DNA of 64,000 bases from Balanoglossus misakiensis. Its lineage: Eukaryota; Animalia; Hemichordata. The DNA lies in assembly GCA_040954595.2 (NCBI GenBank), contig CM082590.2, positions 5,270,001 through 5,334,000 on the forward strand, in the 5' to 3' direction. The position numbers and the translations under genes were made by a program. Positions 1 to 64,000 of this stretch are shown in pieces; positions within the stretch are counted from its first letter, which is position 1, and the number at the start of each line of letters is the position of its first letter. The notes beneath the pieces were generated by a model. It saw nothing but the letters and a program-made list of their open reading frames with translations. It did no database searches and was not told the DNA's origin.

Positions 1-3000
1 TGCGAAGATCATTGTGATTGGTCGAAGATTATGGCGGCCATATTGGATTTTCGAAAAACCCTAGTAAAATTTGAAAAATCTTCTACTCAAGAACCGGCCA
101 TAACCGAGTCACAAGATTTGGTGTGTGTGGTCATTAAACAGATGTCTATCAAGTTTGCGAAGATGAATGTGATTGGTCGAAGATTATGGCGGCCATATTG
201 GATTTTGTGAAAAACGATTAAAAAGTAAAAATTCCCTTTCTAGCCTAATAATTGATAGCACAGAAATTCTTTTTATGGATATGAATCATCATATGACAAG
301 AATAAGCTATAAATATTTTGGTAATTTTGGCAATGACCTTTGACCTACTTTTGACGCATCATTTTTCTGCATATCTAATTCCAGGCTAACCAATAGGGCT
401 ATAAGTTTGGTTTTTGATGTATGTGGATTTGTATGTGATCAAATAATTTCGCTACTTTTCATGACCACTTTGACCTCTGCTGACCTCATTAAATATGCGC
501 ATACCTAATTACAGATTAACCAATAGACCTAAAGGTTTGAGTTTTTTTGGACATGGATCAGTATGGGGTCAAAATATTTTGCCCAAATGTTGGGTGACCT
601 CCGGTGACCTTTGACCTACTTTTGAATATCTCGGCATCCAAAGCAGGTACAGCCTTGGCATTCGGAGATATGGGGCCATTATGAAAAGCCAAAGTTTTGG
701 GTCACCTGTGACCTCTGCTGACCTCATTAATTATGTGCATAACTAATTACAGGCGAACCAATAGAGCTAGAGGTCTGGTTTTTATTGGACATGGACCACT
801 ATGGGTAAAAATTTTCTGCCCAAATTTTGGGTGACCTCAGATGACCTTTGACCTACTTTTGCATATCTCGGCATCCAAAGCAGGTACAGCCTTGGCATTT
901 GGAGATATGGGGCCATAATGAAAAGCCAAAGTTTTGGGTCACCTGTGACACCTGCTTAACTCATTATTTATGTGCATACCTAATTACGGGCTAACCAAAA
1001 GGGCTAGAGGTCTGGTTTTTGTTGGACATGGACCACTATGGGTCAAAATATTCTCCCCAAATTGTGGGTGACCCCTGGGTGACCTTTGCCCTACTTAACA
1101 CTATATCAGCACCAAACATAGATATAACCTTGATATTTCTTGGGATAAAACACAGCATTATGTTTCTACACATTAATTATGTGCATATCTAATAATCAGA
1201 TCAGATAATAGAGCTTGGGCACGGACAATGCTGCTTGCAGCTTTAATCTTTCTTTCTTTTTTCTTGTGTCAATTTCTTCGGCCAACGAGATCTCTGAAAC
1301 TACTGCAGGTACACTTCTCAAACTTGCTACAGTGGTCAAGGTCAATGAGTAGATGTGCAGTGACTTGTGAATAATTAATTAGTCACGTGACCTGGCGGCC
1401 ATATTGGATTTTCTGAAAAAATTCAAATCTCAGATCTCAGAAACTACAAGTCAGATCGACTTCAAATTTGGCATGCAGGTAGACTACCTTCTACCCATCA
1501 TTTTTGTAATTGGAAATTTTGCTGTCAATGTTGCAGTTTTTTTGCTACAATTTTTTTTCTGAAATCTGGCTTAAATTTCAAAAATCTTCTTCTCCAGAAC
1601 CAGTGATAACCGAGACACTGGGTTTGGGGTATGTGGTCACCTAACTGATGTCTATCAAGTTTGCGAAGATCATTGTGATTGGTCGAAGATTATGGCGGCC
1701 ATATTGGATTTTAGAAAAACCATAGTTAAACTCCAAAAATCTTCTTCTCCAGAACGGGCGATGACTGAGTCGCAAGATTCGGGGAGTATGGTCACTACAC
1801 TGATGTCTATCAAGTTTGCAAAGAGCATTGTGATTGGTCGAAGATTATGGCGGCCATATTGGATTTTGTAAAAAGCAGTGAAAAATTGAAATTCCTTTTT
1901 CTAGTCTAAAAATTGATAGCATACAAATTCTTTTTATGGATATCAATCGTCATGTGACTAAAATATGTTACAATTTTTTGGCGATTTTTCACATGACCTT
2001 TGACCTACTTATCACGCGTTATTATTTCTGCATATCTAATTCCAGGCTAACCTATAGGGCTAGACGTTTGGTTTTTGATGAATGTGGATTAGTGTGTGAT
2101 CAAAATATTTTGCTACTTTTCATGACCCCTTTGACCTCTGCTGACCTCATTAATTATGTGCATAGCTAATTACAAGCGAACCAATAGAGCTAGAGGTTTG
2201 GTTTTTGTTGGACACAGACCAGTATGGGATCAAAAATTTTTGCCCAAATGTTGCGTGACCTCTGGTGACCTTTGACCTACTTTCGCATATCTCTGCATCC
2301 AGAGCAGATACAGCCATGGCATTTGGTAGGATGGGACCAAAATGTAAAGCCACATTTTTGGGTCACCTGTGACACCTGCTGACCTCATTAAATATGCACA
2401 TACCTAATTACAGGCGAACCAATAGAGCTAGAGTTTTGGTTTTTGTTGGACACAGACCAGTATGGGATCAAAATTTTTTGCCCAAATGTTGCGTGACCTC
2501 TGGTGACCTTTGACCTACTTTCGCATATCTCTGCATCCAGAGCAGGTACAGCCATGGCATTTGGTAGGATGGGACCAAAATGTAAAGCCACATTTTTGGG
2601 TCACCTGTGACACCTGCTGACCTCATTAAATATGCACATACCTAATTACAGGCGAACCAATAGAGCTAGAGTTTTGGTTTTTGTTGGACATGGACCAGTA
2701 TGGGTAAAAAAAATGCCCAAATGTTGGGTGACCTTAGGTGACCTTTCACCTACTTTCAGCAGCAAAAATACACATCCTTGTTATGTCATGAGATAATTCA
2801 TCCGATAAAAAATTCTGTTTCTTCTCATTCATACTGTGCATATATAATTCAAGATCAGCGCTTGGGCCCGACAATGCTGCTCGCAGCTTTAATTAGGGCC
2901 CAAGCGCAAGCCAGCGCTTGGGCCCTATTGGTTTCGTTGGGGTTTTTCTGTCTTTCTTTCTTTCTTTCTTTCTTTTTTCTTGTGTCAATTCTTTGTCGCT

Positions 3001-6000
3001 CTAGATCTCAGACACCGCTGCAGGTACACTTCTGAAACTTGCTACAGTGGTCAAGGTCAATGAGTAGATGTGCATTGAACCCTTGAATTTTTAATTGGTC
3101 ACGTGACCTGGCGGCCATATTGGATTTTCTGAAAAAATGCAAATCTTAGATCTCAGAAACTACAAGTCAGATCGACTTCAAATTTGGTGTGCAGGTAGTC
3201 TACCTTCTACCCATCATTTTTGTAATTGGATATTTTGCTGTCAATGTTGCAGTTTTTTTGCTACAATTTTTTTTCTGAAATCCAGCTTAAATTTCAAAAA
3301 TCTTCTTCTCTAGAACTGGTGATAACCGAGACACGGGGTTTGGGGTATGTAGTCACCTATCTGATGTCTATCAAGTTTGCGAAGATCTTTGTGATTGGTC
3401 GAAGATTATGGCGGCCATATTGGATTTTCGTAAAACCTTAGTAAAATTTCAAAAATCTTCTTCTCAAGAACCGGCGATAACCGAGTCACAAGATTTGGTG
3501 TGTGTGGTCATTAAACAGATGTCTATCAAGTTTGCGAAGAGGAATGTGATTGGTCGAAGATTATGGCGGCCATATTGGATTTTGTGAAAAACGATTAAAA
3601 AGTAAAAATTCCCTTTCTAGCCTAAAAATTGATAGCACAGAAATTCTTTTTATGGATATGAATCATCATATGACAAGAATATGCTATAAATATTTTGGTA
3701 ATTTTGGCAATGACCTTTGACCTACTTTTGACACATCATTTTTCTGCATATCTAATTCCAGGCTAACCAATAGGGCTATAAGTTTGGTTTTTGATGTATG
3801 TGGATTAGTGTGTGATCAAAATATTTTGCTACTTTTTGTGACCCCTTTGACCCCTGCTGACCTCATTAAATATGCACATACCTAATTAATGATGAACCAG
3901 TAGACCTAGAGGTTTTGTTTTTGCTATACATGGACCAGTATGGGGTCAAAATATTTTGCCTAAATGTTGGGTGACCTCGGGTGACCTTTGATCTACTTAA
4001 CACTATATCAGCATCAGATCAGATAATAGAGCTTGGGCCCGGACAATGCTGCTTGCAGCTTTAATTACGGGCCCAAGCCAAGCCAGGCTTGGGCCCGTAT
4101 TGGTTTCGTTGGAGTTTTTCTTTCTTTATTCTTATGTCAATCTTTGCTCTCCTAGATCTCTGAAACGGCTACAGGTACACTTCTCAAACTTGCTACAGTG
4201 GTCAAGGTCAATGAGTAGATGTGCAGTGGCTTGTGAATATTTAATTAGTCACGTGACCTGGCGGCCATATTGGATTTTCTGAAAATCTTTAAATGGCTTC
4301 TTCTCAAAAACCACAGGGCCAATCAAGTTCAAATTTGGTGTATGGTACACATGTCCTCTGCCCTTCAAAGTTTGACAATAAAATCCTGAGCGGTCACGTG
4401 ACTTTGGCCGCCATATTGGATTTTCGAAAAAGTACAGTAAAATCTTCAAAAATCTTCTTCTCCAGAACCGGCAATAACCGAGTCATGGGATTTAGGGTAT
4501 GACATCACCTAACTGATGTCTATCAAGTTTGCGAAGAGCGTTGTGATTGGTCGAAGATTATGGCGGCCATATTGGATTTTGTAAAAACCAGCGAAAATTA
4601 AGAAATCATTTTTCTAGTCTAAAAATAGATAGCATACCAATTCTTTTTATGGATATGAGTCGTGATATGACTAGAATATGTTGCAAATATTTTGGAAATT
4701 TTCACATGACCTTTGACCTACTTTTTTAAGAACCTGCATATATGCATATATAGCTCATACTACGTGTTCTAAATGTACCAGAGTTCTGATTTTTGTGCAC
4801 ATTGGTATCATCCCTGCCAGGACCTACCCCAAATATTTTGGTAATTTTGGCAATGACCTTTGACCTACTTTTGACACATCGTTTTTTTCTGCATATCTAA
4901 TTCCAGGCTAACCTATAGGGCTATGATTTTGGTTTTTGATGTATGTGGATTTGTATGTGATCAAAAAATTTCGCTACTTATCATGACCCCTTTGACCTCT
5001 GCTGACCTCATTAAATATGCGCATACCTAATTACAGATGAACCAATAGACCTAGAGGTTTGGTTTTTGTTGGACATGAACCAGTATTGGGTCAAATTTTT
5101 TTGCCCAAATGTTGGGTGACCTCGGATGACCTTTGACCTACTTTTGCATATCTCGACATCCACAGCAGATACAGCCTTGGCGTTTGGAGGTATGGGGCCA
5201 TAATGAAAAGCCAAAGTTTTGGGTCACCTGTGACACCTGCTTAACTCATTATTTATGTGCATACCTAATTCCGGGCTAACCAAAAGAGCTAGAGGTCTGG
5301 TTTTTGTTGGACATGGACCACTATGGGTCAAAATTTTCTGCCCAAATTGTGGGTGACCTCTGGGTGACCTTTGACCTACTTAACACTATATCAACACCAA
5401 ACATAGATATAACCTTGATATTTCATGGGATAAAACACAGCATTATGTTCCTACTCATTAATTATGTGCATATCTAATAATCAGATCAGATAATAGAGCT
5501 TGGGCCCGGACAATGCTGCTTGCAGCTTTAATTATTATTATTCTTCTTCTTCCGAGAAATTCGGCCAGGTAGATCTGGAAAACCGCAGCACCTAGGGGGC
5601 TGAAACTTGGTAGGGTGATAGGGGCCAATGAGGAGACGTGCAGTGGCTCGTGAATATTTAATTAGTCACGTGACCTGGCGGCCATATTGGATTTTCTGAA
5701 AACCATTAAATGACTCCTTCTCAAAAACTACTGGGCCAATCGAGTTCAAATTTGGTGTGCAGGTAGCCTACCTTCTGTCCATCATTTTACCCCATTAAAA
5801 TCATGACGTCATACATAAAGTTTTTTTGCTACAATTTTTTTTCTGAAAAACTACTTAAAACTTAAAAAATCTTCTTCTCCAGAACCAGCGGTTACCGAGT
5901 CTCGGGATTTGGGATATGTGGTCACCTAACCTATGTCTATCAAGTTTGCGAAGAACACTGTGATTGGTCGATTATTATGGCGGCCATGTTGGATTTTCGG

Positions 6001-9000
6001 AAAACCATTAAAAAATGAAAATTCTGTTTTTTAGCCCAAATGTTGACAGCACGGAAATTCTTTTTTTGGATATGAGTCATCATATGACCGGAAGTTGTCA
6101 CAATTTTTCGGGGCAATTTTCACATGACCTTTGACCCAGTTTTAAAACAACTAATTATATATGCATATTCCCCATACCTCCTCTTGTAAAAGCACCACAG
6201 TCATGAATTTTGTGAACATGGGTACCAATGCTGCCAGGACCCGACACAAATATTTTGGTAATTTTGACAATGACCTTTGACCTATTTCTGAAACATCATT
6301 TTTCTGCATATCTAATTCCAGGCTAACCAATAGGGCTAGAGGTCTCGTATTGGTTGGACATGGCCCATTCTGGGGTCAAAATTTTGTGCCCAAATTTTGG
6401 GTGACCTTGGGTGACCTTTGATCTACTTTCCCGTATCTCAGCATCCACAGCAGTTAGAGTCCTGGCTTTTAGGCAGCCGATGGAGCACAAGACCTCATTA
6501 ATTATGCACATACCTAATTCTAGACGAACCAATAGGGCTAGGGGTCTGATGTTTGTTGGACCTAGACTAGTATGGGGTCCAATTTATTTGCCCAAATTTC
6601 GGGTGACATCAGGTAACCTTTGACCTACTTTCCCATATCTTGGTATCCACAGCAGATACATCCTTGGCATTTGCTGGTCACCATGGGAACCGCTTGTGCC
6701 CCGCCAACGCTGCTTGCAGCTTTAAGTATTATTATTATTAGGGCCCAAGCCAAGCCAGGCTTGGGCCCTATTGGTTTCGTTGGTATTTTTCAGTCTTTCT
6801 TTCTTTCTTTCTTTCTTTATTCTTATGTCAATTCTTTGTCGCTCTAGATCTCAGACACCACTGCAGGTACAGTTTTCAAACTTGCTACAGTGGTCAAGGT
6901 CAATGAGTAGTCGTGCATTGAACCCATGTATTTTTAATTAGTCACGTGACCTGGCGGCCATATTGGATTTTCTGAAAAAATGCAAATCTCAGATCTCAGA
7001 AACTACAAGTCAGATCGACTTCAAATTTGGCGTGCAGGTAGACTACCTTCTGTCAATCATTTTTGTAATTGGAAATTATGCTGACAAAGTTGCAGTTTTT
7101 TTGCTACAATTTTTTTTCTGAAATCTGGCTTAAATTTCAAAAATCTTCTTCTCCAGAACCAGTGATAACCGAGACACAGGGTTTTGGGTATGTGGTCACC
7201 TAACTGATGTCTATCAAGTTTGCGAAGATCATTGTGATTGGTCGAAGATTACGGCGGCCATATTGGATTTTCGAAAAACCCTAGTAAAATTTCAAAAATC
7301 TTCTTCTCAAGAACCGGCTATAACCGAGTCACAAGATTTGGTGTGTGTGGTCATTAAACAGATGTCTAACAAGTTTGCGAAGGGGAATGTGATTGGTCGA
7401 AGATTATGGCGGCCATATTGGATTTTGTGAAAAACGATTAAAAAGAAAAAATTCCCTTTCTAGCCTAAAAATTGATAGCACAGAAATTCTTTTTATGGAT
7501 ATTAATCATCATATGCCAAGAATGAGCTATAAATATTTTGGTAATTTTGGCAATGACCTTTGACCTACTTTTGACGCATCATTTTTCTGCATATCTAATT
7601 CCAGGCTAACCAATAGGGCTATAAGTTTGGTTTTTGATGTTTGTGGATAAGTGTGTGATCAAAATATTTTGCTACTTTTCATGACCCCTTTGACCCCTGC
7701 TGACCTCATTAATTATGTGCATAGCTAATTACAGGCAAACCAATAGACCTAGAGGTTTTGTTTTTGTTGGACAGGACAAGTATGGGGTCAAATTTTTTTA
7801 CCCAAATGTTGGGTGACCTCTGGTGACCTTTGACCTACTTTCGCAAATCTCAGCATCCACAGCAGATACAGCCTTGGCGTTTGGAGGTATGGGGCCATAA
7901 TGAAAAGCCAAAGTTTTTGGTCACCTGTGACACCTGCTTAACTCATTATTTATGTGCATACCTAATTCCGGGCTAACCAAAAGGGGTAGAGGTCTGTTTT
8001 TTGTTGGACATGAACCAGTATGGGTCAAAATGTTCTGCCAAAATTATGGGTGACCCCTGGGTGACCTTTGACCTACTTAACACTATATCAGCACCAAACA
8101 GATATAACCTTGATATTTCATGGGATAAAACACAGCATTATGTTTCTACTCATTAATTATGTGCATATCTTATAATCAGATCAGATAATAAAGCTTGGGC
8201 CCGGACAATGCTGCTTGCAGCTTTAATTCTTCTTCTTCTTCTTCTTCCGAGAAATTCGGCCAGGTAGATCTGGAAAACCGCAGCACCTAGGGGGCTGAAA
8301 CTTGGTAGGGTGATAGGGGCCAATGAGTAGACGTGCAGTGGCCCGTGAATATTTAATTAGTCATGTGACCTGGCGGCCATATCGGATTTCCTGAAAACCG
8401 TTAAATGAGTCCTTCTCAAAAACTACAAGGCCGATCGAGTTCAAATTTGGTGTGCAGGTAGCCTACCTTCTGTCCATCATTTTACCCCTTGAAATCATGA
8501 CGTCACACATAAAGTTTTTTTGCTACAATTGTTTTTCTTAAAAAATACTTAAAACTTTAAAAATCTTCTTCTCCAGAACCAGCGGTTACCGATTCTCGGG
8601 ATTTGGGATATGTGGTCACCTAACCTATGTCTATCAAGTTTGCGAAGCGCACTGTGATTGGTCGATCATTATGGCGGCCATGTTGGATTTTCGGAAAACC
8701 ATTGAAAAGTGATAATTCCGTTTTGTAGCCAAAATGTTGACAGCACGGAAATTCTTTTTTTGGATATGAGTCATCATATGACCGGAAGTTGTCACAATTT
8801 TTCGTGGCAATTTTCACATGACCTTTGACCCAGTTTTAAAAGAACTAATTATATATGCATATTCCCCATACCTCCTCTTGTAAAAGCACCACATTCATGA
8901 ATTTTGTGGACATGGGTACCAATGCTGCCAGGACATGACACAAATATTTTGGTAATTTTGGCAATGACCTTTGACCTATTTCTGCATATCTAATTCCATG

Positions 9001-9417
9001 CTACCCAATAGGGCTAGAGGTCTGGTATTGGTTGGACATGGCCCAGTCTGGGGTCAAAATTTTATGCCCTAATTTTGGGTGACCTTGGGTGACCTTTGAT
9101 CTACTTTCCCATATCTCAGCATCCAGAGCAGTTAGAGCCCTGGCTGTTATGGGTATTGAGCACATAATGGAGTCTTACACAAGACTCATTAATTATGTGC
9201 ATACCTAATTGCAGGCGAACCAATAGGGCTAGGGGTCTGGTTTTTTCTTGGATCTAGACTAGTATGGGGTCCAATTTTTTTGCCCAAATTTGGGGTGACC
9301 TCAGGTGACCTTTGACCTACTTTCCCATGTCTCGGTATCCCCAGCAGATACAGCCGTGGAATTTGCTGGTCACCATGGGAACCGCTTGTGCCCCCCCAAC
9401 GCTGCTTGCAGCTTTAA
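1..9417 (+). mobile_element. Tandem/nested array of 7 non-autonomous Helentron/Helitron2-type (HINE/DINE-1-like) elements; units <1-1247, 1248-2892, 2893-4064, 4065-5532, 5533-6725, 6726-8227, 8228-9417
   Basis: Each unit ends in a subterminal GCTTG(G/T)GC(A/C)C followed by a GCTGC-TY-GCAGC hairpin and TTTAA. Three units start with a TAGGGCCCAAGC-type hairpin (~2894, 4066, 6739) followed by a TTTC/TTC microsatellite. Internal tandem repeats of ~180 and ~238 bp. No TSD and no real ORF. Confidence 0.8.
2150..2700. repeat. ~238-bp internal tandem repeat in HINE unit 2
   Basis: Near-identical copies offset by 238 bp; ORF-track hits 2150..2353 and 2388..2591 are near-identical translations. Confidence 0.85.
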
Positions 9418-10985
9418 TTACTTTTTGCCTTTAAAACACATCAACAGTTTTCAAGATTAGAAATTCTGGTACTCATAGCTATCATCACTTGTTGATGTGG
9501 TCACTGGGGGAAACATTGTAAACTATGTATTTTGATGGTTTGCTGTAATCCGGATTACAGCAATTATTAATCAGCAGTCAGAATCTTTCAGCACAAAAAC
9601 CTCCGGAGAAGAAGTTTGCTGCCAGGGTGGAAAGAAATTAAAAGTTCCACCCTTAACTATAAAATTCCGCACAAAGGGGGAATTGAAGAGGCATCTAGAA
9701 TTGGTAAAGTGAAACATATTTGAAGCCACATGAACTGCCAAATTCCACATTCACAATAAAAAATACTTGAAATCTTCTCCCTTTATCCCCATTACAATTT
9801 GCACCATCAAGGCACATTACTTGCATAACACAATAGTTGTGTACTCTTTGTATGGAGGCAGATTAAAACATGCATGGCACCATTTAATACATCAGTTGTT
9901 CAAATTGCAACATCCAGCCGAAATATGGCGTCGATAAGATGTTTATGTATACCTATAAGTTTAATCTTATTTAGATGGACCAATCTGAAGTTGGAAAGTC
10001 AAAATCATGAAAATATAAATGCAAAAAAGTGGCAGCTCTTGAGGATTTAAAGAAGGGCAATTGACACATGACCAACAACACACGCACTGATAAGAACAGT
10101 AGTATAAAACCCACGTTGACAAACAATTTTAGGCAAACATTGACCAGTTTTCATAAAACTGTCGGTCAATTTTATTGCTCTTATCAACAGAGAGGGGCCT
10201 TCACCTGCATCTGATTACATGTTGGAGTCAGTGAGACTCCATGTGTACCAGTGTCCTGTGTGTAACTGTTATCAGCACCGCTCAACTGCATTCATACTTT
10301 TTTAAATTAAAACTAAAACTTTGACTATAGTTCCTATTAGCCAACATTGATTGAATTGTTGTTCATATCAGCGCGTTCACACTCACTCATGTACTAAGTA
10401 AAGAAGTGTAAATGACATCCCTGTCCACACAAGAACACTATAAAAGTTTGACCTTCCATTCATGAGGTTCCTGTAACTATTCTTTAGGTATTGTTGTTCT
10501 AGGTATTTTTTTGATAATCCGATGGTTTGCTTTGAAGTTTATTGGTATGCTGTCTATTCAGCTTGGTATGTACAGGTACGTATCAGAAGAATTTACTTTG
10601 GGTCTTAAAGATTAAATACTGTTTGTTCTATTGGTTTTACGCGTATAGACTTTGACGGAAACCACTCAAAACACTTAAGGGGAGCACAAGGTGTTTGTTT
10701 AGTCGGCAGAGAAACACTCCACCACATTCAAGTAGCAACAAACTTTTTTCAACCAGATCGCGATAAAGTCAGGAATTATCATGAGCTACAGCTGTTTGGC
10801 AAAATATTGTCGTAACCATGGCCCCTTTAGAGCAACAGTTTCTGAGTTGCCAAACGAGGCCGTGGTTTATTTCGCATGTTTTTAATTATACTAGTTTAGT
10901 ATCTAGCCGTATTTTGTCCGCTTTGCTTTCAAAAGTATGTCTAGAGTCATGCATGCTACTACATGCCACTGGCCCAATAAAACCT

Positions 10986-11194
10986 GGGAATTGTGATGTA
11001 ACTAGCGTCCCTCTGAAGTCAATCCAAGACGGTTTTTCCTAGGATTGGACAAATGATATACATGTGTGTAATTAAGGATGGGTAAAAATTTTATTTCAAA
11101 TTAGCCCCACCTTCACTATAATCTAACACCCAATCACCAGTGTTCAGTTTATGTGATTGACTACAAGGGGACGCTAGTTACATCACAACTCCTA
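10986..11194. mobile_element. MITE with ~40-bp TIRs (further copies ~13697-13883 and ~21035-21237)
   Basis: GGAATTGTGATGTAACTAGCGTCCC...GGGACGCTAGTTACATCACAACTCC. Absent from paralogous segments at ~15040 and ~18365. Confidence 0.6.
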
Positions 11195-12630
11195 GACTAT
11201 TCGAGCGCTGGCGAAATGGAACCAATCAGAACGTGCGTCTCATAAATGTATCGAAATGCAAATTTTAACCGTTACTTTGCCTTGCCGATTGGTATTATTT
11301 TTTTCTACTGCGGATCGCTGTCCTGAGTGAGTGTTAGGTGATTGATGGTGATTCGCTGCTCCGTTTCGGCGATGGTGTAAATAACAGTCGAGGAGTGACC
11401 ATGTGTAAATCCTTTTGCTCGTGTCCGCTTATTATCCGGAGACTTCAGTGGAGTCGCTCAGGTCTGACTGTCAAAAGGACACACACGCTCGAACAAGTAT
11501 ACAGTAAATCATGACATGTTTTGTATTTCAAGGAGTATATTTTTTTCAGAAAATTGGGACAGGACAGGCATAAATTTCGGGCCCAGTCAGACGAAATTGT
11601 GTCTACAGCACATTATATAGCTATGTCAGCCCAGCTGTCACATATATTGTGAAAGGCTGGCGCCATACCTGCGTCACCTTGAAGGAACTCATGTCGGGTC
11701 AGAGGTCATCATTCGTTTTTATTACATGACTCCCGTCTGCCATGTTTATAGACGCACTGTCAGAATGACAAAGTACCACAGGCATGTATTTCAACAGGTG
11801 TTTTATCTCAAGCTAGGACCTGCTGCTCATAAAAAGTTAGTTTACATCAAATCAACGAAAGAGGTAATACGTGTAACCAGAAAAATTATAAATAAAATGT
11901 CGTGATGAGAGACCTGGACTTCTCTGTTTTTTGTCACACGTTGGATAACCGCGCGTGTATTGAAAAAAAATTAACTTAAACATTAACTAGGTCGTAAGAC
12001 GGATAAACGCCAACTTGAAGTAGGTTAATTTAAGTTTACATATAATATCCATAAATTATAAGACCCACATTGACAAACCGTTTTAGACAGGTCAATCCAA
12101 TTTTTGATTTCCATCCCTGTACTACTGTTGTCCTCCCTCTTGTCGCTAACGAGTCAATCGGATTCAACGCCCTAACACGTGTTATGTAGATAAGCAATTG
12201 CTTGCAGTTATTATTGTCGTGGAGAATGGCCTTCATCAACACCTTCAACTGATTATATTTGGAGTCAGTGAGATTGCACGTGTACCAGTGTTAATTGTGT
12301 CATCTTTATCAGCACCGTTCATTCGCATTAATCCTTTTCAACTAGGAGTTATTTAAACCGAGACCAGTATTCATAAAATTGTCAGCCAATATTGCTGTTA
12401 TCAGCGCTCTCTTAGTGGTACGAAGTAAAGGAGTATGGGGGGATATTTGTGACATGACCACTATAAAATGTATTCATAAATTACACCTTTCAGCTATGAT
12501 GTTTGGGACTATATGTACATCGAGAATTGTTGTTGCGGATATTGTGATCCGTGGAATCCGTTTTGAAATCAATTGTTATACAAACAATCTATTCAGCTTG
12601 TAATCAGATTAAATTTAATTTGGGTCTTAA

Positions 12631-13163
12631 AGGGGAAATCCGTTGTAGCTGATTTCCACATAATTTGGTAGCTTTGAGGTCACTCTTTCAGATAAAAACA
12701 TATTCGCCATGTATAAGTCGCGAGATTTTTTACAAAGTCGAGGGAAAGTTGGCAGAATTTCCAATATGGCGTTTACTGTAATTTGAATCATGGGAAAAAA
12801 AAGCGCCAGGACCAACTTCCGCCCACCATGGTGTGGGTGATACCATTCTCCGATTGGTGTCACTGGGCGACAGACTAGGCGTATTTTCATAGCTATTGTT
12901 TGTTCTTTGCATCAGTTGATAAACAATTATCAGCAAAGTCGAAAATTTGTCATCTATTGACAGTTTTCATGAGCTATAACACATGAAAAATATGCAAATA
13001 CGCTTAGCCTGTGACGCAGTGACACCAATCGGAAAATTCTGCCAACTTTCCCTCGATTTTGTAAAAAATCGCGCGACTTATACATGGCGAATATGTTTTT
13101 TTCTGAAAGAGTGACCTCAAAGCTACCAAATTATGTGGAAATCAGCTACAACGGATTTCCCCT
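12631..13163. mobile_element. Kolobok-like MITE with TTAA target site
   Basis: TTAA|AGGGGAAATCCGTTG...CAACGGATTTCCCCT|TTAA with ~130-bp near-perfect TIRs. Empty site GGGTC-TTAA-AAATTAAATAC in the paralog at ~22682. Confidence 0.8.
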
Positions 13164-15849
13164 TTAAAGATTAAATACATATATACTGTTTATTGTTTTG
13201 GCTTTATGGCATACCGAAACCACTCAACACATTTTATAACACAGAATGTTTTAGTTGGTAGAGAAATACCCCGCCATTCAAACACATAATCAAGCAGGAT
13301 AGAAACACTTCTCAAACAGATCGCGATAAAGTCAGGATTATCATGAGCTAGAATTCATACAGCTGTTTTGCATTTGAACACATTGACGTAAAATATCCCC
13401 AACTGTACAGTTTCTGCGTTGCCAGAAGAGACCATGTTTTATTTTTCATGTTTAGAATTAATCAATTATTCATCGGCCAGTTACAGAGTTGACGAAACGG
13501 AGCCAATCAGAATGTACGTCTCACAAATGTGTTCACATATAAATTAAACCGTTACTTGTCGAGTACTATTCTATTTCGACTGCAGATCGCTGTCTTACGT
13601 GAATGTTGCATGATTGATTTGGGGTTTCTTGCTACTCCGTTTCGGCTTTCTTGACATGCTCAGTCGAGCAGTTAGGACTGTGCTCGAACAAGTAAATGAT
13701 GTAACTAGTGCCCCGTCTGAAGTCAATCAGAGACTTTGTTTTACCAATGATTGGACAAAGGATATACATATGTGTTTTTTAAATTCAAGTTAGCCCTGCC
13801 TTCACTATAACCTTACACCCAATCACCATTGTACAGTTTATGTGAGTGACTTCAAGGGGACGCTGGTAACATCACAACTCCCAACAAAGGGTATCGGGGG
13901 TTGAAGCTAGACGTTGTTTTGGAAGCAGAGCGGACAAAATACGGCTGGATACTAGACTAGTGTCAGCATGGCCACGGAAAATGTCCTCAGAATTTCAGTA
14001 GATTTTCTATTAAATATCGTTAATGTTGTAAAGAAATTGCAGTTGATATATTATCGAACATTTATGGAATTTTCTGTAAGGGGTGCACCACTTTGCAACG
14101 TAACAAAAAGTGTCGCGATGCAATGTGAACTTGTTCTTTTAAAACAAAAATAAAGCAAATACTTCCACAAATTACAATGATCATTCATTAAAATAATGTT
14201 TTAGATAGTCAGGATATCAACTGAAAATTTACTTTTGCCAGCCAATCATCATTATTTTATAAATGTCAATTAAATTCAAGAAGACTCATGGCATCATTTC
14301 AAACTATTAATTCCTACATACAAACTAATAATTGGCAAATTCACTAACTTTAGTCTTATTACACTTACCGCCGAGTTCTGAATGACACGCCGTCAAAGCC
14401 ACTGGACGTCGACCTGCATACACGGTCAGAATATTCGCTGAATGACAGAGCAGACAACTTTAAAGGAACCGCATTGATAACAGCGCCACTTTGCACGGTT
14501 TATTGCTGTTCACCACTGCCTTGCACAAATGGAATTCAACCGAAACCACTCGACGTCATTTATTGCAGCTAGTGTTTACCTTTACACACACAAAATACCC
14601 CTGCTGTAAACTATCAGCATAAAGTTTAAGTCTTAACTTTTCTTCTTCTATATGAAATGCAAGTATGAATTTTATCAACTGTTTTGTAATGCAAATTGTC
14701 CATTCTTTTGTGCATATATGTGTTGGAATGTATTAGCGTAGCAGGGGGGGGGGGCATCTCTTAACGATTAAATACTGTTTAATCTATTGACTTTATGCGT
14801 ATAAACTTTGGCGGAAACCACTCAACACACTTAATATGTAGCACATAATGTTTGTTTAGTCGGCAGAAGAACACTCCACCACAATCAAGTAACATACAAA
14901 CATTTTTCAACCAGATCACGATAAAGTCAGGAATTATCGTGAGCTACAGCTGTTTGGCAAAATATTGTCGCCTTTAGACTTTAGAGGAACAATTTGTGAG
15001 TTGCCAAAAGAGGCCGTGGTTTATTTCGCATGTGTTTAATTATTTATCGGGCAATTCAAGCGCTGGCGAAACGGAACCAATCAGAGCGTGCGTCTCATAA
15101 ATGTATCGAAATGCAAATTTTAACCGTTTGATACAACAATACACAATGAATTCCATCAGTATAACATAAGATACAAAATCTGAGAGGGAAATGACAGAAT
15201 ATATTTGTGTGAGGCCACTTGTGTGTGCGGGCCATTATAAGACTAAATTTAGAACAGTTATTAGAGCCCTTGACAAGTGATTTTTCCCCCTGCCAAGCAC
15301 CCACCTTATCAGGCTGCATTCAATATTACATGAGCAAAACAGTTCAGCATTTCACTTTGGTGTTTGCAAATTGTTCCTTTCACCCATATACCAAACCACT
15401 GTTCTCCAAACATGCTGCTCATCATCCACTACACACTGAGAGAGCAGCAAGTGTCCTTGACGCTATTTTTTGATATACCTGTTTAGATAATTTTACCATA
15501 GGATAACTATAGCTTGAGGTGTGCAAAAATGCTGACTGAAAACGTAGGATGGGAACACTTTTTTCACTCTTCATGCTTAAATTCAAAATATACAAGAAAT
15601 ATGTGGTTACGGGTACCTGGAGGAATAATAGGCGATATAATCTCTACCATGTTGTTTCATGAGTCATTGAACTGACCCATCAGGAAATTAAACTGACAAG
15701 TTTATTACTTTTTTGCCTTTAAAATACATCAACAGTTTTCAAGATAAGAAATTGCGGTACTCATAGCTATCATCACTTGTTGATGTGGTCAGTGGGGGAA
15801 ACATTATAAGTTATGTATTTTGATGGTTTGCTGTAACCCGGATTACAGC

Positions 15850-17071
15850 AATTATCATACATGCAACGCCCGTATTTGGCACTTTCTATTGTTCTCGCCC
15901 TGAAGATATTTTATGGTATTTCACTCGGCGCAATATATCTTCACTCCGCGTCTCGAACTATTTTTGAGAACGCGCTGAAATCATCACACAGAGTTGCCTC
16001 TCAAGAGCGCGCCCTCAATGACCTTTGGCTTTTCAGAGACGCGGTCAAGAGGTCTCTCTAAATCCGTTTCGTTCAACCAATGAGAGCGCTGAAGTGGCGT
16101 TCGTTTTAGGGGAAGGTAACTGATTCGTCAATGGCGTTCCACCGGAAGTATCACCATGGTTGCCTACTTACTTCAGGATTTCATTTTTATAGATCGATCG
16201 CCAAAAATTGAGATAATTGGAATTATTTTACACGTAATCATAATTTACGAGTACAAGTGTCGTTTGTTGTTCTGAACGTCTGTTCTACACGTATGCCCCG
16301 TCACTTGACAAGGACGTTACGCGTACTGATCGAACGTGCACGCGATCCATGCACGCGATGGAACTTCTGTCTGGCATATTAGCCAATCATATGAAGCAAC
16401 ATCTTGCATGGTACTAGCCAATCACAGCACGAGCTCAAACGGATTTGGAGAGACGTCTTGCACCGCGTCTCTGAAAATCCAAAGGTCATTGACGGCGCCC
16501 TCTGGAAAGGCAACACACAGAGTTGACTGTTGTGATCGGCGCGACAGTTCGCTGCGCGTGCGAACGACGTACGGGGCAAAGGACACTTGTGGAGAGGGGT
16601 GATGTAAAATCGGTTAATAGAAGCTGTAATAACGTTTTTAAAGCTGGCGGTTTTGCCATGTTGAATGTATCATTTTTACGCCATCGAAATTGTCAATGCA
16701 AAATAATTGTTAACATGATATTTTGAAAGAGAACGTAGACAATTTTTTTTAGAATGCGGATGTGCCCATCGTAATGAAAGCTGCCAACCCCCTTAAAATG
16801 ATACTACGGCCCACACGTCATACGTCACAACATGGCTACTGCCGTGATCCCAGGGCGCCCGGTTCAAATTTGAAATTGTTTTTCTCGGCGCATTTTCGCA
16901 AATCGTACTGTTTTATAGGTAGGCATGTATGATAAAGGGGTTATTACACGAATTTTGGTCGATAACGCGACGCATTCTCATGATGTCCGTATTCTCGTGA
17001 TGTCCGTAAATAAGGAAATCACTCGAATACGACGCGTTATCGACCAAATTCGTGTAATAACCCCTAATTAT
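15850..17071 (+). mobile_element. Crypton-like non-autonomous element (asymmetric inverted repeat plus terminal hairpin)
   Basis: AATTAT direct repeat at 15850-55 and 17066-71. Empty site CAATTATTAATCAGC at ~9561 and ~19209. TTATCATACATGC (15852) pairs with GCATGTATGATAA (16923). Long hairpin 16936-17065. Confidence 0.65.
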
Positions 17072-20026
17072 TAATCAGCAGTCAGAATCTTTCGACAACA
17101 AAACCTCTGGAAAAGAAGTTTGCTGCCAGGGTGGAAAGAAATTAAAAGTTCCACCCCTAACTATAAAATTCCGCACAATGGGGGAATTGAAGAGGCTTAT
17201 CAATCTATAATTTGTAAAGTGAGACATATTTGAAGCCCCATGAGCTGCCAAATTCCACATTAATTCTCACAATAAAATACATAAAATCTTTTCCCTATAT
17301 CTCTATTACAATTTGCACCATCAAGGCACACTACTTGCATACCACAATAGTTGTGTACTCTTTGCATGGAGGCAGATTAAAACAGGCATGGCACCCATTT
17401 AATATATCAGTTGTTCAAATTGCAACATCGAGCCGAAATATGGCGTCGATAAGATGTTTATGTATACCTATAAGTTTAATCTTATTTAGATGGACCAATC
17501 TGAAGTTGGAAAGTAAAATCCTGAAAATAATGTAAAAGTCGCAGCTCTTGAGGATTTAAACAAGGGCAATTGATACATGACCCACAACACACGCACCGAT
17601 AAGACTCAGTATAAGAAACGCGTTGGCAAACATTGACCAGTTGTCATAAAACTGTCGGTAAATTGTATTGCTCTTATCACTAGAGAATAGCCTTCACCTG
17701 CATCTGATTACATGTTGGAGTCAGTGATACTCCATGTGTACGAGTGTCTAGTGTGTAATTGTTATCAGCACCGCTCAACTGCATTCATACTTTTTAAATT
17801 AAAACTTAAACTTTGACTATTGTTCCTATTAGCCAACACCGATTGAATTGTTGTTCATATCAGCGCGTTCACACTCACTCATGTACTAAGTAAAGAAGTG
17901 AAAATGACATCCCTGCCCGTACAAGAAAATAAGTTTGGCCTTCCATTCATGAGGTTTCTGTGACTATTCTTTAGGTATTGTTGTTCTAAGTATTTTTTTG
18001 GATAATCTTTGAAGCTTATTAACATGCTGTCTGTTATCTTGGTGTGTACAGGTACGTATCAGAAGCGATTTACTTTGGGTCTTAAAGATTAAATACTATT
18101 TGTCCTATTGGCCTTACGCGTATAGACTTTGACGGAAACCACGCAACACACTTAATATATAGCACAGGGTGTTTGTTTAGTCGGCAGAAAAAACACTCCA
18201 CCACAATCAAGTAGCTACAAACATTGTTCAACCAGATCGCGATAAAGTCAGGAATTATCGTGAGCTACAGCTGTTTGGCAATATATTGTCGCAACCATGG
18301 CCCCTTTAGAGCAACAGTTTCTGACTTGCCAAAAGAGGCAGTCGTTTATTTCGCATTTTTTAAATTCTTCATCGGGCAATTCAAGCGCTGGCAAAACGGA
18401 ACCAATCAGAGCGTGCATCTCATAAATGTATCGAAATGCAAATTTTAACCGTTTGATATAACAATACACAATGAATTTCATCAGTATAACATAAGATACA
18501 AAATCTGAGAGGGAAATGACAGAATATATTTGTGTGCGGCCATTTGTGTGTGCGGGCCATTTTTAAGACTAAATTTAAAATAGTTATTAGAGCCCTTGAC
18601 AAGTGGTTTTTCCCCCTGCCAAGCACCCACCTTATCAGGCTGCATTCAATATTACATGAGCAAAACAGTTCAGCATTTCACCTTGGTGTTTGCAAATGGT
18701 TTCTTTCACCCATATACCAAACCACTGTTCTCCAAACATGCTGCTCATCATCCACTACACACTGAGAGAGCAGCAAGTGTCATTGACGCTATTTTTTGAT
18801 ATAGCTGTTTAGATAATTTTACCATAGGAAAACTATAGCTTGAGGTGTGCAAACATGCTGACTGAAAACGTAGGATGGGAACACTTTTTTCACTCTTCAT
18901 GCGTAAATTCAAAATATACAAGATATATGTGGTTTGACGGGTCCCATACAAAATGTAGAGCGGAATACAAAGGGTCCCTGGAGGAACGATAGGCGATATA
19001 ATCTCTACCACGTTGTTTCATGAGTCACTGGACTGACCCATCAGGAGACTAAACTGGCCAGTTTATTACTTTTTGCCTTTAAAACATATTAACAGTTTTC
19101 AAGATTAGAAATTCCGGTACTCATAGCTATCATCACTTGTTGATGTGGTCAGTGGGGGAAACATTATAAATTATGTATTTTGATGGTTTGCTGTAACCCG
19201 GATTACAACAATTATTAATCAGCAGTCAGAATCTTTCAGCACAAAAACCTCTGGAAAAGAAGTTTGCTGCCAGGGTGGAAATAAATTAAAAGTCCCACCC
19301 CTAACTATAAAATTCCGCACAAAGGGGGAATTGAAGAGGCGTCTAGACTTTGTAAAGTGAGACATATTTGAAGCCCCATGAGCTGCCAAATTCCACATTA
19401 TTTCTCACAATAAAATACATAAAATCTTCTCCCTATATCCCCATTACAATTTGCACCATCAAGGCACACTACTTGCATACCACAATAGTTGTGTACTCTT
19501 TGTATGGAGGCAGATTAAAACAGGCATGGCACCCATTTAATATATCAATTGTTCAAATTGCAACATCGAGCCGAAATATGGCATCGATAAGATGTTTATG
19601 TATACCTACAAGTTTAATCTTATTTAGATGGACCAATCTAAAGTTGGAAAGTAAAATTATGAAAATAATGCAAAAAAGTGGCAGCTCTGGAGGATTTAAA
19701 GAAGGGCAATTGACATATGACCCGCAACAAACGCACTGATAAAAACGGCAGTATAAGACCCACGTTGGCAAACATTGACCAGTTGTCATAAAACTGTCGC
19801 GGTAAATTTTATTGCTCTTATCAACAGAGAATGGCCTTCACCTGCATCTGATTACATGTTGGAGTCAGTGAGACTCCATGTGTACCAGTGTCTAGTGTGC
19901 AATTGCTATCAGCACCGCTCAACTGCATTCATACTTTTTTAATTGAAACTTAAACTTTGACTATTGTTCCTATTAGCCAACATCATTTGAATTGTTGTTC
20001 ATATCAGCGCGTTCACACTCACTCAT

Positions 20027-20448
20027 TAGACTCTATGGCAGTCGCTGTGCCTGTCGATAAGGAATTCATGGAACTTTCGTACGACGCGCCGCCAGGCAAA
20101 GCGACTGTACGTTTCTGCACACATATATTTGATATGAATATTCATGAGCGGCGTTAATTTGCATGTAGAACATCTAGAAGCGCACAAAAATCGCGATAAC
20201 GCCCAAAAATGCGTATTCTGTACCTGGTATGTACGCGTATAGAACTCATGTTGACACGACGCTAATTTGATTGACAGACATATGAGGTTCGAATGTTCTC
20301 CGCTACTTACCAAAATCTGGTAAAACCACTTGAGGGCGTTTACAGAATCGGCAAGACTGTGTGATTAGCGTCGCGTCCACAGAACGTTCTATACGTAACG
20401 CAGACGCGCATTTCATTTTCAGTATCACACAGTCTTGGAGCAAGACTA
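20027..20448. mobile_element. AcademH-like non-autonomous DNA transposon
   Basis: TAG...CTA termini and a 10-bp TSD ACTCACTCAT (20017-26, 20449-58). Empty sites at ~10381 and ~17873. Confidence 0.7.
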
Positions 20449-23400
20449 ACTCACTCATGTACTAAGTAAAGAAGTGAAAATGACATCCCTGCCCGTACAA
20501 GAAAATAAGTTTGGCCTTCTATTCATGAGGTTTCTGTGACTATTCTTTAGGTATTGTTGTTCTAAGTATTTTTTATTTTGGATAATCTTTGAAGCTTATT
20601 AACATGCTGTCTGTTCAGCTTGGTATGTACAGGTACGTATCAGAAGCAATTTACTTTGGGTCTTAAAGATTAAATACTGCTTGTTTTATTGGCCCTACGC
20701 GTATAGACTTTGACTGAAACCACTCACCTCACTTAATATATAGCACAGGGTGTTTGTTTAGTCGGCAGAAAAACACTCCACCACAATCAAGTAACATACA
20801 AACATTTTTCAACAAGATCACGATAAAGTCAGGAATTATCGTGAGCTACAACTGTTTGTCGCAACCATGGCCCCTTGTGAGCAACAGTTTCTGAGTTGCC
20901 ACAAGAGGCCGTTGTTTATTTCGCATGTTTTTAATTATACTAGTTTAGTATCTAGCCGTATTTTGTCCGCTTTGCTTTCAAAATTATGTCTAGAGTCATG
21001 CATGCTACTACATGCCACTGGCCCAATAAAACCTGGGAATTGTGATGTAACTAGTGACCCTCTGAAGTCAATCCCAGACTGTTTTTCCTAGGATTGGACA
21101 AATAATATACATGTGTGTAATTAAGCATGGGTAAAATGTTTAATTAGCCCCACCTTCACTATAATCTAACGCCCAATCACCAGTGTTCAGTTTATGTGAT
21201 TGACTACAAGGGGACGCTAGTTACATCACAACTTCTAGACTATTCGAGTGCTGGCGAAATGGAACCAATCAGAACGTGCGTCTCATAAATGTATCGAAAT
21301 GCAAATTTTAACAGTTACTTTGCCTTGCCGATTGGTATTATTTTTTTCTACCGCAGATCGTTGTCCTGCGTGAGTGTTGGGTGATTGATGGTGATTCGCT
21401 GCTCTGTTTCGGCGATGGTGTAAATAACAGTCGAGGAGTGACCGTGTGTAAATCCTTTTGCCCGTGTCCGCTTATTATCCGGAGACTTCAGTGGAGTCGC
21501 TCAGGTCTGACTGTCAAAAGGACACCGCTCGAACAAGTATGCAGTCAATCATGACATATTGAGTAGAATATTGTATTTCAAGGGGTATTATTTTTTAGAA
21601 AATTGGGCCAGGACAGGCATACATTTCAGGCCCAGTCAGACGAAATTGTGTCTACAGCACATTATATAGCTATGTCAGCCCAGCTGTCACATATATTGTC
21701 AAAGGCTGGCGCCATACCTGCGTCACCTTGAAGGAACTCATGTCGGGTCAGAGGTCATCATTCATTTATATTGCATGACTCCTGTCTGCCATGTTTATAG
21801 AAGCACTGTCAGAATGACTACAAAGTACCACAGGCATGTATTTCAACATGTGTTTATCTCAAGCTAGGACCTGCTGCTAATAAAAAGTTAGTTTACAACA
21901 AATCAGCGAAAGGTTTAAATACGTGTAACCAGAAAAATTATAAATAAAATGTCGTGATGAGAGACCGGGACTTCTCTGTTTTTTGTCACACGTTGGATAA
22001 CCGCGCGTGTATTGAAAAAAAATTAACTTAAACATTAACTAGGTCTTGAGACGGATAAACGCCAACTTGAAGTAGGTTAATTTAAGTTTACATTTAATAT
22101 CCATAAATTATAAGACCCACATTGACAAACAATTTTAGACAGGTCAATCCAATTTTTGATTTCCATCCCTATACTACTCTTGTCCTCCCTCTTCTCGCTA
22201 ACGAGTCAATCAGATTCAATGCCCCAACACGTGTAATGTAGATAAGCAATTGCTTGCAGTTATTATTGTCATAGAGAATGGCCTTCATCAACACCTTCAT
22301 CTGATTATATTTGGAGTCAGTGAGATTACATGTGTAACAGTGTTAATTGTGTCATCTTTATCAGCACCGTTCATTCGCATTAATCCTTTTCGACTAGGAT
22401 TTATTAAAACCTAGACCAGTATTCATAAAATTGTCAGCCAATATTGATTTTATTGCTGTTATCAGCGCTCTCTCAGTGGTACGAAGTAAAGGAGTATGGG
22501 GGATGTTTGTGACCTGGCCACTATAAAATGTATTCATAAATTAGACCTTTCAGCTATGATGTTTGGGACTATATGTACATCGAGAATTGTTGTTGTGGAT
22601 ATTCCGATCCGTGGAATCCGTTTTGAAATTAATTGTCATACAAACAATCTATTCAGCTTGTAATCAGAAGAAATTTACTTTGGGTCTTAAAAATTAAATA
22701 CATATATACTGTTTATTGTTTTGGCTTTATGGCATACCGAAACCACTCAACACATTTTATAGCACAGAATGTTTTAGTTGGTAGAGAAATACTCCGCCAT
22801 TCAAACACACAATCAAGCAGCATAAAGAAACACTTCTCAACCAGATCGCGATAAAGTCAGGATTATCATGAGCTAGAATACATACAGCTGTTTTACATTC
22901 AACACATTGACGTAAACTATCCCCCCCATTGTACAGTTTCTGCGTTGCCAGAAGAGACCATGTTTTATTTCTAATATTTAGAATTAATCAATCATTCTTC
23001 AGCCAGTTACAGAGTTGACGAAACGGAGCCAATCAGAATTTACGTCTCACAAATGTGTTCACATATAAATTAAACCGTTACTTGTCCAGTTCTATTCTAT
23101 TTCGACTGCAGATCGCTGTCTTATGTGAATGTTGCATGATTGATTTGGGGTTTTGTGCTACTCCGTTTTCTTGGCAAGCTCAGTCGAGCAGTGATGACTG
23201 TGTTCTAACCAGTACAACGGTAAAACCTGACACGTTAAGTAGCTTCATGAGTGTGAGTACACATATGTTCCACAGTAGATTGCATCAGGGACACACTGTA
23301 CTGTCTACAGAATCGCGTGTCAGAATAGTCTAGTATCTAGACGTATTTTGTCTGCTTTGCTTCCAAAACTACGTCTAACTTCAATCATGCCACTGGCCAA

Positions 23401-26400
23401 ATAAAACCTCATACATTGTTTTGGAAGCAAGGCGGACAAAATACGGCTAGATACTAGACTAGTGTCTGCATGGCCATGGAAAAAGTCCTCAGAAATTCGG
23501 TAGATTTTCTATTTTCTGAGAATTTCCATTTGCCAGCCAACATCATAATTTTATAATGTCAATTAAATTCAAAATATTAATTCCTACATACAAACTAATA
23601 ATTGGCAAATTAGATAACTTTAGTCTTATTACACTTACCGCCGAGTTCTGAATGACACGCCGTCAAAGCCACTGGACGTCGACCTGCAAACACGGTCAGA
23701 ATAGTCGCAGTATGACAGAGCAGACAACTTTAAGGGAACCGCATTGATAACAGCGTCACTTTGCATGGTTTATTGCTGTTCACCACTGCCTTGCACCAAT
23801 AGAATTCAACTGAAACCACTCGACAACATTTATTGCAACTAGTGTTTACCTTTACACACACAAAATACCCCTGCTGTAAACTATCAGCACATAAAGTTTA
23901 AGTCTGGAGTTTTTTCTTGTCTATAAAATGCAAGTATGAAGTTTACCAGCTGTTTTGTAATGCAAATTGTCCATTCTTTTGTGCATATATGTGTTGGAAT
24001 GTATTAGCGTAAGGGGGGGGGGGCATCTCTTAACGATTAAATACTGTTTAATCTATTGGCTTTATGCGTATAGACTTTGGCGGAAACCACTCAACACACT
24101 TAATATATAGCACAGAATGTTTGTTTAGTCGGCAGAAAAACACTCCACCACAATCAAGAAACATACAAACATTTTTCAACCAGATAACGATAAAGTCAAG
24201 AATTATCGTGAGCTACAGGTCATACAGCTGTTTGGCAAAATATTGTCGCAACAATGGCCCCTTTCGAGCACTACATCTTCTTTTTAAAATCTCGAATAAA
24301 TTCAAGAATATATGTGGCATCATCTCCAACTTCCACAAACAAACTAATAATTGCAACATTAGCTGACTTTAGTCTTGAACTGAATACACTCAACATAGAA
24401 TTCTGAATGGCACGCCGTCATCGCCACTGGACGTCGACCTGCATACACGGTCAGAAAACTTGCTGAATGACAGCCCAAACAACTTTGATAACAACGCCGC
24501 TTTGCAAGGTTTATTGCTTTCCACACGTGCCTCCCATAAATGGAACCACTCGACGTCATTTATTGCAACCAGTGTTTACCTTTACGCACGGAAAAACACC
24601 CCAACAAGCCTCACACAGATCTCAGCCTCGGACCCCAGACAAATGTTTTCGACTCTCTAAGAAATGAACTGCGACGTTTTTCCACGTGTTATACATTTTT
24701 TTGACCGGTGGACAGAATACAGAGTTTGAGTCGTCCCGCTCAGCCGACTCGAAACCATTCTCGTAACTTCCGTAAGCCTAATATCAAGTCTGCTAGCTCG
24801 CTCGGGACCAGGCTCGCCAGCTGCAAGCACACATTCACGATCGTAGCGTCGACTTTTCAAACTCTACGTTTCTCGTATTGATTTTACCCATATTCTCATG
24901 GAACCGTCATTTTTATTTCAATTATGTACAACCACGGGTACAAGCACTTGTTATTCCGTTTTACAAGAAAGTTACAGCGACGGCCGAATCAGCGAAAATA
25001 ATTCCGGTTGATGACGTAGAACAGGGGGTAAATTCTGATTTTTCATTCGACCTGTTCTACGGCACACAGGTAGCTAAATGGGCCAGTTCGTGTGATAAAC
25101 TATAAAATTCAGCGCAAAGAGGGAACTGAAGAGGCTTATCAATCAAGAATTTGTGAGGCGATATATGTTTGAAGGGCAATTGACACATGACCCACAACAC
25201 ACGCACTGATAAGAACAACAGTATGAGACCCACGTTGACAAACAGTTCTAGACAGGTCAGGCCAATTTTTGTTTTCCATCCCTGTACCATGTTGTCCCCT
25301 CTCTGGGCGCACACCAAGTCAACCGGTTACAACGCCCTCACATGTGCAACGAATGTAAATGTTTTTTGTTCGGCAACTGCTTGCAGAATCTGGCCTACAC
25401 CTTCATCTGATGACAATTGCAGTCAGTGAGACTCCATGTGTGCCAGTGTTAATTGTGTCATCTTTATCACCACCGTTCATCCACATTAGTTCTTTTGACT
25501 AAAATTGATTAAAACATAGACCAGCCTCTATTCATTCTTATCAGCGCTCTCCCACTGGTACTGAGTAAATGAGTATGGAGGGCATCCGTTCCATCACATT
25601 ACCACTACAAAATTAATTCACACATTTGACCTTCCAGCTATGATGTTTTGGACTATATACATCAAGTATTGTTTTTGTTGATATTCCAATCTGGTGATTT
25701 GTTTTTGAATTAATTGTGATACAGCCTATTCAGCTTGTAATCAGAAGCAACTTACTCTAGGTCGTAAAGATTAAATACTGTTTGTCCTATTAGATTTATG
25801 GCATTCGAAACCACGCAACACATTTAATATGTAGCTCAGAATGTTTGTTTAGTTCAAACACACAATCAAGCAGCATAAAGAAACACTTCTCAACCAGATC
25901 ATGATAAAGTCAGGATTATCATGAGCTAGAATTCAAACGGCTATTTGCCATGGATTTACAACAACAAACACAAAGATGGGTTTGGCAGTTAAGTCAGTGA
26001 TTTATTGAACAATAAACTGTCAACAGTAAAGCAGTACACCAAATATCATAGACAAGAAACCAGAAAAGGATTAGCAAGCTGAAGGAAACATGCAGAGATA
26101 AAAACACAAACGACATAGAAATGAGCAAGAGAAAGTGGAACAAACAAGATGGGGATGAGGTGGGTAGGTGACAAAATGAAACAGCTCCCAAGATGGCTGG
26201 AAGCCAACGTGAGGCTTATCTTACTGAGATGTGATAGAGGGCACTAGACCAAGCTGATGATGTTGCGATATATTCTAGTATTCAGATTATGGAACAGAGA
26301 TGTAAATTACACAAAATTATTACACCAATACATCGTCTTAAACCACGGCCCCTTTACGGCAACATTTTCTGAGATGCCAGAATAGGCGGTGGTTTTATTC

Positions 26401-26852
26401 GCAGTTTTAAAATTATTAATCGGTCAGTTCCAGCACTGGCGAAACTGCGTCTCATTAATATATGTACATGTAAATTAAACTGTCACTTTGCCTACAGCCG
26501 AGTATTTTGATTTATACTTCAGATCGCTGTCCTGCGTGGGTGTTGGGTGATTGATGGTGATTCGCTGCTCTGTTTCGGCCTTGGTGTAAATCACAGTCGA
26601 GGATTGACCGTGTGTAAATCTTTTTGCTCGTGTCCGCTTATTATCCGGAGACTTCAGTGGAGTCGCTCAGGTCTGACTGTCAAAAGGACACCGCTAGCAC
26701 AAGTATGCAGTAAATCATGACAGGTTAAGTAGCTCCATGAGTAAACACAAGTACTACATTAGATTACATCTGAGACACATTGCACTGACTACATGATCAT
26801 GTGTCTGCATGGCCACGCAATTGACAATTTACATACAGGTAAAAACGAATAA

Positions 26853-28733
26853 GGCCAAAGTAAGTAAATTCTTTGTTTTGCGTCCGCGCGCGCGTAGGTT
26901 TTCGGGCTTTTTTGAGAAAAATAACACAAAACTCATTTGCATAAATTTCCAATCCACGGCGGTATTTTGTCGAAAAAAAATGACATTTCGACAAATGCCA
27001 CTTTACGGCAGTCCTATTCTAATCATGGTGTGACGTAAAACGGTACGCCCTACAGCAACTGCGCATGCTCGTAGTTGAAGTCTGTCAACACACGCTGCTG
27101 GCTGCACGCGTCCTGTCGCCGCGCATCTCCTCTGTCTGCTGGGAAAGCCAGGGATCCCCGTGATTTAACATGAATGAAGCCAACGAATAAGTCGTCCTAA
27201 AGGTTACGGAAAAAGATAATACTATCCTTGACTAGTTCAGGATGGAAGTGACCGACGCGCAAAACTTTGCACGGCTACTGGAAGCCATGGTGAATGTACC
27301 ATAAAGCCGGCCAGACAGTGTTTCAGTCGCCGATCGTCACCACCTCGTCTACCAAAGGATGTTTTTCACCTTTTGTGCGGACCCATACCCAGGTAACTAA
27401 TTTATCTTAGTAGAGAAAACTTTTATAGTCAAGCCAGAACACAATAATCTTTGTTGCTGTTTGATCACAGGGGGCTCTCCCTCCGCGATTTTGTTTGTTG
27501 TTATTGATTGGCATAATAAATAAATATGGTCACGTTTGTTTGTTGACATGTAAGGTATACTAGTATTCAACGGTCAGGGTTAGGGTGTACATGTATTCAA
27601 CGGTTAGAGTAAGTGTTGGCATTTTTTCGATCCATGGCACTCCCACCTGACCGTTGAATACACCGTGACCCTAACCCTGACCGTTGAATATTATACCTAA
27701 CATGTCAACAGACAAACGTGACCATATTTATTTATTATGCCAATCAATAACAACAACAAACAAACAAACAAAATCGCGGAGGGAGAGCCCCCTGTGGTTT
27801 GATTTCTGTCTTTTAAATCCAGTCACATGTTTTTTTAATTTTGTTAGATGTTTTCCTGGACAGTTTTTAAATATATTCATAAAGTGTGAAACAGTTATAT
27901 TTGTCACATTTTATTTTCAAATATTTGATATTTAAAATTCATTTCATTTGTGATTTTTAGATCTAGGTCCAACAGATGATGGTGAGCATTACAAATCGTT
28001 CTGTCAGTGAAATGGTACTAGAGAAAGGGAGCATTTAAAGGGGGGGGGGGTAAGCAAAAGAAAATTCTATGATGGTAGATCAGTAAAAATAGGTGGTGGG
28101 ACTGTGAAGTTCAGTGAATGTAGAACATTTGTGTTTATTGCAATACAGTCATATTTTAAGATTGAAAATTATCATCTCATGGGTTGGCATATGCATCATA
28201 CTTCGTAGTGAGATGTTATCACTATACTCAAGCATGTTTTCGTATTTTGTTTACAGAATTTTCAAAAACATTTCTTCACAGAAATGTTTCATCGTGATCA
28301 ACCAAACTTGGCAGATGGAAGTTTCTCCACATTACTACAGTGCCAGATTGAATAGTCCTGATGTTTGATATGTTTGTGGTTCAGGAATCATCTCATCCCT
28401 ATTACACCGGATATGAGGGAACAGTACAGTCTATCCAGCCAGTCTGCAGAACTTGTAGAGACAGTGGCCACATTCAGCACACAAATAAGAAATCTAAAAC
28501 TCGTAAAAGAAAAGCAAATGACAGATTAAAGGCTACAAATGACATTGTATTTTGATCATATTGTAGTAGTGTGTCACACTACTACATAAATGTGCATATT
28601 TCACGAGAAAAACTCTGAAATAAAGGCAAACTAATTTTGTGTTATTTTTTGTGTGTGTGTTTTTTGACCGCTTACCCTCGTACCTTTTAGAATTTTGAGT
28701 GGACGCAAAACAAAGAATTTACTTACTTTGGCC
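26853..28733 (+). mobile_element. Zator-like (or PIF/Harbinger-like) deletion derivative
   Basis: TAA|GGCCAAAGTAAGTAAATTCTTTGTTTTGCGTCC...GGACGCAAAACAAAGAATTTACTTACTTTGGCC|TAA (33-bp perfect TIR, 3-bp TWA TSD). Broken Cys-rich transposase-like C-terminal remnant at ~28310-28555 (HYYSARL..*YVCGS..QPVCRTCRDSG). Confidence 0.7.
27466..27796. mobile_element. P-element-like foldback MITE nested in the Zator-like element
   Basis: CACAGGGGGCTCTCCCTCCGCG...CGCGGAGGGAGAGCCCCCTGTG with a long near-palindrome and a 7-bp TSD GTTTGAT (27459-65, 27797-803). Confidence 0.7.
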
Positions 28734-29433
28734 TAACCTTGAAACGTTGAACACACATGAAACATACGTAGTGCATGGAAAAGCTAAAACAACTTCATTT
28801 TGGCTAATTGTAATCAACAAAATCACGAAATGGTGAAATAGTGAAATGATTAAATAAAGTAACCGAACAATGGGGAACTTCATAAACAAAGAGAAAAATA
28901 AAGCCGAGAAACAACAAAACGGATGGTCGACAGGATGCACTGTATTTAACTCTTGCCATCGTCCCCTTTATACAGTGCCCCCATGTGGCTAAGGGAATTG
29001 AAAGAAATTACAGGGAGTGTGGAGTACAGGCTCCATGAATAATTAAAACACCCGCACAGTAAGCACAATTTCTTGATGCAGGAGGAAAATAGAACAAAAG
29101 AATAATCATTAATCATATAATGAAAATCCGACATGTCTAGACATTCTCGTCAAACCAACTCATCCACATAATAAACCGACTGAACTTTGCATGTTCACAC
29201 AATTGAGTGCAAAGAAAGCTAACAGAAGACCGGTAGATACTGTAAGTGTTGACTCAAAGCGTTGGACACAAGGACCAAACCTGACACCGAAATTCTCATA
29301 CTGAATGTGATAACATATACCAGCCCCATTCATGTGAATTGGAATTTATACGAATTTAACAGAACAATATAAAAACACCCACATTTAGAAACATTTAGAC
29401 ATTTTGTACGCAGCAAACGTTGAATGACGTCAA

Positions 29434-29980
29434 ATGTGTGTTATTGAATTGCTATTCCATGTGAATTATTATTTTGCATGGTGTTTTTCTTTGGCTTCAT
29501 TTGCGTGGTGGTGTTGCCATGGTGACCATTACTGGGCTGACTTGTCTGGCAAGCTAGAGATGGAGGGGTTTCCCCATCTCTCCCCTGGTGAATCAATCAC
29601 CAATCAGAAGTGCGTTCTGGGTCACGTGATGAGCCTGTCTATCATGTATATTTGAGGGGGGAATTAGCGTGGATCTGTTGAAGGGGGAACCTGAAGTTTC
29701 AGTTCTGTGCAACTTTACCTGATTAGTCCACTTGTATCCCTATCGGTTAGCCAGGCCCGGGTCTAGCCAGCCCCGGAGATCTAAGACGTGTTTACCTTAG
29801 CAGCTCGGTGTTGGCCGATATCTTCATCAAGACGCCTGCTTTCCGCGTTCTGACGAGTTCTGACCGCTGTGTTTAGAGACAGCGCTGTTTGTGAGAGGCT
29901 CACTCCGGTCCGACTGCGCCCTACCAGTTTTCCGAGGTATACCGTTCGGGTTTCCGTCACAATTGGTGGCATCTTCGGGA
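29434..29980 (+). mobile_element. Possible solitary 5' LTR with PBS
   Basis: ...GTCACA followed by ATTGGTGGCATCTTCGGGAT, resembling a tRNA-Leu PBS. LTR start is uncertain and there is no second copy in the window. Confidence 0.35.
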
Positions 29981-30043
29981 TTGTTAGGGCAACTTTGGTT
30001 CAGCTAAGCCCTTTTCGAATATTCGCTAAGGTCTGGATCATTG

Positions 30044-30340
30044 TCAATCAATCAATCAAAGGGATTTATAGAGCGCCAAACTCCACTGCAATAGTGTTCA
30101 TTGGCGCTTTACAATGTCAAAAATCCAGGTTGTTTTCAACAGTAACGTTGATTCAGGGTTCGAGAGAACAGACGTTAATTCTACTGTCATTTCTGCAGAA
30201 GCCCTGAAAACTCCGCTCGTTTCATCGGGCACAGGGAGGAGGTCAGGCAGGGGTCGAAGTAGACATTTGATGTTTCCCCCAGGAAATACAACGGATGAAC
30301 GTGATATCGGTAGACAGTGAGATACAGTGGAACGATCAAT
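30044..30340 (-). mobile_element. L2-type LINE/SINE 3' end
   Basis: Minus strand ends TGTAAAGCGCC...GGCGCTCTATAAAT plus an (ATTG)n tail, the typical L2 3' stem-loop and tail. Confidence 0.55.
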
Positions 30341-31929
30341 TTGTGATATGGCACAACAACTTCAAACATTTATACAAACGTTTGGGGAAATGGTGTGACC
30401 GTGGTTGAAACAAGTTTAGTTTGTGTCCATAGTACGCCTAAGTGACGTACCAATGACTGGTGCGCCCTCAACGGTCGATTATTTTGTCGCAAGGTAAATT
30501 AACCAACCACCGAGGAGACATTATTGGTCCATTGCAGGTCACGTGACAAACATGTGACTACGCATAGCAAGGGTGCAGACGTATCGAGTATGGGAACTAA
30601 GGGATGGCCCATTAAATTTGAGTGTGTTCATGAATTATACCTGATTTTTTCATGAATATATTTTTTATGAATCTGCTGGTCTAATTGCTTTGAAGTTTGG
30701 TAGGTGTATTCCTTGTGGTGATTGAAGTCAGATATTGTAAAATTCTGGGAATATTTGCAAAATTGTGTTTTTGCCACTTTTGAACAAAGTCGTTTTCTGT
30801 GAAACAACTTGTCTGATTTCTTTGAAATTTGGTGAGAATATTCTTAGGGATATTTAAAATATTGGTGAAGTTTATGTTCTTGGTGCCACTTTTACTGTTT
30901 TTGGTCCTTAATCATTTCTTGAAATTTGGGATACAGGTTTCATAACACATACATGTATATGAGAACTTCTATTCTGATATCACAATTTCTTTGTAATTTT
31001 CTATGTGTTTTTTTCAACAAATTTTCTCCTAAGCCACTTGTCCAGTTTCTTTGAAAGTTACTCTTTACATGAGGTGGGTGATACCCCACTGAGAATTTTC
31101 ATTCTACATGTTTACATAACTTTACTAGGCCAGCTGTTACAGAGACCACCAGCTATTCTTTTATTAACTACCAGTGGTAGGTCAGTGAGTGTCTCTGACT
31201 GTCTGTCCCAGGGCTGCTTGAAAGAAGTTGCACTGCTTGTAAGATTGCATTGACACTTGACACTTGATTGGGAGTGTTCATATAGTTTATTTCTTTTTAC
31301 ATTTCCATATTTATATATGGTTAGGTCATATCTGCTTGCCAATGTTACCTGCAGTGTTCTCTAAACAAACATAATTTTTTAAAGCTTTGAGTCAATTTGA
31401 AGATTTGTAAAAAATTCTCTGAGTCTGTACTTTGCATGTATTGTGGATAATTTCCTTGAGTCACCAGTGGGTCAGTGGTGCATCATATGGGCTTAGAGGG
31501 CACACTGACAGTGACAAAACTATACCCCAAAGCGTTGCATAATGGTCCCAAGCAGACATACATTTCCACAACTTCGCCTCCATAGGTGTAGGAACCAGAA
31601 GGGGGGGGGGGGGTGGTCACTTGCCCCCCCCCCCCCTCCAATGCTGAAGTAGGGGGGGGGGGGCAAAGAAATACTTGTGCCCCCCCCCCCAACTTTAGGG
31701 ACAATAAATTGCGGTTTGGAGATTGTTGTATTACAAAATTTTCTAATGTCAGAGGGGGACACCCCTTCCCACACCCACCCCTTTCATTCCTTCACACCTT
31801 TCATGTATTGCCTAGTGTACCTAGGCACAGTACTTGCCCCCCCCCCCTACCAATGCTAACTTTTAGCGGTGAAAGGTAAATTTGTCCTCCCCAACATAGT
31901 TGAGTTAATTTGCTTTTTGAGTTCATTAA

Positions 31930-32433
31930 AGGCACGTAAGCTGTAACTTGTGGGATAATTTTCATCATTTTTGTTTCACACTGCACTACAATTAGTCCAT
32001 GCAGATGAAGGCAGTGAACTATACACAAGCATTATAAACCCTAAATATGAGTGCATATGCAAGTTTTAACCAGATAAATAATAAAGCTTTGCCGCAAGCG
32101 ATTATGGCCGCCACCATGGGAAAATGAAAGAAACAATGAAAATGTCGCATTTCCGGTTGTGAAACTTCATAAACAAAACATGATCTCATCTACTTGAGCT
32201 CATGGAAGTAAATGTACACCACTTAGACATCAGATTTTAATTTTTCATTGCAATATTGCACTTTTTTAAAAATTTCAGGAATTTTCGTTTTTCTTTAATT
32301 TTTGGCCATTTTGTCATAAATAAGTGTTGAGCTTGATATATTATCATGAAATAGCATTTAATAGATATAATTAAAAGCATATATGAGATTATCTAAAACA
32401 TTGATTTTTTATCCAGTTGCAGCTTACGTGCCT
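31930..32433. mobile_element. Kolobok-like MITE with TTAA target site
   Basis: TTAA|AGGCACGTAAGCTG...CAGCTTACGTGCCT|TTAA. Confidence 0.7.
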
Positions 32434-32945
32434 TTAAAATGCAGCTTTGAGCTCTGTATTTAATAAAATTTTCTAGCGTGGGAGGGGGGCACCCACTCCC
32501 AAACCCACCTTTATCAATTCTACTAACTATTGTAATGACTTGTCCTTTTAATTTGTTCATATACTAATTTAATTATTTTAATTTATTCATGTATGCACAT
32601 TTCAATTGTAAGTCATTCACCACCAGAATGTTGGTTACATTTGCCCTCCCCCCCAACCATGAATTTCTCCCTAAGCCCCTGGCCTCGCAAATTATTTGTA
32701 CAATGTGCACTTTCATCCATTTGGGCTTAGATTATTCCTCAAATAATTTAGCGAAAACATGAAGAAAATCATTTCAATCAAATGCAACACAATTTGAATG
32801 ATGACCAATGGGCTTTTCATTGTCCTATCATAGAACATCGAAAGGGTATATGAATAAGGCTTTCCAACAAAAGGTACTACATAATTAGATTTAAACATTA
32901 TTTTTCGCTTAAAATGAATATAGTGCAAACAAATTCTGTCTCAAT

Positions 32946-32951
32946 TTTATT
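32946..32951 (-). terminator. Candidate poly(A) signal of the ROCO gene
   Basis: AATAAA on the minus strand ~1.4 kb past the stop codon; position only, no transcript support. Confidence 0.3.
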
Positions 32952-34356
32952 CAAACAAAATTGCCAATATTGGAATGAATTTTTCAAATACATGTCATCA
33001 ATAATTGAAATATCAACCTGTCTTCTTTATCAGTATATGTAGAAATCTTAAAAACTATCATTCTTATTAATATGCCCAGAAGTGTGGGGTTTTAAGAATC
33101 ACGGAAATGTTATTTTTGAGCTCAGTGGTACTAAAATTAAAAATTTTGATCGTGCTTACAAATTTCGAGATAGTCCATTCAAGCAAAGAAAACAACCAAA
33201 CATGTTTTGAACTAAAGCAATTTGTAATACATTGTTTTGTGGATGATTTTCTACATTATGAAAAGTAAACTTTCCCTTCGACTAGAACCATACCAAATAA
33301 TAAGGAAATGTGACTGTAATCTTTACACAATGAATATTTTAAATGAGGCTTCATGTATTAGAAGAAAACTTACTAACTGAATGTGTTGGCCAGTATTGTC
33401 AGCACCAACAACCTTGTCATTTGAGATGCTTGCATTTTCCTTCACATTATACAAAACCCATTCGTTTGTACAGCGAACCTTGTCACTAATACTCAACAAC
33501 TGCATTTAAACACACGTCACATATGTCCGGCTGAAACACAAAGCATATTCTTGGCTAAACGATATATCACATATACTGTGATAATAATGTTTGACTAAAT
33601 TTCATTTCTAGTCAAAACAAAAACATCAAACACAGTAATTCTAATCCTTGATAATATGTCGCTATTCTATGCACAAAACGTCACTTAAAGCGATAATGAT
33701 CCTTGAGTATCACATACAAGTACTTTTTTGTGTGTCAGCATCATATTTGTAGATATGTTCTATTAGTACTACAACTATCGATTCTACAATTGGGCCATAC
33801 TTGGATTATTTTATATTATTTCAAGTACAGCGAACCCTAGCCAATCCGGTAAAATAAGTGTAACCAGAATACATTGTCAATTCGCTTTCATTGAGAACCA
33901 CATGTTACAGGAATATCTATAAACCTGGAACCTCTGCAAACAGACCATTATCTTCCACCCTTTTGGTATCCACTAAAGACTGGAATTTTACTGGAATTTA
34001 TAAGTGCTGCAAGATAGTAAACCAATGCGCCTTTAACATACAGTTTTCATTCACAATTGTTCCACAGCTAAATATATGACCACTGTCCGTGTGACATTTC
34101 ACAGGCCGGCTTTGTTATTGAGAAGACAGTCATGGTTGGAGGGTGGTTTGGTGTATTGGCTTCATTTTCTCTGCGGGGCTAATTACTGTATGTGTGTTGG
34201 GAACTTTTCACTTGCACACACCCATTCCGTTACTCACTTAAATTCTCAGACATTGCAACAATTTTCATGGAAATACTGCCATCCTTTGCAATACAAACCA
34301 GAAATTGTTATACTGACGTCACAATGGTCTGCTTCTGAGATTTTGATGTCATCATC

Positions 34357-35604
34357 TTAGGACGTTAGATGTAGATGAGCCATGTCACCTTCAACACCAT
34401 GATGATCAGCTGACACACCAAGTTTTTGGAACATCTCATGTATTTCGAATCTGGCAGCGTAGACATCACAACTTTCTTGCTCAAGAATTTTAACCAGGTT
34501 GGAAAATTTGCTCTTACAGAATTTGTTATCTGCAGTTGGCTGTTGGCCTGCATGTTGTTGTCCTCCACAGCCCTTGGACCAAACAGATAAAGCATGTTGT
34601 GTGGGAGATTGAATCGATGCACTGTGTTGCCATGAAGCCACCTCCATTTGAGGGATCCCCATCAAGTCTGCCATAGCCCTGTAGTCATTGCCGGAGAACC
34701 GGATGATATCCATGATATTAGAAAATATCTTGAGGGCATCCTTCAGCATCCACTTGACATCACTTTCATATCCATATTTACGGAGGAATGTGGTATCATA
34801 TCCAGCACAGAGCAAGTCAGTGACAGCTTCTTCTTGACCTGTTTGCTCATCATACACTCCACTTCCATTCTGCTCAGCTTCTGTGATTTTCTGCATTGGG
34901 TAGAATCTTACATTCTCTGGGTTGCTGTGAATTCGCAGTGAGTGGGCGCTGAGAATATGGGTGTCGACCTCGATACCCGGACAGCAGATCTCTATGACGT
35001 CATAGATATCATTGGTCACCATTTCCAGTAACTGGTAACACGCCCCTATGTCTTCTCCCTTTTCTGCTCTGACACAGGTGTGGATTGCCGTCCATCCATC
35101 TGTCATGTACACCAATCCTTCTACGATGTGGCAGACTTTGATACCATTCTTCCATATTCCACTGGGAGGGTAGCCCATTTCCTCAAAGTGACGGTAGAGC
35201 CTGGTCTGCAGGCGTGGGAACAAACCTGGTGTGAAGCTGTCTGTTTCATCATGGCATTCGATTCTTCTACCGAAATAGTGATGCTTAGTGGGATCCGACT
35301 CCCATTGATTTGCTGGCATTTTATCTTCCAAGAGTCCAGGGATGATGTAAGATTTTGGATTGGACTCATCTTCATGGAGAAGCTCAAAATGCTTGAGAAG
35401 AGCCATGACTAAGTTGGCATCACCGTAACCACTGAATACTCGAGCTATTTCCTCCTCGTTGTAGAACTTCTGATTTTTCTGCAGTTTGTCGCTGTATTGA
35501 ACGAAGATATCAGTTGCCATCAGTCGACCCAAGATTTCTGAACACAACCATTGACCATCAAGAACAATGATATCATCACCAAGAGGATTCTTGACAAAGA
35601 TAAT
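34357..35604 (-). CDS. ROCO last exon: COR plus death domain
   Basis: Part of the 422-aa ORF. Acceptor TTGCAG before IIFVKNPL; stop at 34357. Confidence 0.92.
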   Translation of the reverse strand: MIFVKNPLGDDIIVLDGQWLCSEILGRLMATDIFVQYSDKLQKNQKFYNEEEIARVFSGYGDANLVMALLKHFELLHEDESNPKSYIIPGLLEDKMPANQWESDPTKHHYFGRRIECHDETDSFTPGLFPRLQTRLYRHFEEMGYPPSGIWKNGIKVCHIVEGLVYMTDGWTAIHTCVRAEKGEDIGACYQLLEMVTNDIYDVIEICCPGIEVDTHILSAHSLRIHSNPENVRFYPMQKITEAEQNGSGVYDEQTGQEEAVTDLLCAGYDTTFLRKYGYESDVKWMLKDALKIFSNIMDIIRFSGNDYRAMADLMGIPQMEVASWQHSASIQSPTQHALSVWSKGCGGQQHAGQQPTADNKFCKSKFSNLVKILEQESCDVYAARFEIHEMFQKLGVSADHHGVEGDMAHLHLTS

Positions 35605-38600
35605 CTGCAACAAACAAGAAGACAATGAAATAAACTTTGGATGTTAACAAAAGTGAAAGTTGAAAGGACAGGTAGATGGATGGATGGGTAGATGTATGTA
35701 TGTATGCATTCATGCATTCTCGCATGTTTGTATGTATGTATGAATGTATGTATGTATGTACGTATGTTTGTATGTATGTGATGGCGGGTGGTGGATGGAT
35801 TATTGGATGGGATGGGTCAAATGGATGGACGGATTGAGTGAAACAGTGACATGTGACTGACTGCCTGGATGTATGCAATAAATATGTGAGGTGTAATGAC
35901 AGACACTGATTGGGTGGCCGGATTGGTGGATGAACTATTTGCTGTATATCTTCATTTACCTCGCCAATGCTATCCAGGTAAGATGTAGCTATTCTAAGAA
36001 AGGGCTCTTTAACCAATGGATCAATTTCCTTTACTTTTTCCACATACGTCTTCCAGTACAGAACAGGGAATTTAAGAAGCTCCTTACGCCATAATCGCTT
36101 CTTGTCGACAATTTTGGCACATAACCTTGGTATTTTTTCTTCCTTCTGTAATGCAATGAAAGAATAGAAAATTTGATGAGTAGCTATATTTTTAAATCAT
36201 CGATTCAATGAACTCAGCCATGGAAAATGGGACCAAAGACCATTCCCAAAATGTCAAATGTAATATATACAAATATATATTGCCGTCAACATGCCATTAC
36301 ATAATGCTTTTTAATCACTTCTGAACATCTGGAAACTTTAAGTAATCATACCTGTGTTGGTAAGTGTGTATAGCAACCATCACCAACACCAAGAAAATGC
36401 CCTTAGTATTTCGTGCATTTATATATTATGTTACTACATAACTTGGTTCACTGAGTGAACCTGTGGTAAACAGATAGGGGATGAAAGTTTGAAGAAATAT
36501 TTAGGGTAAACAGGAAAAACTGCATACAGATGAAGATTTGATCGGAGTGATTAATCTAACCTGGCCAATTGTTGTGAGAAATGTTGGAATGATCACTCCC
36601 ATTGAAATAATCGTTTCTGCTGTAGTGTTTTTATCATTTTTGATTGGACAGATATTAAAATCAATATGATATAAAACTAGTTATGCATTTATGTTAAACT
36701 CACCTTGAACCCACGTAAGATCACACGTAGTCTGCCCATTGCTGCACTTTGAGATTCATGACAATTTACCAAAACTGTCTCATCCACGATATTCAAATAA
36801 TCGCCAAATTTCTTCTTCAACTCTTTGCTTACCTTTTCTACAACCCATTTGGCTGTATAAGAAAACATAACAATAAAAAATGGGTTATGGTAATTACGGA
36901 TGTACATGCAAAACGTAAACTGGTAGACTGCATGAACTTATGGGCATGTCACTTGTCCTATAAAATAGAAAAAATGGGTATCGGTATTTAACTAGTATTC
37001 AAAGTAGGCGGGAAATGCACCTTCTGACTAAAAGATTGTATTAAAGTAATTTATGTCAGATCTTTTTGAAAAATACTATCGTGCATCACCTTACAATGAA
37101 TTGTTTCTAAAATACCCCACCCATCAAAATGTGTTGGATGCACAAACAGATATGTTCAAAGCGATTTTGGTTTTACCATTACATTCTAGATTGTGTGCGA
37201 GTGTGTGTGTGTGTACCAGTGTGTTTAACAGTGTATGCATGTTGTAACTGCACTCAAACTAAATGACTTACCACTCTCTTGTTGAGATTCATCCAACATA
37301 TCAGCTCTACTTGCGATCAATATCACAGTTGGTTTGGTGTCTTCACTCCGAGACGAAGCATCATCACTCTTTAGTATGCTGCTTATCATGCCTTTGAAGA
37401 ACTGGGCCCATATGTTGGTCTGAAAATTATCACAATTAATTAATTACCCAATTACAATCAATCAGTCAATCAATCAATCAATCAATTTAATAATTAATTA
37501 ATTAACATTTAATGTAATGCAAGTGTTTTACAGCTAATGGGCTAGTTTTAATATAACACAAGTAAGTAATGATTTGTTTAAATGTTAAAGTGTTGTGGCA
37601 TGTTTTACATGTGTTGAGGGTTTTCACCCAAAATAGTTTGATTGATTTCACAACTAATATCTGCAGAATCGTCACTCCAGGTATGGATTGACTTGTATAC
37701 ACTACCGTCCAGTCATTTAAGAAAATTCACGTGTGACCTTCGCTTCCACTACATTAAGATTGTCTTGCGGATGCAATTGGCAGAATATTTCATAATAGTG
37801 GCACTGTAATGCCACACATAAACTATACCAAGTTCAGAGCTAACAAAAACATGCAAGAAATTATGACAGTCTGTATATGTTAGGCATTGCATCTGTGGAC
37901 CACTCCATCCCCCAACCCGTCCTCAAATGACTAGTTCTATATTTCGACATAGTAGGTTCAAAAGTAGATTTCATTCTAGGGTGTGTGTAGGTGTTTGTTT
38001 GTTTGTGTGTGGCCGTTCTCAAATTACTAGTTCCATATTTGGACATACATGTAGTCGGTTAAATTGGACATACTTTACAGTTTCTATTTCGTTCCGGTGT
38101 GTTTGTGTGTTAAGGGTCATGTCTCACCTCTTTCAGTGCTTGTTCCAACATCTCTATAGGCTTCTTCAAATGTTTTGGGTCATCTTTCACCATGTCTGTT
38201 ATTTTAAACAGAAGCATAAACACAGCATCTTCTGCTCTCAGGAACATGTTGTGTGTCACGTAGTACTCACATTGTCCAGCAAAATCCATGACAATGTATT
38301 CTCCAACCTTTGGTATGGCTACAGTTTTTACATCAATACCAGGTGTTGGTGTGTATCCAGTCTTGTCCGGTGGAGGGGCTTTTTCTGCAGCTCGTCGAGT
38401 GACATTCGCTTTCCAGAAGCCCTGTATGAAAGCAGTTCACATGAAATTGCAGTAAGGGTTTGTGTTGACAGTGACACTGATGGGCGAGTAACACCACCTG
38501 TATCATTTAATCAAACTATTTCACCTGGACATCATGATAATGTTTAATAGATAATAATGACAATAGTTTGGTGAAAAGTAAACAAGTATATATGCTGTAT

Positions 38601-41600
38601 ATTACAATATTCAGAATAAGTGAATAAATGAATAATTTCATAGTATCATTGCAATAGATAAATAATAAATAAATACATAAATAACTTGAAACATCGATGA
38701 AACAGTCGAAGTGGAAAATAGTGTGACGATACAATGTTTGACAAAGATAAGTAGAGATATGAAAATCATTTTACCCGTCGCAAAGATTTCACAAGGGTTG
38801 TCTTTCCAACACCACCAAATCCACAGACATGAACTCTGCTACTATTTCGGGTGATGCCTGGTTCTCTCATCAAAACAGTGAATTCCTTCTTCCTCTGTTC
38901 GGCCTGATGTCAACAAAAAGCACAGAAATCATTGTGAATAGACTTGCCAAATATTGTCAAAATGGACTGTGATATCAAATGAACACGACACTGGCATTAA
39001 TGACAAAATTTGGCTACGACAGCCTAGTCATCATACATATAACAAATTAATCCATTTAGATATATGCAATGTATTTCAAGAGTTTATCAAAAGTGAAAGT
39101 CGTTCATCAGCTAAAATCTGGTAGTGTTTGATAACGTTTAGTCACATTCGTTAAATTCTGGTTTGTTATGCACATGTCAAAGTGCGGTGATTATGAATTG
39201 TGGATGAAACAATGAATTAGAAAAAGGATACCTGTAAGTATCATTTATTGGTAACAGTAACATGAAAGGAACAATATTGTTGGTATTGTCAACAAGTGCA
39301 CAAGTTCCTATTACAGACCCCAAAGTAAGGAGTACAATATTTTAGACCTACCAATTAATGTAACTTAAACGAAACCACATTTAGCAACAACAATTGTTTC
39401 ATAAGCATTACTTTGAAATATAAATTAGACTCAGAGAGGTAAAAACTAAAATCACAACTCTCCAAATTGTTTCTTTTGGTTTTTGTTCTGGAAATGAATA
39501 ACTTGATCTCATTGATGGTTGTATTACAAGTATTACTGTTCATTTTGAATATGACAGTTACTTGTATTTATGGGAAATGTTACCTTCAGCAGGGATTTGA
39601 CTCTTCTGTCGTCTGCAACATCCAGAGGTGTCTTTCCGCCCTGTAACGTGGAAAAAGGATTTTAAGCCCATTGATATGATTTGGTTGAAACTGCTTCATG
39701 ACGTTTTATATGGATCTTCACAAATCTACTATTTGCAAAACACGTATGCCTCTGGTTGGAATTTACTTGAGTATCGAAATGTGACAGTCGGGACAATTTC
39801 CATGGTTTTCTTGTGTTAAACTTTAAAGGGGAGTTCTCGTGGCGCTTTGATTGCCTCACTAATCTCTGCAAATAAAAATGGCTGCTATGGATAGTAGTTA
39901 AGCGAGTGTCACTGACAGTACTAGTATAATGGTGACAGTACATGTTTTGTGCGAGAGAGGGTGGTGTCAGAAGGACTGATATGAGACGACATTACGAAAG
40001 TGATAGTTTGACATGGCGAGCAAACGTGATAGTACAAGCATCATATCATCAGTGGGACTGTCGCATTCGAGGCGTTTTGACCCTCGAGCGAAGTCGCACC
40101 CATGGTGCAATGCCCTTATAGTGGGGTGGCATAACAAAAAAATTCATATCGATTGTGCATTTTGTGATAAAAAGCTCAGATGGGTGTTAATGTGTAATTA
40201 ACTCCATCGGCCATGTAACGCCGGGAACACATAGACTTGTACGCAGGGCTAGGAACACACATTCCCTTACGCACAGACACATACGATACAACCCAACTCA
40301 GAACTCAGCACTCGGCATGAATTGAACGAAGAAATTGCTCCAGCAAAGCCAAAGGGATGACCGTATGTACATGAATACTCATACACATTTGAATGTCAAG
40401 TTTGTATTGATTTTACGGCCACCAAGCAGAAATTCGCTTGAGGGTTTTGACAAATAACATCGGAGGAGGCAAGTGACAGTCAAACATCAGAAAACTGATT
40501 ATGTCTCATGACACGCGGCGACGGTGTGATTTTCGACATTACCTACACAGTCATAAATTTCGACAACATGTGGTGGGAAAGTATTTATAAAAAAATGTAC
40601 GCATGACCACAGCAACACGTGGCAAAGGCGAGCCAAATTCTGACATGAACATTGCGATCATACTGGTGAATTTTACGGCTTCCCAGCAGCCAGCAATCTA
40701 GACTTATCAACTGAAGACCCATCTCCGAAAAAGGTTGGATATTCAGAAATTTTCACTTAGTTTAAATCCTCTTTCCTCATGCAACGGAAGATGTGGAATG
40801 TTTTAAAAAATCTATGCTTTTCACTAGCTTCCGCCCATTTATATAATACGCCCTTTACGGTAACAACAAACTGTACCCGGAAACACCTACACTAGATGAT
40901 TTCATGTCTTCTTACAATTTACAAACACAGAGAAAAAACTGCCAGATTTGATCACCCTGAAATTTTACCCATCCTAAATGCAAAATACATAATAATTTAT
41001 CAAGCCATAGGCCGACCTCATGGCAAGTTTCTACGCTTATTTAAGCCTTCAATTAGGATTGAGCATTGTTTGAATCGTGAACTGGTAGCCTAGGTCACAC
41101 TATATAGGGATTACGCGATATACTCATGTCATCAATGGCAAATTGAGATCTAGCCAATCACAGATTTTCAGTGGGTGGCACACGCGAAAGAAAGAGCGCC
41201 AAATACGTCATTTCAGCCATATATGGGCGTATGTAAGTTGGAGGTGACTGTATACCTTTAAGCATGCACTGCTACACACATTCTGAAACATTCATTTGTG
41301 AGATAGCACAACATGTTTTGCCGAAAGTTTTTTTTTTTTTTTTTTTTTGGGGGGGGGGGGGGGGGAGGGTTAATTAATAGTAGGATACATCCCAGTCCCC
41401 CACGTAATGGACATGAATGCATGATGTGGTGATAGGGCTCTGTCCTTTGAGGGTACATTAACATCACAGGTATTCGTTTACTTGAGATTTATAATACACG
41501 CGTGTGTTGTTTTCATTTGAAGATGCCCTCTGTACAATACCTCAAACAGACAATGATTTAAATATAATAAAAACGTGTCAACTGGTGTGTGAGTGTAGAA

Positions 41601-44600
41601 TAGAATTAGTGTCATTACAGTAACTTACATTATCCTGCACATCGATGCTGGCATTGGATTGCAGTAGATGTTTCACCATGTCAGCATGGCCATCCTTTGC
41701 TGCCTTGTGTAACGGTGCCGAACCATACTGTGGGAATACAACAAATATGTGTCACTGAAAATTCCTGACTATAAGCCTAAAATGGAATATGCAATGTTTC
41801 ATTAAGCATGCACTGTTACACACATTCTGAAACATTCATTTGTGAGATGGCACATGTTTTGCCGACACTTTTTTTTTTCCTTTTTTTTGGGGGGGGGGGG
41901 ATAAATTAATAGTGGGATACATCCCAGTCCCCCACGTAATGGACATGAATGCATGATGTGGTGATAGGGCAGTGTCCTTTGAGGGTACATTAACATCAAA
42001 GGTATTCTTTTACTTGAGATTTATGATACTAGCGTCTGTTGTTTTCATTTGAAGATGCCCTCTGTACAATACCTGAAACTGACTGACCTAAATATCATAA
42101 AAGCCTAGACAGCAGTTTCATTACCCCTTAAAAGAGCATTGGAATTAGCCAATCAAAGAACGCCAATTATGAATGAAAGGTAAGAAATACGTTGAACCAC
42201 TATTGACATTCAACTAATTATGGTGGACTTCAGCCAGACAACTTTTTTAGTCTCGCCAGCCAGACCTCTCTCTCTCTGTCATTCGACGGCATAGCCACAC
42301 GAAGTGCCCCACGAGCAGTGAAGCCACAAGAATCGAGCATCGGAGACAATGTCGCAACTTGAGGCGCCCTTCGTGTGCCTGTGCGCGGCGTCGAAGGATC
42401 GAGGTCTGGCCAGCGAGTAGTCTCGGTTACCCAGAGCCCTCTGCTTCTTCCAGTGGGCACTCCAGAAAGAGGGTCTGGGGAAATACCATTGACAAATTGC
42501 AGGGAAAAGATGGCCGCCTTGAGACAAAAAGCGATGCAGAAGCGGTCCAGAAATATCATGCAAGGGGTGGAGGGAACAGCGTTCAGCCGTCTCGATGGAC
42601 TCTTGCACACTCAAATGACGGATGCAATGCACTGAGTGTGTAATGTGTTGAAAACTGCATCTGCTGGCTCTGAACCTTTAGCGCAACCGAAGTAATCTAA
42701 GTAATTAATGCATCGGTACACACAAACATACGACACAACCCAACACAGAACTCAGCACTCGGCATGAACTGAAAGCAGCAAATGCTTCAACGAAGCCAGA
42801 GTTATTTTTGACTGAGAAGGAAACATGAGGGGAAAGAAGCGAGTGCGGTTCATCAGTTATTGTGCCGTAAAATTAACCCAGCGCCAGGCTTTGAGTCTAT
42901 TGACACCATTTTGGTGTGACCATGAAGTAACATCAAAGTCATTGTTGTGATATATCTGGGATATATTCAAGGAGAGCACAAGAGGACACAGCAGACAGTT
43001 GTTCATTCAACTTCAGGGAGCCCTGTAGTACAGTTTATTACTACGCATGCACACACTACGTCATCATGAATACATGCATATATTACACTGCCTTCCCTTT
43101 AAAAGAAATTGGGTGGCTTGACAAACTTCAACAAATGTCAACTTGTAAACACAACATCTTTGTTAACAACAAAACTACTGAAATTACAAATTCAGTTTCA
43201 CAACAGGTTTTCTGACTCTGTCTGATCTCCTTACAGGTTCTGCAATATTTCCAGGTTTCACTTGTGTATTCTGACTTTGTGTAGCTTGGCCAGAATCACT
43301 AGCAACTTTCACATCAGTATTTTCCACTGGTTGTGGTTTACAAGAATTCTGAACAGGAATTGTACTGAACATTTCAGTTACTGGTCTTTCACAGATATCA
43401 AGATTAGTCAAAACTGAATCATTGAACTCAGTCATAGGCAACTCAGTTTGAAACTCTTCCATGGTTTTCAACATATGATCAGCATGAACTAGTTTAGTCA
43501 TGGATCCTATTTTCACAATGTAATTTCGAGGTCCTTTGACTTCAATGATCGACCCCAATAACCATTTGTCATGTTTGGACTGTGGTCGAGGATTTTTCAC
43601 TCTAACCACATCACCTATTTCAAAGTATCGCTCTTGTTTTCTAGAACGATCAAATTGCTCTTTATGTGCTTCCTGTTTCTTTTCAACCCTTTTAGCCAAA
43701 CAAGGTTTTATCAAACTCAATCTGGTACGAAGCTGTCTTTTACACATCAATTCAGCTGGACTAACACCTGTTGTGCTATGAGGTGTGGTTCTATACCTCA
43801 ATAGAAAATTAGCTATTCTACGTTTCAAAGACATAGATGATCCACCAGCTAAAACTTGCTTAGTGAAACTTTCTTTCACAAGTTTAACTGCTCTTTCAGC
43901 AGCACCATTAGACGCAGGATGATATGGAGCTACTTTAGTAATGAATACCATTTCTTTTCATGAATATGTCAAATTCAGCAGACGTGAATTGTAGGCCATT
44001 ATCTGAAACTAACTGTTCAGGAAGACCGTGTTCAGCAAATATGAGCCTTAACTCATCAATTGTACACTCTGCTGTTATGCTTTTCATTGGCTTCACATCA
44101 ACCCATTTAAAATGACAATCAACAAGAATAAGATAATATGATGTCTTATCTTCACAAAAATCAATATGCACCCTCTGAAAAGGTCTCATTGGCCAAACCC
44201 ATGGATGTAATGGTAATTATATTATATCATGCTACCGTCCGTGATTCTGATTGGACGAGAGCTGAATCCAGCGATGGTAAAATACTGTTTTACCATGGCT
44301 AGCAGTGGTAAAACGGGCCCCTGAACTAGCATTCGGCAGCAAAAATGTGCGGTTAAACCACAGTCGCGCGTGTTTAAACCAAATAAATAAAACAAAAATA
44401 CTGTTGAATTAACGGACGTTTTATTTTGGAACTGCTCTGTGGATATATTTGTCGCCTTGCCACGCGCGATGCCCGTCTTGTCACTTTTTGTCGTCTGCTG
44501 CATGTTTAATGCTCGATCCCGGCCGCGCATGTTTACATTCGTCGTCGCCATTTTGGTTCACGATCGTAATTTCTCTTTCTGACGCCGTTTCAGTAAGAAA

Positions 44601-47600
44601 ATGACACTGATATGCCACAAAAACAGTTGTTGATATAATATAATAGCAATAACCCCCGCCTCAGTCGGGTATACACTCGATTTGGGTACAATTCGCTCCA
44701 TATAGCACTCGCCTGACGGCTCGTGCTATATGTCTCGAATTGTACCCAAATCTCGTGTATACCCGCCTGCGGCGGGGGTTATTGCTTAATTTACTGGGTG
44801 TTGGTCTTGCTCTCTGACATACTGAACAAGCTTTGACCTTGGATTCAATATCAGAATCAATTCCTGGCCACCACACATGACTGCGTGCCAGTGCTTTCAT
44901 TGCACATATTCCTGGATGTTCCCAATGAAGTTCATCCAGCAATTTCTCTCGAAATTTCCTTGGTATGACAACCCTGAGACCCCAGAGAATACATCCTCGT
45001 TCTAGAGATAATTGATCTCTTTTGTGATAATACGGTTTCAATGCATCAGGCATGTCTGTACAATTCTTTGGCCAACCATTCAAAACATAATCATACACTT
45101 TACAGAGAATTGGATTGACCCTGGTTTCTCTAGCAATATCATCGGCTAGAACTGGAAAACTCTCATCAAGTATACCCACAGCAAATACTTTGGAATCAGC
45201 ATCAGTATTGTGCTTACTTGGATTTGGTAATCTTGACAACGCATCACAGTTAGCGTGTGCCGTTGTGTTACGATACTCAATATCATAGTCATATGCCTGC
45301 AGAATTAATGCCCAACGTTGCATTCTTGCAGCTGCTATGGTAGGGACACCCGCTTTTGGACCCAAAATAGCCAGCAGTGTGATCTGTTACAAGAGTGAAT
45401 TTTCTCCCATACAGAAAATCATGAAACTTCTTAACTCCAAATATCAATGATAATGCTTCTCTTTCAATTTGAGCATAGTTACGCTCGCTTGGGCTGAGCG
45501 TTCTAGAGGAATACGCTATTGGTCTCTCATCACCATTTTCGAACACATGTGAGAGAACTGCTCCAACGCCATAACTTGAAGCGTCACAATCAAGCTTCAA
45601 TTTCTTACTCTGATCATAGTGTACCAACAAGGTCTCACTAGTCAAGTTTGCTTTACATGTCTCATATGCTTTTTGACATTTATCGCTTCATTTCCAAACA
45701 ACACCTTTCTTTAACAACTCATGTAGAGGCTGCAATGTGGTAGCTAAATTCGGTAAAAACTGATGGTAGTACTGTACCATACCCAAAAATGAACGCAATT
45801 GTGATACATTATTTGGTACTGGAGCCTGTTTTATGGTTTGTACAGAGGATTCCACAGGTTTCAATCCTCCACCAAATACACAGTGCTAGACTTTGCAAAT
45901 TCACACTTTGACAAATTTACGTGCAAATTATTATCACTCAATCTTTTGAGAACTTGTTCCAAAATATCAAGATTCTCATGAACATTGTCACCCCCAATAA
46001 GGATGTCATCTTGTTTCCAAACACATTTCTGAACACCTTGAAGGATACAATCCATCTTAGTCTGAAATATTTTTGGCGCAGACTTCACACCATATGGTAA
46101 CTTTGTGTACGAGTACAGACCTTTATGAGTATTAATGGTCAAATACTTTCTACTTTCGTCATCAACTGACAATTGAGCATAAGCATGTGTCAAATCCAAA
46201 CGTGTGAATACTTTTGACCCCGACAGTTGAACATACAAATCTTGTGTAGTCGGTAAAGTACACTGCTCATCCTCAACTACTGGATTAATACTTACTTTAT
46301 AGTCACCACAAATTCTGACTGTTTTATCAGCTTTGGGCACCACTAGTATACGATTGGACTTGCCCACTCACACTGATCAACTTTAACTATTACCCCATTT
46401 TTTTTCCAGTTTTGCCAATTCTGTTTTGACTGCTCCACGAAGCGCATATGGAACTCGTCTTGGCTTGTGAAATACATGTTTTGCACCCTCTTTGACACGA
46501 ATATGAGCTTTGTGCCCACGCATACCATCATAGCTATCAGTAAATATGTTACTGTGCTTACGAAGAATCAAATCAAGCCTGTCTTTTGTTTTGGCAGTCA
46601 AACAATCACCAGCTTTTCCTTTACTGATTGTTTGGGCAGTACACAGAAATATCTTACACCAATTTAATTTCAATTTCTGCAACCAATTTCTACCAAGCAG
46701 GGTTGGTTTACCTGGGTGGTCCACTACTATCAATGGCAAATCGACACACTGACCATCATAACATACTGTGACCAAAATTTCACCACAGACCGAAATTGGA
46801 TCTCCAGTATAGCTTTTCAGTCTTACCGAAGATTTCCTCAAGGGACTTTGACTGAATTTCTTGTTATACTCTGTTTTAGACATGATACTGTAGTCAGCTG
46901 CTGTGTCTACGTGCATTGACACGGACTTACCATTCAAATCTAGGCTTACAAAATAGCCAGATTTTTCTCCACTTACATTCATATTGATGGAGGATACAAC
47001 ATTATACACACATGAATCAGAGTCATCACTGTCTTCAACTGTTTCAGTGACTGACTTTACAGATTTAACCATAGGCCTTTTGTCACTTCTGACATTTCCC
47101 TTGGCCTTCACTTTACCTCTAGTTTTACAAAACTTTGCAAAGTGACATTGTTTTGAACACTTTTGACATACTACATTTTTATGTGGACACTCTTTCGCAA
47201 AATGATTGTTTCCACATCTGAAACACTGTACAGTTTTAGAATGTTCACGTTTTACAACACTGTTTATAACAGTACTTTTACCGTGAAGACCTGTAGTAGT
47301 TTATTACTACGCATGCGCACACTACGTCATCATGAATACATGCATATATTACAATTGTGAAATTTTAACAAATATTGCATAATGAGGCAATCCTTAGAAT
47401 AACGCTGTCCGACCATTGAAAACCGATTCCACAGCTTCAGTAGTATCAAATAATGCATCATCTAAAGGTTCCTGTTCTCAAGACGTTGAAATTTGCTTTA
47501 GACACAATTTTGGATTCACTTTCCGGTTCAAGAAAGTAAATGTTATCAATTTTAGCTCTATAAACCGTCATTAGATTAATGGAATAATATTAAATATGCC

Positions 47601-50600
47601 CCACCGACAAATACTTGGAGCATTTTACAAATTTCTCTTGTCAAAAGCCACCGATCTTATCGATTTATGAAAACAAACCACGGTAATAAAATGACCATTC
47701 CCCACTGGTGTACACATGGTTTGGAGGATGTTTAAAGCTATGTTGTCTACAACTTCACCGCCATTGAATGAAAACAAAACAAGAATCAATGTTATCAAAT
47801 TTAACTCTGACACCGTGATTAGGTCAATAGAAAAATATTAAATAGGCCCGACCGACAAATATTTGGAGCATTTCACAAATTTCTTTTAAAGTGTCAAAAG
47901 TTACCGAATTACCCATTTATGAAAACAAAACACGGTAATCAAAATGACAAAACCCTGCTGGTATATACTGTGCCCGTGGTTTGGATGTTTAAAGCTATAT
48001 TGTCTCCAACTTAAACGCTATTGAATAGATACAAAACAAAAATCATTTCCACACAGTCAGCCAGTATGTTGTGGAGTCAGAATAATCTTATGTACTTTCA
48101 CGGCCAATGACCATCCACCTGATGTACCCGACAATATCAATGGAAAACGGGGTGATAAACGTTGGAATTTCGCGAATGTACGTGAATATTTCCAGAAAGA
48201 GACAGAAATCTTGCCTACGTGCGAAACTTAAAAGGTAAGAGTCAGTTATGTCCACAATGCAAATTAAAAAGTCGCCCCGGACCGCCATATTTCAAGCAAA
48301 TTTCGGGCGAAATCCTCAACATATCAAATCCCTCGTCAGAAGAGAGAAAAGGGGATTGACCTTAATACTACAGCTAAGGACCACACTACCCAGACAGTTC
48401 CACTGCGGTCACAGTTTCCACTAAATGACAGGAAATCACCAAACGAAATTAGTAATGTTTCCACTCTCCGCAGAAATTCTCGGCCAGCGACTGTATAGAC
48501 AGGAGAATAAAGCAAACGTGACGGGTAGCCCCACGCTTCACTGTGTAAACCGCGCCAGGGATCTACCTCACCGTTAACAGAAAGTGCTCGCGATTCAAAC
48601 TCATCACAACAATGAACCACTGCTGCTTCACCCTAAACTTACGCGATTGTCAAATATTACTTCCTCGTCAATATCGTCAAAATCAAAACACATCGTTTTG
48701 TTATCAGACATTTTTGGCATATTTTTCAAAATAACTTCAACGGGTGCAGGTGGGAAGAATGCAAATTGAACATACGATCCGACCCCAATAAATTGTTTTT
48801 TTCTAATCATCAAACGTTTATGCGCCACACACACTACACACGAACATACTTATACACACAATACCTTTAAATGAAAACTTGTCCCCGAAGTAAAGCCACA
48901 AAAAAACTCAATCTATAACGCTAACATCACCTTGTGCACTGAGGTTGGTTCTAACTTACCTCGTTTTGTATGTTGACAGAGCATTTGGCTTTCAGTAATA
49001 ACAGTGCTGCTCCTTCCCGACCCCACCATGCTGCCTGATGTATAGGTGTGTCACCACTCTGTAAAATACAAAAACATATCAGACATCAACACTGCAGTAC
49101 TACTTACTGAATGTGGTATTTTTATGAATCGTAATAAGCAATACGGTTCTTTTTCGGCTCAATTTGAATATTTGCATAATTATGCACATTAAATAAAAAC
49201 ACTGTTGGTTTTGTCATTTTATTATTAGAATACCTTTCTTATCACTAGTCATAAACTTTACAAGGGGACACCATGACAGTTGTGATGATCAATGGCTTAT
49301 GCGTACAACAACCTTTACATCAGAAAAGCAATATTTTTTCGGATTGGTCGTTGAGAATGTTGCTACATAAATTCGCCTTATGTGTAAATGCCGGATATTT
49401 CACCACTATTGGGAAAAGTGTCCTGTGGCTTAATCAATCTATAATAGTATTGGACCGTAAGATAAATCTTGGGATTTTAGCCTTCCCGAACGAAAGTTTC
49501 TTTTGATGTGGTCATTTCTAATGTCAAAGTCGAATATCTCAGTATCCTTTTATGAAAATATTTCAGTGCCTATGATGGCACATTTCAATCGATCGGTCGT
49601 TGATGGGGTGTTTTTACAGGACCTTGAAGGATTTAGCCTGGAGCTGGGCATGTCGATTCAACCCTTCTCTTTATTGTATAGAGGAGTGATGCTGGGCAAC
49701 CATACGACGTTGGGCGATCTCTTTTACCGTTATTTACAACATCGACAAACAACAGCAAGAAATGATTCATTGTGTTTTAACAATAATTTTTATCATCATC
49801 ATCATCATCATCATAATCATCATCATCATTTCAACAACAACAACAACAACAACAATAACAACAACAACAACAACAAACAAACAATCACTGTCCACTGTAA
49901 GTTTACAGCGATGCATGTACAGATATGACATGACTGCGATCGCCATGCAACCACAGGTAACTATTACGCGAGTGGCACTGTGTGCACACTCAAATCTCTC
50001 TATTTTGAGATAATCCGAACTGATATTTGGTGTCAATTCAAATACTCGAAATCGAACATTATAAGAGTTTGTTAAACGAAGTGAAATGTGAGATAGACTT
50101 CAAGAGTACCACTGCTTTAACCCACCGACTGTACTGCTCAGATCCGTCTGCACTGAAAATGATATTCTTATACACAAAACAAACAGATGGAACACACGGT
50201 AGATATTTCTACAAGGAAATGCCTTGTGTTAAATCCTTTCTATACATGTGAAAACTGTTTCATCACGTTTTATGAGCGGAGGGATCTTCACAAATCTAAT
50301 TGTATGCAAACCACGCCTTTGGTTGGAATTTACTTGAGTATTGGAATGTTACAGTCGGGACAATTTTCATGGTTTTCTTGTGTTAAACTTTAAGTTCTCG
50401 TGGGGCTGAGACTGACATAAGACGGCATTACGATAGTGATAGTACGAGCACGAGCATCATTTTGTCAGTAGGACTGCCGCTTATAGTGAGGGCGGCCGCG
50501 GCGTAACCAACATTTTCATATCAAGTGGCTCAGATGGGTGTTTATGTGTAATAGACAAATTCCCATAGAGAGCCACTAAATATCTGTTAACGTTAAAGGG

Positions 50601-53600
50601 TGGCCATGGCAACTATTTTAAAACTAGTTTAATTATACAGTAGTAAATAGCGTTAGCGTTACGTCCAAAAGAAGTCGACCACTTCCCCATTGTTAGCTTG
50701 CGTTACACGGCCTCCACCGGTCGCCTACCGCCGGGAACTCACAGACCTGAACGCAGGGCTAGGAACACACATTCATGTACGCACAGAAACATACGACACA
50801 ACCTAACACAGAACTCAGCTATCGGCATGAACTGAAATAGGCACACGCTCCAGCAAAGCCTGAGTTATGACCGCATGTACATGTAGACTCATACACGGCC
50901 GCCAAGCAGAAAAGTCGTTTCGGGATTTTGACAAATAACATCGGAGGAGGCAAGTGACAGGCAATCATCAGGAAACAGATTATGTCTCATCACAGTCCTT
51001 CGGGGACGGTGTGATTTCAATATTACCTACACGTGGTGGGAAAGTATTTAATATAAAATTTAATATATTTAATATAACGAACGGTGACAGCAATACGTGG
51101 CAAGCCAAGTTCTGACAGGAACATTGCGATATTATTGGTGAACTTGTAGGGCTTCCTAGCAGCCAGCAATGCGCGGAATTAGCATATCCTCCGGCGGAAC
51201 AGCTGCATTTCCACACCTACTGAACCCAACTCTGTAAAGGTTGGATTTTCAGAAATTTGCACTTACTTTCATTCCATTCTTCGTACAACGGAAGATGTGG
51301 AACATGTTTTGCTTTACAAAAATCTACGTTTTTCATTAACTCCCCCCTTAATTTGCATAATACGCTCTTTTCGGTAAAAACAAACTGTACCAGGAAACGC
51401 CTACACTAGATGATTTCATGTCTTCGTACAAACACAGAGAAATAAACTGTCAGGTTTAATCCCCCTGAAATTGTTCCTTGCCTTTATACATAATTTTTCC
51501 AGACATCGACCGACCGCGTTATGGCAAGTGTCCACGGCTGTTTAGCCAACATCGAGAAACTTAGATTTAGGCTTATATTGAGCATTTGTGAACAGATAAA
51601 CAGTTAGGCGTAGGTCACACTATACATGTATAGGGCTCAGTCGATATACTCGTGTCAACAATGGCGCGATTCAAGCGCCTGTACCACCTGTTGCAGTCAT
51701 CACCTCAACAAGCTGACTGACTAAATACTTGGAATCGGACAACAGTGTGATAAGGTTTATCAGCGGAATCTAACCGACGTGCCAAGCTCAATGCAATGCA
51801 GGGCCGGGTTAACGCAGATTTGAGTCTTAGCAAGGCTGGCTTCTCTAGCTTGAGTGGTCGTCGCGTCGAGCGCTCTGCATGGATGATACACGTCCTCCCA
51901 TACCAGCGCAATCCCCACTGCAGTCGCCTCGACCTACTAGAATTATCAATTGCCGTCATGCCCAGTCTACGCTACAGTGGGCTGCTTTCTTCATTCAAAA
52001 AAATAATTCTAAAAATAGAATTTCAGGGTTTTATGGGCAATTTTTTTCCAACAAACAATGCACACAAGCGCAGCGCGATGAGAGATTCCGTTTTATAACC
52101 AGTTTATTTATTATAATGTGGTGTGGCAGGCAATATAATTATTGGTCAGAACTGGAATAGAGGATTTCTTTCATGCTTTTATCATTAGAAGGGGCTCTCA
52201 TTTATTTTACCTATATTACAATACACATTTATATTTACAATAATATAAATCTGCTGATCTTGATCTCACATTCATCACAATAAACAACACTCTTTGCTCA
52301 TTCAATAAAAAAAAAACATTACTTCTTGCTCTGAATGATTGATTTCTTTTTTTTAAATCATGATGGAACAATCCATAATTAACGAGACAGGCTGTCGTTT
52401 TTAAAATAGGTTGTTAAGTCTGGGTCGTTGGGAATAAGGCAGAGGAATAGTCGTTAACTATTTATTTTCATTTACCTATGTTCAAAAATGTGTGATATTG
52501 ATAACAAAACGTGACAACTGATGTGTGCGTGTAGACTAGAATTAGTGTGATTACAGTAACTTACTTTATCCTGCACATCAATGCTGGCATTGGATTGCAG
52601 TAGAAGTCTCACCACGTCACCATGGCCATACCTTGCTGCATGGTGTAACGGTGCCCGACCACCCTGTGGGAATACAACAAAATGGTGTCGCTGAAAATCC
52701 CTGACTATAAGTGTATAATGGAACACGCAATGTTTCATTAAGCATGCACTGTTACACACATTCTGAAACGTTCATTTTTGAGATGGCAGAACATGTTTTG
52801 CCGACACTTTTTTTTTGGGGGGGGGAGGGGATAAATTAATAGTAGGATACATCCCAGTCATCCACGTAATGGACATGAATGCATGATGAGGTGATAGGGC
52901 AGTGTACTTTGAGGGTACATTAACATCACAGGTATTCTTATACTTGAGATTTATGATACGCGCGTGTGTTGTTTTCATTTGAAGATATCCTCTGTACAAT
53001 ACCTCAAACTGACGATGATCTAAATATTATAAAAGCCTAGACAGCAGTTTCATTACCCCTTAAAAATGCATTGGAATTAGCCAATCATAGAACGCCAATT
53101 ATGAATGAAAGGTAAGAAATTTGCGGAACCACTATTGACATTCAAATGATTATGGTGGACTTCAGCCAGACAACTTTTTTTGTCTCGCCAGCCAGACCTC
53201 TCTCTTTGTCATTCGACGGCATAGCCACACAAAGTGCGCCACCAGCGGTGAAGCCACAAGAATCGAGCATCGGAGACAGCGTCGCCGCTTGTGGCGCCCT
53301 TCGTGTGCCTGGCCGCGACTTCGACTGAAAGCGAGGTGATGACGGTTTATGAAAGAATCCCACTTTGTAGATTTTCGGTTGAAAAGTCATCCCAAGTTTG
53401 GGGATTATTCCGTTGAAAAGTGACGCTTCTGGGTGGCACATACCCGTACACCTTCCTATGGGAGAACCCCCCGGCCTGTTGTGCAGGGTACATGGCACTC
53501 CTACAATTTACAATTATTTATTTTCGGAGCTTTATTTCGCTTCGTCGTTGTTACTGACAGCTATTACACTACAGTTTGTTTAAATATAAAATAAATGTGT

Positions 53601-56600
53601 CATCGTGCATGTAGCAATAGTTCATGGTTAGGTCCCTAACTTTCGGTCAAAAAGTTAACTATTGGTAGATTATTTATCGAAAAATCTAATTACGAATTTC
53701 GATATGAACACCCTGAACCCAACCTCTCGAATTACTCGACATTTTAATAAAATATTGCTTTATAGTGGTATGATATTCAAAAGTGAATTGGTTGGTCTCA
53801 AAAGAGATGAGAATTTAACTTGGCCGCAGGTATAGCCACTGTCCAAAAACTCTCCCTCAAACTCTTTCATACTCTTCATAATCCTATTATGCATGTCGGT
53901 TTATTGCACTAGTTTCGTGATTGACATCCCGAAGTTCGTCAACACTACAAAATATAAGTACAGAGTCACCTTTTTGGCCGTTCGGGCTATTGGTGAGTAA
54001 GCATGTAAAGCCACTTACCTTATCCTTAGCATTGACGTCAGCTCCATGGTCGATCAACACTTGTGCCACTTCCAGTTTATTGTACCGGGCTGCCACATGC
54101 AATGCTGTGGATTCATCCTGAAATTGACAAATCCATTTGAATTAAAATAAACACAAGCTATGTTCCAATGTTGGACTTGTAAGGTGATATGGCTATAATT
54201 TCAATGGAATTGATTTTTAACTGTAAGTGTTCACTGTGTTGAGTTAAATGTGTGTAGCATCTATAGTTGTTTCAGACCAAAACACACTATTGTTTCAGAG
54301 AACATTTATAACGTGTCCTATAGATTTTTCTAACAAGTGTAAGTGTAACACTATAAAATTATAATGTAGCGCACTATACATGTTTATGCACACTCATCGG
54401 CCCCACAGGTCTTAATATCATTTCATAAATTACATTGATATTTTGAAATTTCCAATCAGACTAAGTACTCTAACATATAAACATGACGGATGTGATACAC
54501 CCGACACAAACAATCCCCTGTTTCTCTGTTGATGTTGGTACGTACGGTACATCAATGTTATAATTACTGAATGTTGCTAGGAAACATCAGAAAAAGAATT
54601 GTCTAAACCAATCTGGACATTTCTCTCAAATTTGTATTTTTTTAAAAAGCGTTTTAGTATACATTGAATGGAACTGAAATCACATATGTCTGGTTCACTG
54701 AATTTAACAAAAAACGTAAAAGTAAAATTGTGGTCGCGCAAATAAGTGTGAAAGTGGAGTTCACTAAACAATTTGAATTCGCCCTTCTAATTAACACAAG
54801 AAAGTTGCTTGTTGAATTTATGTGACCAATCTGATTAAAATCAGATGTAGAGTTAGGCGTTGTCTTTACCTAATAGATGGTGATCATTTTGGCTGTTCTG
54901 TTCTCTGTCTTGGCCTTTCTCGGGTGGATGGTCCGTATCCGAACAGAAAAGCCAAGAATCAGCAATAGTAAAGCCACCGCCTAACATCCGATTTTACCAG
55001 ATAGTTATGTGCCAATCTGAAACGGTCTCTAAGCTCACAATGGCACATAATGCATGGGGCACATGCAATCACTAGCATCCTTCACAAATAAAGATATCGT
55101 CCAAATGGCAACTCTCCAGCCTGCAATGCCACAGATTCCACATATTCTTCGGGTGTCCGCAAATGAAACATTTCAACCTGGCCTTGTCACGACTCTGATA
55201 TTCTCCCTGTATTCCCCATAGACAAGCACTATGTCCTTACTCTGGCATTGTTCTATGTCCATCGAGGTACAGTAACACGTTCATCTTCACACATGTGTGT
55301 TTACTCAATCAAGTAATTTCTACAGCTAAGATATCCATCGAAGAGCCAGAGGAAATAAATATTACAATTAATCAACAGCTGCCCCACCTCAAAGATTCAA
55401 ATCACGCCTGAAGAATACACTTGTAATATAAACACCACAGACTAAAGAAATCCGCACTTGTTGTTTGTGAGGGCAATCAACGGCACTCTTTTCCATGACC
55501 ATATTCACCTGAATTTCGGTCGACTTACGACGCGGGATTTTTAATCTCTACTGTGCTGCTTTTGGGGTTTCAATTATTTGTAAACACTTTCATGTTTTAT
55601 GACATTTGCAAACATCGATCTGGATTTGTCAATAACCTCGCCACAGACTGTTACTGGTCACAATATACAGATAATTGGACATTTCATCCAAAACTATGTT
55701 CTTATTCGTTTCGGTTCCAAATTTCTCATTCTACCCTCAAATTGATATAAGAGAAACAAAGGAGGAAACAAGCTTTATATTTTGACACGTTTTCTATTTC
55801 AAATGCATTAAGCTTGTATATGAAACACAGGAAAGGTTTGTGTTCATCTGTGAGTCAAGGTCAATTAAATCTTTTGTCGCTTCAGATTCGTTACCTGTGT
55901 GACTGGGTTGTACGTGTGAAATGTTGAGTGAGGCAGTGTAAATACTTACAAAGATCAAGTATACACCCTTTGCATTGACATCATAGCCATCATCTATCAA
56001 CGATTGAATCCTTGCAACATCACCATCCTTAGCGGCATTAATGAGATCCTATAACATTCAGTGAAACATACAATTGTTATTTTTAATTATTCCGTTAAAT
56101 ATAAAATTCTTCAGTATTTGAACAGACCGTTGATTATGAACAAACCAAATCACAAACACCCAAGAAATAATACCTAAACTGTTATATCACATTGTATAAA
56201 CTTTGTGCATCGATGATATGGAAAAGTATTCTAATTACACATAAACGTACACGGCTTACACCAAAATATAGATACATGTACTGGAAAATGCCCGGATGAG
56301 CCCTTGGACTCATGATACAGCAACAGTCTCAAGAGAACGGTGAACAAATGCAATGAAAATATCACCATATGAATGTTTGTCCAAACTGTGTGGGCAAGTT
56401 ATTGTGTAGCTGTAGTAGTGTGTGGGTCGCGCGACAGCTTTGTATACCTGGTCGCTGATGTGCTTCCCAAGAAGCATTTTTGACTGTTTGATAGGGCTTG
56501 CATGATTGTCATAAAAGAAATGGGAACAAGGTTATGGTCAATTCACTGTCCAGCCACTCTATTGTTATAGTCTACAGATTTGGGATGTCGTCCTGTTGGT

Positions 56601-58564
56601 CAGAACATGGAATCCACAACCGACGTGGTCAGCAAAGAACGTCACGGCACGGCTGTCACTACACGGCCAAACGGATAACACTTGTTTCCGTTGTGATCAG
56701 CCATAATGTCACGGTCCATGTAGACTAGTTCATTTCTATCGGTTAGAATGTCTCATTTTCATAGTAGTTAACCGTATGCGCATAGGGACTGGTCAGTTTC
56801 TTTTATTTTTCTCTTATGTAATGAATGCAATGAGGTCAGTTTCTTCGACGGGGGTGGATTCTATTTTGTGGATAACAAAAAGTGACTGACCCGACCCCCT
56901 CATTGAACATGGAAAAAATGGGTGAAAATTCCAAAACAGGGTGACCTCTCCCATGAATACACCGCCCCCACCCAGGCCTAATAAACTGACCAGTCCCTTA
57001 TTTCGAAATGCATATGCCATTCTTCTTTGGAGTTGTGGATAATTCACGCACGCGTATAATATCCCTTCATGGAAAAAAAATGTGAGCTTTGATCGCGAAT
57101 AATAAAACATGGTGCAGACATTGCTAAAAGGAAACCATTCCATCGGTTAAATCACGGTCACAAAATACTGGAATTCCAACAAAACAAAAACAATGAATGA
57201 TACGACAACCAGCCCACAATGCACTTCTGAGAACAAAATGACTGACATGTAAATTTGAACAGATGAAGAACTTGCTGGTGTATACCCCCCCCCCCCCGTC
57301 TTGTACATGAAGGCAGAAGACAATAGACCACACTGAAATGTGCTAGTACCTCAATAATTTTTGTAGACATAACTGTTTATTAGAAATAAAAGAACTGATG
57401 CATGGTGTACCTTAATCTTACGTTGAATTGGGATTAAAGCGTTCATTAGCAACTTCTTCACTATGGTATATTAGTGTCTACAGATTTGGAACAAACATTC
57501 TGTGATGAAAATAATGTTTATGGTCAGTAGATATCACAACTTCATGTTTACACATGCACCGATTTAATTTAATTTCTTTTGGGATTACAACAAATATTGT
57601 GTTCTTGGAGAGAGAGTCAGTGTAAAAATGTCGAGGGGATAAATATTCATTTCTTTTTGTTCTTCCAAACTTAAGCGAGGGGTTTGGGTTAAATGAAAAT
57701 AGTTGCATTTGACATGCCTCACGTCATGCATTATTTTCGTGATTTTACTATCAAAGTTCGGTCGGTCGATTTTTAAAAGCTTACTCGAGGGTATGCGAAA
57801 ATGTATCATCAACCTGTCGTGTCGTCTGTCGGCAAAGGATACGGAGAAGATTGAGTCAGCTCATGCGGAATTAATAATTATCCACGACCCCTTATGACCA
57901 ACACCATGCCTGCGTCACCTTGAATGAACTCATTTCGGGTCAAAGGTTATAATTTGGTTTGGCGTCAATCTGACTGCCCCATATATAGACACATTGCCGG
58001 AATAGTTACAAAGTAATACAGACATGGATTTCAATGGGTGTTTTATCTAAAGCTACAACTTGCTCATAAAATTGTGTTTACTTGGGACTTGCTCAACCGG
58101 TAAAATTATTTTTGAAAAATATCGTTCAATGAGACTTGGACTTGTGAATGGAAAACATTGTGATTAGTGTGACTTTTTTGTCAACTGGGTAATCGTTTAT
58201 TTATGAATGCACTATCTAGCAATACACACAAACACTAGAAGTTTCTATATTTTCCGTGTGTAGGGCAAGCTGACCCGTTGAAAAATAATAAACCTATTAG
58301 GCACCGACTAGCGCCACAAGTCTTAACGAAACAGTCATTTGTTTTGTGACCAAAATGTCTGGTTAAATTTACGTGCATGGAGTTGAAGGGAGAAATTTTG
58401 AACAACAGTCCTCAGTCCCCCAAAAATCAAACAAAATATAAACCCCTCATAAAAACAGTCGTCGTACGCGTCACTGCCAGACATCGTTGCATTTGGTGTG
58501 AAATGTCAGTTGCTACAGTTAACAGTTCACTTACCAGTGGATCCTTGACTTTTCTGGAAGCCAT
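34357..58564 (-). CDS. Kinase-less DAPK-like ROCO protein, ANK-ROC-COR-death domain, 12 coding exons, 911 aa: complement(join(34357..35604,35960..36145,36704..36852,37272..37419,38128..38421,38775..38903,39584..39640,41629..41727,48960..49058,52565..52663,54019..54117,55950..56048,58535..58564)) - 13 segments including the short start exon
   Basis: All junctions are GT-AG and phase-compatible; total 2736 nt, no internal stop. GTPase motifs [15 protein letters not shown] and SRAD. COR motifs [10 protein letters not shown] and PGLFPRLQ. C-terminal death-fold signature [10 protein letters not shown]...[10 protein letters not shown]. Confidence 0.85.
35655..35930. repeat. Degenerate (ATGT/ATGG)n intronic microsatellite
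   Basis: Directly visible. Confidence 0.8.
35960..36145 (-). CDS. ROCO exon, COR start (KEEKIPRLC...YLDSIGE)
   Basis: AG/GT, 186 nt, phase 0-0. Confidence 0.88.
36704..36852 (-). CDS. ROCO exon, ROC end (AKWVVEK...LVNCHESQS...GFK)
   Basis: AG/GT, 149 nt, phase 1-0. Confidence 0.88.
37272..37419 (-). CDS. ROCO exon with G4-like motif (TNIWAQF...[11 protein letters not shown])
   Basis: AG/GTAAGT, 148 nt, phase 0-1. Confidence 0.88.
38128..38421 (-). CDS. ROCO exon with switch I/II (TPTPGIDV...[13 protein letters not shown])
   Basis: AG/GTGAG, 294 nt; classic ROC DFAGQxEYYxTH motif. Confidence 0.92.
38775..38903 (-). CDS. ROCO exon with P-loop ([18 protein letters not shown])
   Basis: AG/GTAA, 129 nt, Walker A motif. 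Confidence 0.92.
39584..39640 (-). CDS. C-capping ankyrin exon ([19 protein letters not shown])
   Basis: AG/GTAA, 57 nt, GxTPLDxA motif. Confidence 0.85.
39650..42400. repeat. Intragenic duplication: 39690-41150 ~ 50250-51660 and 41571-42390 ~ 52505-53315 (includes an ankyrin exon); extra intron-only copy at 41258-41570
   Basis: Long co-linear matches by eye; near-identical ORF-track peptides at 41258, 41802 and 52772. Confidence 0.85.
41629..41727 (-). CDS. Ankyrin exon 5 ([33 protein letters not shown])
   Basis: 99 nt, phase 0-0, CAG/GTAAGT. Confidence 0.88.
42248..42420. mobile_element. Academ-like MITE, followed by a second TAGTCTCG-starting element
   Basis: TAGTCTCGCCAGCCAGACCT...AGGTCTGGCCAGCGAG inverted termini; partial copy at ~53180-53315. 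Confidence 0.45.
43184..47290 (-). pseudogene. Frameshifted gag-pol of the Gypsy element
   Basis: Zinc knuckles CFRCGNNH..C and [10 protein letters not shown]; protease VDTAA; [22 protein letters not shown]; RNase H CDASSYG, IEREAL; integrase [24 protein letters not shown]. Split over seven ORFs. Confidence 0.92.
44214..44791 (+). mobile_element. Crypton-like non-autonomous element inserted in the Gypsy integrase
   Basis: TAATT direct repeats at 44214-18 and 44787-91; removal restores [30 protein letters not shown] (44216) pairs with 44631-44644. ~140-nt terminal hairpin 44645-44786. Confidence 0.7.
47538..48045. repeat. Two-copy ~250-bp diverged tandem repeat
   Basis: AATGTTATCAA...CCGACAAATA.TTGGAGCATTT...GATGTTTAAAGCTAT occurs twice. 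Confidence 0.7.
48960..49058 (-). CDS. Ankyrin exon 4 ([33 protein letters not shown])
   Basis: 99 nt, phase 0-0, CAG/GTAAGT. Confidence 0.88.
49791..49882. repeat. (CAT)n(CAA)n compound microsatellite
   Basis: Directly visible. Confidence 0.95.
52565..52663 (-). CDS. Ankyrin exon 3 ([33 protein letters not shown])
   Basis: 99 nt, phase 0-0, CAG/GTAAGT. Confidence 0.9.
54019..54117 (-). CDS. Ankyrin exon 2 ([33 protein letters not shown])
   Basis: 99 nt, phase 0-0, CAG/GTAAGT. Confidence 0.9.
54828..55003. mobile_element. Small MITE with imperfect TIRs
   Basis: ATCTGATTAAAATCAGATGT..GTTAGGCG versus CGCCTAACATCCGATTTTACCAGAT. Confidence 0.5.
55010..55520 (+). mobile_element. Degenerate Tx1/L1-clade LINE ORF2 C-terminal fragment
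   Basis: Frame-hopping peptides [23 protein letters not shown] and [13 protein letters not shown] match the zf-RVT region and the following helix of Tx1-type ORF2. Confidence 0.55.
55950..56048 (-). CDS. N-capping ankyrin exon 1 ([33 protein letters not shown])
   Basis: 99 nt, phase 0-0, TAG/GTAAGT. Confidence 0.85.
56785..56997. mobile_element. PIF/Harbinger-like MITE
   Basis: GGGACTGGTCAGTTT...AAACTGACCAGTCCC flanked by ATA/TTA. Confidence 0.6.
58535..58564 (-). CDS. Probable first coding exon of the ROCO gene ([10 protein letters not shown])
   Basis: ACCATGG Kozak context, GTAAGT donor, phase 0 matching the next exon. Confidence 0.65.
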
Positions 58565-58703
58565 GGTTACGTTATTGACATTGTGTTGGAATACTTTAAG
58601 AATCTGGATCAGTAGCACCGCTTTAGAGTTGAACAAGTCAGCTTCGCAAATGTTCTATAATGGCGATGTCGCCTGTCTGATCAGATGATGATGACAACCA
58701 GTT

Positions 58704-58716
58704 GGGGAAAAACCCC
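58704..58716. promoter_or_regulatory. Candidate Rel/NF-kB site upstream of the ROCO ATG
   Basis: GGGGAAAAACCCC (GGG-W5-CCC) 140 bp upstream of the ATG; AGGAAGT ETS core adjacent. Confidence 0.4.
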
Positions 58717-59029
58717 GATAAATAAGGAAGTAATGGAGACAAAAAAGTAATGACAAGAGTTGGGTCAAAGTTCACGACGCCATAAAAGTTCAGCATATCC
58801 ACTGCAATACTGCGGTGATGTCACAGCAGAATTCCTGGGTTAATTGTTTCTGTTTAAATCACTAAACTAGTTGGCACATTAAACAACAATTTGAATATTA
58901 TGTTCTATGACAGTATGAGCAGTGGAATGGAGTGGCCTATTCCCACTTCACAAGCTTCAGTACAGGACATAGTCTCATTTTGCAAATTCTTCTTGCGTTC
59001 GCCACTGGCGGTGTGAGAATGCGAGGAGC

Positions 59030-59041
59030 GAAACCGAAAGT
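59030..59041 (+). promoter_or_regulatory. Candidate IRF-E/ISRE site
   Basis: GAAACCGAAAGT matches GAAANNGAAAST; ~470 bp upstream of the ATG. Confidence 0.4.
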
Positions 59042-61464
59042 GTCAGGGGAGAACACAGTCGCATAAGGATTGTGTTGTGTTTACACAACGATCACTTCTG
59101 ACACTTTTCTGTGTCATAGGCGATCGACGTGTTATACAATTCAAACCCCCATGCGACTATGGGGGAGAATCACTGCATTCCATTGTGATGACGTATACAA
59201 ACGACATGCAATGAATTCAAATATTACAAAATACACTTGACCTAGTTGGCTTTCAGTCAATTATGCGTGTTGTGCCAGACAGTATGTGACTGACCGACAG
59301 TTGAACCGTCCTACTTCACAGCCCAGTGCAGTTTCATATATCATATACATGTACTGTGCTGTCAACTTCAGCAGTGCCTGTAATCATGTGATTGTGAGTG
59401 TATATCATGGCACGTCTACGACTACATTTACAATCGAGGATTTTGTTTCGTTTGTCAGTTGTGGGTGATTTCCTGTGAGTGTTTAGAAATTTAGTATTTC
59501 CCGTCTTTGCAAATTGGCATTTTTCCCAATATGTAGCATTATATCCAAATACCACATTCTTGCCAACTGTGTCTTTAAATTTGGAATTGTTGCATGAGAG
59601 ATTGAAAATCAGAGTATATTATATAAAAAAGAATCCACTCTCATACAATCAATTTTAAGTGGTCAATGACTTTTAATGTACTGTACATTAAAATAAAAGA
59701 TAGAATTCATAAGATGTAGAAGTAGTAAAACTTTTCTAATATATAATTCAAGTGACCATCCAAAATAATCTATAAACTCAAAAATCTCTGGTAGAATGAA
59801 GCTGAAGCAAGTGCTGGCAATTAATGATTTATTTCAAACTTATATTTTTAATCATTTCATCACCATGGTTTAGCTTAAATAAATTGTCTTCTATAGTAAA
59901 ATTGGACCTCTATAGAAGGAAATGGGGTTAGAAGAATTAAGGTAGTCTTGTACCTTGAAAAATAAAGTCTTAAATTTAGACCCAAAAAATTGTGTCATGG
60001 TGCAAATTTTAAATGAGAGAACAAGACTAAGTCAAGTTTGAAATTCATAGTGGCCACCAATGTCAGTGTAAGCTCAATAGAGAATAGTTGCAGAAGTGAT
60101 TTTTATGAAAACATACCTGAGTTTTTGATAGAGCTGTTTAGAATATTACTGCTCTAACAATTTTTAATTTGAGACAATTTTATCATGCAACTTTTACGGT
60201 GAATAATTAACTTTTTTAAAAATTTTGAGTATTCATGTAAATATGAACTCAATTTTTAGAATGATTTTGAAGGTGCATGTTAAAAACCAAACATGAGAAG
60301 CAAGTGGGAATAGTTCATGTCTTGTATTGCAATAATTTGGCGGCCCATGTTCCACTCGGGGGGAAAATGCCAACGAAGGAGACACACATATACACAAAAG
60401 ATTGCAAAAGTAAACGATTTATTTTAAAAACATCAAGGATTAAAAAACACAAAAATCCTTCTGGCAGTGAAGAAGCAGTAAAAGTCTTCATTAAAAAGAT
60501 TTCTAAAATCTGCAGTTGATGAAACTGCATTGCACAGGATTGGTAAAATTTGTAATATTCATATCCAAGACAAGGTCGGTTCAACCCCACATAGAAAACA
60601 ACAGGTTTGGACTGAACCATTGTGGTGAAAGGGTACAAAGCACCCAAGTTTCCACAAAACATAAGTTGTGATCTGTGAAAATCAACAAGATTTCATTGGC
60701 AGGCTCCTGTAAGCTTTGCAGACTGTTACTTTAAAATTCTCATTTATAAAAATGGACTTGCAGGGCAATCACACGCTGACCATCAAATTCAGTGTAACTT
60801 TCATTAAGGATGTACAACTGATAAAAGTGAAAGTATTGTCATTTTTATGGTGGATTTTAAGTTGCCCAGGCTTTTCTAAGTGTACCAAAAATCTGTAACA
60901 AAATATAGGGGTCACTGTGCTTGTTTTTGAAATACAAAGCTGTGAATTTAGTCAAACTTAAAAACAGCTGAGTAAGTTTTTTTACCATTGGGTGTCTATG
61001 GCCAAAAAAGTTATTTCAAAATTGAGTGTGTGCATGGTGACCACAATATTTTGTTTGAGTTCTGATTTTAATTTCCATGAAATGACGATAGTAGAAGTGC
61101 GTTTTCCGGGAATTCCCAATGTAATCCTCTGGGAGAGACAAATTCCATGTGCTCCAAGTTTGCATACATCCTTAACTGACCATCAGCACCAATGCTGCAA
61201 TAGAACAGAAGTGTATGGTTAGAAATTGAGCATTTCAGACCCTAATTGCTCTAGCCCTGGACTGGTCATTAATTCAACATATATTGAAAACTATAAGTAT
61301 CTTTTCTATAAACACCGAGAAATTGACAACTAACAATGTTTCAGAGACCAAAAATAGATTTAAGGGGACCTATTGCTTGCAAGGCTGGTTCATTTAAAGT
61401 CCCAAATTGCTGCTATTTCTTGCAATATTTTTGATTTACTTCAAACTGTGAATAGGCCATTTAA

Positions 61465-62454
61465 AGGGTCAAAGTCTCTCCCTCACTGCCATTTTCCCAT
61501 CAATTATGTTTGATATACGACGCCGCTTATATTAGAGTACATGTGTATATATGTAGTGAATGAACGTTCGACCACACACAACTTCCATCCCACTTGTATG
61601 AGATGAGGGTAAAATTTGGCCCAAAATGAATAAATTGTGGAGAACGATTATTTATTTTGGCAATTTTTTTCACTCCTGTGTCTACAAGCGGGATAGAAGG
61701 TGTATGTCCTGTTTGTAGGATGAGAGTAAAAATGTCACCAAAATGAATAAACGGTAAACACCGATTATTCATTTTATCGAGTGTTTCACTCTGCTCATGT
61801 GAGTTGTGTGTGGAAGTTATTACGATTTTGTTGATCAACTGAAATTAATTTCATTTGGTCAGGCTATGTATGTCATCCCCACAAATCTCGAGGATGCACT
61901 GTTACTCAGGGGTCATGAAAGTGGCCTATTCAATTTACTGACACTCTAATGCAATGCAAGTGAATGGGCGTATTCATCTGTAAGTTTCTGTTCAAAAGTT
62001 CTACAACCAGATACACAGGACTTACCTCCATACGGACCACCGCTCTGACGACCACTGCCACCGTAACCACCAGAACCACCACCGCTGCCCCTCACTGGTC
62101 CAAAATTTGACTGTCCACTGGCATAATTGCTTCCAAAGTCATTGTAGTTTCCACTACTGTTGCTATACCCTTTAATTTAGAAAAAAAAAACAATAGAAAT
62201 GCATTATCATAACAATAGTACTATGCAAAATACCTTGAATTGTTTTACCTGTTGAAAAAACTCGAGAAAATGAATATCAGTCTCTAAAATTTATGCATTT
62301 TGGACCAGATTTTACTCTCAACTCTCATATCATACAAGGGGGATGGAAGTTGTGTGTGGTTGAACGTTCATTCATTACATATACACATGTACAGTGTCTT
62401 GTATCAAACATAATTAATGGAAAAAAAGGGCAGCGAAAGAGAGACTTTATCCCT
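61465..62454. mobile_element. TTAA-flanked Kolobok-like element with ~180-bp imperfect TIRs enclosing a host exon
   Basis: TTAA|AGGGTCAAAGTCTCTC...GAGAGACTTTATCCCT|TTAA. Arms ~61465-61643 and ~62281-62454 are inverted copies. Confidence 0.65.
62026..62169 (-). pseudogene. Isolated hnRNP A1/A2-family exon encoding the M9 PY-NLS (GYSNSSGNYNDFGSNYASGQSNFGPVRGSGGGSGGYGGSGRQSGGPYG)
   Basis: 144 nt, AG/GTAAG, phase 1-1; matches YNDFG..SNFGP..R..GPYG of hnRNP A1 M9. No other hnRNP exon found in the window. Confidence 0.8.
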
Positions 62455-62621
62455 TTAATGTTCAGTCAATCTAGACAAGAGGGACCCAAAGTTAAGGGAC
62501 TTTCAAAAATTGGACTTTATAGACAGGTGGCCTTTATAGACGGGTTGATTAATATACATGTTTATATTAAAATCTTGGAAATGACGAAATTCTACAGCCA
62601 AATTCAGATTCGAATACACAC

Positions 62622-62749
62622 CTTGAAATGGTTGGCTGCCTGTTTCAATCCAACATCAGTATCCAAATTTTGAACTCAAGCAATTTGGCTGTGAAGTGCA
62701 GCCATGTTGAACAAGACACAAGCCTTCTCAAAAGAGGATGATGTCATAC
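62622..62749 (-). pseudogene. PDCD6IP: Isolated ALIX BRO1-domain exon with an in-frame stop (MTSSSFEKACVLFNMAALHSQIA*VQNLDTDVGLKQAANHFK)
   Basis: 128 nt, TAG/GT; recognisable match to ALIX EKSCVLFN..AL.SQIA..QNLD.D.GLK.AA.H. TGA at 62676-78. Confidence 0.85.
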
Positions 62750-63154
62750 CTATACAAAACAAGAAAAATACAAGATTGAATCATTCATATGGATTACATT
62801 ATGTTGTCCCCCAAAATAATATGTGCTGTTCTGATTAGTACCATACTGTTAAAGAGTGATGAGGAATGATCAAATTAATTATTTTTGGATTTAATTTATA
62901 TTTCTTGTGGTGGCTGGGAACACAGTTTACTCTGTAGAACAACTTTACAGTGAAAGAGTTTTAAACTGCGCCCTGTCGAATTATACCATGGAAGTTTTTG
63001 AGTGAGATGTGATGTACCAGTGGTTGGGTATACTTAGACAACAAGATTATCAAGTGAACCACAGGAAATAAAAACCACAGGTAGTGTTTCATATATCTTT
63101 GAAATACAGTAGAAGGAGATCATATAACCTATTTCTCACAACTTTTTGGTTTAA

Positions 63155-63239
63155 CCCTTTCACCCCCAGTTCCCTCTATAGAGGTCCAACTTTATTATAG
63201 AAAACAATGGGTTTGGACTGAACCATGGTGGTGAAAGGG
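63155..63239. mobile_element. piggyBac-like MITE (partial copy ~60590-60635)
   Basis: TTAA|CCCTTTCACC...GGTGAAAGGG|TTAA. Confidence 0.7.
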
Positions 63240-63681
63240 TTAAACCCGAGTGGACAGACCTGCAATGCACAAAATCAGGGTTGAAAGTGTTCAGAGTTTG
63301 ATACATGTATTACATATACGAATTCTTTGCCATGATACATGTACGTGTGAAACATATATTGTATCATCTCCCTATTTAAAATCAGTGTGCCCTCTAAGCC
63401 CATATGACGCGCCACTGACTCAACAAACTCACTTGAGATTCAAGAAAATTATCCACTATACATGAAAAGGTATAGGGCTGACTCAGAGAAATTGTTCAGA
63501 AACTTGAATATCAATTTTGGAATATTTTGTTTGGCTCAGGCTGATATCTTTTACTTGTGGGAAGAGGCAACAGCATAAGAATACCGTACAGCATGAAGTA
63601 AAAAGTGTCAAGGTACCATACATTTGATTTGAATCAGATTGTGATAATAGATAATTTTTACTATTTGACAAATTGACTTAC

Positions 63682-63738
63682 CCATGTTGCATCATCATTA
63701 TCTGTGTTCCTTCACCACAGTTGATCAGATAACGGCAA
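63682..63738 (-). pseudogene. ELAC2: Isolated tRNase Z(L) N-terminal exon (CRYLINCGEGTQIMMMQHG)
   Basis: 57 nt, TAG/GTAAGT, phase 2-2; matches the RYLFNCGEGxQR motif, with the conserved R changed to I. The next ELAC2 exon was not found downstream. Confidence 0.7.
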
Positions 63739-64000
63739 CTAGAACAACAAAATATACGTACCATGTGTCAAATCCCTTTTTTATAGTCTTTGAAAAACTA
63801 TCACTAGGGAAGGATATGGTACAATTAGCGTTGCTACCTATGATTTTTTGGTGTGAAAATTGTTTTACAGTTGCATGATGAAGTAAATATGGATGATCCA
63901 CTTCACAGGAACATTGCATGATTTAACTGAACTGTCATTTGCAGTACTTATTTTTGTGACCTTACTCTCTGAAAGTTGAATGTATCAGACATCATGTCAG

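Follow-up and report, generated by a model that had tools for sequence, protein, structure and literature searches.

An acorn-worm ankyrin-Roc-COR-death-domain gene carrying a multi-copy ankyrin exon cassette with predicted binding-face codons likely under diversifying selection

Introduction

Why should two copies of one ankyrin exon, embedded in introns that are nearly alike, differ so strongly in the residues that they encode? The question is raised by a pair of exons in a 64,000-nucleotide stretch (the window) of the genome of the hemichordate Balanoglossus misakiensis (GenBank assembly GCA_040954595.2, contig CM082590.2, positions 5,270,001 to 5,334,000). A first reading of the letters (the original prediction) proposed diversifying selection concentrated on the binding surface of a recognition domain. 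Here we reconstruct the gene to which the exons belong, compare the two copies, follow the cassette into public sequencing runs and related proteins, and weigh the explanations that its variation admits.

Results

Structure of the gene

The exons are part of an intact reading frame of 13 GT-AG exons and 911 residues, arranged in the order ankyrin repeats, Roc, COR and death domain, and without a kinase (Table 1). Each ankyrin repeat corresponds to one 99-nt phase-0 exon, of which the gene has five; elsewhere in the window neither further ankyrin exons nor other family-related coding sequence were found. In the model 10 codons precede the capping repeat, as in the Ptychodera flava homologs P0003 and P0005, whose N-termini resemble exon 1. 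An hnRNP A1-like exon bounds the region upstream of the gene, and no kinase appeared in the 23 frames scanned among the 42 upstream minus-strand frames of at least 45 codons.

Table 1. Exons of the gene, duplicated units and mobile DNA, with positions in the window
Feature	Position	Strand	Remarks
Exon 1	58535..58564	-	start codon, 10 codons; ATG and GT donor, phase 0
Exon 2	55950..56048	-	99 nt, N-terminal capping ankyrin-like repeat; AG/GT; tblastn 72% to P0003 residues 11-42; weak Pfam Ank_4
Exon 3	54019..54117	-	99 nt, ankyrin repeat; Pfam Ank E 3e-11; AG/GT phase 0
Exon 4	52565..52663	-	99 nt, ankyrin cassette copy B; Pfam Ank E 2e-10
Exon 5	48960..49058	-	99 nt, ankyrin repeat of another type; tblastn and HMM; Pfam Ank E 4e-6
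Exon 6	41629..41727	-	99 nt, ankyrin cassette copy A; Pfam Ank E 1e-8
Exon 7	39584..39640	-	57 nt, C-terminal cap; 78% to P0004 residues 303-320
Exon 8	38775..38903	-	Roc G1 P-loop (G1 motif at model residue 222); tblastn
Exon 9	38128..38421	-	Roc G2 and G3 motifs; Pfam Roc E 0.0013, under curated cut-off
Exon 10	37272..37419	-	Roc G4-like motif
Exon 11	36704..36852	-	end of Roc
Exon 12	35960..36145	-	start of COR; tblastn to homologs; no Pfam match by itself
Exon 13	34357..35604	-	end of COR-A, COR-B, predicted death domain (about 34420-34752), stop
Duplicated exon-plus-intron unit, copy A	41570..42394		89.3% over 830 columns to 52506-53324
Duplicated exon-plus-intron unit, copy B	52506..53324		counterpart of 41570-42394
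Third, partial, exon-less copy of the cassette intron	41258..41572		86-89% to 41802-42102 and 52738-53034
Broken Ty3/Gypsy-type LTR retrotransposon	42946..47353	-	in the intron between exons 5 and 6

The Roc region presents the G1, G2, G3 and G4-like motifs in order, with COR directly behind, as in ROCO proteins; GTP binding, hydrolysis and a dimer cycle would be its putative activities. Single-exon Pfam scores for Roc, COR-A and Death all fall under the curated cut-offs, COR-B lies above its own (E 6.5e-7), and the homolog P0003 is above that of Roc. The predicted fold of exon 13 corresponds to the COR of Chlorobium tepidum Roco (Roc-COR, E 1e-7) and of LRRK1/2. A NACHT or NB-ARC ATPase of the NLR (STAND) kind was absent, the only trace being a 30-residue, P-loop-level NB-ARC match under the cut-off; the module is of the Roc-COR type. 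The death domain is likewise predicted: the C-terminal 111 residues align structurally to death domains, which fill the top 13 rows of the comparison (best MyD88, Z 11.4, rmsd 1.7, 89 residues aligned), a match made by a second aligner after Foldseek had returned no death domain with E < 0.001 (best 0.08).

Relatives in acorn worms and amphioxus

The closest proteins are acorn-worm ankyrin-Roc-COR proteins labelled 'DAPK1-like', an automatic name borne by relatives in P. flava, Glandiceps talaboti, Saccoglossus kowalevskii and Branchiostoma. The window protein is identical to no listed database protein; its last exon is 52% identical to P. flava proteins of the same architecture, and it groups with P0004 and P0017 (support 95/89). 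Repeat number among homologs ranges from 2 to 17, and a relative in amphioxus has CARDs in place of the death domain. DAPK1 itself, placed in ROCO group 3 in the excerpt of PMC6337361, shares the order of ankyrin repeats, Roc-COR and C-terminal death domain, with no LRR. The window protein differs in having no kinase or calmodulin-binding domain and in belonging to a multi-copy lineage family of variable repeat number instead of being one conserved gene. A kinase family is listed for 0 of 13 acorn-worm homologs, and we rejected identification of the gene as a DAPK1 orthologue, as neither the model nor the upstream frames scanned contain an N-terminal Ca/calmodulin kinase domain.

The two copies of the cassette

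Exons 4 and 6 are the pair that raised our question. Both lie at the coordinates first given and are minus-strand phase-0 exons of 99 nt flanked by AG and GT. They agree at 85 of 99 bases. The 14 differences comprise 13 replacements and one silent change (codon 28), and alter 10 of 33 residues (codons 1, 3, 8, 11, 12, 15, 17, 19, 20 and 33), with two base differences each at codons 1, 3 and 8. The exons were duplicated together with their introns, which differ at 55 of 694 aligned columns (7.9%), so that the earlier estimate of roughly 90% identity is correct. The copies are not adjacent; between them lies the more distant exon 5, which shares 47-51 of 99 bases with the pair and had been overlooked.

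The 13:1 ratio of replacement to silent changes is not by itself significant: the probability of at most one silent change among 14 is 0.06-0.12 and Fisher p is 0.05-0.10, the range being set by transition bias. As proof of selection the ratio was therefore rejected (p 0.05-0.12). Replacement changes are nevertheless more frequent than intron differences (13/75 against 55/694, p 0.01); the silent change does not depart from the intron level.

The position of the changes is more telling. Codons randomised in DARPins changed in 5 of 6 cases vs 5 of the 27 other codons (p 0.005). With codon 8 added, seven predicted binding-face codons hold nine of the 14 base differences (p 1.8e-4 given 14 differences), a clustering that had p 1.5e-5 when simulated at the intron rate and p 0.003 at the higher rate found beside the splice acceptor. 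Codon 8 is not among the classical random positions, and we take it to be fixed in the classical library. Placement on the face is predicted from the register of the 33-residue repeat, which was confirmed on solved DARPin sequences, and from papers. The uniform spread that the original prediction had named as evidence against itself was thus not seen; the proposed concentration on the binding surface stood for these nine differences, but codons 15, 17, 19 and 20, with four of the 13 replacement changes, lie off the face. These four look private to copy A or rare: all listed public contigs agree with copy B at codon 15, 87-100% do so at codon 17, and no variant row against copy B occurs at codons 19-20. 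In the 63 intron bases preceding the exon, 10 sites differ (16%, p 0.013 vs the remaining intron), and some of the differences between these two copies may therefore stem from a converted tract.

The third copy of the cassette intron stops at a TTAA site followed by unrelated sequence, a junction also present in contigs of the public runs X1 and X2; its acceptor side has no second occurrence in the window. The retrotransposon contains Pfam protease, RT, RNase H and integrase pieces in several frames; its terminal repeats, 56 bases long, agree to 98%, and the target duplication measures 5 bases.

The cassette family

In contigs of one public sample the cassette is multi-copy, and its hypervariability is codon-precise. 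Of 35 variant rows, 21 fall within the nine bases of codons 8, 11 and 12; codons 9, 10 and 13 are nearly fixed, and variation is also listed at codons 1, 3, 32 and 33. Within the zone where single-copy variants reach the 1% listing floor, 21 of the 27 alternative bases that codons 8, 11 and 12 could carry were observed, compared with 4 of the 15 silent alternatives alongside (p 0.002). Mean per-site diversity is 0.47 at the first and second positions of these codons vs 0.05 at interleaved silent sites (rank test, p 0.006), and 0.02 at 11 framework replacement sites, in a site-diversity contrast (not a tree-based codon model) resting on seven silent sites and unphased, depth-weighted contigs of one sample. 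The contrast covers the 5' half of the exon from codon 5 onward: in the 3' half, where summed depth is 7,000-21,000, variants of a single copy drop below the 1% floor, and no rows are listed near the stretch ends (codons 1-4 and 29-33). Summed contig depth was not taken as copy number. The fraction of the words present is 0.41 in X1 and 0.36 in X2, and several copy-A letters are missing there; the two runs therefore likely represent another haplotype or individual than the window. Diversifying selection on the predicted binding-face codons is thus likely, a part of the original prediction that finds its support in the family contigs and not in the 13:1 ratio of the pair.

In a further run, X3, cassette exons are joined at splice sites to exons of the exon-3 type, the exon-5 type and the cap type (a cap exon related to exon 7), as well as to a second cassette exon. 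The label of X3 is 'DNA?', and these exon joins are the sole ground on which it was taken to be RNA-like; among the runs listed by the search, none is recorded as RNA. These junctions demonstrate splicing of family members, that is, of relatives of exons 4 and 6. The four junction types may stem from different genes.

Repeats of the homologous proteins were compared in 18 close pairs, picked on framework positions only. Binding-face positions differed in 54 of 126 cases and other exposed positions in 29 of 126 (p 0.0006); the excess comes from Glandiceps (23/42 against 6/42) and amphioxus (9/14 against 0/14). There was no such excess in P. flava (21/63 vs 20/63) or in the single Saccoglossus pair. 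The relaxed filter used here kept 55 of 64 motif hits; a stricter first filter, which lost all amphioxus and most Glandiceps repeats, kept only 43 and gave an overall p of 0.03.

Discussion

Likeness to known receptors

Several known systems are close to this gene. The excerpts of Zambounis et al. (PMC3341825) and Teng et al. 2024 (PMC11378527) describe brown-algal LRR-ROCO candidate immune receptors with a Roc-COR core, one repeat per exon of the same phase, exon duplication and exchange, and positively selected residues on the concave ligand face, which in our case the site-diversity contrast suggests. Alternative splicing was proposed for the algal genes, and receptor function is inferred in both systems. 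The present gene differs in that its repeat exons are ankyrins of 99 nt where the algal ones are LRRs of 72 nt, in its animal host and C-terminal death domain, and in its introns, where no spare, inverted or inactivated repeat exons were found on either strand of the window, and one exon-less partial cassette was. Fungal NLRs with highly conserved ankyrin repeats, as excerpted from Dyrka et al. 2014 (PMC4986451) and PMC13449251, share near-identical repeats with a few positively selected concave-face sites (inner helices and hairpin), repeat exchange between genes and a tie to cell-death effector domains. They have a NACHT/NB-ARC ATPase where this gene has a Roc-COR GTPase, and here the repeats are N-terminal and split into single exons, with a C-terminal death domain as effector. 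More generally, NLR (STAND) receptors also combine a variable repeat sensor with a death-fold effector, in an order reversed in animal NLRs. DARPins (PMC8229355, excerpt) share the fixed 33-residue framework with variable residues in hairpin and first helix; the cassette differs in its natural origin, in codon 8 being among the most variable and in codon 31 being unchanged in the pair. Our literature search found no paper on the animal family, although architecture lists in the supplements of the cited papers might name such proteins; the excerpts of PMC8195603, PMC11463336 and PMC6321704 do not describe it.

A candidate sensor of changing ligands

We consider it reasonably probable that this intact gene encodes an intracellular sensor of changing foreign ligands, and that the binding-face codons of its multi-copy cassette diversify because the protein likely senses changing microbial or non-self molecules. 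The Roc-COR and death-domain architecture, together with analogy, suggests this role. As in known families, the ligand would bind the concave ankyrin face; binding would toggle the Roc-COR GTPase unit and draw the death domains into clusters, which could then recruit a death-domain adaptor of the MyD88 or FADD type and initiate inflammatory or cell-death signalling. Recombination within the near-identical introns would add, remove and swap phase-0 cassettes, a process that would keep the framework alike as selection spreads new residues at codons 1, 3, 8, 11, 12 and 33.

The same selection and switch could serve a polymorphic product of the own species or genome, as for fungal het-type NLRs, in allorecognition, gamete or cell compatibility, or the sensing of selfish-element proteins. 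According to the excerpts of PMC13449251 and PMC4986451, fungal NLRs whose repeats are near-identical and under positive selection are known only from work on allorecognition. The window data point to no particular ligand. Acorn worms, however, are solitary, no signal peptide or membrane segment is evident by eye in the protein model, and a many-locus family would fit pathogen pressure better than a single compatibility locus. We regard an own-product ligand as unlikely.

Somewhat less likely still is an origin without positive selection, in which surface codons are unconstrained, purifying selection holds the framework, and the first half of the exon receives short tracts from older paralogs by gene conversion. 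The non-significant dN/dS of the pair, the raised divergence of the adjoining 63 intron bases and the P. flava proteins agree with it, and silent sites near splice sites may be constrained themselves. However, unconstrained sites should vary at the silent or intron level (about 5-8%), yet codons 8, 11 and 12 reach diversities of up to 0.68, and four-fold sites 1-6 bases off stay at 0-0.03 (X1) and 0-0.21 (X2). A converted tract would also bring silent differences along, and the clustering in the pair persists even if the local rate of 16% is assumed.

Targeted mutation or somatic diversification, instead of selection across generations, is very improbable: all three alternative bases do occur at several positions inside one sample, but the variants lie in contigs of ordinary and high depth from two DNA runs, as expected of germline copies, their pattern keeps to the register of codons and protein, codons 8, 11 and 12 contain no CpG, and neither a template repeat nor a mutator gene was seen in the window. 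It is equally hard to credit that one exon of the pair is a dead, unspliced copy drifting neutrally, even with the off-surface replacements of copy A, its place behind the retrotransposon and before the truncated cassette, and public contigs in which no spliced record of the exact variable half of exon 4 or 6 was seen, because splice sites, frame and framework residues are kept in both exons, the differences avoid framework and silent sites, family members are spliced, and one repeat of human ankyrin-2 has the residues of copy A at positions 19-20; the neutral decay named beforehand as speaking against selection was accordingly not observed.

Beyond the sensor reading, a more speculative and rather doubtful extension is that interchangeable one-repeat ankyrin exons form a genome-wide pool, spliced in combinations that would give each animal its own repertoire of receptors inside the cell, a natural DARPin library in deuterostomes. 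Exons would be exchanged between loci, and the Roc-COR switch would signal to death-fold adaptors through a death domain in acorn worms and a CARD in amphioxus.

Significance

Exon-encoded hypervariable repeat receptors on Roc-COR have already been described in brown algae, and hypervariable ankyrin sensors in fungal NLRs. With an animal family that unites both and signals through a death domain, the immunity of invertebrate deuterostomes would gain a class of variable receptors acting inside the cell; the locus, with two cassette copies, is a small member, and the finding is the family. The idea of ROCO proteins as NLR-like sensors becomes testable, and the family would offer naturally selected binding surfaces on the scaffold used by DARPin engineers. 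If the natural library exists, it would stand next to NLRs and TLRs as a variable-receptor system that has been overlooked, and would hint at what ROCO proteins, DAPK1 and LRRK2 among them, originally did.

Variation and probable selection in the cassette family

The two ankyrin exons compared here, copies A and B (see table), are members of a multi-copy family of cassettes, each a 99-nt one-repeat exon with a near-identical intron; codon numbers (1-33) count within the cassette. The copies differ at 14 bases and at 10 of 33 residues (codons 1, 3, 8, 11, 12, 15, 17, 19, 20 and 33), the sole silent change falling in codon 28. The original prediction counted 13 nonsynonymous and 1 synonymous change, correctly, because every mutational path through the three double-hit codons gives a replacement. 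The introns, described as about 90% alike, differ at 55/694 columns within a duplicated unit of ~825 bases (89.3% identity). The 13:1 ratio is not in itself significant (p 0.05-0.12, with ~24-28 silent sites). Diversifying selection, which had been read from this pair, rests instead on other evidence. Replacement sites have diverged more than the intron (13/75 vs 55/694, p 0.01), and seven codons account for 9 of the 14 differences (p 1.8e-4), namely the six positions randomised in designed ankyrin repeat proteins (DARPins) and codon 8, added post hoc after inspection of the pair. The six positions without codon 8 still cluster (p 0.003-0.005). As a check of register, the repeats of solved DARPin sequences vary at codons 3, 11, 12 and 31. 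Randomised DARPin positions lie on the concave face, according to PMC8229355. The claimed concentration of changes on the binding surface holds for those nine differences but not for codons 15, 17, 19 and 20, which lie off the face and whose replacements look private to copy A or rare.

The family carries the stronger signal. Three public sequencing runs of one sample (X1, X2 and X3) contain the window DNA in part, with 359, 335 and 6 contigs covering the 901-base unit and 124, 52 and 8 covering 131 bases around copy B; these contigs are unphased, mix alleles and paralogs, hold few silent sites and leave out copies <80% alike. Of 35 variant rows listed around copy B, 21 concern codons 8, 11 and 12 (9 bases), several positions showing all three alternative bases. 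Depth over the 901-base unit falls ~tenfold at codons 4-14, and the site test was confined to codons 5-14 (depth <3,700) because a 1% listing floor masks single-copy variants at high summed depth. Within that interval, 21/27 possible alternatives were seen at codons 8, 11 and 12 vs 4/15 silent alternatives (p 0.002), and depth-weighted diversity was 0.47 at first and second positions of these codons, compared with 0.05 for 7 silent sites and 0.02 for 11 replacement sites of the framework. Codons 9, 10 and 13, interleaved with or adjoining the variable ones, are almost fixed. This pattern in the sequences is the one predicted by diversifying selection on chosen residues, and we hold with considerable confidence that such selection acts at codons 8, 11 and 12. 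The pair finding is real and very probably a product of selection.

Over the 901-base unit, further variants occur in codons 1, 3, 32 and 33 (among the 40 rows shown of 90). At codons 32-33 (41629-41634), four alternative bases that look linked make up ~40-50% of the listed depth, which suggests two cassette subfamilies.

Gene structure and splicing

The gene has 13 exons (58564 to 34357, all GT-AG) and a single open frame of 911 codons, in the order start exon, capping repeat, four ankyrin exons, cap exon, Roc, COR and C-terminal domain. The third ankyrin exon, originally overlooked, lies between the pair members, which are thus not a simple tandem. Roc retains G1-G3 and a G4-like motif, and the predicted model of the last exon (mean pLDDT 82.6) matches Chlorobium Roc-COR and LRRK1/2. 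The final 111 residues, six helices in the predicted fold, have their closest structural matches among death domains (MyD88, Z 11.4, rmsd 1.7, 89 residues); the best 13 rows of the structural alignment are death domains without exception, and Foldseek also ranks that family first, but with E of at least 0.08. The C-terminal domain is likely a death domain on this prediction. The protein is a ROCO protein that shares the ankyrin-Roc-COR-death order of DAPK1; a DAPK1 orthologue, as database names imply, was ruled out because no kinase was found, either in 23 of the 42 upstream minus-strand frames of 45 or more codons or in the families listed for 13 acorn-worm homologs.

Records of run X3 (labelled 'DNA?') show a cassette exon running on at its splice site into exon-3-type, exon-5-type or cap-type exons, or joined to another cassette exon 99 bases further; no such joints occur in X1 or X2, both DNA. 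Since the neighbouring exons differ from those of the window at several bases, the joints belong to alleles or paralogs. In these relatives splicing follows the model, and the several joints may come from different genes. The cassette gene is probably functional.

Features of the window
Feature	Position	Strand	Remarks
Ankyrin exon, first	54019-54117	minus	
Copy B, second	52565-52663	minus	99 bases, phase 0, AG/GT bounds
Ankyrin exon, third	48960-49058	minus	
Copy A, fourth	41629-41727	minus	99 bases, phase 0, AG/GT bounds
Third partial unit	41258-41572		exon-less
Collinear intron repeats	40202-41139, 50712-51665		69% alike; downstream of the cassettes
Collinear intron repeats	39688-39846, 50252-50407		82% alike; same introns
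Ty3/Gypsy-type LTR retrotransposon	42946-47353	minus	in intron between exons 5 and 6
Glycine-rich exon like hnRNP A1 low-complexity tail	~62025-62170	minus	Pfam E 0.009, under cut-off
Degenerate nested tandem repeats, block 1	1-9400		periods ~155 and ~238 bases
Degenerate nested tandem repeats, block 2	9414-26700		kilobase-scale copies 65-92% alike
Palindromic stretch	27466-27796		330 bases, 81% alike to own reverse complement

The collinear intron repeats stem from a larger duplication of earlier date, or else the same elements inserted more than once. The retrotransposon has pol split over several frames, a 5-base target duplication and an upstream LTR that breaks off after ~60 bases. The glycine-rich exon likely belongs to the 3' portion of the neighbouring gene upstream, the palindrome is possibly a foldback element, and the two repeat blocks gave no match to the ROCO protein.

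Homologs

A protein search with the last exon returned 14 matches, 13 to acorn-worm 'DAPK1-like' or uncharacterised proteins and one, weak, to a choanoflagellate; the best Ptychodera flava (P. flava) matches reach 52% over the entire query and 58% over 83% of it. Among 81 matches of a second search were 9 P. flava Roc-COR proteins and one amphioxus protein, the remainder being ankyrin-only. A 17-row tree places the window protein with two P. flava paralogs (support 95/89). On these sequences the source is likely an acorn worm, and the family likely predates its split from P. flava. The amphioxus homolog (P0019) is an ankyrin-Roc-COR protein with two CARD matches; its four internal repeats are identical across 19 convex-half residues, but positions 8, 11 and 12 vary among them.

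Proposed function and alternatives

The protein is somewhat more probably than otherwise a sensor inside the cell that recognises variable foreign ligands through its ankyrin array. A pathogen or non-self sensor had been proposed; this reading draws on the architecture (Roc-COR plus death domain) and on analogy, and a microbial driver is a weaker step than the selection itself. That the ligand is instead a self or allorecognition product is unlikely, though the best placed of the alternatives.

Slightly less likely still is relaxed constraint with gene conversion and no positive selection. The 63 intron bases preceding the exon show 10 differences (p 0.013), so a tract of higher divergence may be present in copy A; given this local rate, 10 changed residues would be nothing out of the ordinary (p 0.62), but their clustering would be (p 0.003). 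Among 18 close homolog repeat pairs, binding-face positions differ at 54/126 vs 29/126 for other positions that we assigned as exposed from ankyrin structure, an excess that comes from Glandiceps and amphioxus and is absent from the repeats of P. flava (21/63 vs 20/63) and Saccoglossus (1/7 vs 3/7). Relaxed constraint or imported tracts fit the cassette family poorly, however, because silent sites would vary too. Targeted mutation of the variable codons, and a dead exon in the pair, are both very improbable.

Similar designs are known elsewhere. Brown-algal LRR-ROCO genes likewise encode one repeat in each exon, with selection on concave residues (PMC3341825; PMC11378527), and fungal NLRs carry near-identical ankyrin repeats with five positively selected concave-face sites (PMC4986451; PMC13449251), but the window protein lies outside both families despite the similar working. 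PMC8195603 counts Roc-COR (AP-GTPase) proteins whose LRRs evolve fast among bacterial conflict systems, and notes hemichordate expansions of other death-fold immune families, not of the ankyrin-ROCO family. In the open literature searched, we met no account of an animal ankyrin-ROCO family that is hypervariable.

As a sensor, the ankyrin array would bind a variable foreign ligand inside the cell and thereby operate the nucleotide and dimer switch of Roc-COR, and clustered death domains would then recruit an adaptor. Because each exon encodes a single repeat in the same phase and adjoins near-identical introns, cassettes could be gained, lost and exchanged, a process of which the exon-less partial unit looks like a by-product.

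What the first reader, a model, noticed from the sequence alone, without database searches (positions are those of the whole stretch)
61465..63738. Mosaic of single exons from three unrelated housekeeping genes (ELAC2, PDCD6IP/ALIX, hnRNP A) within 1.8 kb
Seen: three minus-strand exons with intact splice sites and flanking intron-like DNA at 63682-63738, 62622-62749 (in-frame TGA) and 62026-62169. Their phases (2-2, 1-0, 1-1) do not join, and I found no further exon of any of the three genes. Established: Helitrons and Pack-MULE/Pack-CACTA elements collect such DNA-level gene fragments, usually co-oriented; this is best documented in plants and a few animals. Inference: this is the cargo of a gene-capturing transposon or a capture hotspot, sitting directly 5' of, and co-oriented with, the ROCO gene.
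Basis: partly seen in the sequence, partly recalled or inferred. Interest (0 to 1): 0.82.

Follow-up and report, generated by a model that had tools for sequence, protein, structure and literature searches.

The report
Transposon patchwork of three copied exons
Upstream of an immune-type gene in what is likely an acorn worm, single exons copied from three unrelated housekeeping genes sit in a multi-copy patchwork of small jumping elements; they were likely pasted in by DNA-repair copying and are likely dead cargo, a known kind of gene-fragment capture seen here with three donors at once.

Summary
Confirmed. Three co-oriented exons (ELAC2, PDCD6IP/ALIX, hnRNP A) with splice sites and intron flanks lie within 1.7 kb; no further exon of these genes was found in the window. 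New: the hnRNP exon is cargo inside a 990-bp element with Kolobok-type ends (TTAA, AG...CT) whose very abundant relatives lack it. An RNA-like run splices the ALIX exon exactly to its normal neighbours with Gly at the window's stop, so an intact parent exists; DNA runs hold the window's stop version plus at least four other versions, and sibling copies share both ALIX junctions. The hnRNP contig in the runs restores Ptychodera-like residues at three sites. An ELAC2 parent was not shown. The outer carrier is unidentified: no Helitron 3' end in 57-64 kb, other end outside the window; segmental duplication remains a rival. Pack-TIRs, Kolobok ones included, are published (PMC8277862). The scan noted similar captures in other genomes but not this DNA. 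Verdict: real, likely dead cargo; new member of a known kind.

The parts
63682..63738 (-). ELAC2 (tRNase Z) internal coding exon copy, 57 nt, phase 2-2, open
63546..63975 (.). Intron-like flanks of the ELAC2 exon; covered by 2-7 contigs per listed position, about 10% diverged versions; listed contigs depart from the window beyond 63975
   Evidence: tables 3 and 8 (X1 rec 8, X2 recs 15, 16)
63317..63502 (.). High-copy interspersed repeat, also at 31409-31508
63151..63243 (.). piggyBac-type MITE (TTAA, CCC...GGG, TTAA), very high copy; further copies at 59847-59940 and 60591-60634
62838..63019 (.). Non-coding piece that also exists at another locus with a different neighbour beyond 62838 (second donor, unidentified)
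   Evidence: X1 rec 6; loose end at 62838 in X1 and X2
62809..62837 (+). Remnant of the end of a second Kolobok-type MITE (better preserved in other versions); the upstream breakpoint of the ALIX piece falls inside it (MITE reading inferred from the terminal letters)
   Evidence: tables 4 and 7
62602..62831 (-). Captured PDCD6IP piece: about 82 nt upstream intron + exon + 20 nt downstream intron (limits from loose ends that are read as the donor locus)
   Evidence: loose ends at 62602 (X1, X2), 62809 (X1), 62831 (X2)
62622..62749 (-). PDCD6IP/ALIX Bro1-domain exon copy, 128 nt, phase 1-0, TGA at 62678-62676 where the spliced parent has GGA (Gly)
62464..62547 (.). Small MITE with a 17-nt tandem unit, shared by sibling copies downstream of the ALIX exon
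   Evidence: (X1 recs 1, 2; X2 rec 9; loose end at 62607)
61465..62454 (.). Kolobok-type non-autonomous TIR element, 990 bp, TTAA at 61461-61464 and 62455-62458, ends AG...CT, arms 61461-61672 / 62458-62253 (76% over 221 columns), carrying the hnRNP piece (a Pack-TIR)
61901..62242 (-). Captured hnRNP A piece (minimum extent): 73 nt upstream intron + exon + at least 125 nt downstream intron
   Evidence: X2 rec 13
62026..62169 (-). hnRNP A2/B1-like exon copy (glycine-rich/M9 region), 144 nt, phase 1-1, open, with three derived amino-acid changes among the listed differences
60270..61460 (.). Rest of the low- to high-copy patchwork (approximate lower limit); no coding hit; 60657-60950 well covered in the RNA-like run
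58535..58564 (-). Predicted first coding exon of the neighbouring ankyrin-Roc-COR-death (ROCO) gene, ends in phase 0
55950..56048 (-). ROCO second coding exon (ankyrin), phase 0-0; Roc, COR and death exons follow to 34357

Best explanation
This is a multi-copy patchwork of 200-400-bp pieces copied from unlinked loci, three of them holding one coding exon each, likely pasted in by template-switch (gap-filling) repair at small Kolobok-type DNA transposons and then likely spread as passengers of a larger non-autonomous DNA transposon, and likely making no protein. Shown: the exons are copies (ALIX parent spliced and stop-free; hnRNP contig with ancestral residues); the hnRNP piece sits between the arms of a TTAA-flanked element whose relatives lack it; the ALIX piece exists in several versions that share its junctions. 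Inferred: (1) a break in the Kolobok-type element was repaired off the hnRNP A gene; (2) the ALIX piece was copied starting from a MITE end present in the donor intron, since the upstream breakpoint lies inside that end; (3) ELAC2 came first (about 10% from its relatives against 3-4% for the other two); (4) the assembled unit was amplified to a handful of loci by a carrier whose ends I could not see; (5) the copies decay neutrally, as phases do not join and two versions carry independent stops.
For: Parent: RNA-like run X3 has loose ends exactly at 62749 and 62622; read by hand on the minus strand they give SWFGGQKKQS before and IAAGIFSHLK after the exon, the latter matching LAAGVFSDLK of homologue P0145. 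At 62678, 10.4 of 12.4 depth in X3 and 9 X1 contigs (410.9 of 447.7) read Gly instead of stop. Window version real: 0 differences over 62648-62710 in X1 and 62617-62710 in X2. At least five versions of the exon among the 24 of 59 contigs shown: window type, one with its own stop at codon 33 plus N27I and A23V, one or two with N27I, and two parent-like ones; a diploid single-copy gene allows two. Shared junctions: X2 rec 14 bridges 62838 (137 and 34 letters) and differs from the window; X1 rec 1 and X2 rec 9 bridge 62602 (50 and 38 letters); another version joins the same small MITE at 62607. hnRNP: the single contig per run differs at 62103, 62095, 62056, giving Y, M, G as in P. flava, and X2 rec 13 leaves the window at 62242, next to the TIR arm. 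Kolobok-type element: TTAA both sides, RR...YY ends (definition PMC9587614); summed depth above 88,000 on the arms against 167 on the exon bin in X1, and joints that skip 61755-61792 to 62340-62423. Piece sizes fit the 224-bp median of animal Pack-TIRs (PMC8277862).
Against: No terminus of an outer carrier was found in the window. No listed contig spans the mosaic, links ELAC2 to ALIX, or bridges the hnRNP piece to the TIR arms; the window's own hnRNP version is not among the contigs shown (24 of 30,607 pieces listed). Which loose ends belong to the parent rather than to siblings is inferred. Only 3 of the 6 (X1) and 15 (X2) hnRNP differences were listed. No ELAC2 parent was seen. Contig depth is not a copy number, and X2 has loose ends at a GATC site (62868/62871), so it behaves like a proximity-ligation library with uneven depth. 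All three runs are one sample and may be the window's source. Two residues that looked like decay against 150 homologues (V32, K42) are native, since the spliced contig has them too. Two non-parent exon versions occur in X3 at depth 2, so some transcription of copies is not excluded.
Confidence: 0.45

Rival explanations
1. Same repair-type captures, but the extra copies come from segmental duplication of ROCO upstream regions or other local duplication, not from transposition of a carrier.
Confidence: 0.27
2. The outer carrier is a non-autonomous Helitron or Helentron that added pieces one after another at its 3' end by terminator bypass; the Kolobok-type Pack element is a nested insertion.
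For: All three exons share one orientation (1 in 4 by chance); divergence and listed depth both fall from the ELAC2 end towards the hnRNP end; sequential multi-gene capture is documented for bat Helitrons (PMC4224331 passages) and coding capture for Heli1Xen1 (PMC12001565 section 18); elements with palindromic ends that I recall as Helentron-like lie at 1-9.4 kb.
Against: No GC-rich hairpin before CTRR-T in 54-64 kb on either strand; best relaxed candidate in 57-64 kb only -4.8 kcal/mol and inside the ALIX exon; no Rep/helicase hit among scanned frames; two of three captures have a TIR-element end at or around the breakpoint; 17 of 19 Heli1Xen1 captures are 5' ends, these are internal exons.
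Confidence: 0.2
3. The exons are used: they splice into a chimeric or 5'-UTR-extended transcript of the ROCO gene (or its paralogues) and are kept by selection.
For: Splice sites intact, same strand as ROCO; the ALIX exon ends in phase 0 like the acceptor of ROCO exon 2; window-type and one sibling exon version appear in X3 at depth 2; published Pack-TIRs often form chimeric RNAs (PMC8277862).
Against: Stop in this copy and an independent stop in a sibling; three of three listed hnRNP differences change amino acids away from the P. flava state; phases do not join; the only X3 splice partners listed are the parent's exons.
Confidence: 0.05
4. Assembly artefact, or the exons belong to the real ELAC2, PDCD6IP and hnRNP A genes interleaved here.
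For: No listed record spans the whole stretch.
Against: Window-specific stop version present in both DNA runs; both ALIX junctions bridged; parent mRNA differs from the window at 4 of 124 positions; neighbouring exons absent from 62 kb downstream.
Confidence: 0.03

Closest known systems
Animal Pack-TIRs, including Kolobok ones (Tan et al. 2021, PMC8277862; seen: passages, section 8, term searches of the supplements)
   Same: Non-TE sequence of a few hundred bases between the arms of a TIR element, parent elsewhere; 8 Kolobok rows in Supplementary Data 1 (2 X. laevis, 4 X. tropicalis, 2 zebrafish); gap-filling or template switching proposed.
   Different: No hit for Saccoglossus or Ptychodera in the 12 supplement files; each row shown lists one donor locus; here a Pack element is nested in a larger multi-copy mosaic with pieces of two more genes, all internal coding exons with both splice sites.
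Gene-capturing Helitrons of bats and Xenopus (PMC4224331, passages; Heli1Xen1, PMC12001565, abstract and section 18)
   Same: Sequential DNA-level capture of fragments of unlinked genes, amplified to several copies.
   Different: No Helitron terminus found here; Heli1Xen1 captures are mostly gene 5' ends (17 of 19).
Plant Pack-MULEs and maize Helitrons (review PMC6431247, passages; details otherwise recalled)
   Same: Fragments of several genes in one element, mostly non-coding outcome.
   Different: Animal host; visible ends are TTAA-specific Kolobok type, not Mutator type.
Non-autonomous Kolobok / T2-MITE elements (PMC9587614 and PMC6004289, passages)
   Same: TTAA target duplication, RR...YY ends, no coding capacity; Kolobok is listed for hemichordates.
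   Different: This copy carries a host exon; arms of about 200 bp, 76% alike.

Membership tests
Kolobok (non-autonomous), element 61465-62454 | TTAA target-site duplication | tested here: met
   TTAA at 61461-61464 and 62455-62458
Kolobok (non-autonomous), element 61465-62454 | 5'-RR and YY-3' termini (unlike piggyBac) | tested here: met
   AG...CT; definition in PMC9587614
Kolobok (non-autonomous), element 61465-62454 | Terminal inverted repeats | tested here: met
   76% over 221 columns; fold-back z=-10.2
Kolobok (non-autonomous), element 61465-62454 | Ends shared with an autonomous Kolobok transposase element; empty site | not testable with these tools
   no genome held
Pack-TIR (hnRNP piece) | Host sequence enclosed by both ends of one TIR element | tested here: met
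   exon 62026-62169 between the arms
Pack-TIR (hnRNP piece) | Ordinary family members lack the insert | tested here: met
   arm depth above 88,000 versus 167 on the exon bin; joints skipping the middle
Pack-TIR (hnRNP piece) | Parental copy elsewhere, not bound to the element | tested here: inconclusive
   contig with P. flava-like residues that leaves the window at 62242; its locus not seen
Pack-TIR (hnRNP piece) | Microhomology at breakpoints | not testable with these tools
   donor letters beyond 62242 were not displayed
Multi-copy Pack-TIR (whole mosaic) | Several copies sharing the chimeric junctions | tested here: met
   both ALIX junctions bridged by versions that differ from the window; ELAC2-ALIX link not bridged
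Multi-copy Pack-TIR (whole mosaic) | Common outer TIRs with distinct target duplications | tested here: inconclusive
   no inverted match between 59.9-60.5 kb and 63.3-64 kb; one end may lie beyond 64000
Helitron | 3' GC-rich hairpin followed by CTRR | tested here: not met
   none in 54-64 kb, either strand; a plus-strand element would have this end outside the window
Helitron | 5' TC end, insertion between A and T, Rep/helicase partner | not testable with these tools
   ends not defined; no genome
Pack-MULE / Pack-CACTA | Long TIRs with 9-11-bp duplication, or CACTA ends with 3-bp duplication (features recalled) | tested here: inconclusive
   no such enclosing repeat among the 25 longest of 59 inverted pairs shown for 57-64 kb; no dedicated CACTA search

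The most novel reading that the evidence does not exclude
An exon-collecting DNA element of acorn worms delivers internal exons of host housekeeping genes to the front of ROCO immune-receptor paralogues, and a sibling copy without a stop splices its phase-0 ALIX exon onto the phase-0 ankyrin exon, giving an animal counterpart of integrated-decoy receptors caught at birth (that ALIX and hnRNP A are used or cut by viruses is recalled knowledge).
Probability: 0.05. Interest if true: 0.8.

Novelty: new member of a known kind. Interest (0 to 1): 0.4.

Why it matters
It is a young (3-4% from the donors for two pieces), dissectable example of DNA-level exon copying in an invertebrate deuterostome. 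Lancelets are reported to have the fastest exon shuffling among animals, with transposons suggested but not shown as the vehicle (PMC4284660, passages). A three-donor, nested, multi-copy mosaic with both splice sites kept is the expected raw material, and it lies next to a modular immune-type gene. With the genome in hand, donors, breakpoints, copy ends and order of capture are all directly testable. Nothing here shows a function.

Tried and rejected
No whole genome was held, so parents and copies were sought in sequencing contigs only. Word-based protein searches found nothing for the ALIX exon or the ELAC2 exon; weak negatives. No RNA holder was listed, although X3 turned out to contain spliced joints. 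X3 shows no cover on the ELAC2 and hnRNP exon bins or on the ALIX introns; not used as evidence, as records are filtered. X2 loose ends at 62868 and 62871 coincide with a GATC site and were dropped as ligation artefacts. The idea that V32 and K42 of the ALIX exon are decay was dropped. A fourth captured exon at 61071-61196 behind a good acceptor: no Pfam hit, PDB hits only by summing 4-6-bit repeats of designed propellers, Atlas scores at most 0.86; rejected. Helitron 3' end scans, hairpin scan and inverted alignment of the presumed ends found no outer terminus. Earlier-finding look-ups near the window, by this sequence, and for Kolobok/MITE/Helitron in this genome were empty. Literature searches for Kolobok capture (0 papers), hemichordate gene-fragment capture (1 unrelated title) and searches listed no title describing such an element in hemichordates; the library is partial and most listed papers were not opened.

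Full report
Observation. The 57-nt exon matches only ELAC2 in the PDB (5 hits, E about 0.002) and the tRNase Z Pfam model (E=9e-4). The 128-nt exon matches ALIX (E=2e-10) and has TGA at codon 24. The 144-nt exon is 78% identical over 50 residues to Ptychodera flava hnRNP A2/B1-like P0001, which fits earlier notes that the genome is likely an acorn worm's. Of 140 frames scanned in 56-64 kb only these three reach E<0.01. No other exon of hnRNP A or ALIX (10 long homologues) is in the window; for ELAC2 the test rests on recalled motifs and Pfam. The neighbouring gene has ankyrin, Roc, COR and death parts and a predicted start at 58564, 3.5 kb downstream of the hnRNP exon.

The hnRNP exon is cargo of a visible transposon. 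It lies between inverted arms 61461-61672 and 62458-62253 (76% over 221 columns; fold-back z=-10.2), with TTAA on both sides and AG...CT ends. TTAA duplication with RR...YY ends defines Kolobok as against piggyBac (PMC9587614, passages). In contigs of three runs of one sample the arm bins have summed depth above 88,000 in X1, the exon bin 167, and listed joints skip from 61755-61792 to 62340-62423, so ordinary family members lack the insert. The one contig on the exon in each DNA run differs from the window at 62103, 62095 and 62056; these give Y, M and G, the P. flava residues, so the window copy is the derived one (only 3 of 6 and of 15 differences were listed). The X2 contig leaves the window at 62242, beside the arm. 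Its depth (126 in X1, 393 in X2) is about three times that of single ALIX versions (20-44 and 74-149), a hint of further collapsed copies. The window's own version and its joins to the arms were not among the 24 of 30,607 pieces shown.

The ALIX exon has an intact, expressed parent. Run X3, listed as DNA by guess, has loose ends exactly at 62749 and 62622; read by hand on the minus strand they continue the frame as SWFGGQKKQS before and IAAGIFSHLK after, the latter like LAAGVFSDLK in homologue P0145. At the stop, 10.4 of 12.4 depth in X3 reads Gly; the main X3 version differs from the window at 4 of 124 positions. The window's stop version is in both DNA runs with no difference over 63 and 94 letters, which argues against an assembly error. 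Among 24 of 59 contigs shown there are at least five versions of the exon, one with a different stop (codon 33) plus N27I and A23V. DNA loose ends at 62602 and 62809/62831 bound a piece of about 230 bp; I read them as the donor's introns, which is inferred. The upstream break lies inside what looks like the end of a second Kolobok-type MITE; the next piece (62838-63019) also exists with another neighbour elsewhere. X2 rec 14 bridges 62838, X1 rec 1 and X2 rec 9 bridge 62602, and all differ from the window, so siblings share the junctions: the unit was amplified after it was put together. X2 loose ends at 62868/62871 sit on GATC and were dropped as ligation artefacts. V32 and K42, rare among 150 homologues, are native.

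ELAC2. Its flanks are covered by 2-7 contigs per listed position; the longest listed differ by about 10% plus gaps, with depth 261 (X1) and 948 (X2), so this part is multi-copy and looks older. A parent was not seen, and no listed contig links it to the ALIX piece, since high-copy MITEs lie between.

Outer carrier. No Helitron 3' end, strong hairpin or enclosing inverted repeat was found; the other end may lie beyond 64000.

Mechanism. Most likely (0.45): template-switch repair at Kolobok-type MITEs copied intron-exon-intron pieces from unlinked genes, and a non-autonomous DNA transposon then spread the unit to a handful of loci, where it decays. Rivals: spread by segmental duplication, with or without ROCO paralogues (0.27; local duplications are plain); Helitron-type sequential capture (0.2; co-orientation and the age and depth gradient fit, the missing terminus does not); use in a chimeric ROCO transcript (0.05; the ALIX exon ends in the phase that ROCO exon 2 accepts, and two non-parent versions appear in X3 at depth 2, but no such joint was listed); artefact or real genes (0.03).

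Comparison. Tan et al. 2021 (PMC8277862; passages, section 8, supplement term searches) list 370 animal Pack-TIRs, median insert 224 bp, 13.4% exonic, with 8 Kolobok rows from frogs and zebrafish and no hit for Saccoglossus or Ptychodera in 12 supplement files. Sequential multi-gene capture is described for bat Helitrons (PMC4224331, passages) and multi-fragment capture for plant elements (PMC6431247, passages); Heli1Xen1 captures are mostly 5' ends (PMC12001565, abstract and section 18). Searches listed no hemichordate case by title, in a partial library; PMC11175523 (passages) does not mention Helitrons. This scan has noted many one- or two-donor captures in other genomes (unchecked) but not this sequence. 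Supplements of the other papers were not read and could hold such cases.

Verdict. New member of a known kind; interest 0.4.

Noticed in passing
window 43019-47353 (minus): LTR retrotransposon (protease, RT, integrase frames, split over several reading frames; terminal repeats 43019-43087 and 47287-47353, 94%) inside a ROCO intron.
   Followed up: partly
window 40202-42394 and 50712-53324: Intragenic duplication in the ROCO gene (69-89% identity) that includes an ankyrin exon (41629-41727), i.e. ankyrin cassette copying as noted for another ROCO gene of this genome (e1-10616120).
   Followed up: no
window 9414-27000: Tandem duplications of kilobase units at 88-92% identity with older internal repeats; no Pfam hit among frames of 55 aa or more.
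   Followed up: partly
window 1-9420: Several copies of an element with 237/238-bp and 155-bp internal tandem arrays and GC-rich palindromic ends, recalled as Helentron-like.
   Followed up: partly
window 60657-60950: Non-coding part of the patchwork covered in the RNA-like run X3 by contigs of depth 27-34 with 0-5 differences; source transcript unknown.
   Followed up: no
window 59847-59940, 60591-60634, 63151-63243: The only three copies of a piggyBac-type MITE found in the window by self-BLAST cluster within 3.4 kb, two in inverted orientation around the ALIX and hnRNP pieces; other versions of the locus have a fuller MITE at 60577.
   Followed up: partly
window 61071-61196 (minus): Open frame behind a strong splice acceptor, no credible family match.
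   Followed up: yes
window 62643-62745, run X3: Two parent-like ALIX versions differ from each other at about 7 of 94 positions, nearly all silent, suggesting very high allelic diversity or a second intact copy.
   Followed up: no
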